A DNA stretch of 64,000 bases from an uncultured Bacteroidota bacterium (GCA_963700635.1 CAVOYH010000005.1:160001-224000), one strand, 5' to 3'. Shown: positions 1 to 64,000, numbered from the stretch's first letter. Numbers and translations: made by a program. Notes: generated by a model from the sequence alone, not told the origin.

Positions 1-484
1 CCTTATGAAGATCCTGATACTCGCTTACATGGTTCCAGATCTTTGTCTGATCAGCCGAAAAACCCCGTTTCTGCTGCAGACTCATCAGGATCTGGCCGGC
101 CTTGTCCGAACGCATTTTTGAAGGCGCCGAATAGTCGGTTCCCGTAAAACCCTTTGATGCATGATGCCAGCGGCCGTGTTCCACGCAGCTCACGGGGACC
201 TGTGACTTGGACTCCGGCGCGAGCAGCATCGATGTGTTGATGACCCTGTTCTGTTTCGCCCCCGCGAGGATGTCGCCGTCCATCAGAAACACGAAGTGGG
301 GTGAATGGTTCAGGACGAAGATGGAATTGACGTTGCCCGATTCGCTCAGTTCTTTCGCCTCGATAAGGTTCTCCGAAAGAGCCCTCCCGCACCCGATGTA
401 AGCAAATGAGTCCTGCCCCGATGTGGCCAGCTGGATGATGCCAAGATTACCCTGTACCGTAAAACCGGTGATGTGCGTTTGCAT
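1..484 (-). CDS. ARPP-1 / DUF6569-family protein, 3' end runs off the window edge (not in the ORF track)
   Basis: Manual translation from ATG at 484 (SD AAAGGAGG upstream) is open to base 1: MQTHITGFTVQGNLGIIQLATSGQDSFAYIGCGRALSENLIEAKELSESGNVNSIFVLNHSPHFVFLMDGDILAGAKQNRVINTSMLLAPESKSQVPVSCVEHGRWHH... The 'DGxxLxGAKQNRVxN...PVSCVExGRW' motif is recalled as the ARPP-1 signature. Confidence 0.8.
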   Translation of the reverse strand, partial: MQTHITGFTVQGNLGIIQLATSGQDSFAYIGCGRALSENLIEAKELSESGNVNSIFVLNHSPHFVFLMDGDILAGAKQNRVINTSMLLAPESKSQVPVSCVEHGRWHHASKGFTGTDYSAPSKMRSDKAGQILMSLQQKRGFSADQTKIWNHVSEYQDLHK

Positions 485-579
485 GACCCCTCCTTTGGTT
501 ATGATCAAGATACGCAGGAGAGTTTGCCGGAGAGGCTCATTGGATGATCCTTTTGGGCCTTGCTGGGAATTGCCCTTGG

Positions 580-605
580 TTGCGGGATTTACGTAATTAA
601 CGCAA
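580..605. promoter_or_regulatory. Imperfect 26-bp palindrome, candidate WYL-regulator operator in the divergent promoter region
   Basis: TTGCGggAtTTACGTAAtTaaCGCAA; 10 of 13 pairs symmetric, centred on TTACGTAA, 17 bp upstream of the WYL gene ATG. Confidence 0.45.
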
Positions 606-622
606 ACCATCAGGGGGCATCC

Positions 623-1480
623 ATGCTTGAAGTTCAGACCAAAGTGAAGCGGCAGATCGAAATACTGGGACTCGCCATCAACAATTCCGCCGGTCTCAAG
701 GACACGGACTTCGCCGTCATGTTTGAGCGGGATGTCCCGACAATCAAACGTGACATGCAGGAACTGCGGAGCCTGGGGATCGATGTGCATTCAGAACGCG
801 CCCGGGGGATCTGCCTCTCGGGCCGGCTTGATCCAAAAATCCTCAGGGAGATGATCCTGCAGTACCTGGGTATCTGTAACTCCGCCGGCGGAGTTGACAA
901 GGCCACGGCCCTTCTGGTGAAACAGCTCAAGGAAAAAGCGCTGAGCCATCTGGTGACGCTGCAGCGGTGTATCGACAGCTCCACGATTGCGGTGATCGAT
1001 TATCAGAAGGACGACGTGCAAATCGAACACGGGCGGGAAATTCAGCCGCTTCTGATATTCAGCAGCGAACGGTACTGGCGAATCCTGGCTGTCAACGAGG
1101 GAAAAATCAAACAGTACATCCTGAACAAGATCATAAATGTCCGACCCACGACCAGACATTTCAAAAAAGTCCCGCAGGAACAGATTGACGGGATGTTTGA
1201 ACATTCATTCAAAAGCTGGATCGGCACGGATCTCTTTCAGGTGAGAATCCGGCTCGCGAAAGTGTGGGCTGACCGTCTGAAACCGCGCCGAATGATGGAA
1301 ACTGAAGTCATCACCGAAAATGACGATGGGTCCGTGGATTTTGTTACCACGGTGAACTCGCTGGAGGAGGTCGCCGGGTGGGTGGTAAGCAGAGGCGAGG
1401 GAGTCACGGTGCTCGAACCTCCCCGGCTCAGGGAGATGGTCAAAGAGCTGGCCAGAGGGGCGCTGGATAACTACCGATGA
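623..1480 (+). CDS. WYL-domain transcriptional regulator (HTH-WYL-WCX)
   Basis: N-terminal HTH 'FAVMFERDVPTIKRDMQELRSLG', WYL-like 'IQPLLIFSSERYWRILA', C-terminal WCX 'EEVAGWVVSRGEGVTVLEPPRLRE'. ATG 623 preferred to TTG 560. Confidence 0.88.
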   Translation: MLEVQTKVKRQIEILGLAINNSAGLKDTDFAVMFERDVPTIKRDMQELRSLGIDVHSERARGICLSGRLDPKILREMILQYLGICNSAGGVDKATALLVKQLKEKALSHLVTLQRCIDSSTIAVIDYQKDDVQIEHGREIQPLLIFSSERYWRILAVNEGKIKQYILNKIINVRPTTRHFKKVPQEQIDGMFEHSFKSWIGTDLFQVRIRLAKVWADRLKPRRMMETEVITENDDGSVDFVTTVNSLEEVAGWVVSRGEGVTVLEPPRLREMVKELARGALDNYR

Positions 1481-2961
1481 CTTTTCTCTCCAAGTCCAAA
1501 TACCTTGCCGGTCTGCAGTGCTCCAAACTCCTCTGGTATCACTACAATGCGAAGAAAACAATCCCCGCACCGGATGCGGCCACCCAGGCCGTTTTTGATC
1601 AAGGTCACCAGGTCGGGGAACTCGCAACATCGTTATTCCCCGGCGGCATAGAGGTGGCAAAAGGTACTCTCGACTTCGCCCGCGTGCTGTCACAATCCCT
1701 CGATGCGGTCAAGCTCCGCAAACCTCTCTTCGAGGCCGGGTTCTCCTACAAGAGTGCGTTTGCGCGGGTTGACATCCTGAATCCGGTTGGTATGGACGAG
1801 TGGGATATCATAGAGGTCAAAAGTTCGACGGAAGTAAAAGACGTCAACCTTCATGACCTTGCGCTTCAGCGGTACACCTATGAGGGAGCCGGTCTCAAGG
1901 TGCGTCACTGCGTGTTGATGTACATCAACAATGCCTACGTAAGGCGGGGTGCTGTCGAACCCCGGGAGCTCTTTATTCAAGAGGATGTTACAGAGCGGGT
2001 GGCAGAACTCACACCCGGGGTTGAGGCCAACCTGGAGCGTATGGCCGGCGTTATACGCCTCGCACAGCATCCCGATATCCACATCGGGCCCCAGTGCAGC
2101 TCTCCCTATGAATGTCCGCTTCAAGCGATGTGCTGGAAGTTCCTGCCTGATCACAATGTGTTCACCCTCCACCGGTTGGGCGCACGGGCATTCGATTTGC
2201 TCGGTCAGGGCGTAGAAAAGATTGCAGAGATTCCCGTGGACTACTCGCTGAGCAACGCACAGCAAATCCAGCAAGAAGCTGTCAGGCGCGGACAACCCGG
2301 CATCAACAGGCCGGCAATCGCCTCCTTCCTGAAGACTCTGAAATACCCTCTGTATTTTCTTGACTTCGAGACATTCGGGACCGCAATACCTCAATTTGAC
2401 GGTGTTCGGCCATACCAGCAGGTACCCTTCCAGTTTTCACTGCATATTCTCAGATCTGAAGGGGCAACTCCCGAACATCACTCGTATCTGGCGGACGGCA
2501 CGGCGGATCCCCGCATCGAGATCGTATCCCGCCTGAAGAAACTCCTGGACTCGGAGGGATCCATCGTCTGCTATAACGCACCGTTTGAGCGTGGACGTAT
2601 CAGGGAATCCTGCGAAACATACCCGCAACACATGCCGTGGTGGCAGGAAACTGAACCCCGGTTTGTGGATCTCCTGGAGCCCTTTCGCTCGTTCCACTAT
2701 TATCATCCTGACCAGCAAGGAAGCGCATCGATGAAGATGGTCCTTCCGGTCCTGACCGGGAAGAGTTACGAAGGGATGGCGATCGCTGATGGAGGAGCCG
2801 CGAGCAGGGAATACGTACGGGTGACCTTTGGAAGCGTACCTGCCGCAGAGAGAGAGAGAATCAGAACACAGTTGGAGGAGTACTGCGCGCTGGACACACT
2901 GGGGATGATTCACATTGTGAATGCTCTGACGATGCTCTCGGGCGAAACTCCTCGAGCGTAA
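1477..2961 (+). CDS. DUF2779-family nuclease (Cas4/AddB-like PD-(D/E)XK domain plus RNase H-like DEDD exonuclease domain)
   Basis: Starts 'LSKSKYLAGLQC'; 'VDIL...IIEVKSS' nuclease motif; Cys cluster 'CSSPYECPLQAMC'; 'FLDFETF', 'YNAPFE', 'YCALDT'. ATGA overlap with the WYL gene. Confidence 0.85.
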   Translation: MTFLSKSKYLAGLQCSKLLWYHYNAKKTIPAPDAATQAVFDQGHQVGELATSLFPGGIEVAKGTLDFARVLSQSLDAVKLRKPLFEAGFSYKSAFARVDILNPVGMDEWDIIEVKSSTEVKDVNLHDLALQRYTYEGAGLKVRHCVLMYINNAYVRRGAVEPRELFIQEDVTERVAELTPGVEANLERMAGVIRLAQHPDIHIGPQCSSPYECPLQAMCWKFLPDHNVFTLHRLGARAFDLLGQGVEKIAEIPVDYSLSNAQQIQQEAVRRGQPGINRPAIASFLKTLKYPLYFLDFETFGTAIPQFDGVRPYQQVPFQFSLHILRSEGATPEHHSYLADGTADPRIEIVSRLKKLLDSEGSIVCYNAPFERGRIRESCETYPQHMPWWQETEPRFVDLLEPFRSFHYYHPDQQGSASMKMVLPVLTGKSYEGMAIADGGAASREYVRVTFGSVPAAERERIRTQLEEYCALDTLGMIHIVNALTMLSGETPRA

Positions 2962-3055
2962 ACCACCCGCTCCCCCCGGTTTCTGGAATCTGACTCTCAT
3001 AATACGTACCTTTTTATACTACAGGATTTGCTTTCCACTTTCTTACGGACCTCAT

Positions 3056-4069
3056 ATGCACGAAGTAACTCTGATACCCGGTGACGGCATCGGGCCGAGT
3101 ATCACCGATTCCGCCAGGCGTATTATTGAGGCAGCAGGCGTGAAGATTGCCTGGGAAGTTGTGGAGGCCGGTGTTGCTGCGCTCGACAAATTCAAGGACC
3201 CCCTCCCGAAGGATGTTCTGGATTCCATCGGGAGAACAAAGGTGGCGCTTAAGGGCCCGCTGACAACCCCGATAGGCTCCGGATTCAGAAGTGTCAACGT
3301 CGCCCTGCGCAAAGAGTTCGACCTCTACGCGAATGTGCGTCCGGCCCGGACGTTTGAGGGCGTTACCTCCCAGCATATTGACCTTGACATCGTCATCGTA
3401 CGGGAAAACACCGAAGAATTTTATGCCGGCATCGAGCATTATATCGATCCCCAGCGCAGTGCAGCGGAAACCATCGGGATTGTTACCCGGTCCGGTTCTG
3501 CCCGCATTTTGAAGTACGCGTACGAGTATGCCCGGAGACACAACCGGAAGAAAGTCACCACCGTTCATAAGGCCAACATTCTCAAATACACCGGTGGGAT
3601 TTTTCTGGATGTCTCGCGTGAAATCGCCGCGGAGTATCCCGATCTGGAATCAAACGACCGGATCATCGACAACATGGCAATGCAGATGGTGATGAATCCG
3701 CATCAGTTTGATGTGATTGTGACGACCAACCTGTTCGGGGACATTCTTTCAGATCTGGCGTCGGGACTTGTGGGCGGGCTCGGGCTGGCGCCGGGAGCAA
3801 ACATCGGCTACAATGTGTCACTCTTCGAGGCGGTGCACGGGAGTGCGCCGGATATCGCCGGCAAAAACCTGGCAAATCCCGCAGCCGTGATTCTGGCCGG
3901 CGTCCTGATGTTGCATCATCTGAACGAAGGGAATGCCGCGGATCGCATCGAGCGGGCCGTACGTGAAGTGGTCAAGGAAGGGAAGTTCGTAACGCGTGAT
4001 CTGAATCCGGCGTCCCCGGTCGGTACCACGCAGATGACCGACGCAATTATTGCGCGGCTGGCTGGCTGA
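3056..4069 (+). CDS. icd: Isocitrate/isopropylmalate dehydrogenase family, probably NAD-dependent isocitrate dehydrogenase
   Basis: 'IPGDGIGP', 'SVNVALRK', 'HKANILK', 'NLFGDILSDL', 'FEAVHGSAPDIAG'. Confidence 0.85.
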   Translation: MHEVTLIPGDGIGPSITDSARRIIEAAGVKIAWEVVEAGVAALDKFKDPLPKDVLDSIGRTKVALKGPLTTPIGSGFRSVNVALRKEFDLYANVRPARTFEGVTSQHIDLDIVIVRENTEEFYAGIEHYIDPQRSAAETIGIVTRSGSARILKYAYEYARRHNRKKVTTVHKANILKYTGGIFLDVSREIAAEYPDLESNDRIIDNMAMQMVMNPHQFDVIVTTNLFGDILSDLASGLVGGLGLAPGANIGYNVSLFEAVHGSAPDIAGKNLANPAAVILAGVLMLHHLNEGNAADRIERAVREVVKEGKFVTRDLNPASPVGTTQMTDAIIARLAG

Positions 4070-4099
4070 CAATGTTCATCGGCGCCGGGCGAAGGGGAC

Positions 4100-5434
4100 T
4101 CACGGGCCCGGCGTGTCCAGGATATCCCCTTCCGGTGTAGCGTACACGATCGATCCGGGCCGTATCCCGCCGAGGGTGGGAACAATTCTGGCCGCATCCC
4201 CAACAACGACCGTGGTCATGGTTGAAGTGTCAAGATATCGTCGTGCAACCCGCAGCACATCATCCAGCGTTACCTGCCGCAGCAATGCGAGATACCCGGT
4301 GTAGAAGTCTTCCCGAAGTCCGTACAGAGGGATTGCGAGCAGGGCCTGCGCGATCTGTCGTGGTGTTTCAAATGCCAGCGCGAATGAGCCTGCCAGACTT
4401 CCCTGCGCAAACCGGAGCTCCTCGACGGTAATCCCGTCATTCCTCATGTGCTCCAATTCCTGCTGAAGCTCCCGCACTGCCTCATCGGTCTTGTCCGTGT
4501 GAAACGCCCCCCCGGCCACAAACGGTCCCGGCGATTGTAAGGCCTGGAAAGTGGACCATGCCCCGTACGTTAATCCGCGTTTCTCCCTCAGGTTGCGGTT
4601 GAGACGGCTGGAAAATTGACCGCCGAGGATCCGGTTCATCACCATCACAGCATGGTAATCGTCACTGTTCCGGGCTATGCCAGTCCCGCCCATCCTGATC
4701 TCCGATTGAACCGAGCCGGGACGATCAATCACAATCAGGTCAGCCTTACCCGCGGCTGTTGGTTTGGCTTTTCCCGCACCGGCCCCGGACCTTGTGCCCC
4801 ATGTTCCCAGTGATGAAGACACACACTCCTGGAGAGCCGGCATCGTGATGTCGCCCACCGTTATCAGAATCGTCTGTTCGGGGGTATAGTGTTGATCGTG
4901 AAACGGACGGAAATCCTGATGGTGAATCTGCCGGAGGCCGGCCTCATTTCCGCCGGCGTCGGTTCCGTATGGATGCTGGTCTCCGAAGAGCCGGCGGTGA
5001 AACACCACACTGGCAATTGTGCCCGGGCGGTCCTTTTCCTGGAGCAGGCTCGTAAGCCGCTGCCGGCGGAGCCGTTCTACTTCTTCCGGAGGGTACACGG
5101 CATTGTGGAGAAGATCTGCCACGACCGCAAACGTCTCCGGGAAACGTGCGGCGAGCGTGGAGAGTGTGAACAGGGTGCCGTCATGGACCGTCTGAGGTCT
5201 GAAGGATGCGCCCACAAATTCAAACCGTTCCGCTATGGCGGCGAGGGACAGAGATGTTGTGCCGGTGTCAAGTACTTCTGCGGTCAATGCCGCAAGTCCG
5301 GCTTTTCCCTCCGGATCAGAATCGGATCCGGCCTTCATGAGGAAACTCGACACGATAAGAGGGAGCGAGTGGTGCTCCACAAGCCAGAGTGTCAGACCGT
5401 TGGAAAGCCGGCTCTTCTGGATCTCCGGTATCAT
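4100..5434 (-). CDS. M16 (pitrilysin/insulinase) peptidase, non-catalytic partner subunit
   Basis: 'LSNGLTLWLVE', 'ILGGQFSSRLNRNLREKRGLTY'; no HxxEH; ATG 5434 overlaps the upstream stop (ATGA). Confidence 0.85.
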   Translation of the reverse strand: MIPEIQKSRLSNGLTLWLVEHHSLPLIVSSFLMKAGSDSDPEGKAGLAALTAEVLDTGTTSLSLAAIAERFEFVGASFRPQTVHDGTLFTLSTLAARFPETFAVVADLLHNAVYPPEEVERLRRQRLTSLLQEKDRPGTIASVVFHRRLFGDQHPYGTDAGGNEAGLRQIHHQDFRPFHDQHYTPEQTILITVGDITMPALQECVSSSLGTWGTRSGAGAGKAKPTAAGKADLIVIDRPGSVQSEIRMGGTGIARNSDDYHAVMVMNRILGGQFSSRLNRNLREKRGLTYGAWSTFQALQSPGPFVAGGAFHTDKTDEAVRELQQELEHMRNDGITVEELRFAQGSLAGSFALAFETPRQIAQALLAIPLYGLREDFYTGYLALLRQVTLDDVLRVARRYLDTSTMTTVVVGDAARIVPTLGGIRPGSIVYATPEGDILDTPGP

Positions 5435-6711
5435 GCGGTTTCCTTCCTGCCGGGAAGAACGGAGAGCGTAACACCCGGCTGGCGATATACCCGCACGGCG
5501 CATTCCTGCACTTCGGCGGGCGTAATGCCCGCGAACCGGTCCAGATAGGATAGGAGAAGGCGTGCAGATCCGCCAAGCGTGTGGCACAGTGCCAATCCAT
5601 CAGCCCGCTGGAGCATGCTTGTAAGTCCATGAATATGATGTGATGTTTTCATGTTCAGGGATTTTTCGACCTCATGTTCCGTCGGGCCCTCGAGAAGAAG
5701 CTCTTCGATCACCGCCAGTGCCGCCGTGTGCACTTCCTCGAGGGAGTGCGCGGGGAGAGGCGTAATCTGGACAATCGTACGTCCCGTTTGCTCCAGACCG
5801 TTTTGATAGACCAGAACCGACTGGGCAATACGTTGTTCAATGACGAGCGCGCGATGCAGGCGTGAATTCTTCCCTGCATTCAGGACGTCCGTACACACGT
5901 CCAGCAGCGCATCGTCCCGGGTGTTCCATGGTGCACTGTGCCACGCGCAGTACAGGCGGGGGAGCTGAACTGTATCCCGGAGTGTCACGGTCCGCGGAGC
6001 TTCGGGCCTCACAGGCGGGAGTACGGGTTTTGGTACCGGTGCTGCTCCCGCGATCGGGCCGAAAAACCGTTCAATCGAGTCCCGTACAGCGGCGCCGTCA
6101 AAACCACCCGCGACCACCAGGCAGGCGTTGGAGGGTGTATAGTAGGTCCGGAAAAAACCCCTCACATCCTCAAGCGATGCGTTACCCAGATCGGTCATGG
6201 ACCCGATGACGGGCCAATGATAAGGGTAACGGGGAGGGTACATGGCCGCAAGAAGAGTCTCGTGCGCAAGTCCGTACGGTTGATTCTCGTAACTCTGGCG
6301 CCGTTCGTTCCGCACCACGTCCCGCTGGTTGTCCAGTTTTTCCTGCGTGAGAGCGGGCAGCAGGAACCCCATTCTGTCCGCTTCCAGAAAGAGGGCAAGA
6401 TCCAGATGTTCCGCCGGGACCAGTTGATAGTAGTTGGTGCGGTCTTCGCTGGTAGACCCGTTGACATATCCTCCCACCTCCTGCAGGCGGCGGAAGTGTT
6501 CGCCGTCAGGCACGTTCAGCGACCCCTTGAACATCATATGTTCAAAAAGATGCGCCAGTCCGGTATGCCCCGGAAGTTCATTCTTCGAACCAACGTGATA
6601 CATCACCTCAACCGCAACCACGGGGACCGATGGATCGTGGTGGAGAATGACGTGAAGGCCGTTCGGAAGGGTGTATTCGTCGAGAGACAACTCTGGAGCC
6701 TTGATACGCAT
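5431..6711 (-). CDS. M16 zinc peptidase, catalytic subunit
   Basis: 'LPNGLHVIL', 'GLAHLFEHMMFKGS' (HxxEH), 'VVRNERRQ'. Confidence 0.9.
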   Translation of the reverse strand: MRIKAPELSLDEYTLPNGLHVILHHDPSVPVVAVEVMYHVGSKNELPGHTGLAHLFEHMMFKGSLNVPDGEHFRRLQEVGGYVNGSTSEDRTNYYQLVPAEHLDLALFLEADRMGFLLPALTQEKLDNQRDVVRNERRQSYENQPYGLAHETLLAAMYPPRYPYHWPVIGSMTDLGNASLEDVRGFFRTYYTPSNACLVVAGGFDGAAVRDSIERFFGPIAGAAPVPKPVLPPVRPEAPRTVTLRDTVQLPRLYCAWHSAPWNTRDDALLDVCTDVLNAGKNSRLHRALVIEQRIAQSVLVYQNGLEQTGRTIVQITPLPAHSLEEVHTAALAVIEELLLEGPTEHEVEKSLNMKTSHHIHGLTSMLQRADGLALCHTLGGSARLLLSYLDRFAGITPAEVQECAVRVYRQPGVTLSVLPGRKETA

Positions 6712-6852
6712 AGAGAACAATATGGAGAATCGGGGGCCGAATAGCCAGCGTTGCATTTAATCGGTAACAAGCGTTTCTTGTAATGATATACGTTTGGAGT
6801 ATACAGACCGGCGACGTCTGCCGGAAAGAGGCCGAGAAGGAGTGGTGTTGTG

Positions 6853-7842
6853 ATGAAGATCGGTACACTGACAATTGATCAGGGTATTCTGCTTGCACCG
6901 ATGGAGGATGTTACGGATCTTCCGTTCCGTATCATCTGCAAACAGATGGGTGCGGATATTGTGTATACGGAATTCGTGAACTCGGACGGACTGATCCGCG
7001 GCAACAGCAAGACCAGAAGGAAGATGGAGTTCCTGGAAGAGGAGCGTCCGGTCGGGATACAGATTTACGGCGGTGATGTGGAGGTAATGGGGGGAGCTGC
7101 CAGAGAAGCGGAGAGTTTTGGTCCGGACCTCATCGACATCAATTGCGGGTGCTGGGTGCGCGATGTCGCCATGCGTGGTGCGGGTGCCGGACTCTTGCGC
7201 GATCTCCCCCGTATGGAGCGCCTCGCAAGCGCGGTGGTGCGCGCCGTGCGCACGCCGGTGACCCTCAAGACCCGTCTGGGTTGGGATGCGAAGAATATCC
7301 GCATCGTGGACGTGGCGAAGATGTGTGAGCAGGTGGGAATTCAGGCTCTCACCGTCCACTGCCGGACCCGTGATCAGGGACACAAAGGGGAAGTGGATTT
7401 TTCCTGGATTCCGCGTATCAAGGAAGCTGTCTCCATTCCCGTGATCGTGAACGGAGACATCGTGACGCCGCAGGACGTCCAGGAGACGTTTGCGTCAACC
7501 GGTTGTGACGCGGTCATGATCGGACGGGGAGCGATTCAGAATCCGTGGATTTTCCGTCAGACAAAACACTATTTGTCCACCGGACAACTTCTCCCCGAAC
7601 CCACGCTGGAGGAACGTGTGGACCTGTTCCGGCAACACCTCCATCTGGCGATCGAGCACAAGGGCGAGCGCACGGGAGTGATTGAACTCAGAAAACACTA
7701 CTCCGGATTTCTGAGGGGGATGCCCCACGTGGCAAAAATCCGCAATGAACTGATGCAGTTCACCGAAGCAGAGCCGATCCTCCAGCACCTCACACGATTC
7801 CTGGAATTGTATTCTCCGCAGGCAGACGCTCACCGTTCTTGA
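6853..7842 (+). CDS. dusB: tRNA dihydrouridine synthase
   Basis: 'LAPMEDVTD', 'DINCGC', 'TVHCRT', 'VIVNGDI', 'VMIGRGAIQNPWIF'. Confidence 0.9.
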   Translation: MKIGTLTIDQGILLAPMEDVTDLPFRIICKQMGADIVYTEFVNSDGLIRGNSKTRRKMEFLEEERPVGIQIYGGDVEVMGGAAREAESFGPDLIDINCGCWVRDVAMRGAGAGLLRDLPRMERLASAVVRAVRTPVTLKTRLGWDAKNIRIVDVAKMCEQVGIQALTVHCRTRDQGHKGEVDFSWIPRIKEAVSIPVIVNGDIVTPQDVQETFASTGCDAVMIGRGAIQNPWIFRQTKHYLSTGQLLPEPTLEERVDLFRQHLHLAIEHKGERTGVIELRKHYSGFLRGMPHVAKIRNELMQFTEAEPILQHLTRFLELYSPQADAHRS

Positions 7843-7929
7843 AGCCGATTCTTCATTTCGGTATATTATCCATTGTGTAGTTTTGCACCCACCACGGGTG
7901 CGCCATATTCTCTAAGCAGGGAGGTTGTT

Positions 7930-10017
7930 ATGCGAAAGCACTATGGCCGGCAGTTGTGCCAGCTGGTTGCAATGGGACTTCTGTTTACGTGGTCCGCTCC
8001 GGCGGACGAAGGGATGTGGACCTTTGACAACCCTCCACGAAAGCAACTCAATGAACTCTATAATTTCGAACCAACCCAGGAATGGCTGGATCACGTGCGG
8101 TTATCCAGTGTACGCTTTAATGATGGAGGTTCCGGCGCATTTGTGAGCGCGAACGGACTCGTCCTGACGAACCATCATGTCGCACGCGGCCAACTCCAGA
8201 AACTCTCCTCGCCGCAGAAGAATTATGTTGCTCATGGTTTCTATGCAAAAACCATGGCCGACGAGATCAAGGCTCCCGATCTGGAATTGAATGTTCTGGT
8301 GGGCATGGAGGATGTCACACCCCGGGTCCTGTCAATGGTGAAACCGGAGATGTCGGCAAAAGAGGCTCTGGATGCGCGGAAAGCCGCCACAGCCCGTATC
8401 TCAAAGGAGAGCAAAGAGAAAACCGGACTCCGCTCGGACGTGGTCAGCCTTTATCAGGGTGGTGAGTACTGGTTGTACACCTACAAAAAATACACGGATG
8501 TACGTCTTGTGATGGCACCGGAAGAGGGGATCGCCTTCTTCGGCGGTGACGCGGACAACTTCACCTTCCCCCGGCATGACCTCGACATGGCGTTTTTCCG
8601 TGTTTATGAAAACAACATGCCACTCAGGACGGAACACTATCTTCGCTGGAAGACCTCCGGTGCGGCGGACGGAGAACTCGTGTTTGTGTCGGGCCACCCG
8701 GGATCAACGAATCGTCTGCAGACATATGCGCAGACCGAATACCAGCGGGACTTTGTATACCCGTTGCGGCTGAAGGGGCTCAAGCGGCGCCTTGCCATGC
8801 TACGGGCGTACGCTGCACGCGGGCCTGAACAGGCACGGCAGGCAAGCGGTCAGTTGTTTGGAATCGAAAATTCGCTGAAGGTACTGGGCGGAGAATACCG
8901 CGGGTTACAGAGTAAGGAGTTGATGGCGAGAAAAGCAGCGGAGGAAAAAGAGTTCCGCGATCGGATTGCCGCAAGTCCTGACTGGACCCGACAGTATGCG
9001 TGGGCATGGGATTCCGTTGCCGCGGCCACCGAACGGACCGTCGCGTCACTCAAGACAAAAACGTACCGGCAGATCACCGGCCGGACATTCGGGTTTGCGG
9101 CGTCGCTTGTGCTGTATGCCGGGGAAATCAAGAAGCCGAATGGCGAACGTCTCTCGCTGTACCAGGATGCAAACCTGGAATCCACGAAGTTTCGTCTGTT
9201 CTCACCCGCCCCCGTCTATGCAGAACTTGATGAAATGCAGATGGCTGAAGCACTAACGGAGGCACTTGCAGAACTCGGGCCGCGGGATCCGTGGGTGGCG
9301 ACGGTGCTCGGAGGCAAGACACCCGCAGAAGTCGCCCGTGAGCTCGTACAGGGAACAAAACTCGCTGATCCCGCCGTACGCAAGGCGCTTTTCCAGGGGG
9401 GCGAGAAGGCCATTGCCACTTCTACCGATCCGATGATCGTGCTTGCCCGGAAACTTGAGCCGATGAACCGGGAAACCCGCTTGTGGGAAGAAAAAAACGT
9501 CACGGGTACAATCACCAGGGCAAGCGGGGCAATCGGAGAGGCCCGGTTTGCTGTCTATGGAAAGTCCGCGTACCCCGATGCGACGTTTACGCTGCGTCTT
9601 TCCTACGGCACGGTCAAGGGATACCCCATGAACGGCACCGTCGCTCCGTCAAAGACCACGCTCTACGGTCTGTACGACAGGGCCTATAGTTTCGATCGGA
9701 AAGGCGAATACGTGATCCCGGAGCGGTTCATCGATCGACTCCCATCGCTGGATCTCTCCACGCCCGTCAACTTCGTCAGCACCTGTGACATCATCGGCGG
9801 GAATTCGGGTTCACCCGTGATCAACAAAGCCGGTGAGTACGTCGGGTTGATCTTTGATGGAAATATCGAGAGTCTCCCCGGCCGATTCCTGTATTCAGAC
9901 GAAGCCAGCCGTTCGGTTTCTGTCCATTCTGCCTTTATGATTGAATCCCTGCGGAAACTGTACGATGCAGGACCGCTCGCAGATGAACTGGAAGAGAGAA
10001 CGGACGCGGGTGGGTAA
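7930..10017 (+). CDS. S46 family dipeptidyl peptidase, secreted
   Basis: Signal peptide then 'DEGMW', 'LTNHHV', 'PDATFTLRLSYG', 'DIIGGNSGSP', 'FDGN'; SD GGGAGG before ATG 7930. Confidence 0.92.
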   Translation: MRKHYGRQLCQLVAMGLLFTWSAPADEGMWTFDNPPRKQLNELYNFEPTQEWLDHVRLSSVRFNDGGSGAFVSANGLVLTNHHVARGQLQKLSSPQKNYVAHGFYAKTMADEIKAPDLELNVLVGMEDVTPRVLSMVKPEMSAKEALDARKAATARISKESKEKTGLRSDVVSLYQGGEYWLYTYKKYTDVRLVMAPEEGIAFFGGDADNFTFPRHDLDMAFFRVYENNMPLRTEHYLRWKTSGAADGELVFVSGHPGSTNRLQTYAQTEYQRDFVYPLRLKGLKRRLAMLRAYAARGPEQARQASGQLFGIENSLKVLGGEYRGLQSKELMARKAAEEKEFRDRIAASPDWTRQYAWAWDSVAAATERTVASLKTKTYRQITGRTFGFAASLVLYAGEIKKPNGERLSLYQDANLESTKFRLFSPAPVYAELDEMQMAEALTEALAELGPRDPWVATVLGGKTPAEVARELVQGTKLADPAVRKALFQGGEKAIATSTDPMIVLARKLEPMNRETRLWEEKNVTGTITRASGAIGEARFAVYGKSAYPDATFTLRLSYGTVKGYPMNGTVAPSKTTLYGLYDRAYSFDRKGEYVIPERFIDRLPSLDLSTPVNFVSTCDIIGGNSGSPVINKAGEYVGLIFDGNIESLPGRFLYSDEASRSVSVHSAFMIESLRKLYDAGPLADELEERTDAGG

Positions 10018-10048
10018 CACCCTCCGGCAGTCAGGAGTGGCCGAAAAT

Positions 10049-11446
10049 TTAGAACGGCCACTCCTTCTGCCTCCTCAGCCGTTTCTCCATTCCTGTCCCC
10101 TGAAACATGGCCTTTCTTTCCTCCACGCTCCGTACCCGGTAATCGATGGATGTGTTGTTTGCGAGGGTATAACTCAGAACAGACACTATGGCAGCGGCAT
10201 CAATGAGCGCACGGCGGTCAGCCTTGTCAAAGCTGTCACCAAAATCGTGATAGTGGAAGACAGATTCTTTTTCCAGATGTCCCACCATGGTGAATGACGG
10301 AATCCCCTGCAGCAGGAACGGCTGATGGTCGCTGTTCGTCCACGGGACACTCACAATCCCTCCGGACCAATCAAATCCCTTCAAAGAGTCCAGGAGATTC
10401 TGAACGAGCGGAATCAGTTCATCAAATCCCATGACGTTCACGCCGGTCGGTTTCCCGGGCATGTCCAGATTGATCATCGCCGCAATACTATCCCGGGCGT
10501 GACTGGCAAGATATGCTTTGGCCCCCCATATCCCGAGTTCTTCACCGTTGAACCATACACATTCGATGGTATAGAGATTGAACGGTGCATGCAGGGCGAG
10601 CAGCCGGGCAACTTCAAAAAGAACCGCCGAACCAACCCCGTTATCCACCGCTCCCTGACTTATGTCCCATGAATCGATATGGGCCCCGACCACGATCCTG
10701 GCTTTTCGTTTGCCCGGGAATGTCGCCACGAGATTTGCCGATTGTACCGGAAAACACCGTGATTGCGTGTTCAACCGGACGCGGATTTCCCGACCGGCAG
10801 AGAGCGACCGCCGTAGCCACGATCCCTCTTCCATGGTGATACTGTATGCGGGGACGGAACTGGGCGTCCCCTGGAAATTACTAACCCCCGCGAGCACAAG
10901 TCCTCCGGGCTTATCATTGATAAACAGAACTCCCTTCGCCCCGGCCCGCGCCGCATTGTCAATGACTTCGAGGCGCAGAGGAGATTCTCCATTACGTGGT
11001 GGCTCAGAGGTCACAAGGGCAATGGCGCCCGCAGCGCCTGCCATTTCCCTGTCAAGACCGTATCCTGCCCAGACCAGGCGGGACTCAAACGGTGCGTGTT
11101 GATTCACATAACCAAGGGCGGCGGCCCTGAGCTTCCGGGGTACGGGTGGCAGGACTTCCACACCATCGTCGCCTCTGACCCACCCGGGCATGTCAAACGG
11201 TTCCAGCCTGGAGGTGATTCCGGAGTGACGGAGTTCCTGTTCCAGGATCTGAAGCGCAAGGATGTTAGTCGCGGATCCAGCCAGACGACCCCCCGCCTCA
11301 TCACAGATTCTCTGCAGAACGCGGTACCCTTCATGAGAAGCATAGGCGGAGCCCAGAAGGGCTTCCTTCGTAGAAGGCTCACCTGCGACCGATGGTTGGA
11401 AAGAGACAGTAACAAATGCCAGGAGAAGAATTACATAACGGTTCAT
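10049..11446 (-). CDS. M28 family metallopeptidase with PA domain (carboxypeptidase Q-like)
   Basis: Signal peptide; 'GAHIDSWD', 'GAVDNG', 'GEELG', 'NLDM', 'SDHQPF', 'YHDFGD'. Confidence 0.88.
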   Translation of the reverse strand: MNRYVILLLAFVTVSFQPSVAGEPSTKEALLGSAYASHEGYRVLQRICDEAGGRLAGSATNILALQILEQELRHSGITSRLEPFDMPGWVRGDDGVEVLPPVPRKLRAAALGYVNQHAPFESRLVWAGYGLDREMAGAAGAIALVTSEPPRNGESPLRLEVIDNAARAGAKGVLFINDKPGGLVLAGVSNFQGTPSSVPAYSITMEEGSWLRRSLSAGREIRVRLNTQSRCFPVQSANLVATFPGKRKARIVVGAHIDSWDISQGAVDNGVGSAVLFEVARLLALHAPFNLYTIECVWFNGEELGIWGAKAYLASHARDSIAAMINLDMPGKPTGVNVMGFDELIPLVQNLLDSLKGFDWSGGIVSVPWTNSDHQPFLLQGIPSFTMVGHLEKESVFHYHDFGDSFDKADRRALIDAAAIVSVLSYTLANNTSIDYRVRSVEERKAMFQGTGMEKRLRRQKEWPF

Positions 11447-11610
11447 GCGAGTATCTCACTTTTGGATAGATCGTCTGGTTCTCTGTATATCCAGTGTAGG
11501 GAAGTCCCCTCAGAGAATCAACGACGTATACACCATCCGAATCCCTGCTCCCTCCCTTCACTCTCTCATTGCTTGTCCATGCGGATTATTGTACATTTCC
11601 TATCAATACC

Positions 11611-13050
11611 ATGCGAAATTCAGCACAATTTCTGCTTGATGGCCGGACCGTCAGTCTCGATTTCAGCGCCGGGTCAGGCTGGCGTCCCACGACAACCGTT
11701 CTGCAATATCTTCGCAGCCTTCCGGAACACCGGGGCGTGAAGGAAGGGTGTGCAGAGGGGGATTGCGGGGCCTGCACAGTTGTCCTGGCCGAGGAGCGGC
11801 CTGACGGCAGTCTCTCGTACAACGCGGTGGATTCCTGCCTGGTCTTTCTCCCTTCGCTTGACCGCAAGCAGCTTATCACCATTGAGAATCTAAAAGGCGC
11901 GGACGGCGCCCTCCATCCGGTGCAGTCTGCCATGATCGAGCAGTACGGCAGCCAGTGTGGATTCTGCACCCCGGGGATCGTCATGTCCCTGTTCGCCCTT
12001 TTTAAAAGTGGCGTCACGGCCACGCGTCCGCATGTACTTGACGCGCTTTCCGGGAATCTCTGCCGCTGCACGGGGTACAGGCCTATTGTTGATGCCGCCA
12101 TGGCAGCATGCGCACATCCGCGGAGTGACAAATTCTCCGAAGAGGAACAGCACACTCTGGCCCGGATCCGGGCTATTCCGCGTGAGGATGTCCTGATCGA
12201 AACAGGGACACAACGGTACTTCCGCCCGGTTTCGCTGTCGTCCGCGCTGACCTACCAGAACACCCATCCTGAAGCGCTCGTCATCAACGGGGCAACGGAC
12301 GTTGCTCTCCGGGTCACCAAACGCCACGAACTCCTGCCGTCAATTCTGGATCTTTCGGGGGTTACCGAGTTACGCTCTTGCAACCGCACACCCGGTGGAT
12401 TGGAAATAGGCGCGGGCACAACCATCCAGGAACTTCTGGCCGAATCATCGCACCAATTGTCTGCCCTGGAACAGATGCTCCGGGTTTTTGGATCGAGGCA
12501 GATCCGCAACGTTGCCACCATCGGTGGGAATCTCGGGACCGCGTCGCCCATCGGCGATGCACTTCCGGTCTTCATCGCCCTTGGTGCGGAGGTTCAGCTC
12601 CGGGATATCCGCGCCGCCAGGTCCGTCCAGATCGAAAAGTTTATTACAGGATACCGTTCGATTGATCGCCACCCCGGGGAACTCATCACAGGCGTGAGGA
12701 TTCCGACCATTCCCTCCGGTACGCTGGTACGTTCATACAAAGCCTCACGCCGTCACGATATGGATATTTCTTCAGTGTGCGCAGGGTTCCGGCTGCGTGT
12801 GGGCGGTGAGGGGAGAGTTGAGGAACTCGTCCTTGCCTACGGGGGGATGGCTGCGACGCCGGCACGGGCAAGACAAACCGAAGCCTGGCTTCTTAAAAAA
12901 CCCTGGACGAGAGAATCGGTGGAAGGAGGGATGAAGCTGATCGGGAAAGACTTCACCCCTCTGACCGATGTACGGGGGAGCGCGGAGTATCGCCTGACGG
13001 TAGCACGTAATCTCCTCCTGAAATTCTGGGACGAAACTGCCCGCGTATGA
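11611..13050 (+). CDS. xdhA: Xanthine dehydrogenase small subunit (2x[2Fe-2S] + FAD)
   Basis: 'KEGCAEGDCGACT', 'QCGFCTPG', 'GNLCRCTGYRPI', 'QIRNVATIGGNL', 'SPIGD'. Confidence 0.93.
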   Translation: MRNSAQFLLDGRTVSLDFSAGSGWRPTTTVLQYLRSLPEHRGVKEGCAEGDCGACTVVLAEERPDGSLSYNAVDSCLVFLPSLDRKQLITIENLKGADGALHPVQSAMIEQYGSQCGFCTPGIVMSLFALFKSGVTATRPHVLDALSGNLCRCTGYRPIVDAAMAACAHPRSDKFSEEEQHTLARIRAIPREDVLIETGTQRYFRPVSLSSALTYQNTHPEALVINGATDVALRVTKRHELLPSILDLSGVTELRSCNRTPGGLEIGAGTTIQELLAESSHQLSALEQMLRVFGSRQIRNVATIGGNLGTASPIGDALPVFIALGAEVQLRDIRAARSVQIEKFITGYRSIDRHPGELITGVRIPTIPSGTLVRSYKASRRHDMDISSVCAGFRLRVGGEGRVEELVLAYGGMAATPARARQTEAWLLKKPWTRESVEGGMKLIGKDFTPLTDVRGSAEYRLTVARNLLLKFWDETARV

Positions 13051-15381
13051 ACCCTCTCCTCCCACATGAAAGCGCACGGGGACACGTTACGGGGGAAGCC
13101 CTGTTTGTGGATGATCTTCCGGAACCGGAAAGGCTGCTTACCGGGCGTGTCGTGTACAGCCCCCATGCCCGCGCACGCGTCCGGTCGTTTGATCTGAAAG
13201 CGGCCAGATCCGTTCCGGGCATCCATGCCGTCCTTTCGGCTTCCGATATTCCCGGCCAGAATCAGATGGGCCCGGTAATCAAAGATGAGCCCGTCCTTGC
13301 TGCCGATGAAGTGTTCTGTATCGGGCAGGCTGTATTTCTTATCGCCGGAGAGACGGAGGAGCAATGCCGCGAAGCCGAACGGCAGATCAAGGTTGAGTAT
13401 GAACCCCTTGAGTCCGTTCTCACGCTCACCGAGGCAATGGCAAAGGGATCGGTGCTCGGACCGCCCCGGAAGATCGAGCGTGGTGATGCACCGGGCGTGA
13501 TCCGGGATGCACCGCTGACGAATCTCGGGAGAGCTGGAGACGGGGGCGCAGGAGCACTGGTATCTTGAGACGCAGGTTTGTCTCTGCGTGCCTCTTGAAT
13601 CAGACCAGATGCAGGTGTTCAGCTCGACCCAGCACCCATCCGAAACGCATGCCCTTGTGGCTCAGGTCCTGGGATGGCCCCGCAACGCGGTGACGGTTGA
13701 GGTGAGGCGGGTCGGCGGCGGATTTGGCGGAAAGGAAACGCAGGCAAACCATGTGGCGTGCTGGGCGGCCCTGCTTGCGTTTGCCACCGGGCGTCCGGTG
13801 AAAATCCGGCTCTTCCGGGATGATGATATGATTATGACCGGCAAACGCCACCGGTTTCTGATCCGGTACGAGGCCGGCTTTGATCGTGAAGGTATGCTGC
13901 TGGGTGTGGTGCTGGAATTGAACAGTGACGGTGGGGCGGCGACGGATCTTTCTTTTGCCATCCTTGAGCGTGCGATGTTGCACGTCGATAACAGTTATTT
14001 CCTTCCCGCGTGCTCCGTGACCGGCTGCGTATGGAAGACAAACCTCCCGTCCAACACGGCCTTCCGCGGATTCGGGGGTCCACAGGGGATGGCGGCGATT
14101 GAAACGATCATGGACCGGATCGCACGGACAGTACAGCAGGATCCGGCAGAGATCCGGCGGAAGAATTTTTACCGTGCTTCCCCCACGGATACCACGCACT
14201 ACGGACAGGTGGTGGAGAACAACCGGCTGGACTTCATCTATGACCGGCTCCTCGGCTCGTCGGACTACGTCCGGCGGCGTCTCGACATCGAGGCGTTTAA
14301 CGCCGGACATGAATTTCAGAAGCGCGGCATCGCGCTGACGCCCGTAAAATTTGGGATCTCGTTCACCACCACGTTCCTGAATCAGGCGGGGGCACTCGTC
14401 AGTATCTATACCGACGGAACGGTGCTGGTGAACCACGGCGGGGTGGAAATGGGGCAGGGGCTCCACACCAAAATCCAGGGTGTGGCTGCCGCCGAATTCG
14501 GCATCAATCCTTCGTTTGTGCGGGTGAACGCGACAAACACCGGTACCATTCCAAACACGTCGGCAACGGCCGCATCCTCGGGCGCTGACATGAATGGCAT
14601 GGCGGTCAAGAATGCGGTGGACATTCTCAAGGGGCGTATGGTCGAGGGACTCGCCCGGCATTTCTCGGTGTTACATCTGGGTGATCCCACGATGCCCGGG
14701 GATCTCCGGTTTTCGGATGACCGCATCGTCGATTCAAAACATCCGGACCGGATGGTGACGTTCAGAGAAGGTGTTCAACTTCTCTACCTCCAGCGGGTCA
14801 GCTTGAGCGCTGCCGGGTTCTACACCACGCCGGAGATCGGCTGGGACCGGCAGAAAGGCCGGGGACGTCCGTTTCTTTATTATGCGTTCGGCATGGCCGT
14901 CAGCGAGGTGCTGGTTGACGTGCTTACCGGTGACCATACGGTCGTGCGCACGGATATTGCTCATGATGTCGGGGATTCGCTGAATCCCGGCATCGATATC
15001 GGACAGGTGGAAGGGGGATTTCTTCAGGGGGTGGGGTGGTGTACGACGGAGGAGGTTCTCTGGGACCAGCACGGCCGGCTTCTCACCCATTCACCCGATA
15101 CGTACAAGATCCCCACGGCGGGTGATATGCCTCCGGATTTCCGTGTTGAGTTGCTCACCGGTGTCCCTCAACCGGGCACCATCCGCAGGAGTAAGGCCGT
15201 GGGTGAACCGCCGTTTATGCTGGCACTCTCTGTCTGGCTCGCCATCAAGGACGCACTCTCAGCGATCACGGACCATACGGTTGAACCGGAATTCTCTCTT
15301 CCCGCAACACGGGAACGGATTGTCCGTACTGCTGAAATGCTCAGGTCCACAAAAACTCAACCGGTTTCATATTCATCGTAA
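13047..15381 (+). pseudogene. xdhB: Xanthine dehydrogenase molybdopterin-binding subunit, split by an apparent +1 insertion near 13518 (probably a sequence error; likely intact in vivo)
   Basis: ORF 13047-13568 ('PHESARGHVTGEA') and ORF 13588-15381 join into 'DAPLRISGELETGAQEHWYLETQ' if A13518 is removed. 'GGFGGKETQ', 'AFRGFGGPQG', 'EMGQGL' and 'KAVGEPP' are all intact. Confidence 0.9.
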
Positions 15382-15411
15382 TCGTATTTTGCGCAAAGAA
15401 CACAGGAGTCT

Positions 15412-16737
15412 ATGAAGACAACATCAAACGCTCAGGAATCCATCCGGCAGGCCGGTGTGGTAGGTGCCGGTGGGGCTGGATTCCCCACGCATGTGAAGGC
15501 CGCTGCGAAGGTCGATACCATCATCGCGAACGGTGCAGAGTGTGAACCTCTTATCCACAAGGACTACGAAGTGATGGTCCACCAAGCGCCGGAGATCGTC
15601 AGAGGGGTGCGCGCGCTCATGCATGCCACCGGTGCACCCAGAGGGATCATCGGGATGAAGGAAAAAAATGCGGCTGCGGTGGAGGCGATCTCAAAAGCCA
15701 TCGATGGAAAAGACGTGTCGATCCATCTCCTCGGAGATTTTTATCCGTCCGGTGATGAGTACATCCTCGTCTACGAAGCCACCGGGCGCCTGATTCCGCC
15801 GCAGGGAATACCCCTGGATGTCGGGGTGGTTGTGAACAACGTTGAAACACTTTACAATATCGCGCGCGCTGCCGATGGAATGCCGGTCACGCAGAAGTGG
15901 ATTACCGTGGCAGGTGCGGTGCGCAAACCGGTAACATTCCGCGCTCCCATCGGCATGTCATTTCAGGAGGCGCTGGCGGCAGCCGGAGGCGCCACGACAT
16001 CGGAATTCGGGGTGTTCGTGGGTGGGATCATGATGGGAGCTCTCGAATTTGATATGAGTCGTGTCATCACAAAAACCACCGCCGGCCTGGTGGTCCTGCC
16101 CGTGGATCATCAATTGATCGTGCGGAAACGACAGCCTGAGAAGGTGATGCACAAAATCGGGAAATCGGCGTGCGATCAGTGCACGTTCTGCACGGAGCTC
16201 TGCCCGCGTTATCTCCTGGGATATGACGTCCAGCCGCACAAAGTCATGCGCAGTCTTGGCTTCACCAAGACGGGTGAGGCGTTCTGGAATCAATATGCTT
16301 CACTCTGTTGCGCCTGCGGCCTGTGCACCCTCTATGCCTGCCCTGAAAACCTGTTCCCGAAGGAGGCGTGTGACAAGGGGAAAGCGGATATGAAAGAACA
16401 CGGGGAGAAGTGGGAAGGGAACCGGGAGGTCAAACCCCATGCGATGTATGAGGGGCGCCGCACACCACTCAAGGGGTTGATGAAGAAGCTGGGCGTCACC
16501 GCGTATGACCATCCGTCGATATTCCAGAATGCCACCCCGGCCCCGCGGCGGGTGTCCATCCCGCTCGCGCAGCATATCGGTACGCCCGCTTCAGCCATCG
16601 TGAAACCCGGCGAGCGCGTGGAAGAGGGAGCATGTATTGCCGACATTCCCGGCGAAAAACTCGGCGCCCGGATTCACGCCAGCATTGGCGGCATCGTCCG
16701 CAGCGTTGATACAGCCATTGTCATTGAACAAGGATAA
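15412..16737 (+). CDS. pduS: PduS-like (RnfC-related) FMN/[4Fe-4S] oxidoreductase
   Basis: 'GVVGAGGAGFPTHVK', 'NGAECEP', SLBB-like segment, 'CDQCTFCTELCP', 'CCACGLCTLYACP', C-terminal 'IPLAQHIGTPA...IHASIGG' barrel; same domain order as PduS. Confidence 0.82.
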   Translation: MKTTSNAQESIRQAGVVGAGGAGFPTHVKAAAKVDTIIANGAECEPLIHKDYEVMVHQAPEIVRGVRALMHATGAPRGIIGMKEKNAAAVEAISKAIDGKDVSIHLLGDFYPSGDEYILVYEATGRLIPPQGIPLDVGVVVNNVETLYNIARAADGMPVTQKWITVAGAVRKPVTFRAPIGMSFQEALAAAGGATTSEFGVFVGGIMMGALEFDMSRVITKTTAGLVVLPVDHQLIVRKRQPEKVMHKIGKSACDQCTFCTELCPRYLLGYDVQPHKVMRSLGFTKTGEAFWNQYASLCCACGLCTLYACPENLFPKEACDKGKADMKEHGEKWEGNREVKPHAMYEGRRTPLKGLMKKLGVTAYDHPSIFQNATPAPRRVSIPLAQHIGTPASAIVKPGERVEEGACIADIPGEKLGARIHASIGGIVRSVDTAIVIEQG

Positions 16738-16740
16738 CAT

Positions 16741-17292
16741 ATGCAAAAAAATTCCATCGGTTTAGTTGAACTCTCCAGTATCGCCGCCGGATTTCTTGTC
16801 GCCGACGCCATGCTCAAAGCTGCCGAGGTGGAGATTCTCCTCTCACGCACCATCTGCTCCGGGAAATATATGGTTCTTGTGGGCGGAGATGTTGCCGGGG
16901 TGACAGCCAGCGTTGAAGCCGGCATCGCAATCGGCGAAGGTACGGTTATTGACACCTTCGTGATCCCCAATGTCCATGCTTCGTTGTTTCCGGCGCTGGG
17001 CGGAACGGCAAAAGTGACTTCGCTGGAGGCGCTCGGGATTATTGAATCGTTCTCGGTGGCCTCGATGATCGAAGCCGCGGATGCGGCGGCAAAAGCTGCG
17101 AAAGTCCAGCTTATCGAACTCCGGCTTGCCATGGCGCTCGGAGGGAAGGCCTTCGTGACGCTTACCGGCGATGTCGCGGCCGCCCAGGCTGCCGTGGATG
17201 CCGGCGCAGCCGTTGTCGCGTCAAAGGGACTGCTGGTCAACAAGGTGGTTATTCCCGCCCCCCGCCGGGAACTCCTGTCGGAGATTGTGTGA
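16741..17292 (+). CDS. pduT: PduT-like tandem-domain bacterial microcompartment shell protein (BMC-T)
   Basis: Two BMC domains ('IGLVELSSIAAGFLVADAMLKAAEV' and 'LGIIESFSVASMIEAADAAAKAAKV'); 'TICSGKY' carries Cys39, equivalent to the PduT pore Fe-S ligand. Confidence 0.88.
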   Translation: MQKNSIGLVELSSIAAGFLVADAMLKAAEVEILLSRTICSGKYMVLVGGDVAGVTASVEAGIAIGEGTVIDTFVIPNVHASLFPALGGTAKVTSLEALGIIESFSVASMIEAADAAAKAAKVQLIELRLAMALGGKAFVTLTGDVAAAQAAVDAGAAVVASKGLLVNKVVIPAPRRELLSEIV

Positions 17293-18830
17293 TCTCCTTC
17301 AAACTGGCCCTGCCGATCGTATGCGTGACTGCATGTGTTTCATGTGGAGCCCCTGCACCGTCAATTCTGCGTGACTCACAGGTTGTGTCCGCAGAGCGGG
17401 CAGCATCTCACGTCAGATACCTGGCATCCGATGCCCTGCTCGGGCGTAATACGCCGAGTCCCGGGCTGGACAGCGCGGCCGTGTACATCGCACGGACGTT
17501 CGCGGAAGCCGGTCTCCAGCCCGTCCATGGGTCGTATTTTCAGGAGGTGGTGCTGAATACCGTGGCTCTTGGCGACACGAATACGCTTGCGCTCACCATG
17601 GCGGGGCACATCGAACACTTTGTCCTGAAAGATGATTTTGTCCCGTTCGACATGACTGCGAACAACAGCGTCTCCGGGGATATTGTTTTCGCCGGCTACG
17701 GTATTGTTGCACCGGAGTATGGATACGATGATTATGCGGAGCTGGATGTAAAGGGGAAGATCGTGGCCGTGCTCCGCCATGAACCGGGCGAGGAGGACAC
17801 CGCATCGGTGTTCAACGGGCGGAAGAGCACGGACTATTCCAACGTTTTAACCAAGGTGCGTATCGCGATGGAACGTGGTGCGGCGGGCCTGCTGGTGATG
17901 ACGGATCCGCTGAATCATCGATCCCTTACACCCAGGGGGTTTGCCTGGCCGTCTCTCTCCCGGACTATCCCGCAGGACGCCCTTCCGATGACCCTTGTGG
18001 TGGAGGAATCGGCAAAGATACCCGTCCTCCATATCGGCGAACGGGTGATTACACGGTTGTTCGGGAGCGTAGATTCGCTGCGCGCGATACAGGCGGGTAT
18101 TGATGCCTCGGTGTCTCCGCGCTCCTACCCGTTGACGGGGATTTCGGGAACGATGCGGACTTCAACCTCAATCCGGGTCCACGCGACACGCAATGTGGTG
18201 GGATTGATGCCGGGCACCGATCCCCGGTCCGAGTTGTCCGTGGTAATCGTCGGCGCCCATTACGACCACGTTGGATACAAAAAGAACAGTCCCGCCGGCA
18301 CAGACTCCATCTATAATGGTGCTGATGACAACGCCTCCGGGACCGCGGCCCTGCTCGAGGTGGCTGCGGCGCTTGGTGCGTCCGGATCCCGGCCTGCCCG
18401 GCCAATTCTCCTCGTGGCGTTCACCGGTGAAGAAAAGGGACTGTTCGGCTCGCAGTACTACGCACAACATCCGCTCTTTCCTCTTGCAGAGACCGTGGCC
18501 ATGCTCAATATGGATATGGTCGGGCGAAACGATCCGGATTCACTTTTGCTCATCGTTGATGACCGCGATTCATCCCTCATGCGTATAGCCCGGGAGGAGA
18601 ACACACCTCCTTCATTTATCCTCACCCGATCGTACGTGGAAGCAGGGGGGAGCGATCATTTGAGTTTTAGCAAGCACACTATACCCGTCCTCTTTTTCCA
18701 CTCCGGCCTGCACGCCGAGTATCATCGTGTGGCCGACGAAGCACATCGTGTTAATGCTGAGAAAATCGCGCGGGTAGCCGGACTGGTGTTTCGCACCGCC
18801 CGGCGGCTGGCAGAAGCCCCGCTACAGTAG
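17289..18830 (+). CDS. M28 family peptidase with PA domain, probable lipoprotein
   Basis: 'LASDALLGR', 'VFAGYGI', 'GAHYDHVG', 'GADDNASG', 'GEEKGLFGS', 'NMDMVGR', 'SDH'; GTG start overlaps the pduT stop. Confidence 0.88.
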   Translation: MISFKLALPIVCVTACVSCGAPAPSILRDSQVVSAERAASHVRYLASDALLGRNTPSPGLDSAAVYIARTFAEAGLQPVHGSYFQEVVLNTVALGDTNTLALTMAGHIEHFVLKDDFVPFDMTANNSVSGDIVFAGYGIVAPEYGYDDYAELDVKGKIVAVLRHEPGEEDTASVFNGRKSTDYSNVLTKVRIAMERGAAGLLVMTDPLNHRSLTPRGFAWPSLSRTIPQDALPMTLVVEESAKIPVLHIGERVITRLFGSVDSLRAIQAGIDASVSPRSYPLTGISGTMRTSTSIRVHATRNVVGLMPGTDPRSELSVVIVGAHYDHVGYKKNSPAGTDSIYNGADDNASGTAALLEVAAALGASGSRPARPILLVAFTGEEKGLFGSQYYAQHPLFPLAETVAMLNMDMVGRNDPDSLLLIVDDRDSSLMRIAREENTPPSFILTRSYVEAGGSDHLSFSKHTIPVLFFHSGLHAEYHRVADEAHRVNAEKIARVAGLVFRTARRLAEAPLQ

Positions 18831-18855
18831 TTAATCACTTTCATCAGGGAGACAT

Positions 18856-19716
18856 ATGAGACACCACGTTGCTGTTCTAACGGCGGTACTGCTGGTTGCC
18901 GCCGGACTCCAGGACGCGTACGCAGATGATCCCACGACACTCCGCATGAAACTGGAGAAGGGAAAAAGTTATGTGTATGCCGATGCTGTTCGCGCGGACG
19001 TGACCCAGGAGATGGGCGGACAGGAAATGAAGATTAATACACATTCGCTTGTTGTGAGCCGGATTTCCGTGGAGGGGATTCGTCAGGATGGCTCATTTTC
19101 CCTGATCACCGTCGTGGATTCTCTCCTCTCGTCGGTTAAATCACCCATGCAGGACACCACGAGACTGATGACCGAGATGATGGGGAAACGCTCCCGGGTG
19201 GTTCTTTCACCCCTCGGCAAGGTCGTGGAGCGCGCCGTCATCGATTCGGTGAAGGGGTCACGGCAGATGATGCGCGGTTCTGCAGTCCGCGAGGTGGTCC
19301 GCTTCCACACACTTCCCGAGCAACCCGTGATTCCGGGTTCGCAGTGGACGGTCTCGACGCTGGATTCAACAGATGCGATGAACGGACACATGGTGACCGC
19401 GTATACAATCACGTACACCTTCGCCGGAAATGAAGAAAAAGGTGGGAGGCGTTGCGTCAAGATCACCTACACCGGAACGATGACCATCGAAGGGAAGGGC
19501 TCGATGATGGGGATGGAGGTCTTTTCAGAGGGGAAGGGGACACTCAGCGGAACCTGGCATTTTGATCCGCAGGCAGGTCTTACGGTCGCCGAGGAAGGTC
19601 TTCTGGATACCGACGTCACCCTGGCAATGACCGGCCAGCAGAACATGACCATCCCCATTACATCCTCAACAAAGGTCAGCCGCTCCCTCAGGTCGGCGGA
19701 AGCGATCACTAAATGA
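18856..19716 (+). CDS. Secreted beta-rich hypothetical protein (DUF6263-like)
   Basis: Signal peptide; 'LRMKLEKGKSY', 'LPEQPVIPGSQWT'; SD GGGAG. Confidence 0.6.
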   Translation: MRHHVAVLTAVLLVAAGLQDAYADDPTTLRMKLEKGKSYVYADAVRADVTQEMGGQEMKINTHSLVVSRISVEGIRQDGSFSLITVVDSLLSSVKSPMQDTTRLMTEMMGKRSRVVLSPLGKVVERAVIDSVKGSRQMMRGSAVREVVRFHTLPEQPVIPGSQWTVSTLDSTDAMNGHMVTAYTITYTFAGNEEKGGRRCVKITYTGTMTIEGKGSMMGMEVFSEGKGTLSGTWHFDPQAGLTVAEEGLLDTDVTLAMTGQQNMTIPITSSTKVSRSLRSAEAITK

Positions 19717-21027
19717 GCGGCGCGCGGATGGGACGTCTTCTGGTGCTCCTGCTTGCGGTGCTGCTCGGGTTGCAGGGTTTTGCCTTTGCAGAGCCTGATG
19801 AACATGCGGCGCGCCGGGCGGTTGTACTGGGGCTGCTGGATTCGTCGGCCGGACTTGTGCTACGATCGGCGGAAATGCAGATGCGGTCCGGCGATGCGAA
19901 TCACCGGTTCCGTCAGGAGAGTCATCTCCTGTATCTGACGGGTGAGAACAGGCCGGGTCTTACGCTTCTGCTCGCCCCCCGGGGAATTCAGGTGGGCGAT
20001 ACGCTGGTACAGGTGGTTCTGTTTGTGCAGAAGGGAAGTGCCGACGGCGCGCCTCCACTCCGTCCGCTTCCGGATGGCATCACGGCTGACTACCGGCAGT
20101 TCACAGAAGTGCTCCTGGCACTTGCTCCCCATCTGAAGACTCTCTACGCATCATCGTTATCACCCGGCTTCGTGAACGACTGGCTCAACAACACTCCCCT
20201 GTTTCTGGAACGGGAGAGCAGGAAGGCATTCGAAAAAAAATTCCCGCAGGTAAAGGTGAAGAAGTGCCGGGACGCTTGTCGGGCAGGCAAGGGTGATCAA
20301 GAGTCCGTGGGAGGTTGACCGGATCCGTACATCGATCGCCGCGACGGGAGAGGGGTTGCGGCGTGTTATGGAATTGTGCAGGCCGGGAATGCGGGAGTAC
20401 GAGCTGCAGGCTGTGGTGGAGTACGAAATGATGCGCCGCGGCGCTTCAGCCCCTGCGTTTCAGTCCATCATCGGGTCCGGACCAAACGCCTTGATCCTGC
20501 ACTACGAGCACAACAGGCGGACTCTCGCCGCCGGTGAACTTGTGGTGATGGATGTGGGGGCGGAGATTGACGGTTATGCGGCGGACGTTACGCGCACGAT
20601 TCCGGTCTCGGGTACTTTCACAGCTGAACAGCGTACAGTCTACAACGCCGTGCTGCGCGCGCGGGATTCGGTTGTCTCGCGTATCCGGAGTGGTTTGCCA
20701 TGGGCGGAGCTGGATCGGGTAGCCAAAGCGGTTCTTGCCGCAGAAGGTTTTGGGAGCTTCTGGCGTCATTCGGTATCCCATTTTCTGGGGATTGATGTTC
20801 ACGATGTCGGGAAAATGGACACCTTGCGCGCGGGGATGGTGTTGACGGTTGAGCCGGGTGTTTATATCCCCGAAAACGACACTACCGTGGCTGCACACTT
20901 CAGGGGGATTGGCGTACGGATTGAGGACGACGTTCTTGTGACCCAGTCGGGGGCAGTTGTGTTGAGCGACGGTATTCCCCGGACGGTCAAAGAGATTGAG
21001 AAGTTGATGAAAAAGGGGAAAAAGTAG
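19713..21027 (+). pseudogene. pepP: Xaa-Pro aminopeptidase (M24B), split by an apparent +1 insertion near 20262 (probably a sequence error)
   Basis: N-part 'FRQESHLLYLTG'; C-part 'IKSPWE', 'ILHY', 'DVG', 'ADVTRT', 'HFLGIDVHD', 'TVEPGVY', 'RIEDD'. Removing one A gives 'KVKSAGTLVGQARVIKS'. Confidence 0.85.
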
Positions 21028-21044
21028 GGCCTATCACTTTCTTC

Positions 21045-21092
21045 TTGACTTTGTGATATGTAAATGATATCATTACAATATCACAAAGGAGG
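21045..21092 (+). promoter_or_regulatory. sigma70 promoter overlapped by a 40-bp palindromic operator, followed by an SD site
   Basis: TTGACT (21045-50), 17 bp spacer, TATCAT (21068-73); palindrome CTTTGTGATAT-GTAA-ATGATATCAT-TACA-ATATCACAAAG at 21049-21088; AAAGGAGG at 21085-92. Confidence 0.8.
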
Positions 21093-21099
21093 TCTGTAA

Positions 21100-21972
21100 A
21101 TGGATGCCATCCGTGAGATTCCCGCCAATCGAGTAAGTGGATTTGTGGCGCTGGTATTTGTGATTCTGTTATGGGCCATTGCGGTCTGGTTGCTGGTAGA
21201 CCTGATCCTGATACGACAACCGGTTCTGCTCTGGATCGATGTTCCGCTTTTTGTCCTTGCCGGGCTGCTTCTCAGCGGGTTTTATGTAGTCCAGCCGAAC
21301 GAAGCCCGGGTTCTCGTATTCTTCGGACGGTATATCGGTTCGGTACGTGAAGCCGGATTCTGGTACTCAAATCCCTTTGCCGTCAAGCGTCATGTCTCAC
21401 TCCGGATCCGCAATTTCAACAGCGACCGGCTTAAGGTGAATGACCTGCAGGGTAACCCGATTGAGATCGCCGCGGTGGTCGTCTGGCGTGTTGTGGATTC
21501 GGCGAAAGCACTTTTTGACGTGGAGAATTACGAAGGTTTTGTTGCGATTCAGAGCGAGACCGCAATCCGGGCGATGGCGTCACGGTATCCGTATGATGCA
21601 CATGTTGAGGGGCAGCCCTCCCTGCGCGGAAATCCGGATGAGGTCTCGGAAACCCTTCGCGTGCAGGTGCAGGCCCGACTGGATGTCGCCGGCGTTGAAA
21701 TCCAGGAAGCGCGGATCAGTCATCTCGCCTATGCGCAGGAGATCGCCCAGGCCATGCTGAGGCGTCAGCAGGCGGAAGCGATTGTTGCGGCCCGCCAGAA
21801 AATCGTGGAGGGTGCCGTGGGGATGGTCGAAAGTGCACTCAAGATGTTGAGTGAGCAGAAAGTCATCGAACTGGACACAGAGCGGAAGGCCGCAATGATC
21901 AACAACCTGCTGGTCGCGCTGGTGTCCGAACATGAAGTACAGCCGGTGATCAACGCAGGATCACTTTATTAA
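21100..21972 (+). CDS. SPFH (band 7/stomatin-prohibitin) membrane protein
   Basis: Two N-terminal TM helices, '[16 protein letters not shown]', '[18 protein letters not shown]', '[10 protein letters not shown]'. Confidence 0.9.
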
Positions 21973-22190
21973 TGAGTGACAAGAAGCGCTTTCTCCTCCG
22001 CGTGAACGGTGAGCTGTACGAGGTAATGGAAAAATGGGCGGCTGATGAGTTGCGGAGTGTCAACGCGCAAATAGAGTTTCTGCTTAGTGAAGCCGCCCGC
22101 CATGCCGGGCGGCTTCGGCACAACAATCCCCCTCCGGCTTCCGATCCCCCTACCGAAGACACATCCCGCGCGGACTCTCCTACTGCTTGA
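21972..22190 (+). CDS. Arc-like ribbon-helix-helix DNA-binding protein
   Basis: 'KKRFLLRVNGELYEVMEKWAADELRSVNAQIEFLL'; TAATG coupling to the SPFH gene. Confidence 0.85.
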   Translation: MSDKKRFLLRVNGELYEVMEKWAADELRSVNAQIEFLLSEAARHAGRLRHNNPPPASDPPTEDTSRADSPTA

Positions 22191-23222
22191 GATGGATAGT
22201 CTGCGTGGGAAAGGCAAACTGAATCCCTTCCGCTCCGAACCGCCGTGCGATCGCCAGGTTGATCGTCTCCTGCGTGTTCATGTACTGCGCATAGTCAGGA
22301 TTCTCCGACGTAATAGACGATCTCAAAGAGAAGTGCAAAGTCCCCGAACGACTTGAAATGGGCCCGATCGAAGCGGGCCAGCGGCACCGATGAGACAATG
22401 TCCTGCAACCACCCCGGAATCTTTTCCAGCTTTTCGGCCGGTGTCTGGTACTCAACACCGATCGAAAACAGTATCCTGCGTTCCTGCATACGCTTAAAAT
22501 TCCTGATCCGGGTGTGCAACAGATCGGTGTTGGAGATGACGATCTGCTCACCCGACAGGCTCCTGATGCGTGTGGTCTTGAGTCCCACATGCTCGATGTT
22601 CCCGCTCAGCGTGTCCACCACAATAAAATCCCCGATGACAAACGGTTTGTCGAGTGCAATGGAAAGCGATGCGAATAAATCACCGAGGACGTTCTGCAGT
22701 GCGAGGGCGACGGCGATGCCGCCGATACCCAGGCCGGCCACCAGCGCGGTGACGTCGACGCCCAGATTATCCAGCGCCAGCAGCAGAACAAGTGCCCAGA
22801 GCACAACTTTGCCCACGAAACTCAGCGCGGACAACGTCATGGCGCCCGTCGTATCGGTGCCCGTATGCTTGTTGTGTTGCGCGTGAAATGGCGAATGACA
22901 GCAGACCATTTCCCCAGACCCCGCCCTGGAGAAGCATGGTCAGGACAATGAAGATTCGCAGGATGTCCTGTACTTCAGCTGTTTTGTTCAGAATATGCGA
23001 CGCGGCATATATCGAAACCGCCATAAAAAAATAAAATCGCGTCCGCCCCAGAAGATCTACAATCAAATCGTCGATCTCATTTGTAGTCTTCTGCGCCAGT
23101 GTTCTTAGCCTCCGGACAACCAGACTCTTGATCAGTACGAGGAGGACGGTCCCGAGGAGGACCACGGCGGCAGCGACAATCCAGGTGCGGAGGGTATTAT
23201 CAAAATAGATTTCGTCGAGCAT
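22180..23222 (-). pseudogene. mscS: MscS-family mechanosensitive channel, split by two apparent +1 insertions (about 22872 and 22306)
   Basis: Three consecutive frames: TM N-part; 'ALVAGLGIGGIAVALALQ...DKPFVIGDFI...VGLKTTRIRSLSGE'; C-terminal 'GIQFAFPTQTIHL'. Confidence 0.85.
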
Positions 23223-23261
23223 GGCCAATGATTGGGTGTGAGAAGAAAATGTCGGTTACGT

Positions 23262-23994
23262 TCAGAACTTCACCGGGACTCCGGGAGTGAGTTCAAGCAC
23301 TTTTTTCCGCATCGGCACAGGGAGAAAAGTCTTAAGCTGTGCCGGCGTTCCCGAAAGGACCGGGAATGTTCCGTAGTGCATGCCGATGATGTGTTTCGGC
23401 TTGAGGAGCGTGCACGCATAGGCGGCTTCGCGCGGACCCATGGTGTAACATCCCCCGATGGGAAGCAGGGCGATGTCCGGCTTGTACAGTCGTCCGATGA
23501 TCAGCATGTCGCCGAAGACTCCGGTGTCTCCTGCATGATAAAGGGAGAGGCCGTTTTCCATGCGGATCACAAAGCCTGCCGGATCCCCGCCGGCGAGCAT
23601 CGCTCCACCGGGTTCGAGACCGCTGCTGTGTTCGGCATGGGTCATGGTCAGGGTGATCCCATCGGTCGTCATGCTGCCGGACTTGTTCATTGCGTGCACG
23701 TTGGTCAGCCCCTGGCTCTGCAGATAGACCGCGATCTCATAGATGGCGAATATTTTCGCCCCGGTGCGCCGTGCCAGCTCCACCGTGTTCCCGAGATGAT
23801 CAGCATGGCCGTGCGTCACACAGATCATATCGGCAGAAGAAATCGTGCGCGCCTCCGGCGGTGCGTTGGGATTTTCAAGCCAGGGGTCGATCAATATCGT
23901 TTTTCCGTTGGGACTGCGGAACAGGAAGGCGGAATGGCCGAACCAGGTGAGCGAGACCGTTCCGCGGGCGACAGTGCGGGAGCGTGGTGGTCAT
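23262..23994 (-). CDS. UPF0173 metal-dependent hydrolase (metallo-beta-lactamase fold); start codon apparently displaced by a +1 insertion near 23991
   Basis: In frame upstream of the called ORF: 'SLTWFGHSAFLF...ILIDPWL'; 'THGHADH', 'AEHSS', 'YHAGDT', 'MHYGTFP'. SD GGAGG + ATG 23994 is one base out of frame. Confidence 0.82.
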
Positions 23995-24106
23995 GAGAAT
24001 GGTTCCTCCGGAATGGTGACACGTGATCAGGCTCATAGTACCAAATTTCCAGCAATCTTCCTATATTAGTGTACAAGTTCGTCCCATTCACGCACAGGAT
24101 TTCTTC

Positions 24107-25606
24107 ATGCCCACTTTTCGTCAATCCGCTGCCTCTCTGGTCGCCGTAAGCGCTCTGGGGATCGCTGCCTGCGCGCAGCCCCGCTCGCTCACCATTCTCC
24201 ACACGAACGATATGCACGCTTCGTTTCTCCCGCGGGAGGCGGTCTGGGTGAAAGAAACACCGCGGCCAATGATCGGGGGGTTCAAACAGCTTGAATTTGC
24301 AGTGGATTCACTCCGTACGATCCGCAAAAATGTTCTGGTGCTGGATGCGGGGGATGTCATGACCGGAAATCCCATAACGGAGCGGGAATACCGCGGCGCA
24401 CAGGGCGGGGCACTGTTCGAAATGATGAACAGGATCGGCTATGACGCCTGGTGCATCGGGAACCATGATCTGGATATTTCACAGGCAAATCTTAAGGGAC
24501 TTGTTGCCATCGCGGACTTTCCCACGACCTCCGCCAACCTGGTGGACGACCGGTCGGCATTTCCGGTGGGGAACCGGCCCTATGTCATCATCGAGCGGGG
24601 AGGGCTGCGCATCGGGATCATCGGCCTTATCTCTCAGGATCTGTATGGTCTGGTGATTCAAACCAACCTGACCGGAATACGCGTGCTGTCACCGGTCGAG
24701 ACCCTGCAACGCTACATTGATGAACTGGACCCTCAGACAGATCTGCTGATCGCACTGACCCATCAGGGTGTCTCGGATGATTCTATGCTGGCTGCCAATG
24801 TTCGCGGGTTGGACCTTATTGTGGGAGGGCACTCACACACGCGGCTCACCTCACCCAGGGTGGTGAATGGCGTGTACATCGTCCAGGCGGGCTCGAATAC
24901 GGAGTATCTTGGTCTGGTGGATATGGACGTGGAAGACGACCGCATCACACGGCTCAACGCCCGGCTGCATCCCCTGTGGGCAAACACGGAGCGCCCGGGC
25001 ACGCCCCTTGGCAGCCTCATCGATTCCATGCAGGTGGAGATCGACCGGGAATATAGCGAAGTGATCGGAACGCTGAAAGGGGACTGGCTGCGCCGTGATA
25101 ACGCAAATTCCATCGGCAGCTACGTCACCGAAGCACAACGGGAGGCCGTCCAGGCGGACATTTGTTTTATGAACACCCACGGCATCCGGCGTGATATCCC
25201 CGCCGGTCCGATCACCAAACGCGCGCTCTTTGAGGCGCTGCCTTTCCGGAATGTCCTCGCGACGTTTCAACTTAGCGGCGCACAACTCCGGAGCGTGTTC
25301 GCCCACGCCATCAAGACCCGCTCAGCAATCCTGGCAACGGGGATAACGGGGCAATGGCAGTCGGAATCCGGCGGCAGGATCACCTTTCAGGATCTCCGTG
25401 TCGGCGGCAATCCGCTGGAAGACGGGCGGATGTACACCTGTACGGCCAACGATTACCTGATCGGCGAAGCCAAACGGTATCTTGGCGTGGAACTTCCCCA
25501 GGTCATCTATTTACAGCGCACCCTGTTCGCCACGGTGGAGGCGGCAGTCCGGAAGGACAAAGAAATTGTCCCCCACATCATTCTCGCACTCACCAGATCC
25601 CGATAA
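24107..25606 (+). CDS. 5'-nucleotidase / bifunctional metallophosphoesterase, lipoprotein
   Basis: Lipobox 'IAAC'; 'HTNDMH', 'DAGD', 'GNHD', 'THQG', 'GGHSH', 'LPFRN'. Confidence 0.88.
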   Translation: MPTFRQSAASLVAVSALGIAACAQPRSLTILHTNDMHASFLPREAVWVKETPRPMIGGFKQLEFAVDSLRTIRKNVLVLDAGDVMTGNPITEREYRGAQGGALFEMMNRIGYDAWCIGNHDLDISQANLKGLVAIADFPTTSANLVDDRSAFPVGNRPYVIIERGGLRIGIIGLISQDLYGLVIQTNLTGIRVLSPVETLQRYIDELDPQTDLLIALTHQGVSDDSMLAANVRGLDLIVGGHSHTRLTSPRVVNGVYIVQAGSNTEYLGLVDMDVEDDRITRLNARLHPLWANTERPGTPLGSLIDSMQVEIDREYSEVIGTLKGDWLRRDNANSIGSYVTEAQREAVQADICFMNTHGIRRDIPAGPITKRALFEALPFRNVLATFQLSGAQLRSVFAHAIKTRSAILATGITGQWQSESGGRITFQDLRVGGNPLEDGRMYTCTANDYLIGEAKRYLGVELPQVIYLQRTLFATVEAAVRKDKEIVPHIILALTRSR

Positions 25607-25626
25607 TACCGAGCGGAGATACATCC

Positions 25627-26334
25627 ATGAAATCATCGGCACAACACTTCCCCGTCCTGATCATCACCGGCAGACCGGCATCCGGCAAATCCGAACTGAT
25701 CGATTACCTGAAAAAATGCGACCCGGTCGAGCGAAAGAACCGATTCCGCATTGGTGAATTTGAAGAGCTTGATGATTTTATCTATGTGTGGGAAACGTTC
25801 GAAATAGACGATATGCTCACCCAGCATGGGAAACCACGCATCTGGACGGATGAAAAGTACTGGTTCAAGGATCATTTTATCTGGAACCTGTACATCGAGC
25901 GGATCAATCTGGAATACCGGAAGAAGCTGGCGAGGGATGCCGGGTATCATGACCGGATGACGACACTGATTGAATTTGCACGCGGGGGGGAAAACGGAAT
26001 CGAGGAAGCACTTAGCTATTTGCATGAAGAGGTCCTCAAACGCGCGCGGCTGATCTACATCCGGGTGTCGTATGAGGAATCCGTGCGGAAGAACCACCGG
26101 CGGGCGCGGAAGGGGATGGAGGATTCTATTCTCTACCACTCCTTGCCGGACGCGAAGATGGATTTCTACTACAAGATCAACGACTGGGAAAAACTCGAGG
26201 CACGTGATCCGAAGTACATTGAAGTGAAGGGTATAAAAATCCCCTACGCGGTGTTCGAAAATGAGCCCGAGAAGACCCTTGATCCGGTGGCTATCGGCAA
26301 TGAACTGGAGCGGGTGACAAAGCACCTGCCGTAA
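25627..26334 (+). CDS. Uncharacterised P-loop NTPase, nucleotide-kinase-like
   Basis: Walker A 'GRPASGKS', 'LIEFARG', 'YIRVSYEESVRKNHRR' lid-like basic motif; SD GGAG before ATG 25627. Confidence 0.65.
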   Translation: MKSSAQHFPVLIITGRPASGKSELIDYLKKCDPVERKNRFRIGEFEELDDFIYVWETFEIDDMLTQHGKPRIWTDEKYWFKDHFIWNLYIERINLEYRKKLARDAGYHDRMTTLIEFARGGENGIEEALSYLHEEVLKRARLIYIRVSYEESVRKNHRRARKGMEDSILYHSLPDAKMDFYYKINDWEKLEARDPKYIEVKGIKIPYAVFENEPEKTLDPVAIGNELERVTKHLP

Positions 26335-26419
26335 TACCTTCCCTTACGGAAGGAGGCCAGCGCCATAACCGAAAACACGCGCTCCTGCCGGAGTGTGCCC
26401 CTGGATTCTGCCCTCAGGG

Positions 26420-27766
26420 CTAGTGTTTTTTCCCCTGGGGGATTGCGTGCCAGATCATCCGCGTCAACCCGATCCCCATCACGGCAAACGGAATAAGGAA
26501 CACCGGCCAGTACTGCCAGTTCCATGACGTGATGAAGCCGAGGGAGAGAGACTGTACGCCGGTTCCCAGATACACCAGCCCGTCAATAAGTCCCACGGCC
26601 GTCGCCGCACCCTTCTTTCCGCCAAAATCCATCGTGGCCGTGCCGCTCAGCATTCCATGTGTGCCGATGACAGCCACCGAAACGACGCTGACCAACAGAC
26701 CGAGCAGTGTCGGGTTGCCGTAGAGAGAGAAGGTCATTGCAATGACGGCAAGCAGGAGTGCCGAGTACAGGATGCCGGCCACGGGTGCGCGGCGTGAGCC
26801 GAAGATGTGATCTGACATCCATCCAGCGAGCATCCCCCCCCCGGCACCCGCAATCATCAGCATGAGGCCCCAGTTATTCAGCCAGAACTCCCAGCCGCCC
26901 GCCGAAGCCGGGTCGGAAACGATCTGTTCTTTAGCGAAAATCGGAAACCAGTGCATCACGCCGTTACGGAGCACGCCGGTGCAGAATTCTATCAACCCGA
27001 CGATGATGATAACCCGGTTGGTGAAAATCCGCAGCAGAAGGGCTTTGAGATCAAACGGGGTATCGGCTTCGCCGGAAGAGGCGTCCCCGGTGTCAAAATC
27101 CGTGAAACCCGCCTGGCCGGGTGTGTCGCGGAGGGCAGCGATGTCGATCAACACCCAGAACAACAGGATCCCGGCGGGGATAAAGAACACCAGCCAGTAC
27201 TGGGGGCTGGCCGGACTCATTTGTTCCGTCAGGTTCACGATCGCCTGGCTCCAGTCGAACGCGAAGTACAACCCGAGGGAAATAAGGATGCCGAATATTC
27301 CTCCGAAGATTCCCCGTTCCCGCACGTGGAACCAGGAGGCGTTCACCTTCACGATTGCCACGGCCCCAAAACTCTGGAAGTACATGTTCATCGCATAGAT
27401 CACCGAGAACGCAACGGTAAGATTAACCGTCCATCGTTCGACGAGGATCCCGTACAAAACGATGCCGAGGAGGACATTCATAATCGCGGAGCCGCTTGCG
27501 CCGATCAGCATCGCGCGTTTTCCGCCGATCTTGTCGGTGAGCGGGCCGTTGATCAGAAAGGAAAAAGCGTAGGTGATGGTGCCTGCGGCGAAGATGATGC
27601 CAAACGCCTCCTTGGACATAAGATCCCCCAGCGCGTTCTTGGATACGGTGAGGTTGTACCGTGCCATATAGAGGAACGCGTAGGTAAGGCCGAGCGGAAG
27701 CCAGTTAAATGCCCGCCGGCGCCGGAATGCGGCTGAATGGAGAGGACGATCGGATGTGAGAGCCAT
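26420..27766 (-). CDS. MFS transporter, organophosphate:Pi antiporter (GlpT-like) family
   Basis: 'YAFLYMARYN', 'GPLTDKIGGK', 'WFHVRERG', 'GWMSD', 'GLIDG'; about 12 hydrophobic segments. Confidence 0.8.
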   Translation of the reverse strand: MALTSDRPLHSAAFRRRRAFNWLPLGLTYAFLYMARYNLTVSKNALGDLMSKEAFGIIFAAGTITYAFSFLINGPLTDKIGGKRAMLIGASGSAIMNVLLGIVLYGILVERWTVNLTVAFSVIYAMNMYFQSFGAVAIVKVNASWFHVRERGIFGGIFGILISLGLYFAFDWSQAIVNLTEQMSPASPQYWLVFFIPAGILLFWVLIDIAALRDTPGQAGFTDFDTGDASSGEADTPFDLKALLLRIFTNRVIIIVGLIEFCTGVLRNGVMHWFPIFAKEQIVSDPASAGGWEFWLNNWGLMLMIAGAGGGMLAGWMSDHIFGSRRAPVAGILYSALLLAVIAMTFSLYGNPTLLGLLVSVVSVAVIGTHGMLSGTATMDFGGKKGAATAVGLIDGLVYLGTGVQSLSLGFITSWNWQYWPVFLIPFAVMGIGLTRMIWHAIPQGKKH

Positions 27767-27930
27767 ACGCTGTCAGTCTGGTGAGGGATGCGTGAACGAT
27801 GTGATGCGCAATATAACTATTCGCTATCACAAATACCGCAGGAGACCTTCCCATCGTCTCCTTGACCAAGTCCTGTGTGTTTCGTATGTTTCAGAGCTTT
27901 CCGAAGCCCATTCACCTTCGAGGAGACGTC

Positions 27931-29193
27931 ATGCAACCAATCCTTGATCATGCGAATCTGTACAGGCTGCCCTGGACACTGCCTGACAATGCGATCAGCT
28001 GGCTGGAGCCGACAAGCTCGTGTAATCTTTACTGCGAAGGTTGTTACAGGAAAAACGATCCCCAGGGGCACAAATCCCTTGCCGAGATCCGCAAGGAGCT
28101 CGAAACATTTAATCGCCTGCGGAAAACAGACGGCGTGTCCATTGCGGGCGGGGATCCACTGACCCACCCGGATATTGAGAAGATTGTCGCGATGATCGCG
28201 GAGATGGGTCAGAAACCGATCATTAATACAAATGGACTGGCGCTCACACCGGCAAAACTGAAGGCCCTGAAGGCCGCAGGGGTAACCGGCTTCACGTTTC
28301 ACATCGACAGCGGGCAGAACCGTCCGCATATGAAGGGAAAGTCAGAACGGGAACTCAACGAACTCCGCCTCCACTATGCCCGTTTGTTGGCGGATGTTGG
28401 AGATATCTCCTGCGCGTTTAACGCCACGGTGTATGAACACACGTTAAAAGATGTTCCGGAGATTGTTGCATGGGGGCAGAAGCACATCGATATCGTGCAC
28501 ATTCTCGTGTTTATCGCCTACAGGGCCGCGCCCATTTACAAGGGGTATGACTACTTTGTCGGAGGGCAGAAGGTTGACATGACGCCGATCGCATACGCCG
28601 TTCAGGAAGACGTCAAAACGAGCATCATGTCCACGGACATCGTTGCGGAGATCCGGAAGGAGTATCCGGACTTCACGCCGTCGGCGTATCTGAACGGAAC
28701 GGAGCGACCCGATCATTTTAAGTGGCTTCTGACCATGCGGATTGGCACAAAGGAGAGGATCTTCGGCTACACCGGACCAAAATTTATGGAATTGGGGCAG
28801 AGCTTGCACCACTTGCTGCGCGGGACGTATCTTGCATATACGAAAATCAAGGTGCTCAGGCGCGCCCGCTCGATGCTCCTCCTGTCGCCTCTGGATGCGG
28901 GACTGTCCCGCACCATGTCGGCATATCTGCGTGCCGCATTCAGATCACCTTCGCTTTTCTTCAAGCGGCTGCACATGCAATCGGTCATGATCATTCAACC
29001 GGCTGATTTTATGCCCAACGGAACGTTGAGCATGTGTGATGGCTGTCCGGATATCACGGTCTACGACGGAAAACTGGTCTGGTCCTGCCGGATGGAAGAA
29101 CTCATCAACTTTGGAGATTGGATACGCCCTGTTCCTTCCGGCGATGGCGGGCAGGATCAGGATGTGCAGACGGACCAGGCAATGCCGCGCTAA
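27931..29193 (+). CDS. Radical SAM protein of unknown function
   Basis: 'CNLYCEGC', 'GGDPLTHP', 'NTNG'; extra C-terminal 'CDGCPD...WSC'; SD AGGAG. Confidence 0.85.
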   Translation: MQPILDHANLYRLPWTLPDNAISWLEPTSSCNLYCEGCYRKNDPQGHKSLAEIRKELETFNRLRKTDGVSIAGGDPLTHPDIEKIVAMIAEMGQKPIINTNGLALTPAKLKALKAAGVTGFTFHIDSGQNRPHMKGKSERELNELRLHYARLLADVGDISCAFNATVYEHTLKDVPEIVAWGQKHIDIVHILVFIAYRAAPIYKGYDYFVGGQKVDMTPIAYAVQEDVKTSIMSTDIVAEIRKEYPDFTPSAYLNGTERPDHFKWLLTMRIGTKERIFGYTGPKFMELGQSLHHLLRGTYLAYTKIKVLRRARSMLLLSPLDAGLSRTMSAYLRAAFRSPSLFFKRLHMQSVMIIQPADFMPNGTLSMCDGCPDITVYDGKLVWSCRMEELINFGDWIRPVPSGDGGQDQDVQTDQAMPR

Positions 29194-29230
29194 GCGGAAG
29201 CATCACCCCGATATCTACACCGGAGGTTAC

Positions 29231-30235
29231 ATGGTGACAATCTATCAGTTCCTGAGTGGCGAAATCCGAAAACTTACGATCAAAGAGTTACGGCAGGCCA
29301 TGCAGGACAAAGACGGCATCCTCTGGGTGGATATGGAAGACCCGATGGAGGCGGAGGAGGAGACCCTTCTGGTGTCGATGTGCGATTTTCACCCGCTCGC
29401 CATTGAAGACTGCCAGCGGGGGAGTGATGAAGACGAAGGGCATCTCCCCAAGGTCGAGGATTACGGGGATTACATCTTTGTCATCTTTAACCCGGTGGAG
29501 GGAGTACAGGCCGACGACGGCACAGAGGCGATGTCCCGGCTGGAGATCCGCACCTCCCAGCTGAGCGCATTCCTTACAAACCGGATGGTCCTGACCCACC
29601 ACTACAAACCGCTCCGGTCCATCAACCATGCCGCGCAGCTGTGCGCAAAAAATCCTCAGATCCTCGGCCGCGGACCCGATTTTCTTTTTCATATGATCAT
29701 CGATGATATCGTCGATAATTACACGCCCATTATGGACAACCTCGATGATGCGGTGGATCAGATGGAGGAAGAAGTTTTCCACGAACCGACCCAGACGACG
29801 ATGATGCGGATTCTGCAGCTCAAGCGGAACATCATGACCATCCGACGGGTTGCGGTGTACCAGCGCGAAATGCTCAACCGCCTCTCACGCGGCGAATTCG
29901 CATTGATCACCACGGACGAAATGTTCTACTATCGTAACGTGTATGACCACCTGGTCCGGATGACCGACCTGACGGATTCCTATCGGGATATGGTTTCGTC
30001 GCTCCTTGATGCGTATCTTTCCGTCACATCCAACCGGCTGAACCAGGTGATGAAAGTCCTGACCATCATCTCCACGATCTTTCTCCCCTTGAGCGTGATC
30101 ACGGGATTCTTCGGGATGAATTTTGCGTATCTCCCCATCGCCTCCTGGGAGCATGGTGTGCTCGTTACCTCCATTGGCATGCTTGTGGTGGCCGGCGGTA
30201 TGCTGATCTTCTTCCGGAAGAACAAGTGGATCTGA
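29231..30235 (+). CDS. corA: Magnesium/cobalt transporter CorA
   Basis: 'FHPLAIED', 'PKVEDY', 'MKVLT', 'GFFGMNF' and two C-terminal TM helices. Confidence 0.92.
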   Translation: MVTIYQFLSGEIRKLTIKELRQAMQDKDGILWVDMEDPMEAEEETLLVSMCDFHPLAIEDCQRGSDEDEGHLPKVEDYGDYIFVIFNPVEGVQADDGTEAMSRLEIRTSQLSAFLTNRMVLTHHYKPLRSINHAAQLCAKNPQILGRGPDFLFHMIIDDIVDNYTPIMDNLDDAVDQMEEEVFHEPTQTTMMRILQLKRNIMTIRRVAVYQREMLNRLSRGEFALITTDEMFYYRNVYDHLVRMTDLTDSYRDMVSSLLDAYLSVTSNRLNQVMKVLTIISTIFLPLSVITGFFGMNFAYLPIASWEHGVLVTSIGMLVVAGGMLIFFRKNKWI

Positions 30236-31281
30236 CCACCCGACATTCCCTTCGTTCCGCCAGCATCGGGCGCATTCTGATCGTCAAGCTGCGGGCGGTG
30301 GGTGACGTTGTGCTTTCGACCATCGTGCTTCAGAATCTCCGTCAGGCATTCCCGGAGGCGCAGCTCGATGTGCTCACGGAAAGTGCCAGCGCCGATATCG
30401 TACGGGCCCATCCGGCGGTTTCCTCGACCCTCGTGTATGACCGGAGCACGATGTCAGGCCTGGATCTTATCCGCCTGGTCCGGAAACGCCGTTATGATGT
30501 CGTGTTCGATCTGTTCGGCAACCCGCGGACGGCGCTGCTGACCCGGCTCAGCGGTGCCCGCGACAGGGTCGGCTATCGTTTCCGCGGACGGTCATACGCC
30601 TATACGGTTGTCGTCAACCCGCGGGGAGGGACGGTACACAACACACAATTTAACCTCGACGCGCTTGAGGCAGTCGGGATTCCGGTCACGGACCGGTCCA
30701 TCCGCCTGCATCCGTCCAAAGCTGACCGGCAGGTGGTTGATCAGTTCCTGCAGGCATCCGGCCTGCAGGGGAAGACCCTCGTGGGTGTTAACATCGGGGG
30801 GGGATGGTACACAAAACGCTGGTCGGTTGAGAATTTTGCTGCATTGGCTGATCGGATTGCCAGGCAGTATGGCTGGTCTATCGTGCTTCCCTGGGGTCCG
30901 GGTCAGCTGGGCGACGTTCAGGAGCTCCGTCGCGTCATGCACGAACCGGCTCTTGTGCCGCCGGCGACCACGTTGCTGCAGCTTGCGGCGCTCTTCGAGC
31001 GGTGTATGTATGTCGTCAGCAATGATTCCGGGCCGATGCACATTGCCGCAGCGTCCGGTTCACGAGTCCTCGGGATTTACGGACCAACGCGCCCCGAATT
31101 GCAGGGACCATACGGCGCCGGCAACCGGACGATCCGCCGTGAGGGACTGGATTGCCTGGGGTGTAACCTTACACAGTGTACGATTGGAAACATCTGTATG
31201 ACGGAACTCACTGTCGACATGGTGTTTGATGCCTTCCGCCAGCTTGTTCATGTATCACCACAAACGGTTACCGCAGGATGA
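30226..31281 (+). CDS. GT9 family glycosyltransferase (LPS heptosyltransferase-like)
   Basis: 'ILIVKLRAVGDVV', 'KRW', 'NDSGPMHIAAA', 'YGPT'. Confidence 0.9.
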   Translation: MDLTTRHSLRSASIGRILIVKLRAVGDVVLSTIVLQNLRQAFPEAQLDVLTESASADIVRAHPAVSSTLVYDRSTMSGLDLIRLVRKRRYDVVFDLFGNPRTALLTRLSGARDRVGYRFRGRSYAYTVVVNPRGGTVHNTQFNLDALEAVGIPVTDRSIRLHPSKADRQVVDQFLQASGLQGKTLVGVNIGGGWYTKRWSVENFAALADRIARQYGWSIVLPWGPGQLGDVQELRRVMHEPALVPPATTLLQLAALFERCMYVVSNDSGPMHIAAASGSRVLGIYGPTRPELQGPYGAGNRTIRREGLDCLGCNLTQCTIGNICMTELTVDMVFDAFRQLVHVSPQTVTAG

Positions 31282-32423
31282 CGCCTTTGCCCGCTATACC
31301 TGAATGTAAGCACTTCAACGGCTACAAGCCCTGTTTTCCCGGGATCAACTGTCTGGACAAGTGTGCGGAGCACGAACCGATCGGCACAAAGGTGTTGATT
31401 GTGAACCTCGATGCCATGGGAAACGTGCTTGTCACCACGAGCATCCTGCCTGCGCTCAAACGTAAGTTCCCGCAAAGCTCCATCTTCTGGATTACCATGA
31501 AGAATGCGGCACCGCTGCTCCAGCATAACCCATACCTTGACCGGGTGTATCTGTGGGAGCCCGAGCAGTGGCTCATCCTGCAGCAGATGACATTTGACGT
31601 GGTGCTTAATGTTGATAAATCCCGGCGGTCATGCGCCTTCACAATGAGTCTGCGCGCCAATCAAAAAATGGGATTCGGGTTGAATGACAACGGCGTCATC
31701 ATCCCCCTCAATCCGGAGGCCGAAGAAAATTACCGGCTCGGACTGGACGATCATCGTAAGTTCAAGGTGAATCAGAAGACTGTGCCGCAGTTGCAGTGCG
31801 AACAATTTGTGTTGAACTACCGGAGGGATCCCTACACGCTCATCCTGTCCGATGAGGAACAACACTATTGCAGGGAATACCGGCAGGAACATGGCCTGGA
31901 CACCGGCGACCTTGTTGTCGGTTTTAATACCGGGTGCTCCGAACTGTTCCCGAACAAGAAGATGACGGTGGAGCAGCACGTCGCGCTTATCGAGTCGCTC
32001 CACACCTTGCCCGGCATGCGGCTTGTGCTGGTGGGGGGTCCTGAAGACACCGTCCGCAATGCCGAGATTGTACGCCGTGTGGGATCCAAAGTGCTCAGCA
32101 CTCCCACAACCGAGGGGGTACGCCGCGGGCTCTGCTACATCCAGTGCTGTGACCTTGTGATCACAGGCGACTCGTTCGGCATGCACGCCGCCATCGGCCT
32201 CGGGAAGGAGATTATTGTATGGTTCGGTCTGAGTTGCTGGACGGAGATCGACCTTTTTGACCGGGGCACGAAGCTGATTCCGGAGGGTCTCTACTGCGCC
32301 CCCTGCTGGAAGAGGGTCTGTCCGTACGATCTCGAGTGTATTCAGATGATCGACCTTGACGGGATCGTTCGGCGCGTCCGTGCGTTTGGAGAAGAGCGGC
32401 GCACGGTGCAGGCACCTGCATGA
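31278..32423 (+). CDS. GT9 family glycosyltransferase with N-terminal Cys motif
   Basis: 'CKHFNGYKPC', 'LDAMGNVL', 'GDSFGMHAAIG', 'CAPCWKRVC'. Confidence 0.88.
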   Translation: MTPLPAIPECKHFNGYKPCFPGINCLDKCAEHEPIGTKVLIVNLDAMGNVLVTTSILPALKRKFPQSSIFWITMKNAAPLLQHNPYLDRVYLWEPEQWLILQQMTFDVVLNVDKSRRSCAFTMSLRANQKMGFGLNDNGVIIPLNPEAEENYRLGLDDHRKFKVNQKTVPQLQCEQFVLNYRRDPYTLILSDEEQHYCREYRQEHGLDTGDLVVGFNTGCSELFPNKKMTVEQHVALIESLHTLPGMRLVLVGGPEDTVRNAEIVRRVGSKVLSTPTTEGVRRGLCYIQCCDLVITGDSFGMHAAIGLGKEIIVWFGLSCWTEIDLFDRGTKLIPEGLYCAPCWKRVCPYDLECIQMIDLDGIVRRVRAFGEERRTVQAPA

Positions 32424-33532
32424 GGGACGTCCGTTCCATGCAGCACATTCCGGCATCCCGCCGCGGTGCCGGCATGCAGAACAGTGCGGTTGAGTTCCAC
32501 CTCCCGCGACTCTTCCGCGGCAACGGTATGCAGAACAGTGCGGCTGAGTCCTACCTCCCGCGACTCTTCCGCGGCACCGGCATGCAGAACAGTGCGGTTG
32601 AGTTCCACCTCCCGCGACTCTTCCGCGGCAACGGTATGCCAGACAATACGCCGGGCTTCTCCCACCCGCGGGTCCGCGCGGGCTCCATGTGTGTCATTGC
32701 AGCCCTGTTCCTTTTTGCCGGATTGCTTCAGGCCCAGGACACCCTGCGCCTCACTCCGGCTCCACAGGTCTCCGCCGTCTCGCAGACGCGCCGGACGATT
32801 GCCACCGCCGCGGTGGGGGGGATCCTTGCGGGTTCGATGGTCGGGGCGTACTTCGACTGGTGGAAAGACGCGCGCGACCCGTTTCGTTTTAAGGACGACG
32901 GACTGTTCAACAACTACTCGCTTGGCGTTGACAAGATCGGGCACGCGTACACGTCGTATTTCTACTTCAACACGTTCCGGAATATTTTGATGTGGGGGGG
33001 ATACGATGAGAAGAGTTCACTCTGGTGGTCAGCTGGTGCGGCAGTGTTTTTCGCGGTCTCAATTGAGATCGGAGACGGGTTTACGGACTTCGGGTTCTCC
33101 GGATGGGATCTGGCCTTTAATATGGCCGGTCTGGGATACGGGATGCTGCAAACCGCAGTACCGTTTCTACAGAACTTCAAACTAAAATGGAGTTATGTGC
33201 CGCAGGATGGTTACCGCTGGCCGCCGAAGTTCACGGACCATTATGATGCCCACACGTACTGGCTGGCGTGTAACGTGCATCAACTTCTCCCCGAACCACT
33301 CCGCGGATACTGGCCGGAGTTCATCCAGCTGGCGATCGGATACGGGGTGGATGACCGTCAGACCAGGCGGAAAGCCCTGATTGGCTTTGATCTGAATCTT
33401 ACGGTCTTCCGGGCAGAACAACCGGAGCTCCGGTTGCTGGAACAGACGGTGGACCTGTTTCATGTTCCGATGCCCGGGGTAAAATTCACAGAAGGGAAAA
33501 AGCCAAAATACTCCCTCATCCAATGGAACTGA
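32420..33532 (+). CDS. DUF2279 / YfiM-like exported or membrane protein; true start uncertain (32420, a repeat ATG, 32636 or 32687)
   Basis: 'DKIGHAYTSY', 'IEIGDGF...GFSGWDLAFNMAG', 'KWSY', 'DHYDAHTYW', 'LAIGYG'. Confidence 0.75.
   Translation: MRDVRSMQHIPASRRGAGMQNSAVEFHLPRLFRGNGMQNSAAESYLPRLFRGTGMQNSAVEFHLPRLFRGNGMPDNTPGFSHPRVRAGSMCVIAALFLFAGLLQAQDTLRLTPAPQVSAVSQTRRTIATAAVGGILAGSMVGAYFDWWKDARDPFRFKDDGLFNNYSLGVDKIGHAYTSYFYFNTFRNILMWGGYDEKSSLWWSAGAAVFFAVSIEIGDGFTDFGFSGWDLAFNMAGLGYGMLQTAVPFLQNFKLKWSYVPQDGYRWPPKFTDHYDAHTYWLACNVHQLLPEPLRGYWPEFIQLAIGYGVDDRQTRRKALIGFDLNLTVFRAEQPELRLLEQTVDLFHVPMPGVKFTEGKKPKYSLIQWN
32461..32639. repeat. 54-bp tandem repeat, about 3.3 copies (18-aa unit RGxGMQNSAxExxLPRLF)
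   Basis: Units start at 32461, 32515 and 32569, with a partial one at 32623: ccgcggYRccggYatgcagaacagtgcggYtgagtYcYacctcccgcgactctt (approximate consensus). Confidence 0.95.
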
Positions 33533-33571
33533 ACCGGCAGGCAGCAGGTCTGCCCGCCGGTCGTGTGGTCC

Positions 33572-34519
33572 TCAGGCCTTTTCTTTCCCCTTTGATGTCT
33601 CGCTAAACACTTTGGACACCGCCGCCACCATACCGGCGACATCGGCGAGGTTTGAGGGAAGAATCATAGTGTTGTTGGTCTTCGCCAGTTTTCCGAATTC
33701 CCCGAGGTATTGTTCGGCGATCCGCAGGTTCACGGCATCCATCCCGCCCCGTTCATTGATGGCTGTTGCGATTTCCCGGATTCCTTTGGCGGTGGCGAGT
33801 GCGACACGTTCGATTTCGGCGGCACGTCCTTCGGCCTCATTGATACGTTTCATCTTCTCGCCTTCGGATTTCGCTATCGCTTCCTGTTTGTCGCCTTCAG
33901 CGCGGTTGATCTTGGCCTGTTTGTCTCCCTCCGATTCCGCAATCAGCGCCCGTTTCTCGCGCTCCGCGCGCATCTGTTTTTCCATCGCGTCTTTGATGCT
34001 CGGGGGAGGGACAATGTTCTTGATCTCATAGCGGGTGACCTTCATCCCCCATGGCTCGGAGGCTTTGTCAACCGCCGCCACAATCTCGCCGTTGACCTTT
34101 TCCCGCTCCTCGAATGTCTTGTCCAATTCAATCTTCCCGATTTCACTGCGCATGGTAGTTTGCGCAAGCTGGATGGATCCAAAGGCGTAGTCGTTGATAC
34201 CGTACGAGGATTTGACGGGATCGACGATCTGAAAATACAGAATGCCGTCCACTTCCACCTGAATATTATCTTTTGTGATACATGCCTGGGAAGGGACATC
34301 CATCGCCACTTCCTTCAGCGAGTGTTTATAGGCGATACGATCGATAAACGGCACGAGAATGTGGAACCCGGCTTCCAGGGTCCGGCTGTATTTCCCGAGG
34401 CGTTCGATGATAAAGACGGTCTTCTGGGGCACCACACGTGCCGTCTTGAGCAGGATGATAAAGGCAAGAAAAATGAGGCCTATGATAATCAGGGTCTCGA
34501 AAAGCATGGGGCGCTCCAT
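33572..34519 (-). CDS. SPFH/stomatin-like protein (QmcA/paraslipin type)
   Basis: 'IIERLGKY', 'ITKDN', 'LAQTTMRSEIG', 'WGMKVTRYEIK', 'QMRAEREKRA'. Confidence 0.92.
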   Translation of the reverse strand: MERPMLFETLIIIGLIFLAFIILLKTARVVPQKTVFIIERLGKYSRTLEAGFHILVPFIDRIAYKHSLKEVAMDVPSQACITKDNIQVEVDGILYFQIVDPVKSSYGINDYAFGSIQLAQTTMRSEIGKIELDKTFEEREKVNGEIVAAVDKASEPWGMKVTRYEIKNIVPPPSIKDAMEKQMRAEREKRALIAESEGDKQAKINRAEGDKQEAIAKSEGEKMKRINEAEGRAAEIERVALATAKGIREIATAINERGGMDAVNLRIAEQYLGEFGKLAKTNNTMILPSNLADVAGMVAAVSKVFSETSKGKEKA

Positions 34520-34530
34520 GGTAGCTCCTG

Positions 34531-34989
34531 TTATGAAAGGGGTTTAACCTTCAAGCGAAGATTGTTCTGCTCAATAATTTCGACGACCTGTCCCTGGGTG
34601 ATGGGAACGTCGGAGTCGGCGTTCCAGGATGTGCCGTGAAACTCCACCTTGCCGTTTTGCGCGTTCGGGACGATGGCGTTTATGGCTACTGCGCGCTGAC
34701 CGCGCACATCTTCCATCGAAGCAGTGGGATTCCATTCACGGGAGACTCTCCCCTCGAAATAGTTTTTCCCCTTCTTGCGGAAGAGGACAAGGGCGAGTAT
34801 CGAGCTCACCAGAAAAACCATAAGCTGGCCGTTAAATTCCGGCAGGATGCCGAGACCCACCAGAATGGCCGTCACCCACGCGCCAACGCCGAAGAAGATG
34901 ATAACCAATCCCGGCAGCGCAAGTTCAGACAGCAGGAGAATCAGGCCGACAAGAAACCAGAGGAGTTCGGCACTCGCATTATCAAACAT
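34531..34989 (-). CDS. NfeD-family membrane protein (partner of stomatin)
   Basis: Hydrophobic N-terminus 'WFLVGLILLLSELALPG', C-terminal OB-like 'GKVEFHGTSWNA'; directly upstream of the SPFH gene. Confidence 0.88.
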   Translation of the reverse strand: MFDNASAELLWFLVGLILLLSELALPGLVIIFFGVGAWVTAILVGLGILPEFNGQLMVFLVSSILALVLFRKKGKNYFEGRVSREWNPTASMEDVRGQRAVAINAIVPNAQNGKVEFHGTSWNADSDVPITQGQVVEIIEQNNLRLKVKPLS

Positions 34990-35034
34990 GGGGTGTCTTT
35001 CCTGAGTTGTGGGGTCGAGGGTAGAAGGTAAGAA

Positions 35035-35063
35035 AACCTACGGGGAACTTCGTTGAATGTCAA
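35035..35063 (-). promoter_or_regulatory. Probable sigma70 promoter of the nfeD-SPFH operon
   Basis: Minus strand TTGACA, 17 bp spacer, TAGGTT. Confidence 0.5.
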
Positions 35064-35122
35064 GATGCCGCGGAACAGTAAAACGCAGAGCATATGGTGA
35101 AGGCCGGCGTTTCCCGCATCCG

Positions 35123-36070
35123 TCAGAAACGTATGCCCAGGGCTATCGTGTGGCCACTGCCCAGTTCGCCCGCCAGGCGGCTGAACGCATAGTCGAAATG
35201 GAAGAGTCCGTACCGCACACCCCCACCAAGGCTCAAGCCACGCCCCTCAGAACCGGTCTGGTACCCTGCGCGGGCGGCAACAGTCTGCGCAAAGGAAACT
35301 TCGGCACCGACGGCTGCGAGTGTTTTCGCCTCGCGAAACAAATGCAGGACATCCGCTGCCAGGGTGAGATCAGCGTTCAAAGAGGGGACTGTGATCGGGT
35401 ACGCCACGCCGACCCGTGAGAGCAGGGGAAGCCGTGTTGATTCCGAGCGTAAGGCACTCATCGCGCCGATGTTTGCAAGAGTGATGCCGGCTTTCAGACC
35501 CTCGATCGGGGTGGTGTACAGCAGTCCGATGTCCCCCCCGACCCCGGATGCCTCGTCAACAAGAATCTGTTCGTACAAGAAACGGGCCGTTATTCCCACC
35601 TGTATGTCATCCCCTATGCGGCGTGCATAGGAGGCCCCCAGCGCAAGGTTGCGGGATGAAAAGGTCCCTTCCGCCTCGCCGGGACGCGTGCGTATTTCGA
35701 TATCCGATACCGAAGTGGTATTCAGGGAGAATCCGATACCGTGATCCTCGCCGAGACCAAAGGTGGCTCCGAGGAATTGTGTACGGGTGTCCTGGATCCA
35801 CTCTTTGTGCATGATCAGCACATCCGAGGTCCGGGTCGACTCCCGGTCCGGCACAATCCCGGCGGGATTGTAATATGTTGCGGCGGCACCCGAGGCGGAG
35901 GCCGCCATTGCGTCACCCATGGCCACGCCGCGCGCCGAGATACCGAGTTTCAGAAAGGCCATTCCCGACGCCCCACCTTCCGCCCTGGCATGATAGGTCG
36001 TGGAGAAGGCCAGCATGGCACCCATCATGGTGACACAGCAGGTCCGGCACAGCGTACGTTCTCTCTTCAC
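35123..36070 (-). CDS. PorV/PorQ-family (UPF0164) outer-membrane beta-barrel
   Basis: 'FLKLGISARGVAMGDA...YYNPAG', 'DYAF', C-terminal Phe. Confidence 0.85.
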   Translation of the reverse strand: MKRERTLCRTCCVTMMGAMLAFSTTYHARAEGGASGMAFLKLGISARGVAMGDAMAASASGAAATYYNPAGIVPDRESTRTSDVLIMHKEWIQDTRTQFLGATFGLGEDHGIGFSLNTTSVSDIEIRTRPGEAEGTFSSRNLALGASYARRIGDDIQVGITARFLYEQILVDEASGVGGDIGLLYTTPIEGLKAGITLANIGAMSALRSESTRLPLLSRVGVAYPITVPSLNADLTLAADVLHLFREAKTLAAVGAEVSFAQTVAARAGYQTGSEGRGLSLGGGVRYGLFHFDYAFSRLAGELGSGHTIALGIRF

Positions 36071-36083
36071 ACATATCTCCTGT

Positions 36084-37034
36084 TCAGAATGCCACCGACA
36101 GCGTGATCATGTGGAGTGCGGTGGGCGCAAAAGGTTCAAGTACAAACGCATAGTGCAAAGTCGGTGTCCATCCCTGGAGGGTCGTGCGGACCGTGAAGCC
36201 AACCGACGGCCGGACACCATTTCCGTCTTCCTTCAAGTCCACCCGGTCTATCCCTGCCCGCACGGCGAACTCCGGGATGAGCGGCACTTCAACGCCCGCC
36301 CGCATCACGATCGAAGACCGGTTGGACACCTCGACCTCTGCAGCAACAAGGGCAATGCTGTCAGGAAGCATGCAGGCGAGTGACGCCGTAGTGAGAATCG
36401 GGAATCGATCTTCGGAGGTCTGGCCGTTCTGGCCGAACAGCGGTGACGTGTCCCACTTGTAACGGGAATTGATATCTCTGACCGTGACTGCGGCAGTAAA
36501 CCCGCTTCCGATTCGATACAGCGCACCAATGTCAACCCCCACTGTGGTCGAGGATACATCGGTATAAAGCTGATAGTGGTAGAGCTTCAGTGTGACGCCA
36601 ATCTGTAACTCATGGGTGGGCCGGACAGCAAAACCGAAAAACACCTGATTCTCGGAGGTGCGGAGAGGACCGGTTTGCTGGCCGTCTCCGTCCCGCCCGT
36701 CAATCTCGGTCACGCCGGCGTTAATGAGTCCGATGGACAGGCCCGCTTTGGGAGGAAGCGCTTGCGTATATGAAAGGAAATTCAGGCGCCGGTCCAGACT
36801 CAGGATGCCAAAGGAGGCGGAAGCAACGCGGTACTCTGCTGATGGGAGGAGGGCAGGGTTATAATATGCCACGACATCACCATGTGTCACTGCCGACATT
36901 GCATTACCCATACTTATGCCACGCGCGCCAAACCCCAGCCGGCTGAATGCCCCGGGTTCGCCGCCGACCTGCGCCCGTGACGTCGCAGGAGCGAGAAGGA
37001 TGCCCAGAGAGAGCCAGAGGACTATCTGCTTCAT
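36084..37034 (-). CDS. Second PorV/PorQ-family outer-membrane beta-barrel
   Basis: Signal peptide; 'LGFGARGISMGNA...YYNPA'; C-terminal Phe; ATGA overlap with the upstream gene. Confidence 0.8.
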   Translation of the reverse strand: MKQIVLWLSLGILLAPATSRAQVGGEPGAFSRLGFGARGISMGNAMSAVTHGDVVAYYNPALLPSAEYRVASASFGILSLDRRLNFLSYTQALPPKAGLSIGLINAGVTEIDGRDGDGQQTGPLRTSENQVFFGFAVRPTHELQIGVTLKLYHYQLYTDVSSTTVGVDIGALYRIGSGFTAAVTVRDINSRYKWDTSPLFGQNGQTSEDRFPILTTASLACMLPDSIALVAAEVEVSNRSSIVMRAGVEVPLIPEFAVRAGIDRVDLKEDGNGVRPSVGFTVRTTLQGWTPTLHYAFVLEPFAPTALHMITLSVAF

Positions 37035-38587
37035 TGCAGCACCATAATCTTTCCCCACATCGGTTCGCCGTCGTCAAGGGTAATACGATAGAAGTAGACA
37101 CCGTTTTTTACCACTGAGCCTGCGTCCGTTCTGCCGTCCCACCGTTCATCATGCTCGCCGGTTCCTGACCGTTTTGCGTCCCGCACGACGGTACGCATCC
37201 GGTTCATCCCGAAATCAAACACTTCGAGAGTGACCGACGTCTGGGTACGCTCGGTTGCGTAGTGAATCCGGATTGTCTCGAACCGTGGTGAGAACGGATT
37301 TGGATAGGCGTACGTAGAGGAACGTGACGGGAGGGGTTCAAAGGCGCGGAGGATTTCCCACGCAGAGCCGAACGGCTGGGAAGGGGAGTCAACAGTCTTG
37401 ACAAGCCCCTCCGAACTGCCGCAATAGACGGTATCACCCATTACAGCGACGGAAAAGAACCGGTTGGAAGTGATACGTTCGCGTGTCGCGCCATCAATAA
37501 TGTCTCCGGAACGTTGCCAGCTGGCGCCGGCGTCTGCGGTGCGAAACATCCCTGACTCGGTCGCGACGTACACGGCCGGGCCGTTGAAGGCAAAGTCGTA
37601 CGCCTTGATGCCATTCAAAAAGTTCTTCCAGGTCCGGCCGCCGTCGTCCGTCATGGAAACACCGTATTCCTGGCCAGCCCCCTCTGCGGGCCAGTTTGTG
37701 GTCCAGACACGGGTCCGTGTCCCAAGGCGCTGACCGGCAATGGCGATCACCCAGTCGCTCAGAATGTGTTCCACCTGATTGCCACGCGTAAACTTGACCC
37801 AGCTGCTGCCGCCATCCACTGATTTGTTGATACCTCCGGCCGTCCCGGCCCATATGGTATCCTTATCCTGGGGGTACACCGCAAAGCCAAGGTAGTTGTT
37901 GTCCTGCCGCGGATCGATCGTATAGTTGACAAGCGTGTCAGTCGGCGCGATGGAGGAAAGCAGCTTTGAAGGAAGCACGATCCGTTGCCAGGTTGCGCCC
38001 AGGTCTGTGGATTTTCGAATCCCGCTCGACCAGCTCGCGATCCACACCGTCCGGTCTCCCAATGAAACATCAAACGTGACGTTTTGTTCATTGACGACGA
38101 TGGGCAGAAACTTGACCGTATTACTTCCGTACTGTGCGATGCTATCATCACGGGCGTCCAGCGTCTGTTGGCGGCTGTTCCACGTGCCGCCTGCGTCCGT
38201 GGAATACGTGTATCCGCTGCCTGTCTGTACCGACTGACCGTCCACATCTTTTGTGTACCCGGTGGATGTCCACACCGAATCGCCGCGGAGATCGATGGCG
38301 AAGATACCCTGTGTGGCGAATTGTGGTACCGCACCATAACTTTCCCAGGTGCGGCCTGCATCCGTGCTTCGGGCAAGTCCTTTGCTTGTTCCGATCCAGA
38401 GGACGGAGCCCTGGGCCGTGATGTGGGAGACGCTGTTGCTGGGAATGGTGGAGAGAATCTGGCCCGTCAGACCTTCGAGTGTATAGGTATGCAGAAACTT
38501 TGCCTGGGCGAAGACCATGGGTCCCGTGAGGCCCGCCAGAACAACGCCGGCCAGAACAAAAACGGATATGATAACACGACGGTTCAT
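37031..38587 (-). CDS. Secreted BNR/Asp-box beta-propeller protein with T9SS/FlgD-Ig C-terminal domain
   Basis: Repeated 'STDxGxTW'; C-terminal 'YAYPNPFSP...WDGRTDAG...NGVYFYRI'. Confidence 0.82.
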   Translation of the reverse strand: MNRRVIISVFVLAGVVLAGLTGPMVFAQAKFLHTYTLEGLTGQILSTIPSNSVSHITAQGSVLWIGTSKGLARSTDAGRTWESYGAVPQFATQGIFAIDLRGDSVWTSTGYTKDVDGQSVQTGSGYTYSTDAGGTWNSRQQTLDARDDSIAQYGSNTVKFLPIVVNEQNVTFDVSLGDRTVWIASWSSGIRKSTDLGATWQRIVLPSKLLSSIAPTDTLVNYTIDPRQDNNYLGFAVYPQDKDTIWAGTAGGINKSVDGGSSWVKFTRGNQVEHILSDWVIAIAGQRLGTRTRVWTTNWPAEGAGQEYGVSMTDDGGRTWKNFLNGIKAYDFAFNGPAVYVATESGMFRTADAGASWQRSGDIIDGATRERITSNRFFSVAVMGDTVYCGSSEGLVKTVDSPSQPFGSAWEILRAFEPLPSRSSTYAYPNPFSPRFETIRIHYATERTQTSVTLEVFDFGMNRMRTVVRDAKRSGTGEHDERWDGRTDAGSVVKNGVYFYRITLDDGEPMWGKIMVLQ

Positions 38588-38594
38588 GCGGACA

Positions 38595-39741
38595 TCAATT
38601 AATCGTGATTTGACGGGTGGTATCGGCGCGGGCGCCGGCGCGGTCCACCGCGGAAAAACGGAAGTTCTGTACGCCGGGTGTATTCGATGAGGAGATGGTA
38701 AGAAGCAACGAATACGTCCCGTCCGACTGCCACGGAATCTCCATGGACAATCCGGTCCCCATCATCATACATCAGAAACCGGGTCGGTGTGGCAGCGTTC
38801 AGATTGACAAAATATACTGAATCAATGTCTGAACGGCCGTTTGGGTCGTCCACGGTAACGAAGAACGAAACCGGGATTGTGCCGCTGGCCGGGCGCTGAA
38901 TCACCGAGGGGAGATTCAGCGAGACAAACCGCGGGGGCTGGTTGTTTGCCGAGCGGCGCAGAATATTACTTTCCGATCCCGCGTTGTCCTTGCCGCGATA
39001 TTCGAACACTACCTCCGGAAGCGTGGTCGTCGGGAAAACCCACGCATACACTGAAAAGATTCCGTCTCCTGCCACGGCGTCGCCGTTACTCCGCTTGCCG
39101 TCGTCGTACATCGTCCGGGCGGTCGAGTCTCTGCTGGAGAGCACACGGACGGTAACCTGGGTGATATCGTTCAGGCCGCTGGCGTCGGTCGCAGAGACGC
39201 TCAGCAAGAACAGGGAAGAGTCTGCTCCGGAGGTCGCAACCTGGCGTGCTCCTGCAAGACTCAGGATCGGCGGGGCATCCGTGAGACGAACGGTGACCGT
39301 CGTGTACGCAATACTGCTCCTGAGCTCTGATCCGTCCACGGCAAACATCTCCAGCTTGTAGGAACCCAGAGCGGTACGGGCAACTTCTATGGTTGCCACG
39401 GATGTGAATTCCCGCGTTCCCGATCCGGGTACGATTGCTGATGGCGTGAGTGTTCCCTGTGCGATGGGAGCGGTTCCGGAGGGTGCATAGACCGTCCACC
39501 GCACCTGCCGTACATCCTCTACCCCCTGGGGATCGGAGACCGTCGCACTCAGTGTGGTCGAGAGACGGTACATACCCGCAACGGGCTGCTGATTGTCAAG
39601 ATTGAAGAAGGACGGGGCAACGGCCGTCGCACGCAGGACAGGGGCGGACCCGCCGGGATCAATAATCGCTGAAGGGTTGTCTTCGCAGCCGGGAAGGGCT
39701 ACAAGCGTGAGGAGGAGCAAAAGGATTCGCACGTGCGTCAT
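38595..39741 (-). CDS. Lipoprotein with two 'YDDG..GD..AGDG' Ig-like (choice-of-anchor X-like) repeats; apparent +1 insertion at about 38727 near the C-terminus
   Basis: Lipobox 'LPGC'; 'MYDDGKRSNGDAVAGDGIFS'. The second copy 'MYDDGDRIVHGDSVA-SDGTYS...ITIN*' is restored by deleting one base, with stop at 38595. Confidence 0.7.
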
Positions 39742-39844
39742 AGAGCGCTGGTGTATTGTGTCTGGTAAACGACTGCCTCTTTGAGTACCAACGCCGTGTG
39801 CGGGTGTTCCTTTTTTGTGCGTGGTGTGTGATCAGAGTGCACAT

Positions 39845-39873
39845 ATACTAACAAAAAGGGTGTAGAAAGTCAA
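39845..39873 (-). promoter_or_regulatory. Probable sigma70 promoter of the lipoprotein-propeller-PorV-PorV operon
   Basis: Minus strand TTGACT, 17 bp spacer, TAGTAT. Confidence 0.55.
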
Positions 39874-39972
39874 GCCGTGCATAAACACCCGGACACTTGC
39901 TTTCGGAATTGAACATTCGTTTCTTACAACTTATTAGAGTTTTTTCAGACTGTACTGCCGGGGACTTCTCCT

Positions 39973-42900
39973 ATGCGAGTGGATGGGGTGGTTGTGCGAG
40001 TTGTTGCATCCGCGATGCTCCTGATGATCGCGGAAGGGCATGCGGGGTCGCGCAAGGACCGGCCGGTACGACCGACTGAGCCCGCAGGAGAGGTGATTCC
40101 GGGCGTTGTTATCGTAGCGGTGCGGGACGGCGCGGCGCTGTCGGACCTTTCGCTTCCGGGCGAAGGCACGCCTCTCGGGCGCGCCCTGCGGGCTCGCAGC
40201 GTTACGAAAACCCGCCGACTGTTCCCTCCCGCTACCTCCGGAATTTCTTCTGCACCGTACGCAAAATCCGCGGGGCCCTCTGAAGCCCAGGCACGTGTCG
40301 GCCGCATACTGGAGTGTTCCGTTCCGCTTGACGCCGATCCGGTGAGAATTGCTGAACTCCTTTCACGTGATCCCTCCGTTGAGTATGCAGAACCAAAATA
40401 TATGCACACGCTGTACGACGCGCCGGATGACCCTCTCTTTGGCAGTCAGTTCGCGTTTACACCACTGAACGCGGTAGCGGGATGGTCCCTTGGAAAAGGT
40501 GATCGGTCGCTGCTCATCGCCAACGTCGATGGCGGGACGGACTGGCGGCATCCGGATCTCCTTCCAAACGTCCGAATTAATACGCTCGAAGATCTGAACC
40601 GGGATGGTGTTTTCGACGCCTCAGATTTGAACGGGGTTGATGAAGACGGGAACGGATTTGTGGATGATGTTGTCGGGTGGAATTTCACAAACAAAAGTCC
40701 CGACCCGAGCGGCCTGGCTGCGACGCCCCTTAGTTATGCGCACGGGACTGCCACAGCCAGCCATTTCGGCGCCGTTACGAACAATGGCATCGGCATCGCG
40801 GGGTCAGGCTGGAATAACGCGCTTCTGCCTGTGTGTGTCGCGTCCTCCACAACCGATAATGGGATCGCCTTTGGATATGAGGGCATCGCCTACGCGGCGG
40901 CACGGGGCGCAAAGGTGATCAACTGCAGCTGGGGGCGGATCGGCGGATTCTCGCAGTTTGAACAGGACGTGATTACGGCAGCGACTGATGCAGGCGCGCT
41001 GGTCATTGCCGCTGCGGGAAACAATAATAGTAATAGCGACGCGGTTCCGCACTACCCGTCCAACTACCGAGGAGTCCTCGCAGTCGGGGCGACGGAGTCC
41101 ACTTCGGATACCAAGGCCTCGTTCAGCAACTACGGCGTGACCGTGCCGGTCTATGCCCCGGGTGTGAATATCCTCAGCGCGTTTGTGGGGGGCGGATATG
41201 GCAGCGGAGGAAGCGGCACATCCTATTCGAGTCCGCTTGTCGCCGGACTCGCCGGCATTCTCCGGGTTGCCTACCCGGGCTGGACGCCGGCTCAGATCGC
41301 AGCGCAAATCCGCATGACCGCCGATCCGATTGACTTTAATAATCCGGTCTTTGCAGGGCTTCTTGGCAAGGGACGTGTGAATTTTGCACGGGCCCTCACC
41401 GAAGCGCACGTCGGCCTTGATGTTATCGCTTCCGATGTGCGCACGTCTACCGGGCGGCGCCTCTTTCTGCCGGGTGATACCATCCTCGTCACCCTGACGC
41501 TCAAAAATTCGCTCTTCCTGGATGCTGCGAATGTTTCATTCAACGCGGCATCATCCGCTCCCTCAATGGTCCAGTTGGTCGAAGTCCCGGCCAATGTTGG
41601 CCTGCTGGCCGCGGGGCAAACCCTCCAGCTTCCCCCATTCCGGTTCCGTGTCGGGAATGTGCCATCCACTTCCTCTTCGGTGGTGCGGTTACGGTGGACG
41701 GTGAACGGCACTGATGCCGATGGAACGGCGCTCAACGTCTGGGTCTTCCCGGTGCTTCCTCAATGGGTCATGCAGCTTGATGGAGCGGAGGCCGGTCTGT
41801 TCAGTGTCTTTGCAGTCAACCGGTCGGTTGTCTGGGCCGCCGGGGGCAACCCTGCCGGTGCTCAACCTATAGTTGTTCGTACGACCGATGCCGGGGAGAC
41901 CTGGACCGATCAAACCGGATCCCTCACCAGCGGCGAATTCTATTGTGTGAACGCCCTGGATGCAAACAGGGCCTGGGTGGGAACAGGTGATGGAAGGATC
42001 ATCGCGACAACGGATGGTGGAACCACCTGGAATGTTCAGGCATACCCCGACCGGCAGAGCCCCTTCATCAACGGCATCCGTATGTTCTCCGATGGCACAG
42101 GATATGCCCAGGGTGATCCTCCCGGCGATGCAAAATTTGTAGTCCTGAAAACGACGAACTTCGGTTCTACCTGGAGCCACCTGGCCAACGAACCTCAGGG
42201 CACAAGCGGGGAAGCCGGATGGAACAACTCTTTCTGGTGGACCGATCAGATGAACGGCTGGTTCGGGACGAATCACAACAAAGTCTGGCGAACAACCGAT
42301 GGAGGAGGGACGTGGGCATCCGCCGCGACTGGCGGCACCAACAGTTACGGCGTCGCATTCCGGGATGCCTCGACAGGATACGCCGTGCATGATAACGGAT
42401 ACGTTGCCCGCACTACCAACGGCGGACAATCCTGGAGCGGTCTGACCTCGCCGACATCGGAGATGGTCTCGTCGGTAACAGTCGCACCGGCCACTTCGTC
42501 GGCCTGGATAACCACAGCATACTCTTCCTTCCGCACCCGGAACGATGGTGCGGGATGGACATCGGAAACACTTTTTCCCGTCTTGGGATCGCTGAACCAT
42601 CTCTCATTCGCCGATACTGCATCAGGGTGGGTCGTGACATCCAATGGTGAAATCCTGAGATACAGCGCCGGCGTGGTGACGTCGGCCGGCGAAATATCCG
42701 CCCCGACGATTCCTCTTTCCGTTGCGCTGGATCACAACTATCCGAACCCTTTTAACGGAAGTTCCATAATAGGGTACAGGATACAGGGAACAGGGCTGCA
42801 CGCGGTACGGGTAATGGTGTATGATCTTCTGGGTCGTGAGGTCGCCCTTCTGGCGCAGGGTACCCATGCCGCAGGCGCCTATACGGTGGTATTTGACGCG

Positions 42901-43002
42901 CGGGACCGCGCGAGCGGAGTCTACGTGTGCGTTCTGGAAGTGCGACCGGCCGACGGAGCAGCACCCATCCGAATCTCACAACAAATGGTACTCATCCGAT
43001 AA
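39973..43002 (+). CDS. S8 subtilisin-like serine protease with YCF48/BNR propeller and T9SS C-terminal domain
   Basis: Triad 'VDGG', 'HGTAT', 'GTSYSSP'; oxyanion 'AAGN'; 'TTDGGxTW' repeats; 'NYPNPFN'. Confidence 0.92.
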   Translation: MRVDGVVVRVVASAMLLMIAEGHAGSRKDRPVRPTEPAGEVIPGVVIVAVRDGAALSDLSLPGEGTPLGRALRARSVTKTRRLFPPATSGISSAPYAKSAGPSEAQARVGRILECSVPLDADPVRIAELLSRDPSVEYAEPKYMHTLYDAPDDPLFGSQFAFTPLNAVAGWSLGKGDRSLLIANVDGGTDWRHPDLLPNVRINTLEDLNRDGVFDASDLNGVDEDGNGFVDDVVGWNFTNKSPDPSGLAATPLSYAHGTATASHFGAVTNNGIGIAGSGWNNALLPVCVASSTTDNGIAFGYEGIAYAAARGAKVINCSWGRIGGFSQFEQDVITAATDAGALVIAAAGNNNSNSDAVPHYPSNYRGVLAVGATESTSDTKASFSNYGVTVPVYAPGVNILSAFVGGGYGSGGSGTSYSSPLVAGLAGILRVAYPGWTPAQIAAQIRMTADPIDFNNPVFAGLLGKGRVNFARALTEAHVGLDVIASDVRTSTGRRLFLPGDTILVTLTLKNSLFLDAANVSFNAASSAPSMVQLVEVPANVGLLAAGQTLQLPPFRFRVGNVPSTSSSVVRLRWTVNGTDADGTALNVWVFPVLPQWVMQLDGAEAGLFSVFAVNRSVVWAAGGNPAGAQPIVVRTTDAGETWTDQTGSLTSGEFYCVNALDANRAWVGTGDGRIIATTDGGTTWNVQAYPDRQSPFINGIRMFSDGTGYAQGDPPGDAKFVVLKTTNFGSTWSHLANEPQGTSGEAGWNNSFWWTDQMNGWFGTNHNKVWRTTDGGGTWASAATGGTNSYGVAFRDASTGYAVHDNGYVARTTNGGQSWSGLTSPTSEMVSSVTVAPATSSAWITTAYSSFRTRNDGAGWTSETLFPVLGSLNHLSFADTASGWVVTSNGEILRYSAGVVTSAGEISAPTIPLSVALDHNYPNPFNGSSIIGYRIQGTGLHAVRVMVYDLLGREVALLAQGTHAAGAYTVVFDARDRASGVYVCVLEVRPADGAAPIRISQQMVLIR

Positions 43003-43004
43003 GC

Positions 43005-43676
43005 ATGAAGACATTTCTGCTGGTGTGTGGTATAACCCTCCTGCATTGTTCCGGGTCTGCGCAATTTGAGGGGATCATCCAGAGCCGGAATCTGAGTATG
43101 GACGATGACGGAGTCACCCAGGAATACTCGATGACAATCTGGGTGAAGAAGGCATTCGTGCGGGTTTCCATCCCGCAGATCGGCGTGACGCCCGGGTCAA
43201 CAGTGATCTACCGGACTGACAGCAATGTTTCCTGGATGTTGAATGACCAGGATCGCACGTTTTTTGAAGTCTCTGTTCCGCTGCGCCACGATCCGCGGGA
43301 AGATGTTCGTCCGGATCCGAGCGGGATGGAGAAACCGAAAATTGACCGGACAAAAAAGACCCGCAAGATTCTCGGATATCTCTGCGAGCAGGTGATGATC
43401 CGTAGGGGTGACACGGAAACGGAAATCTGGGGAACGAAAGGGCTGGACGATCTGACCCGCGTGCTCAACGAATCGCTGGAACCGGCTGAAGGGAGCTCGG
43501 TTGAAGGTGATATGATCGCACGAATGGGACTCTTCCCGTTACTGTCCATCACCCGCTACGAGGGGCGCATCCTGGAATCCCAGGAAGTGACAAAGATAGA
43601 GCGGAAGATGTTGGCGGGTGAGCTTTTTAAGATTCCCGAAGGATATAAGAAGCAGAAAGCGTTAGACATGGAATAA
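43005..43676 (+). CDS. DUF4412-like secreted protein
   Basis: Signal peptide then 'FEGII'; 'TRKILGYLCEQ', 'GLFPL', 'FKIPEGYKK'. Confidence 0.7.
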   Translation: MKTFLLVCGITLLHCSGSAQFEGIIQSRNLSMDDDGVTQEYSMTIWVKKAFVRVSIPQIGVTPGSTVIYRTDSNVSWMLNDQDRTFFEVSVPLRHDPREDVRPDPSGMEKPKIDRTKKTRKILGYLCEQVMIRRGDTETEIWGTKGLDDLTRVLNESLEPAEGSSVEGDMIARMGLFPLLSITRYEGRILESQEVTKIERKMLAGELFKIPEGYKKQKALDME

Positions 43677-43728
43677 TCCCCCCCCCGGCGGCCGCTCCGG
43701 CTGCCTCTATAAAGAAGGAACACGATCT

Positions 43729-45795
43729 ATGAGCCAACAGCCCGTGCACACACCCATAGTTCCTGCCTCTTCCACGATGAAGGAATTCAGCTTTCGCTCG
43801 GTCGCCCTCGGCGTATTCCTGGCGATGCTGATGGGAGCGGCGAATGCGTACCTCGGACTAAAGGCGGGCATGACCATTGCCGCCACATATACAACTGCTG
43901 TGGTGGGGATGGCGGTGTTGAAGGTCCTCAAAGGGACACTGCTGGAAGAAAATACCACGCGAACGGTCGGTTCCATCGGGGGGAATGTCGCCACGGGTGC
44001 GATTTTCACACTCCCCGCGTTTTTTATCGCCTCGGTCTGGACTCCTTTCTTCTCGGCTGAAAACTACATGATTTCGACCATCATCCTCGTGGTGGCCGGA
44101 ATTCTCGGGATCATGTTCGTCACGATTCTCCGCCGTGTGCTTGTTGAAGACCGTGAGCTGCCGTTTCCGGAATCCATTGCGGCTGCGGAAATTCACAAAT
44201 CCGGACAGGCGGGGATTCAGAATTCACGCCATCTCTTCACGGGTATGGGTATTGGCGCGCTGTTCAGCGCAATGGTGGAATTCAAAATACTTGCGGCGGG
44301 ATGGCAGTACATATTACGTCTCACGAAAGGGACGCTTCTTTTCCGCGCGCCTGGTATGAACCCGGCGTACTTCGGAGTGGGATATATCATCGGCCCGCGG
44401 CTCGGGGCTATTAACTTCAGCGGCGGGGTTCTGGCCTGGGGACTGCTGACACCCGTGATTGCCTACTTTATGCACCGCGAAAATCCAGCGGCAGTGACCG
44501 ATTGGGCAGCAGAGCTGACCACGGTGTGGAAGGGTTCGGTCCGGTACATCGCCATCGGCGGAATGTTGACGGGCGCATTCTATACGCTTTATAAGATGCG
44601 CGGCAGTCTGATCAACGGCATCACCCGGTCCGTTTCATATCTGAGCAAATCCGCAGCAGGAGGCGCTGACGTTCTGCGGACGGACAAGGATATCACATTA
44701 CGATGGTCGCTGCCGGCTTTTGGTGTGATCCTGGTCATCATGTTCTTCATCTTCCAGTATTTCGCGGGTGACGCCCTGCCTGCGGGTGTCGCTTCGGGCG
44801 TCATGCTCGTCCTGGGATTCGTTTTCGCGGCGGTCTCGGGTTACCTTGTCGGAATCATCGGTGTCAGCAACAATCCGACGAGCGGCCTCACCGTTTCGGT
44901 GCTCATTATTGTTGCATTTCTGATGCTGGCCCTGGGGATGAGCGGAGAACCGGCGGTGGCGGCCGTGCTGGGAGTGGCGGCGTTCACGTGCACAAGCGTT
45001 TCGGTTGCGGGAGAGATGATGCAGGATCTTAAAGCCGGTCATATTCTTGGCTGTACACCCTGGAAAATGCAGCTGGGCGATATGCTGGGTGTCGTGGCGT
45101 CGGCTGTGGTGATGTTTCTGATTCTTTCGCTGCTTCATATCGGAGACTTAAAACGCGCGGTGGGGGATGAGTTTGACCGGTTGGAACAGAGCGGAACTAC
45201 CTCCGTCACCTACAAGGGGAAAGTTGTGGACCTCCAGGGAACAACATATACTCTGGACCAGGTGCGCCAGCTTTCACCGGAAGAACAGAATGACGTTCTT
45301 GGCACGCAGGCCGGATTCGGCGGCGAGAGACTTCCTGCCCCGCAGGCAAGTCTGATGGCAGTGGTGACACGCGGGATCGTGGAGGCTCAGGCCGAGCTGA
45401 TCCTTATCCTCGTCGGCGTCTTTTTCGGCCTCGCACTCATCCTGATGCAGGTAAAAAGCCCGATGCTCATCAGCGTGGGGATGTACCTTCCCATCGACAC
45501 GACCTTTGCAATATTCGTGGGTGGAGTGATGAAAGGTATGCTGGACAAGATCCTGGCGAAACGTAAGGTTGAGGGTGCGGCAAAGGAAAAAATTGATAAT
45601 ATCGGCGTGCTGCTTGCTTCAGGAATGATCGCCGGCGAAGCGCTGCTGGGGTTACTGTTTGCCGGACTTGCCTTTGGCGACATCAAACTTCCACATGTGT
45701 TTGATAATCCAACGTATCTCCTCAGTCTTGCTGCGATCGCGGTGATTGCGCTCGTTCTGGTGCGCGTGCCCTGGTCGGAGTTAAAGAAAGGGTAA
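43729..45795 (+). CDS. OPT family oligopeptide transporter
   Basis: 'AYLGLKAG', 'LPFPE', 'GVGYIIG', 'SNNPTSG', 'QDLKAGH', 'PAPQA', 'GMIAGE'. Confidence 0.93.
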   Translation: MSQQPVHTPIVPASSTMKEFSFRSVALGVFLAMLMGAANAYLGLKAGMTIAATYTTAVVGMAVLKVLKGTLLEENTTRTVGSIGGNVATGAIFTLPAFFIASVWTPFFSAENYMISTIILVVAGILGIMFVTILRRVLVEDRELPFPESIAAAEIHKSGQAGIQNSRHLFTGMGIGALFSAMVEFKILAAGWQYILRLTKGTLLFRAPGMNPAYFGVGYIIGPRLGAINFSGGVLAWGLLTPVIAYFMHRENPAAVTDWAAELTTVWKGSVRYIAIGGMLTGAFYTLYKMRGSLINGITRSVSYLSKSAAGGADVLRTDKDITLRWSLPAFGVILVIMFFIFQYFAGDALPAGVASGVMLVLGFVFAAVSGYLVGIIGVSNNPTSGLTVSVLIIVAFLMLALGMSGEPAVAAVLGVAAFTCTSVSVAGEMMQDLKAGHILGCTPWKMQLGDMLGVVASAVVMFLILSLLHIGDLKRAVGDEFDRLEQSGTTSVTYKGKVVDLQGTTYTLDQVRQLSPEEQNDVLGTQAGFGGERLPAPQASLMAVVTRGIVEAQAELILILVGVFFGLALILMQVKSPMLISVGMYLPIDTTFAIFVGGVMKGMLDKILAKRKVEGAAKEKIDNIGVLLASGMIAGEALLGLLFAGLAFGDIKLPHVFDNPTYLLSLAAIAVIALVLVRVPWSELKKG

Positions 45796-45799
45796 GACG

Positions 45800-48700
45800 A
45801 TGCGTGCGGTCCATGTTGTCGTTGTATTATGCGGTCTTTCGCTCCGGCTGGATGCCCACGAGCCTGCAATGCCAGAAACGGACAGGATGTCCGCCTCCGG
45901 CCTTGTTCCCTCAGTGCTGCCCCTGCCGGAGCGCACGGCTGAAATGCGGACGGCATGGATCAGGCATTTTGGAAACCGTATGGTTCCTTCTGACGCCCGG
46001 GTGCAGTGCGCGACTGCGCAGCAGGATGGGGGTGTTATTGTCTCAGGACAATTCGGGGGCCAGCCCCTGACCGTGCGGTTTGGTCCGGATGGCGGGGTGG
46101 TCTGGGCGGATGTGTATCTCGATCCGGATGAACGTACAGTTGTGCCTGCTGCTGTGTACGCAGATTCACTCGGCAATGCGTACGTCGTCTTGAGGGCGTA
46201 TGCGAAATCGGATGGAGCGCCCTGGACGGTTGTTGTGAAGTACGGCCCATCCGGTGAGCGAAAGTGGGTCACGCCGCACCCCGGTATGCACAAGGCAAGT
46301 GCTCTGGATAAGGCCGGGAACGTATTTCTCGGCCTGATATGGAGTGAATCAACAGTTCCCAACCGCTTTGGAACCGCCGATTATGTTATCGTGGGCGTTT
46401 CACCCCTGGGGGATATTCGCTGGCGCCGGACCTATGACGGACCATGGGGGGGCGCAGATAACATCAGCGCCCTGCAACTGGATGGGCACGGAAATATCTA
46501 CGTGACGGGGCTGGCTCTCAGGCATCCATGGACATCCGGCATTGCCACGATGATGTTCGACAAAACCGGGTCGATGCAGTGGATGCAACTCCATTCTCCC
46601 TCCGACGAAGTCTCCCCTGCAAGCCCTCTCATGGGGGTCGACCCCTCCGGCGGCACGTTTGTGACGGCGTACGAAAACGGCAAACAGGAGTTCGACCTGG
46701 TCCGGTACAATGTGACCGGGGCTGTGCAGTGGGTGACCAGATACACCGGCATCCCGAAGGCGCTCCTCTCTGATCCATCCGGTGATCTTTATCTCGTGAC
46801 CACGTCGGATATCTCGCGGATTGATGGTTCAGGAGTCGTCCGGTGGACTCAGCCCAGAGAAGGCGCAACGGCGTTTACTATTGCGGGGGGATTGTTCTTT
46901 GCCGGGAGTTCGGCGGCAGGCCGGGTGACCACGGCCGCGTTTAATATCGCGGGCACGAAAAAATGGTCGACACAATCAACCCCCGCTCCTGAAACCGGCG
47001 ACGAGCTGATAACGATGATATCTGACGGCACGGGAAAAATTACGGCCGTCGGGACAAGATTACGCACCGGCGGGGGGGCGGATTTTGTCGGGCACATCTG
47101 CGACACGCTCGGCACACCCGTCAGAACTTTGCACTATGCCGCTCCCGCTTCGTCATACAATATCAGTGTGGCGTCCTGTGTTGACCGGGACGGCAACACC
47201 TACGTTGTAGGAACACAATCGTACCCTCCGGGCGATCGTCCTCATGTGATTGTCAAGTTTAGTCCGTCGGGAGACACCCTGTTTACACGTCAGGTGCCGG
47301 CTATGGCCGCGAACAATGTGCGGCCTGTTGGAATGACGGTGGACGGGCTGGGCAAAATTCGGGTAGCCGGGTTCGATCAGGCCGGGACTCCTGTGTTGCT
47401 TTGTTTTTCGGATCTCGGCGTCCTGGAATGGGCTGCTTCATCGTCACAGCCACTGTATTCTTACGATGTGCAAATGAAGTCGGATGCGGGGGGGAAAACG
47501 ATTCTTGTCGGACGCTACTTCTTCAAAGAAGTCGTGATCGTGGCATTCAGTTCCACCGGAAATCAACTGTGGACCCGGAGCCACAGCGGCGCTGAGTATT
47601 CGAATTATTTTGGCGCAGACATGGATTCCGCCGGTAACGTGTATCTCGGGATTACCCACGGAACGGATGACGCAGCGGTGGGCCAACTCCTGAAATATTC
47701 TCCTGACGGGCAGCCTCTCTGGGCGCACACGTCAGCCGGGAGTCTCGTGCCTCTGCAGGGACCGGGCGCTCAGAAATTCCAGGGACTGGCGGTAGATCCG
47801 GCCGGCCGTTGTGTTGTTGCTCTTCAGAACTGGAAAGCATCGGACAGCACAAAGAACATTCTCACGCTCTGTTACTCCCCGGCGGGAGAACTGCGCTGGT
47901 GGGGAAGTGATCTGACCGATCTCACGACCTTTTACAGGACGGCTGTGCTCTTCGGGAAGAATGGCGATGTGCTCCTTTCCGGCCGCGGGACCATCCGTGA
48001 CTACGGGTTATTCAATTTCCTCCTCCGGTATGATGCACAGGGGAACAAGCTCAGCCGTGCCGACATCCCCGGAGACTACACTCCGGAAGCAACTGTCATG
48101 GATGCTCAGGACAGGGTGTGTGCCGTCGGCAGTGTCTATTCTACCTATTCCGGAATGACGCCGGATATATTCACATACAGTTACGGTCCATCCGGGAGTC
48201 TGGCCTGGGTCGAGAAGTTTAATGCTTCGCCGGGCGCCCACGATTATGCGGTTGGAATCGGTATGGGGCGGGACAATACGGTGATTGTCAGCGGCTACAG
48301 CACGATTCCTGTGCAGGATGGTCCCCCCCGTGAGACAGGAACCTTTTTTACTCTCATCGGATACGTCCCGCTTGCGGCACCGGGTTCCCTGGTTGCCAAT
48401 CCGGGCTTTGAATCGGAACTGACCTCGTGGGTCTGCAATACGAACGGTGCGGCGATGCTTGCGGTGATCCCGGCCGGGGAAAAGAGCCCTCTGGCAGCTT
48501 CCCTTGTAATTCAACGGCAGGACTCGAACATCACGCTCTATCAATCCGGCATACCGCTCGAACCGTTCGCCCACTACCGGCTCACATACTCAGCCCGGTG
48601 TAACACCGGCCATGATGTGTCGGTCTCCCTGATCAGACATACGCCGCCGTACAATTCATACGGCCTGGCTGAGAGGGTGTGTGATCTGGGCCGTGAATGG

Positions 48701-49858
48701 ACGTCCTTCAGCATCGACTTCTTCACCGAAGGGTTCACCGGTCTGGTGAACGACGGGAGAATTATGTTCCGCTTCGCCGGTCTGGCTGAGAGCGGTGACG
48801 AGTACCTGTTCGATAACATTGCGCTGGAACGGATCACGTCGCCCGATGCGGCTTCCACGGTGCGTCATCCGTCGGATGTATCAGGCGGTGCCGGCAAGCC
48901 GGTTCTTTTCCGGGTTGTTGCTCCCCAGGCGACACGGTTCCAGTGGCAGAAGAACGGCGAAGATATCCCCGGAGCTGATTGGAATCGATACGCTACTCCC
49001 GCGCTCACAGCAGCTGACAGCGGGACGGAATTCTCCTGCAGGGTCACCGGGCCTGCGGGTGTGCTCCAGACACGCTCTGCCGTAGTACATGTCCACAACG
49101 AACCGGTTTCACTCGTCCGTAATCATCGCTTTGATGAGGGGACGCAGGGGTGGGAGATGGCCGCCAATGCCCCGGCATCGCTTGCTGTCGAGGGCCCGTC
49201 GTCGATCGCACATGTGTCTATTCAGAAGAGCCACCCGAATCTGCAGCTCCTGGCGGGGGGTATTGAGTTGATCGGTGGGGCACGGTATCTTCTGAGCTTT
49301 CGTGCCCGATCTTCGACCGGCCACGATGTGGCCGTAAGTCTGGTTAAACACACTCCTCCGTACACGCCCTACGCGCCGGATCTGACGCTCATCGACCTCT
49401 CCACTGATTGGAGAGACCATACGATGTCATTTGTCGCAACCGACGGGATGGGTGTTGTGGCGGATGCGCGGCTCATGTTCTGGATGACCCCCTATGCGTC
49501 AGACGGAGATGAGTATTACTTCGACGATGTGATGCTGGAAGAAGTGATAGCCGGCCCCACAACGGAGACAGCAGGGGAGAGCACTCAAAGTCCGCTCATC
49601 TTTGCGTTAGAGCAGAACACGCCCAACCCGTTTAACCCTGAAACATCCATATCCTTTACCATAGAAGCGCGACAGCATGTCCGGCTTGTGGTGTATGACC
49701 TTCTGGGACGGGAGGTTGCCAGAATCGTGGATGCGCATCTTGATCCCGGCAGCCATACGGCACGGTATCGTGCCGCCGGGATGGCGAGCGGCGTGTATTT
49801 TTACAGACTCGAAACAGCGCGGCAGGTGGCAACAAAGAAGATGATGATGGTGCGTTGA
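45800..49858 (+). CDS. Large T9SS-secreted protein: SBBP-like beta-propeller repeats, two CBM4/9-like modules, Ig domain, CTD
   Basis: 'DxxGNxYV' repeats; 'NPGFES' and 'NHRFDEG' CBM starts; 'QWQKNG'; 'QNTPNPFNP...SGVYFYRL'. Confidence 0.8.
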   Translation: MRAVHVVVVLCGLSLRLDAHEPAMPETDRMSASGLVPSVLPLPERTAEMRTAWIRHFGNRMVPSDARVQCATAQQDGGVIVSGQFGGQPLTVRFGPDGGVVWADVYLDPDERTVVPAAVYADSLGNAYVVLRAYAKSDGAPWTVVVKYGPSGERKWVTPHPGMHKASALDKAGNVFLGLIWSESTVPNRFGTADYVIVGVSPLGDIRWRRTYDGPWGGADNISALQLDGHGNIYVTGLALRHPWTSGIATMMFDKTGSMQWMQLHSPSDEVSPASPLMGVDPSGGTFVTAYENGKQEFDLVRYNVTGAVQWVTRYTGIPKALLSDPSGDLYLVTTSDISRIDGSGVVRWTQPREGATAFTIAGGLFFAGSSAAGRVTTAAFNIAGTKKWSTQSTPAPETGDELITMISDGTGKITAVGTRLRTGGGADFVGHICDTLGTPVRTLHYAAPASSYNISVASCVDRDGNTYVVGTQSYPPGDRPHVIVKFSPSGDTLFTRQVPAMAANNVRPVGMTVDGLGKIRVAGFDQAGTPVLLCFSDLGVLEWAASSSQPLYSYDVQMKSDAGGKTILVGRYFFKEVVIVAFSSTGNQLWTRSHSGAEYSNYFGADMDSAGNVYLGITHGTDDAAVGQLLKYSPDGQPLWAHTSAGSLVPLQGPGAQKFQGLAVDPAGRCVVALQNWKASDSTKNILTLCYSPAGELRWWGSDLTDLTTFYRTAVLFGKNGDVLLSGRGTIRDYGLFNFLLRYDAQGNKLSRADIPGDYTPEATVMDAQDRVCAVGSVYSTYSGMTPDIFTYSYGPSGSLAWVEKFNASPGAHDYAVGIGMGRDNTVIVSGYSTIPVQDGPPRETGTFFTLIGYVPLAAPGSLVANPGFESELTSWVCNTNGAAMLAVIPAGEKSPLAASLVIQRQDSNITLYQSGIPLEPFAHYRLTYSARCNTGHDVSVSLIRHTPPYNSYGLAERVCDLGREWTSFSIDFFTEGFTGLVNDGRIMFRFAGLAESGDEYLFDNIALERITSPDAASTVRHPSDVSGGAGKPVLFRVVAPQATRFQWQKNGEDIPGADWNRYATPALTAADSGTEFSCRVTGPAGVLQTRSAVVHVHNEPVSLVRNHRFDEGTQGWEMAANAPASLAVEGPSSIAHVSIQKSHPNLQLLAGGIELIGGARYLLSFRARSSTGHDVAVSLVKHTPPYTPYAPDLTLIDLSTDWRDHTMSFVATDGMGVVADARLMFWMTPYASDGDEYYFDDVMLEEVIAGPTTETAGESTQSPLIFALEQNTPNPFNPETSISFTIEARQHVRLVVYDLLGREVARIVDAHLDPGSHTARYRAAGMASGVYFYRLETARQVATKKMMMVR

Positions 49859-49882
49859 GTGCCGACCCTCCGGCGCAGCCAT

Positions 49883-52800
49883 TTACCGCGCCAGGATCAT
49901 CTTGCGTGTTTCCATCACGCCATTCGCCCGGAGTCTGAAGAAGTAGGCTCCACTCGGCAACGCCGCACCGTCAAAAGTGACGTAATGGTCACCCTCCTGC
50001 TGTTCGGCGTCAGCGAGTACCGCCACCTCCTCGCCGATCATGTTGTAGACTTTTAATGAAACATGAGTTTGAGCGGGTAGGCGGTAATGAATGATGGTGT
50101 TCGGATTAAACGGATTCGGATAGTTCTGGTCCAAATGGATCTCCGCCGGCAGCACATCCTCCTCCTTGGCAGGGGATTCTTCGGAGGCCGTGGTGAAGAA
50201 CGAAGAAGCCGAAAAGGGTCCGGCGCCGGAGATATTCATCGCATTAACACGATAGTAGTACCTGGTTGCGGCTTCCAGCGGCCCTACCCGCGCCACGGTG
50301 TCGGCGGCAACTGAATCGTGCACAAGGGAAGCGAACGAGGCATTCCTCGCAAGCTGTACCCGGTACCCGTCGGCGCCCTCAAATCCGGTCCAGCGGATCG
50401 TGGTCACGGTGGGTTGATTCGTAGCTCCCCCTGCGGGAAGCGTGAGCACCGGGGCTGTCGGAATCGGCGGCGCGCTGCTTTCCTGCAGATCCACTGCGTC
50501 AAGCCAGTACCGATCCCCGGCCCTGGCGAACCCCGAGAATAAGAATTGCAGTCGGGCATCAGTTACGGTGCCGGAGAAGTTTTTTGTCTGAAGGTAGACT
50601 GTATACGTCCGCCATTGTGTGGACAGGGGCACCATCCGTGCCTGGAGTCCATAATCTGTGAACGGAGACGAGTGTCGGATAAGCCCGACGGCAAGAGCCT
50701 GACCGGACGTCGAGTACCCGGAGAATGTCAGGCGGTAGATGGTATTCGCTTTCAGGGAAACACCCTGCTGATAAAGCTGGATGTTGTCAGCGGTTGTTGA
50801 AATGGTTATACGGGCTGCGGACGCGCCTGTGAAACCGGGTGTTGCTGTCACGAAACTGCCAGTGCCGCCGGTGTGGAACGTCCATTCCTGCGTCCCGCTC
50901 TCAAAATCACTGTTCCGCAGAACCGGCGCTGCTTCCGGGACACTCCCTCCGGGCTTCGGCGCCGTAGTGAATACCCGCACGGTGGACCAGAGGCCGGCGC
51001 CTCCCTGATTGACGCCCCGCACTCTCCAGTAGTACCGTGTACTGTCCGCGAGTGACGAGATCGAATACGATGTGCTGACAACGTTGCTCGCATCGATTAC
51101 CGTGCTGTTAAAAGCGGATCCCACGGAAACCTGCACCTGATACGAGAGCGCTGTGCTTGCCGCCGTCCACGTCAGTGCGGATTGCAGGAGAATGCCGCTC
51201 GCGCCATCGGCGGGCAGAGCCAGCTGGACGGCTGCCGGGGATGCAGGAATCTGAGGAGCTGTTCCTCCGGACTCGAATGCGCCGATATCCGGTGCGTTGC
51301 CGTTGTACGCCGGATGCACGCCGGCTCCCGCCGCCCATGTCCGCGGTTCACGAAGGGTCACGATATTACGGGTGTAGTCGATGGAGCTGATACGGACGGC
51401 GGTCCCTCCTCCGATCCTGATGTTATCGCCTTCGATGATCCCGAAGCCGTCACAGAAAAAATACGCATCGTTGACAGTAAGGGTTGTCGTGTTGACACCG
51501 GAAGAGGTTGTCAGCGCGACAGGAACACCGGCATCGATGGCCGGCGAGCCTGCCCGGAGTCCAAAGTTCCAGGCGCGATCGTAGCCGGCCGGATATGCCG
51601 GGACGTTGACAAAGGCCGGGTCTGCTTCTCTGGCGGACGCGTCCTTTCCCTTCATGTACGCATAACCACCGTAGGTGGCGAGCTCGTTTTTCCAGCTGGC
51701 CAGCCCGACCGTGGTGATCATGGTGCCGTCCTTACGGTGGTAAAACCGGACAGAAGTCCCCTGGTCATAGTACAGGTTGTTGTCGAGATAAAACTTGTCT
51801 CCCCAGTCCATCATCCAGTTGTAGATCCCCCGGCTGGGTTGTCCCGCCACGATGTTGTTCAGAAATGCCCGTTGCTGGTTCGGATAGTTGAATGCCAGCA
51901 GACCTGCATGTGATTCTCCCGTCTGGTTCGGTCCAAGCCACGTGCGCCTGTTGTTCAGCACGGTATTGTTGTAGTAGTGATCGCCCTCGGCCATTTCCAG
52001 GCCGATCGTGTGGTCCCAGATAACATTTCCGCGCACGATCGTGTTGCGTGTTGGCGTATTCGCGTTTGCGGACACCCCTCCTCCGCTGCCGGCGTCATGC
52101 CCGTTCAGGGGACCGTCATCATCACCGCTGGACGAGTACATGAGATTGTTCTCGATGAGAGTATGCCCGGCCCCTTTGAGGTCGATGGCATTCTCCGCGG
52201 CATTCCCCATCACGTTGTTCCGGATGATGGTTCCCCGGTTATACAGTGTGCTGGTCGGATTGCCATAATCGGGCTCGAACTGGATATTGTCCTCTACGAA
52301 AGATGTATCCAGGACACAAAATTCGATGAGCGTGCCATGATAGGCCGTGCTGCCGTCCGCCGTGGCGCCGACATCAATGCAGTTCTGCCCGATCGCATGG
52401 ATGGTATCGTATCTCACAACAGTATACCGTGGCGAGGATCCGGCAATGACGATCCCGAAAGACAATCCCCGTATATAGCAGTGTTCGATTGTATTGTACC
52501 GTCCGGCTTCGGCGATGCCGCGCGAACTTGCCTTGCGCGTATAGATGTTCCCCAGCACATCCCCGTATGCCACCAGGCGGTTGTACCGGAACGTGTTGTG
52601 TGATCCTTCGAGGATGACCCAGTATTCATTGTTGTTCGGGAGACTGAAGTAATCCTGATTGTGAAACGTAAAACCTTCGATGATCACCCAGCTGCCGTAG
52701 AGTGCGACGAGGTTCAGGTTGTTATCGTTCGCCCCGTCAATGATGACCTGCTCCCCCGGCGAGGCCCGGTAGACAAGCGGGGAACCGGAGGCGCCGGATT

Positions 52801-53020
52801 GTGCGGGGGCAATACGTTCATGGTAGGTTCCTCCGCGCACGAGGACGGTATCACCGGCCCGCAGGGTCGTATTTGCTTTGGCAAGGGTTCGCCAGGGTGC
52901 AGTGAGGGTTCCCGGATTACTGTCATTTCCCCCGGTGGCTACAACAAATGTTCGTCCGAAAAGCATGCTGTTAAAGGCGAAAAACAGTGCCAGGAGAATT
53001 CCGGGTGTTGCTCGACGCAT
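49883..53020 (-). CDS. T9SS-secreted right-handed beta-helix (pectin-lyase-fold) protein with FN3 and CBM4/9-like modules
   Basis: Signal peptide; 'GNDSNPGT..PWRTL...AGDTVLVRGGTY'; 'SPAIDAG', 'APDIGAFE'; FN3 'YYWRVRG'; 'QNYPNPFNP'. Confidence 0.85.
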   Translation of the reverse strand: MRRATPGILLALFFAFNSMLFGRTFVVATGGNDSNPGTLTAPWRTLAKANTTLRAGDTVLVRGGTYHERIAPAQSGASGSPLVYRASPGEQVIIDGANDNNLNLVALYGSWVIIEGFTFHNQDYFSLPNNNEYWVILEGSHNTFRYNRLVAYGDVLGNIYTRKASSRGIAEAGRYNTIEHCYIRGLSFGIVIAGSSPRYTVVRYDTIHAIGQNCIDVGATADGSTAYHGTLIEFCVLDTSFVEDNIQFEPDYGNPTSTLYNRGTIIRNNVMGNAAENAIDLKGAGHTLIENNLMYSSSGDDDGPLNGHDAGSGGGVSANANTPTRNTIVRGNVIWDHTIGLEMAEGDHYYNNTVLNNRRTWLGPNQTGESHAGLLAFNYPNQQRAFLNNIVAGQPSRGIYNWMMDWGDKFYLDNNLYYDQGTSVRFYHRKDGTMITTVGLASWKNELATYGGYAYMKGKDASAREADPAFVNVPAYPAGYDRAWNFGLRAGSPAIDAGVPVALTTSSGVNTTTLTVNDAYFFCDGFGIIEGDNIRIGGGTAVRISSIDYTRNIVTLREPRTWAAGAGVHPAYNGNAPDIGAFESGGTAPQIPASPAAVQLALPADGASGILLQSALTWTAASTALSYQVQVSVGSAFNSTVIDASNVVSTSYSISSLADSTRYYWRVRGVNQGGAGLWSTVRVFTTAPKPGGSVPEAAPVLRNSDFESGTQEWTFHTGGTGSFVTATPGFTGASAARITISTTADNIQLYQQGVSLKANTIYRLTFSGYSTSGQALAVGLIRHSSPFTDYGLQARMVPLSTQWRTYTVYLQTKNFSGTVTDARLQFLFSGFARAGDRYWLDAVDLQESSAPPIPTAPVLTLPAGGATNQPTVTTIRWTGFEGADGYRVQLARNASFASLVHDSVAADTVARVGPLEAATRYYYRVNAMNISGAGPFSASSFFTTASEESPAKEEDVLPAEIHLDQNYPNPFNPNTIIHYRLPAQTHVSLKVYNMIGEEVAVLADAEQQEGDHYVTFDGAALPSGAYFFRLRANGVMETRKMILAR

Positions 53021-53486
53021 ATACGCTCCGTCTTCCCATAGCTTGCAATGTGTTGCATTTCGCGCACAATGCTGGTGTCCTGTTCCGGGGGCGAAATAGA
53101 TGGCATTGTCTAGCTCTGAGTAGTCTGTGTAGCTTCGTTCTGTCTTGGCGGTGTTCCCGTGCGGGCGCCTCGGAATGAGGTCGACCGGCGGGATACTGGC
53201 CGTCTGAAGCAATGTGTGAGTGGTTCGTTCTTCCGTGTACAGCGGATTGTCTGGAATGAACCTGTTACCTGGTATGATGGATACGGACAACGGAGCACGT
53301 TAACAATCGGGTGTATGCTGTAGTTGTCAAAATACAGCGTTGACCCGAGTGATGCCCGTCACCGCACAGATGGCGTTCGCGAGGTATCTTTCCGGTGGAG
53401 CAGGGCGCCTTCCCCGCACATCCTCCGCGGCTTGTCTCCTCCCGTTCATACCGACCCAATCTCCATCACCCTGTGAGGTACTGTAC

Positions 53487-54494
53487 ATGAAATCTTTGCT
53501 ATTCGGCCCCATTATGTGGATGCTCTTCGCTGTGAACGTGGTATTTGCCCAATCAACATCAACCAGCCCGGTGACGATGGTATTCCCGTCGACACCTGTG
53601 GGGACTTTCTGGGACACGTCGTTCATGGTGTATGCCAGCGGTATGACCTACGGCACCAATTACCGTCTCTACATCATTCCATCCACCGGGTATCAAGTCA
53701 GCTGGAGTCCCAGCGGATCCTTCCAGTCCAGTCTGATGTTGCAACTGGCCACGACGATGTCGTATCAGTCCTGGTGCTACATGAGGTATACTCCAACGTC
53801 GGCCAACATGATTGGCACGCTAACGGTTCGGCTTACCTATGGTCACCCCACCTATGCGTTTATTTTTGAGTCGCAGATGGGACTCAACCAGGTGCTCCCG
53901 GTGCAATTGGCCTCGCTCAGCGCAACATTCAGAGCCTCTCAGAACGAAGTCCTGGTCTCCTGGAAGACCCTGTCCGAGACCGCGAACTACGGGTTTGAGA
54001 TCGAGAGGAAGGTGGAGGGAGAGAGTACTTTCACCATGCTACCCGCCGGTTTTGTGCCCGGTCACGGAACGGTTCTCGTGCCGCAGGAGTATGAGTTCGC
54101 AGACAGGTGTCCTGTTGCGGGCCGCGCTCAGTACCGGCTGAAGCAGATCGATCTGGACGGTACCGTGTATTATTCGGAGCCAGTCACAGTGGAAGCAGTC
54201 ACGGGCATCGCGGAGGGAATCGGGGTGCCCGCAGGGCTGGAGTTGATGCAGAACCATCCGAATCCGTTTAACCCGTCGACGACAATCCGTTACGGATTGC
54301 CCGCGCAGGCGCACGTGACACTGACGGTCTTCAACTCCATCGGACAGCAGGTGGCGGTCCTGCAGAACGGGGAAATGGATGCAGGCTATCATGAAGTGCA
54401 ATTTGACGCCCACGGGCTGCCGAGCGGGGTCTACTATTACAGGCTACAGGGAGGAGCCCACTCACACAGTAAGAAGCTCCTGCTGCTTCGATGA
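53487..54494 (+). CDS. Small T9SS-secreted protein of unknown function
   Basis: Signal peptide; 'LPVQLASL...W.T.SE..NYGFEIER', 'YRLKQIDLDG', 'QNHPNPFNP'. Confidence 0.82.
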   Translation: MKSLLFGPIMWMLFAVNVVFAQSTSTSPVTMVFPSTPVGTFWDTSFMVYASGMTYGTNYRLYIIPSTGYQVSWSPSGSFQSSLMLQLATTMSYQSWCYMRYTPTSANMIGTLTVRLTYGHPTYAFIFESQMGLNQVLPVQLASLSATFRASQNEVLVSWKTLSETANYGFEIERKVEGESTFTMLPAGFVPGHGTVLVPQEYEFADRCPVAGRAQYRLKQIDLDGTVYYSEPVTVEAVTGIAEGIGVPAGLELMQNHPNPFNPSTTIRYGLPAQAHVTLTVFNSIGQQVAVLQNGEMDAGYHEVQFDAHGLPSGVYYYRLQGGAHSHSKKLLLLR

Positions 54495-54517
54495 GAATCA
54501 GGACAATGGAGTGTACA

Positions 54518-54551
54518 CAAATGCCCCGGTATTCCGGGGCATTTGCTTTTT
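54518..54551 (+). terminator. Rho-independent terminator
   Basis: 12-bp stem CAAATGCCCCGG, TATT loop, CCGGGGCATTTG, then CTTTTT; 23 bp after the stop codon. Confidence 0.8.
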
Positions 54552-54787
54552 AGTATCAAATCAACCGGGCATATCCCCGGCATCTCGTCCGGAGGGGAGC
54601 GTAGGATCAAACGAAGATGACTAGCATCGGCGGACGAGGCACGGCACACCAGAGTGCGGGGTGGTCATTCCGCTACTGGCGAATATCTATGTGAACCCGG
54701 TCGATCAGGCGTTGAAGAGGGTGGATCCTGGGTGGCAGGGGAACTTGTGCCCGGACTCGGGGCGCCGAAAGCGCACTCGGAAGTGTG

Positions 54788-55516
54788 TTATACCTTGCGC
54801 TTGACCACGTGCTGTACGAGAGTTTTGACGTTTGCGCGTATCTCCCGGGCCGCCATCTCCTGACACAGCACTACACAGCCCCGCCTCATTCCTGTTTCAG
54901 CTGACGAGTTCGCGGACGGAAAAAAGGCTGAGAGTTTGTGAGCCGACAGTATTGGTTCTATATAGTGCAAATCGAGTGACTTCCCCGGTCCGTAATCATC
55001 GTACGCATACTCGGAGTCGGGCACCTGGAAATCATCGATCATCACAATCGGTCTCTTCCAATGTGTGAAAATGATCTCCAGTTCCTCGCGCAATGGCAGA
55101 TCCTCCTGCCAGTGGGCATCCAGGTAGAAGAATACATCGTCCTTGGCCACCGAGCTATCGTTGCTGAGTTTTCTGAGAAAGGTCGGAGAATCGCTCCTGT
55201 GCAAATGAATGCTCCCCCGGTTTGCGTAGAATCGCCACCGTGCATAGGCGTAGTAGCGAGGATGGATTTCAACACCATAAACATGCAGACACGTTGCGGC
55301 GAACAACGCGGTTGTCGTTCCACGATATGTTCCTGTCTCCACAATAGCGCTGATGGGAAAACTGTACAGGAGATCAAAGAAGATCCGTTGCCTGAATTTC
55401 TGGCCGTTGAACGGACCTCCCCAACTATGTTGCACATGCTGAAGCCGGTAATGATCTATTCGCCCCAGGTTGCCCTCTCCGATCACTCGCTTCGCCAAAT
55501 GTTTTAGCATCTTCAT
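54788..55516 (-). CDS. Class I SAM-dependent methyltransferase-like protein
   Basis: 'IVETGTYRGTT', 'GVEI', 'FYLDAHW', 'MIDDF'. Confidence 0.7.
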   Translation of the reverse strand: MKMLKHLAKRVIGEGNLGRIDHYRLQHVQHSWGGPFNGQKFRQRIFFDLLYSFPISAIVETGTYRGTTTALFAATCLHVYGVEIHPRYYAYARWRFYANRGSIHLHRSDSPTFLRKLSNDSSVAKDDVFFYLDAHWQEDLPLREELEIIFTHWKRPIVMIDDFQVPDSEYAYDDYGPGKSLDLHYIEPILSAHKLSAFFPSANSSAETGMRRGCVVLCQEMAAREIRANVKTLVQHVVKRKV

Positions 55517-55648
55517 GGGTATCTTTGTTGTACTTCTTGTTGGGGCTTACAAGGCGACAGACTGAAGGAACACCGCAGTGCACGAGGAGCAGTCAGGATC
55601 TTTCTCGAGCGGACTGAATGCTGGATTGCCTTTATTGAAGCTTTTTTG

Positions 55649-55734
55649 TACCAAAGGAGGGACTCGAACCCTCACCCGGTGTGAGCCGGACTGGATTTTG
55701 AGTCCAGCGCGTCTACCAATTCCGCCACTTTGGC
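55649..55734 (-). tRNA. tRNA-Leu (anticodon CAA), CCA not encoded
   Basis: GCCAAAGTGGCGGAATTGGTAGACGCG-CTGGA-CTCAAAA-TCCAG-long variable arm-GAGGGTTCGAGTCCCTC-CTTTGGTA. Confidence 0.96.
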
Positions 55735-55861
55735 TCTACATTCGCACCTTCTGTCTCACCTTCTGGATGGGCGTCGGGTGGACAGATGTCCGGATGCAAT
55801 TTAGAAAAGCACCTATCTGCGTGGACCTAATATATTGAAAGAGCGGCATATCTGCAAGGGA

Positions 55862-58800
55862 ATGAGTCAAAGCCCTGGTGCCCTGATCACATTCCTCCTG
55901 ATGTGCGCATGCGCGTGCACGTCATCGCCGGCTCAAGATGTTCCTTCGCTCCCCCTGAACTCCATGCGCGTTACGTTTGCCGGCTCGCCGGTTGACACCG
56001 TTTTCCGTCTCCCGGATCGTTTTGTCTCACCGGGCACCGATACCGTGCTCGTGCTCTCCTACGGGATTCTCAAACGGAACCGTGAATACCGGTTGAGCCA
56101 CGGGACCGGCCGGGTACATCTCGACAGCCTCACGCTGGCCCGTATTAAAGAGGCGACCGCTCAGGATTCACTCACCCTGATCATCACCTACCGCTTTGTA
56201 CCCCTGCAGGTGCAGGACGTGTACCGTCTGCGCACGCTCGTGATCCCGGCAGACTCCCTGACACGCGCCGACTCGGTGCGCGTACTCCGTCCGGTGAGCA
56301 CATTCTCCATGGACGACATCTTCGGATCAAATCTTCAAAAAAGCGGCAGTATCGTGAGGGGGTTCACCGTCGGGTCAAACCGCGACCTTTCACTGAACTC
56401 CGGACTCCGCCTGCAAATGTCAGGAAAAATCCTCTCCGATATCGAAGTTACCGCTGCGCTCACTGACGAAAATACGCCCCTTCAGCCTGAAGGTACCACC
56501 CAGACCCTGCAGGAATTTGACAAGGTGTTTATCGAGATCAAGGCGACAGACGCCACAGCCACCCTGGGAGATTTTAATCTGGAATTCACCGGCACCGAAT
56601 TCGCACGCCTGAACAGAAAACTTCAGGGGGCGAAGGGATACGCACAGTACAATGTTGCCGGCGTCAACGGCGCCACCACGCTTTCCGGCGCCATCACACG
56701 CGGGAAGTTTACGACGAAACAGTTTATCGGCATCGAGGGGGTTCAGGGACCGTACATCCTTTCCGGCGCAAATAACGAACGTGACATCATCGTCATCGCA
56801 GGCACGGAACGGGTCTATATCGACGGAGAAACGCAGACACGCGGTGAAACGAATGATTACATCATCGATTACTCCACAGGGGAAGTAACGTTTACAACAC
56901 GCCGACTTGTCACATCGGCTTCGCGTATTGTTGTGGACTATGAATACACCGACAGACAATTCTCCCGCTCCCTCTTTGCCACACAGAGCACGGCGGCGAT
57001 GTTTGACGACCGCGCACGGCTGACCGTAAGCTATGCCCGTGAGGCGGACGACCCGGATGCCCCGATTGACTTCGTCTTTTCCGATTCGGCGCGCGCAGTG
57101 ATCGCCGCCGCCGGGACGGACCGCTCAAAGGCGGTCCTCAGCGGAATTACCCGCGTTGATTCCAACGGCGTCTATGTGAGGGTGGATACTCTCCTGAGCG
57201 GCGGCACTCCTGCTGTGTTCTACCGGTATGCACCGGGCGACCCTCAGGCGTTCTATATCGCATCGTTTTCCAATGTCGGGCCGGGCCGTGGTGAATACTC
57301 ACGACAGAGGGCGGGTGTGTTCATCTGGAAGGGACCCGGAGGCGGCGAGTATCTCCCCCTGCGCTACCTCCCGCTCCCGCAGTCCCATCAACTTGTGGAT
57401 GTCGTGATGGAGGTGAATCCGATTGAAAACCTGAAAGTCGCCGGGGAGTTTGGCTACAGCACATTTGATGCAAACCGTCTCTCCGGGGTTGGCGACGCCG
57501 AAAACAATGACCGCGCGCTGAACCTTTCCGCCACCTATGAACCGCGCAACATCCGCATCGGGAGTCTTGACCTGGGCGGAATGAACCTCCGGTATCGCGA
57601 ACGTTTTGTGGGAAGTCGCTTCGTGCCGCTTGATCGCTCGAACGAAATTGAATTTAACAGACGGTGGGGAGTGGATTCTCTTGCAGGCGGTGATGAGCGT
57701 ATCCGGGAGGCTGCGGTGACGTTCCTGCCCGCGCAGGGGATCTCTGTGGGGAGTTCGTACGGCACAATCCGCCGCGGTGATGAACAGAACTCGCGCCGGG
57801 TTGATGGAACGCTGTCAGTCCGGACCGAAACCCTGCCGGTGATGGCGTATACGTTTGAAGATGTCCGATCCACAGACCGGATCGCGAATGCGGAGACCCG
57901 ATGGTTCCGGCACAATGGGGCACTGGAGTACACCGTATTGAGCCTCACACCCGGTTTCCGGTTTGAAGGTGAAAACCGGCGCACGGGTGTTCCCGGGTCC
58001 GGTGTTGCAGGTGCCGGGAGTTTCAAATTCACCGCCTATGGCGCGTTTGTGCGTCTGGCCGAACTGGGTCCACTGTCCGCGCAAGCCGACTTCTCCTGGC
58101 GCGCGGACGACATCTTCCTGCAGGGCGCGGTCACGCGGGAATCCGATGCCTTCACGCAGAACTACACTGCACGCCTCCGGGAGTGGGCATCCCTTACCTC
58201 AACGCTGGATATCACCCTGCGCCGGAAGAAATACTCTTCCGTTTTCAAGCAGGAAGGGCGGCAGGACGTGCAGACGGTGCTTGTCCGGAATCACACCCGA
58301 TTTACTCCGCTGAACCGCGGTATCGAGACCGATCTGTTCTATGAAGTATCAACCGAGCAGGCTTCCCGGCTGGAGCGGGTGTACGTGCGCGTGACCGCCG
58401 GTTCCGGAAACTACCGCTACCTGGGGGACATCAACGGCAACGGGCTCGCAGACGACGAAGAGTTTGTGCTGACACGATTCGACGGCGAGTACGTCGCGCT
58501 CACGCTCCCCACGGATGAACTCACTCCGATCATCGATCTGAAAACCAGCGCCCGGCTCCGGATCATTCCACAGCGGTTCGTGGAGGCCGGCGGATGGGCA
58601 GCCGACATCGCACGCGCCCTGACATCCGAAACGTATGTACGTGTCGAAGAGAAAAGTAATGAGCGTGATCTTCAGCAGATCTATCTTTTGCATTTCAGCC
58701 GTTTCCGGGAAGAGGCCACGACGCTTGCAGGTTCGGTGTTGTTGACCGAGGATATCCACCTGTTTGAAGGGCGGCCGGGGTTTTCGTCCCGGTTCCGATT

Positions 58801-59374
58801 TTCGGAACGGAGGGGGCTCACTAATTTCAGCGGCGGGATCGAGCATGCATACGTCCGTGAACGATCCGTGCGCCTGCGGTGGCAGCTTGTTCCGGAAATC
58901 GCGAACCAGCTGGATCTTGTGAACCGTGTGGACCGTGTCACGGGTATCCGCTCTTCCCCCCGGTTGCGGGATATCCTCTCCAACGCGCTCATCTTTGATA
59001 TCTCCTACCGCCCGCAGCAGTCTCTTGAGCTCGGGATAAAATTTGACGTCTCCCGTGCCACGGACCGGTTATCGGTACCCGAGTTGCGCGCAGATCTGAA
59101 TGCGCAAAGTGTCAGGCTGGTGTATGCATTTCAGGGGTCCGGCCAGGCGAGGGGGGAATTCGGGCGCGAAGAGGTGTTACTCGCACGCGGCGCGGAGTCG
59201 TATCCGTATGAACTCACCGGCGGACGGGTGGCAGGAAAGACCTGGGTCTGGCGTTCCACCTTTGAATATCGTATCACCCAGTTCCTGCAGGCAAGCATGA
59301 ATTACGAAGGCCGGAGTGAGGGGGGACGGGATCCGGTGCATAATGCCCGTGCGGAAATCCGGGCCTTTTTCTGA
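55862..59374 (+). CDS. Large outer-membrane protein of unknown function (possibly SprA-related)
   Basis: Signal peptide; 'SGSIVRGFTVG', 'PLQPEGTTQTLQEFDKVFIEI', 'GTERVYIDG...DYIIDYSTGEVTF'; amphipathic strands; C-terminal FF. Confidence 0.65.
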   Translation: MSQSPGALITFLLMCACACTSSPAQDVPSLPLNSMRVTFAGSPVDTVFRLPDRFVSPGTDTVLVLSYGILKRNREYRLSHGTGRVHLDSLTLARIKEATAQDSLTLIITYRFVPLQVQDVYRLRTLVIPADSLTRADSVRVLRPVSTFSMDDIFGSNLQKSGSIVRGFTVGSNRDLSLNSGLRLQMSGKILSDIEVTAALTDENTPLQPEGTTQTLQEFDKVFIEIKATDATATLGDFNLEFTGTEFARLNRKLQGAKGYAQYNVAGVNGATTLSGAITRGKFTTKQFIGIEGVQGPYILSGANNERDIIVIAGTERVYIDGETQTRGETNDYIIDYSTGEVTFTTRRLVTSASRIVVDYEYTDRQFSRSLFATQSTAAMFDDRARLTVSYAREADDPDAPIDFVFSDSARAVIAAAGTDRSKAVLSGITRVDSNGVYVRVDTLLSGGTPAVFYRYAPGDPQAFYIASFSNVGPGRGEYSRQRAGVFIWKGPGGGEYLPLRYLPLPQSHQLVDVVMEVNPIENLKVAGEFGYSTFDANRLSGVGDAENNDRALNLSATYEPRNIRIGSLDLGGMNLRYRERFVGSRFVPLDRSNEIEFNRRWGVDSLAGGDERIREAAVTFLPAQGISVGSSYGTIRRGDEQNSRRVDGTLSVRTETLPVMAYTFEDVRSTDRIANAETRWFRHNGALEYTVLSLTPGFRFEGENRRTGVPGSGVAGAGSFKFTAYGAFVRLAELGPLSAQADFSWRADDIFLQGAVTRESDAFTQNYTARLREWASLTSTLDITLRRKKYSSVFKQEGRQDVQTVLVRNHTRFTPLNRGIETDLFYEVSTEQASRLERVYVRVTAGSGNYRYLGDINGNGLADDEEFVLTRFDGEYVALTLPTDELTPIIDLKTSARLRIIPQRFVEAGGWAADIARALTSETYVRVEEKSNERDLQQIYLLHFSRFREEATTLAGSVLLTEDIHLFEGRPGFSSRFRFSERRGLTNFSGGIEHAYVRERSVRLRWQLVPEIANQLDLVNRVDRVTGIRSSPRLRDILSNALIFDISYRPQQSLELGIKFDVSRATDRLSVPELRADLNAQSVRLVYAFQGSGQARGEFGREEVLLARGAESYPYELTGGRVAGKTWVWRSTFEYRITQFLQASMNYEGRSEGGRDPVHNARAEIRAFF

Positions 59375-59396
59375 CCGGATTCTTAGAAAAGTGTAC

Positions 59397-59425
59397 TTGC
59401 GTTTGTAAATCCTATTCTGTATACT
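59397..59425 (+). promoter_or_regulatory. Probable sigma70 promoter of ogt
   Basis: TTGCGT, 17 bp spacer, TATACT. Confidence 0.55.
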
Positions 59426-59500
59426 CTCAAACATTGACTCGCACACCGAACGGGAATAGCACTACTCTGCTGCACATCGCTCGGGGCTTCGCCTCATCCC

Positions 59501-60004
59501 ATGGTCTACTGCACATCATTCGAATCCAAGATCGGCCTGATCTACGTCGCGTCCACGGAGAAAGGCGTCTGCAAGGTCAGCGTACCGCGCCAGACCAAGC
59601 GGGACTTCTTCCGATGGCTCCGTGACAACTTCGACGACAGCGAAGTCGTGGATAATAAATCCCGCAACAAAGAAGTGATCGATCAGCTCAACCGATACTT
59701 CAACGGGAAGCTCGCAAAGTTCGCCGTGTCGGTGGATATGCGCGGCACGCCGTTCCAGATTCGCGTGTGGAAGGAACTTTCGAAGATACCGTACGGCACG
59801 ACAATCTCCTACAAACAGCTTGCTAAACGGCTGGGCACCAGCCGGGGATTCCAGGCAGTCGGACGCGCCAATGCCGCGAACCCCGTGCCGCTTATTGTGC
59901 CGTGCCACCGCGTGCTCGGAGCCGACGGTGCGCTTGTCGGATATGCCAGCGGCGTCAAGACGAAAGAATTTTTGTTGAAGCTGGAAGGGGCATTGATGAT
60001 TTAA
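59501..60004 (+). CDS. ogt: Methylated-DNA-protein-cysteine methyltransferase
   Basis: 'GTPFQIRVW...IPYG...SY', 'AVGRAN', active-site 'PCHRV'. Confidence 0.93.
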   Translation: MVYCTSFESKIGLIYVASTEKGVCKVSVPRQTKRDFFRWLRDNFDDSEVVDNKSRNKEVIDQLNRYFNGKLAKFAVSVDMRGTPFQIRVWKELSKIPYGTTISYKQLAKRLGTSRGFQAVGRANAANPVPLIVPCHRVLGADGALVGYASGVKTKEFLLKLEGALMI

Positions 60005-60068
60005 GCTGTTCCGCGATTTACCTTCCTCCCTTTGTTGCCTTCGGAATACATTTTCGTTATTATCTTCC

Positions 60069-62312
60069 ATGTCATTTCTTGAACAACTGAACTCCGTCCA
60101 GCGGCAGGCCGTTGAAGCTGTTGACGGACCCGTCATGATCGTGGCGGGTGCCGGCAGCGGCAAGACACGTGTGCTCACGTATCGCACCGCGCACCTTCTG
60201 CAGCGTGGCGTCCGCCCCGATTCCGTTCTGGCTCTCACCTTCACCAACAAGGCGGCCGGCGAAATGAAAGGCCGGATCGCGGAGCTGGTCGGACCCGCAA
60301 GCCGCGCCCTGTGGATGGGCACGTTCCATTCAATTCTTGCCCGGCTCCTCCGGTTCGAATGCGAACGCCTCGGATACCGTCGGAACTTCTCGATCTATGA
60401 TACTGATGATTCACATGGTCTGATCAAAAGTATCATGACAGAAAAGCTGATCTCGCCGCAACAGTTTACGCCGTCGGGGATCCGCAGCCGGATCAGCAAC
60501 GCCAAAAATTCCCTCGTCAGTCCCGCCGACCTGCTCCGTGTCTCGCATGATCTTATGTCGCAACGTACGGCGGAAGTTTTTGATGAATATGAACGCCGGC
60601 TCCACCGCGCTAACGCGATGGATTTCGACGACCTCCTGCTGAAACCCCTCGAACTGTTCCGGAAACATCACGACGTGCTCCGCCGATACCAGCAGCGGTT
60701 CCGGTATATCCTCGTCGATGAGTACCAGGACACAAACCGCGTGCAGTATCTGCTCCTGCACGAACTTGCGGCCGCGCACAAGAATATCTGTGTCGTGGGC
60801 GACGATGCGCAGAGTATCTATGCGTTCCGGGGAGCGGATATCCGGAATATTCTGGATTTTGAAAAGGATTACCCCGGCTGCAAAGTGTTCCGGCTGGAGC
60901 AGAATTACCGCTCCACGAAGACCATTCTCGGCGCCGCCGATTCCCTGATCCGGCATAATGTTGACCAGATCACCAAAAGCCTGTGGACCAGCAACGCGGA
61001 CGGTGATCAGGTGATTGTGGATGTCTGTGCGGATGACCGGGAAGAAGGCCGGCGGATTGTTCTGCATATCGAAGAGGAAATCCGGCGGCACAAACGTTCG
61101 CTCAATGATTGTGCGATTCTGTACCGGACAAACGCCCAGTCCCGGGTAATCGAGGATGCGCTCCGCCGCAACAGCATCCCCTACATTATTATCGGCGGGG
61201 TGGCGTTCTACAAACGGAAAGAAATCAAGGACCTGGTGGCCTACCTGAAGGTCCTCGCAAATCCTCTGGACAGCGAAAGCCTCCTGCGCATTATTAATGT
61301 ACCGGCACGAGCCATCGGGGATGTGTCCATACGGCGGATCAAGAGCATTGCTGCAGGCGAACGGCTTTCCCTGTTTGAGGCCCTCGCCTCTCCCAATCTG
61401 GAGGGATTGCTGACGGATCGGGCTCTGCGCGCCGTACGGCAGTTCCATGCCATGCTGACCAAGTACATCCGGCTCAAGACCGAGATGTCCGTCAGCGAGC
61501 TGGCGCGTGCCCTGGTGGACGAACTCGGCATTCTGCGCCTTCTGAAAGAAGAAAACACGCCCGAGTCTCTTGCCCGGCGGGAAAACATCCAGGAACTCAT
61601 CTCCGCGATCACGGAATTTGCCGAACTTCACGAAGCCGCGTTGCTGGAAGACTTCCTCCAGGAAGTCTCACTTATTGCGGACATCGATACCGCCGAGTTC
61701 GGACGGAACACCGTGACCCTGATGACCCTGCACGCGGCGAAGGGGCTGGAGTTTCCCGTGGTGTTCGTCTCAGGCCTGGAAGAAGGACTGCTGCCTATCT
61801 CCCTTGCGCTGGACAGCAGGGAAGAAACCGAAGAAGAGCGGCGGCTGCTGTACGTAGGGATGACCCGGGCGAGGGAGCATCTCTACCTCTCACATGCACG
61901 GATGCGCTACCATCAGGGAGAAATGCTCTATTCGGTCCGTTCCCGGTTTATCGATGAGATTGATGCCCTTCATCTTTCGTTCCGCGGACAGAACGGGATC
62001 ACGCCGCGCCATACCGGGACAACCCTTCGACAGAAATCACCATCCGTTTCCCGAGCGAAAAGTCTGTCCACAGCAACCCGGAGTTCCTCTGCTGATCCGG
62101 CGCCTTCGGATCCCATGCCGGATTATGAACATGAATCGCAGGACGGACCATCGCTGCGCGTGGGGCTTGCGGTCACGCATGAGACCTTCGGACCGGGCCG
62201 CATCGTAGCGCTTGACGGACGCGGAGACGACCAGCGGGCGGTTGTGGATTTTGCCACCGCCGGACGCAAACAACTCCTCCTCAAATTCGCCCACCTCCGG
62301 GCCGGATCCTGA
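60069..62312 (+). CDS. pcrA: ATP-dependent DNA helicase PcrA/UvrD
   Basis: 'AGAGSGKT', 'TFTNKAA', 'VDEYQD', 'QNYRS', 'HAAKGLEF', 'EERRL.YV..TRA', C-terminal Tudor-like 'HETFGPG'. Confidence 0.93.
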
Positions 62313-62314
62313 CC

Positions 62315-63862
62315 ATGGCGAAGACGACGATTACCTACCTCCATGAACTCCGCGAGCGCGCACTTCAGGGAGGCGGAGAAAGGCGCATTGACGATCAGCA
62401 CCGTAAAGGAAAACTGACTGCACGGGAACGACTCGCCCTGCTGCTCGACGAAGGAAGCTTCGAGGAGCTGGATATGTTCGTGGAACACCGCTCTTCGGAT
62501 TTCGGGCTGGACCAGCAGCGGTATCCGGGGGACGGGGTCGTGACCGGGACGGGAACGATAAACGGCCGGACGGTGTGCGTCTTCAGCCAGGATTTTACCG
62601 TCTTCGGGGGCTCGCTCTCTGAAGCCCACGCTGAAAAAATCGTAAAAGTGATGGACCTTGCGATGAAGATCGGGACCCCGGTCATCGGCCTCAACGACTC
62701 CGGCGGGGCGCGGATACAGGAAGGGGTCGTCAGTCTGGGCGGCTACGCGGACATCTTCCTTCGTAATACGCTTGCCTCGGGCGTCGTGCCCCAGATCTCT
62801 GCAGTGCTGGGACCCTGCGCAGGCGGCGCCGTTTACTCGCCTGCAATCACCGATTTTGTCGTCATGGTAAAAAACACCTCCTACATGTTTGTCACCGGAC
62901 CCAATGTGGTGCGCACGGTAACGCATGAAGAGGTCACAGCCGAGGAACTGGGCGGTGCCATGACCCATGCCAGCCGCAGCGGCGTGGCACACTTTGCCTG
63001 CGACAATGAAGCGATCTGTCTGGAGACGATACGGAACCTCCTGTCGTTCCTGCCGCAGAACAATGCGGAAGAACCGCCGGTCAGGAAGACTGCCGACAGC
63101 GCCGACCGGAGAGACAGCGAACTGGACTCCCTTATCCCCGATCAACCCAACAAGCCGTATGATATGACCGGCGTGATCCATCATGTTGTGGACGACGGCG
63201 AATTTCTTGAAGTCCACCAACACTTCGCACCCAACATTCTTGTCGGGTTTGCCCGTCTGGATGGCAGGCCGATCGGGATCGTTGCGAACCAGCCTTCTGT
63301 GCTGGCCGGCGTGCTGGATATCGACTCCTCCAGGAAGGGTGCCCGCTTTGTGCGGTTCTGTGACGCGTTCGGCATTCCTCTTGTTGTGTTTGAAGACGTC
63401 CCGGGGTTTCTTCCGGGAACAGACCAGGAATGGCGGGGGATTATCGCAAACGGCGCCAAGCTGCTCTATGCCTTCTGTGAAGCGACCGTCCCGCGTATCA
63501 CGGTGATCACGCGAAAGGCCTACGGGGGAGCGTATGATGTTATGAATTCCAAACACATACGGGGCGACATGAATTTCGCATGGCCTGCGGCGGAGATTGC
63601 TGTGATGGGCCCGAAAGGCGCCGCGGAGATTATCTTCAAACGGGAAATTGACGCCGCACCCGACCGGGAGAAGGCGCTTGCTGAAAAAGAGCGTGAATAC
63701 AGGGAGAAGTTCGCTCATCCCTATCTCGCTGCGAGCCGCGGGTACATTGACGCCATCATCGAACCCTCCGAAACTCGCCCGCGACTCATTCGGGCCCTCA
63801 AACTACTCGATACAAAAGTCGATCAGAATCCCCGCAAGAAACACGGGAACATTCCGCTCTAA
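62315..63862 (+). CDS. pccB: Acyl-CoA carboxylase carboxyltransferase (propionyl-CoA carboxylase beta / methylmalonyl-CoA decarboxylase alpha)
   Basis: 'GKLTARER', '[10 protein letters not shown]', '[10 protein letters not shown]', 'DVPGFLPG', 'KAYGGAY', 'KKHGNIPL'. Confidence 0.9.
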
Positions 63863-63917
63863 CATCCCATAACTCTCTATGGAATGTGGCGTTTTCACGA
63901 GCAATCTCAAGTGTTTC

Positions 63918-63946
63918 TTGACACTTTCCCCCTGAAGGCGTATAAT
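63918..63946 (+). promoter_or_regulatory. Perfect-consensus sigma70 promoter for a transcript continuing beyond the window
   Basis: TTGACA (63918-23), 17 bp spacer, TATAAT (63941-46). Confidence 0.85.
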
Positions 63947-64000
63947 GAAAAGACGCGTGCGCCTGTAATTGGCGCACTTTGAACTGCAATGGTGAAAATG

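Follow-up and report, generated by a model that had tools for sequence, protein, structure and literature searches.

The pduS-pduT pair that follows the xanthine dehydrogenase (XDH) genes xdhAB in the 64 kb stretch of DNA analyzed here (the window) is, in our reading, a satellite MNdh/BMC-TSE pair, with the corresponding shell and aldehyde dehydrogenase (AldDH) genes on other contigs, and it likely stands behind xdhAB because the lineage co-regulates electron export from the organelle with purine breakdown; we place the probability of this reading at about 0.55. The original prediction had left two options, a satellite locus feeding a purine-catabolic microcompartment (BMC) encoded elsewhere or a shell-free redox module. 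The satellite position was borne out, with shell genes on contigs C3 and C4. The features concerned are the following, in coordinates of the window.

11569..11597, + strand: putative promoter element (TTGCTT, 17 nt, TG-TACATT), conserved in ortholog upstream regions, 13 nt before the xdhA start
11611..13050, + strand: xdhA, xanthine dehydrogenase 2Fe-2S/FAD subunit of the Rhodobacter type with its own FAD domain (TIGR02963; PF00111, PF01799, PF00941, PF03450)
13047..15381, + strand: xdhB, molybdopterin subunit, in two frames in the assembly (TIGR02965 on both halves)
15412..16737, + strand: pduS / MNdh, predicted NADH dehydrogenase with FMN and two 4Fe-4S clusters, by its domains circularly permuted relative to RnfC
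16741..17292, + strand: pduT / BMC-TSE, tandem-domain shell protein (two PF00936 domains) with pore Cys39 (CSGK)
17289..18830, + strand: M28 peptidase (PF04389), overlapping the pduT stop by GTGA

The genes xdhA, xdhB, pduS and pduT, the last with its pore cysteine, are confirmed as real. As had been noted, xdhB overlaps the end of xdhA by ATGA at 13047, the PduS-like gene begins 30 nt past the xdhB stop (15381) and the PduT-like gene follows after 3 nt, an arrangement supported by the sequence and by HMM matches. XdhA scored 539.5 bits against TIGR02963 (cut-off 467), while the larger half of xdhB alone reached 837.6 against TIGR02965 (cut-off 849.5), falling short because of a frameshift. 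The two halves (13047-13568 and 13588-15381) result from one extra base near 13511-13530; since XdhB of three relatives (769-782 aa) maps over both and a nearby peptidase gene (about 19713-21027) is broken in the same manner, the split is likely an assembly error. The XdhB motifs noted earlier (GGKETQ, AFRGFG, VGEPP) align with those of its best PDB match, 1jro_B (E 7.8e-178), and the two TIGRFAM matches together with the catalytic Glu, Arg and Glu motifs assign XdhAB to the Rhodobacter type.

PduS has the domain order PF01512, PF10531, PF13534 and C-terminal PF13375, both of its cysteine cluster motifs are invariant among 14 aligned homologs, and its PDB matches are RnfC chains. PduT matches the PduT structures 3n79 and 3pac, and the pore cysteine first noticed in TICSGKY, Cys39, is invariant in 14 homologs, as are Gly41 and Lys42. 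A four-domain PduS, an adjacent single-layer BMC-T with a pore cysteine motif, and a genome holding a BMC-type aldehyde dehydrogenase and a full shell set identify the pair, by sequence, as the published MNdh/BMC-TSE module; it is predicted to oxidize NADH, bind Fe-S clusters and form a complex. In the Clostridium homolog, MNdh oxidizes NADH, and the electrons travel over FMN along a chain of three 4Fe-4S clusters that ends in the BMC-T pore (Sutter et al., 2024 PNAS, PMC11626177). The window pair resembles that system in its protein architecture, its satellite position, the genomic aldehyde dehydrogenases and a main locus without a visible alcohol dehydrogenase; it differs in being embedded in purine-catabolic operons and in its pore motif, CSGK instead of CP(G/S)K, with Ser for Pro. 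A B12-reductase role for PduS was set aside on literature grounds. Neither the pair nor its satellite position is new: a stand-alone PduS/T pair is catalogued as a satellite in 24 of 57 FRAG1 loci (PMC8217296 supplement), so the expectation that it would be unusual for an FCB lineage does not hold. Its purine link was not found in print. No specific co-occurring acceptor is given in PMC11626177, where the words "xanthine" and "purine" are absent from two supplementary files, and "microcompartment" is absent from two reports on the reductive urate pathway (bioRxiv 2025.04.24.650524 and 2025.05.19.654654).

The claim that other microcompartment genes and xdhC are lacking stands for the window, where no further BMC-H or BMC-P matched and tblastn found neither xdhC nor a PduP-type AldDH, but it fails genome-wide. 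A whole-genome HMM search revealed three BMC-H and three BMC-P on contigs C3 and C4, comprising a MIC4-like locus and FRAG1-type parts, and xdhC lies on contig C1, which also carries the anaerobic purine cluster. The BMC-H pair at C3:703070-703946 encodes proteins of 97 and 191 aa, with identities of 89% and 49% to the pair of relative G041; C4:417623-422958 carries a BMC-P triplet, PduL, a PduP-type AldDH, a BMC-H, a class II aldolase and AckA. The PduP-type AldDH was initially assumed to be the sole cargo, an idea dropped because it occurs in only 23 of 201 genomes (and in 11 of 66 with a close PduS); this rarity led to the search for a second AldDH. An acetylating AldDH was found at C1:235614-237137 (TIGR02518, 598.9 bits, slightly below the cut-off of 620.1), giving the genome two BMC-type aldehyde dehydrogenases; it is present in 32 of 38 BMC-P-positive and in none of 13 BMC-P-negative genomes. 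In addition, a deoxyribose-phosphate aldolase, DeoC, with an N-terminal extension is encoded at C4:344757-345611. Both enzymes appear to have amphipathic terminal helices by a weak test, in which 1-10% of shuffles reach the scores of BMC enzymes and one non-cargo C-terminus likewise scored 3%, and similar helices have been described for SPU enzymes (PMC11585597). The same weak test found no encapsulation-like helix at the ends of XdhA or XdhB, and the acetylating AldDH and extended DeoC would be better cargo candidates than XdhAB. The assembly is 6.7% contaminated; the gene set recurs in three other genomes (G001, G003, G005).

By gene content, the C4 locus fits the description of MIC4 (Sutter et al., 2021) and PVM-like loci (Axen et al., 2014, PMC4207490), with an N-terminally extended AldDH, PTAC, a PF00596 aldolase, acetate kinase, one BMC-H and a BMC-P triplet; no alcohol dehydrogenase was seen for this sugar-aldolase locus. 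Unlike in MIC4, pduS-pduT lies outside it, and the purine-linked PduS clade occurs mostly in genomes without such a locus. The C1 cluster holds the 2,8-dioxopurine set of a Mo hydroxylase, a reductase, SsnA, HyuA, YgeW and YgeY, the last two named above NCBIfam cut-offs and the remaining members by Pfam and BLAST. It agrees with the published reductive urate pathway (bioRxiv 2025.04.24.650524, 2025.05.19.654654) in the Mo hydroxylase, YgfK- or PreTA-like reductase, SsnA, HyuA-like protein, YgeW, YgeY, PLP enzyme and carbamate kinase. It departs from that pathway in that a Rhodobacter-type xdhAB often heads the cluster and the PLP enzyme is no clear YgeX: at the thresholds used, NCBIfam named neither of the two PLP (PALP) enzymes on C1 as YgeX, and the best NCBIfam matches of the PLP enzyme used as purine marker are cysteine synthases, below cut-off.

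The synteny of xdhAB-pduS-pduT is conserved, so the first outcome named beforehand as a refutation did not occur. Thirteen genomes, representing five genera, have xdhB immediately or one gene upstream of pduS, and a further 15, from three families, place pduS-pduT among anaerobic purine genes or right next to them, the gaps ranging from -4 to 124 nt; most purine-linked PduS sit within the anaerobic urate (2,8-dioxopurine) operon. A longer version, as in G067, reads xdhA xdhB thrC-like ssnA ygfK Se-XDH PLP-enzyme pduS pduT ygeY ygeW xdhC, and we infer that the window arrangement is a deletion remnant of such an operon. The promoter-like pattern upstream of xdhA matched once in the window and in none of 100 shuffles. 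It occurs in 8 of 210 loci, all eight being xdhB-pduS loci, although six of these, with the window, were used to build it and only L207 and L208 are independent; its promoter role is putative. A generic promoter and terminator scan yielded nothing exceeding shuffles and missed this element. Co-regulation in the window's genome is without sequence support, since the region upstream of xdhA was found to share no 8-mer motif with the regions preceding the C1 purine cluster, DeoC, AldDH or shell genes. The M28 peptidase gene, which also adjoins pduT in related genera, is probably on the same transcript as pduT and presumably has no part in the mechanism; as the transcript appears to continue into unrelated peptidase genes, operon membership is weak evidence in the window.

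Across genomes, the presence of PduS is matched far more closely by the anaerobic purine cluster than by xdhB. Among 119 AldDH-positive genomes, 51 carry both a close PduS and the purine PLP enzyme, 11 PduS only (of 62 with a close PduS), 6 the PLP enzyme only and 51 neither (phi 0.72), whereas 29 carry xdhB without a close PduS and 12 the reverse. When one genome was taken per genus (61 genera), phi was at least 0.60 in 1000 draws; the genomes are related by descent and P values overstate the association. PduS also correlates with two anaerobic controls, at phi 0.43 for HypD and 0.54 for an arginine-pathway gene, which means that lifestyle accounts for part of the correlation. Other lifestyle controls were of no use: NrdD was detected in 1 of 201 genomes, PFOR in 5 of 5, and FeFe hydrogenase, lysine aminomutase and Hcp in 0 of 5 each.

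The most serious alternative is that the pair is an ordinary mobile satellite which serves a dispersed shell, landed once in an anaerobic purine operon and stays there by inertia and shared lifestyle, with no metabolic coupling. We consider this unlikely, though it deserves weight. Satellites are common and possibly used anaerobically (PMC11626177, section 5), pduS-pduT occurs in dozens of unrelated contexts, and both the correlation with the controls and the peptidase genes overlapping pduT fit an accidental position. In the FastTree phylogeny of PduS, a 30-row clade with the window contains 22 purine-linked rows, and 8 that are not, 7 away from purine genes and 1 by shell genes; most stand-alone pairs have no purine neighbors, and the 134 rows include 93 in other contexts and 18 in BMC loci. 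With a clade support of only 85, the physical link may go back to a single ancient insertion and another one in Acidobacteriota (L065), the only purine-linked row among 104 outside the clade. That second placement, on a separate branch, argues against mere inertia, as does the retention of the pair beside purine genes while its immediate neighbor varies (PLP enzyme, ygeY or xdhB). The purine correlation also holds among the 76 genomes carrying both controls (47 with PduS and PLP enzyme, 8 PduS only, 3 PLP enzyme only, 18 neither) and within genus g21, where five genomes have both and five neither and pduS is unlinked to purine genes; 5 of 10 mixed genera (g15, g45, g61, g63, g86) are not fully concordant.

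Co-regulated electron export, the reading we prefer, likely implies that the pair couples oxidation of DNA sugar inside the organelle to disposal of electrons on DNA bases outside. Scavenged DNA would be broken down to nucleosides and these split; deoxyribose-5-phosphate would enter the shell, and there aldolase and acetylating AldDH would yield glyceraldehyde-3-phosphate, acetyl-CoA and luminal NADH, whose electrons MNdh/BMC-TSE would export. Outside the shell, XdhAB would produce urate from hypoxanthine and xanthine, and reducing equivalents would be absorbed, most likely via shared soluble carriers, by the reductive 2,8-dioxopurine pathway with its net uptake of four electrons. The MIC4-like locus on C4 would be served by this pair as well. 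A bolder version is that FRAG1 is a scattered SPU-like deoxyribose-phosphate metabolosome whose pore wires luminal NADH to the 2,8-dioxopurine pathway, with the sugar donor inside and the base acceptor outside; this we offer tentatively and consider unlikely. FRAG1 of Ignavibacteria was described as shell-only, without enzymes, and FRAG genomes gave no encapsulation-peptide HMM hits (Sutter et al., 2021, PMC8217296), yet it appears from the predicted proteins to have a hidden core of deoxyribose-phosphate aldolase and acetylating AldDH with encapsulation-like helices. The genome shares with FRAG1 scattered genes, a BMC-H pair away from enzymes, one with a long C-terminal extension, and PduS/T, which occurs in some FRAG1 loci; it differs in that extended DeoC and AldDH accompany the shell and the scattered BMC-P triplet (2+1) is absent. 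FRAG1-type pentamers were not found in the window's genome (39-44% identity only), its sole triplet being that on C4, while relatives G041, G062, G067, G134 and G143 have the scattered one. The SPU BMC (Doron et al., 2024, PMC11585597) is alike in a DERA with an N-terminal extension of about 70 residues, a PduS homolog and, in SPU6, which is reported without PduS, an AldDH with a C-terminal extension; unlike there, DERA, AldDH and shell genes are scattered over C4, C1 and C3. The locus unites three published questions, namely the in vivo acceptor of MNdh/BMC-TSE, left open in the discussion of PMC11626177, the physiological donor to the urate-reducing Mo enzyme, the first enzyme of a pathway described as an electron sink (bioRxiv 2025.04.24.650524), and the function of FRAG1 (PMC8217296). 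The comparative pattern offers a concrete, testable pairing for them, and the FRAG1 wiring, if true, would name BMC-TSE acceptor, flavin-less urate reductase donor and FRAG1 cargo together. From the pattern, a widespread lineage of uncultured bacteria would seem to recycle DNA from its environment, the sugar branch being compartmentalized and coupled to purines as electron sink.

It is rather improbable that the PduT pore cluster feeds a flavin-less urate reductase (Mo hydroxylase) or truncated YgfK directly, with MNdh/BMC-TSE as the missing donor. The characterized urate-reducing enzyme uses neither NADH nor NADPH (bioRxiv 2025.04.24.650524), for the C1 Mo hydroxylase Mo and 2Fe-2S subunits are present and an FAD subunit was not found, and in G041-type clusters pduS-pduT sits among a Se-XDH without FAD domain and a YgfK (679 aa) without NAD(P)H-binding domain. 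However, the window pair adjoins the FAD-containing XdhAB, and the pair is equally embedded where the Mo enzyme has an FAD subunit (G134, G140, G062, G086, G143, G160, G130), which weakened the idea of a specific substitute for that subunit. Moreover, purine degraders without BMC-P do without the pair, no PduS match being found in any of the seven checked. The potential of urate reduction is near -0.35 to -0.4 V; measured Fe-S potentials of an MNdh homolog are -147, -217 and -349 mV, so that two of the three assignments would be uphill.

Very doubtful is a purine-catabolic microcompartment, in which XDH or other purine enzymes lie inside the dispersed shell and PduS reoxidizes their NADH. The NAD-type architecture of XdhAB and the tight linkage of xdhAB-pduS-pduT behind one conserved promoter-like element would suit it. 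The shell genes accompany aldolase and aldehyde dehydrogenase cargo, not purine enzymes; the helix test, the better cargo candidates and the genomes with xdhB or a close PduS alone also speak against it. The proposed BUF1/Xau xanthine BMC (Ravcheev et al., 2019, PMC6620236) likewise has xanthine dehydrogenase genes near BMC genes, but it is a full Firmicutes shell locus without AldDH or MNdh, its XDH step was placed outside the shell and its hydrolase set is absent from the present locus. Finally, the shell-free XDH-PduS-PduT module, in which the trimer would be a soluble carrier with an Fe-S cluster, is largely refuted and the least credible reading. The window has no further shell gene, and a homologous MNdh-BMC-TSE complex needs no shell to be stable and active in vitro. 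Against this, BMC-H and BMC-P are encoded in the genome, PduS is missing from all seven of the shell-less purine degraders checked, 24 of the 25 PduS genomes among 61 relatives have BMC-P (the exception is 79% complete), and 76 of 81 PduS genomes carry a BMC-type aldehyde dehydrogenase, three of the five misses being at contig ends.

The xdhA-xdhB-pduS-pduT block was recovered from the sequence with the coordinates and spacing of the original prediction:

11611-13050, plus strand: xdhA, whose product passes TIGR02963
13047 (ATGA overlap with xdhA) to 15381, plus strand: xdhB, best PDB match 1jro_B
15412-16737, plus strand: pduS, 30 nt past xdhB, with the MNdh domain order
16741-17292, plus strand: pduT, 3 nt past pduS, Cys39 kept

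The active-site motifs attributed to XdhB were borne out, GGKE, AFRGFG and VGEPP aligning with 1jro_B, and the pore cysteine of PduT was likewise found in its product. In this assembly, xdhB occupies two reading frames, a feature previously overlooked. Intact XdhB proteins of three relatives span both halves, with a single surplus base around position 13511-13530. Another gene close by, for a peptidase, is broken in the same manner; the break is thus read as a probable assembly error. A promoter-like element (11569-11597) in the window recurs at 8 of 210 loci, every one of them xdhB-pduS, though the pattern was partly derived from those same loci.

The PduS/PduT pair and its isolated position are already known, since both have been catalogued. 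Such pairs, renamed MNdh/BMC-TSE, are often satellites; NADH oxidation and Fe-S reduction were demonstrated for a Clostridium homolog by Sutter et al. (2024; PMC11626177), who leave the in vivo electron acceptor open and whose dataset lists the pair in FRAG1 Ignavibacteria. An earlier survey (Sutter et al., 2021; PMC8217296) terms FRAG1, a microcompartment (BMC) type, 'shell protein only' and records PduS/T at 24 of 57 loci. Among the best 80 of 585 matches in a GTDB scan, the pairs mostly stand alone, in varied contexts. Here, the module itself is known, and its recurrent functional context is new. No paper linking the pair and XDH to purines was found in a search of mostly open-access literature, and the link is absent from the supplements searched; two large PMC8217296 archives outside that scope may show these neighbourhoods.

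PduS was found in 81 of the 201 genomes of the order and an xdhB match in 102, 91 of them close. Gene neighbourhoods were retrieved for 61 of the PduS genomes, while the window and the related genome G004 were assessed from sequence and coordinates; for the remaining 18, match coordinates placed neither xdhB nor the PLP enzyme within 10 kb of pduS. In 13 genomes (11 from the 201-genome set, 2 from a sample of 61 relatives), belonging to five genera of one family, xdhB lies directly or one gene upstream of pduS. Another 15 genomes (11 from family f5, 3 from f6 and 1 from f1) have the pair inside the anaerobic purine cluster (2,8-dioxopurine, reductive urate) or directly bordering it, usually between its marker, a PLP enzyme, and ygeY. 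The order in the relative G067 is xdhA xdhB thrC-like ssnA ygfK Se-XDH PLP pduS pduT ygeY ygeW xdhC, and xdhAB also heads the purine cluster in six relatives without the pair nearby. The window's order would thus most simply be a deletion product of a longer operon. In the relative G009, a SoxA/TsdA-like cytochrome c gene (Pfam-checked; L020:3165-4085) separates xdhB from pduS; a same-sized gene occurs in G209 (L139) and, in G020, before xdhC.

A FastTree phylogeny was built from 134 PduS rows, 132 of them distinct, after removal of a duplicate locus and of sequences shorter than 360 aa. The window falls in a clade of 30 rows (support 85), of which 22 are purine-linked, against 1 of 104 outside it. 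That one, on a separate branch, is an Acidobacteriota locus (L065, Terriglobia) and appears to be a separate recruitment; its mixed purine/carbamoyl-phosphate cluster contains the pair, a Mo hydroxylase, an SsnA-like protein, carbamate kinase, three carbamoyltransferases and a truncated YgfK.

Co-occurrence supports the same association. The PLP enzyme is present in 53 of 66 genomes with close PduS (55% identity or more) vs. 24 of the 135 others. Among the 119 genomes with a dispersed-type aldehyde dehydrogenase (AldDH), close PduS and the PLP enzyme were distributed 51/11/6/51 (both/PduS only/PLP only/neither), compared with 50/12/29/28 for PduS and xdhB, and therefore PduS is tied to the reductive purine pathway more than to XDH. 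Genome kinship inflates all co-occurrence P values; phi stays 0.60 or more with one genome per genus, and 5 of 10 mixed genera are fully concordant, 5 not.

A whole-genome profile search of the window's genome (97% complete, 6.7% contaminated) yielded five PF00936 and three PF03319 matches. The relevant loci on its contigs C1, C3 and C4 are:

C4:417623-422958 (L009): three BMC-P, PduL, PduP-type aldehyde dehydrogenase, BMC-H, class II aldolase, acetate kinase (AckA)
C3:703070-703946: BMC-H pair, one member long-tailed
about C1:10391-24850 (L130): anaerobic purine cluster and xdhC
C1:235614-237137 (L171): acetylating AldDH with C-terminal tail, beside ruvB
C4:344757-345611 (L185): deoxyribose-phosphate aldolase (DeoC) with N-terminal amphipathic helix and Cys-rich linker

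The first, in which no alcohol dehydrogenase was seen, agrees with the published description of MIC4, and the C3 pair with that of FRAG1 (PMC8217296). The only pentamer genes lie in the MIC4-like locus, and therefore a single shell set may serve both organelle types. Related genomes have two adjacent BMC-P genes either after deoB, the phosphopentomutase gene (G041), or immediately before a sigma-factor gene (family f5); here deoB stands directly upstream of that sigma factor (C4 about 119046-121130; L210:9062-11131), suggesting that the FRAG1 pentamer pair was lost. The C1 purine cluster encodes a PreTA-like reductase, SsnA, YgeY, HyuA-like protein, Mo and 2Fe-2S subunits, YgeW and PLP enzymes; no FAD subunit of the Mo hydroxylase was found in it, and its hydantoinase-like gene is in two pieces in this assembly.

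DeoC and the acetylating AldDH are candidate cargo of the FRAG1 organelle. The tailed AldDH beside ruvB is present in 119 of 201 genomes, and in 32 of 38 genomes with BMC-P and none of 13 without. The DeoC extension (about 70 residues; 5 of 5 genomes checked) opens with an amphipathic helix wherever the start was recovered, by a weak helix test; similar extensions are described for SPU enzymes (PMC11585597), and the 2021 survey reports no encapsulation-peptide HMM matches in FRAG genomes (PMC8217296). No statement of a DeoC/AldDH core for FRAG1 was found in the literature and supplements searched, which did not extend to preprint supplements.

The reductive urate pathway takes up four electrons as a sink; its first enzyme cannot draw on NAD(P)H and is reported to have no known donor (bioRxiv 2025.04.24.650524, 2025.05.19.654654). 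With a probability of roughly 0.55, deoxyribose-5-phosphate would be cleaved and then oxidised inside the shell, the electrons would leave via MNdh/BMC-TSE, XdhAB would channel bases into urate, and urate reduction would use up reducing equivalents, probably by way of soluble carriers. What was observed is the gene content and its pattern across the compared genomes; the MNdh/BMC-TSE and urate chemistry comes from the literature. A less probable, though serious, explanation is inertia of the pair combined with a shared anaerobic lifestyle. Among the 119 AldDH-positive genomes, phi with PduS was 0.72 for the PLP enzyme, compared with 0.43 for the anaerobic control HypD and 0.54 for a second control, an arginine-pathway gene; among 76 genomes having both controls, PduS and the PLP enzyme were distributed 47/8/3/18.

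Direct electron hand-off from the pair to flavin-less reductases seems unlikely: FAD-less Mo enzymes favour it (the C1 cluster; G041/G067-type clusters), but other pair-bearing clusters have FAD subunits, and the Fe-S potentials of the homolog also argue against it. YgfK homologs of 650-690 aa without the NAD(P)H-binding domain adjoin a FAD-less selenium-type XDH (L120:2222-4258 in G041; L202 in G067), and these two enzymes would thus both require a non-NAD(P)H donor. Encapsulation of XDH in the shell is very improbable, and the weak helix test detected no encapsulation-like helix at the XdhA or XdhB ends. The shell-free XDH-PduS-PduT carrier of the original prediction is the least credible and was rejected, given BMC-H and BMC-P in the same genome and the absence of PduS from 11 of 14 PLP-positive genomes without BMC-type AldDH, the seven checked of these 11 also being without BMC-P. 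In three AldDH-less genomes with PduS, a contig ends at or near the usual place of the AldDH.

Finally, peptidase genes are densely packed around the xdh-pdu block (window 4100-21027: two M16-like, S46, two M28, aminopeptidase P-like), which is consistent with a lifestyle of scavenging protein and detritus. The aminopeptidase P-like gene (19713-21027) apparently forms two ORFs, which, compared with relatives, fits a single-base assembly error, and the same would apply to an MscS-like gene (22295-23228), also apparently in two ORFs.
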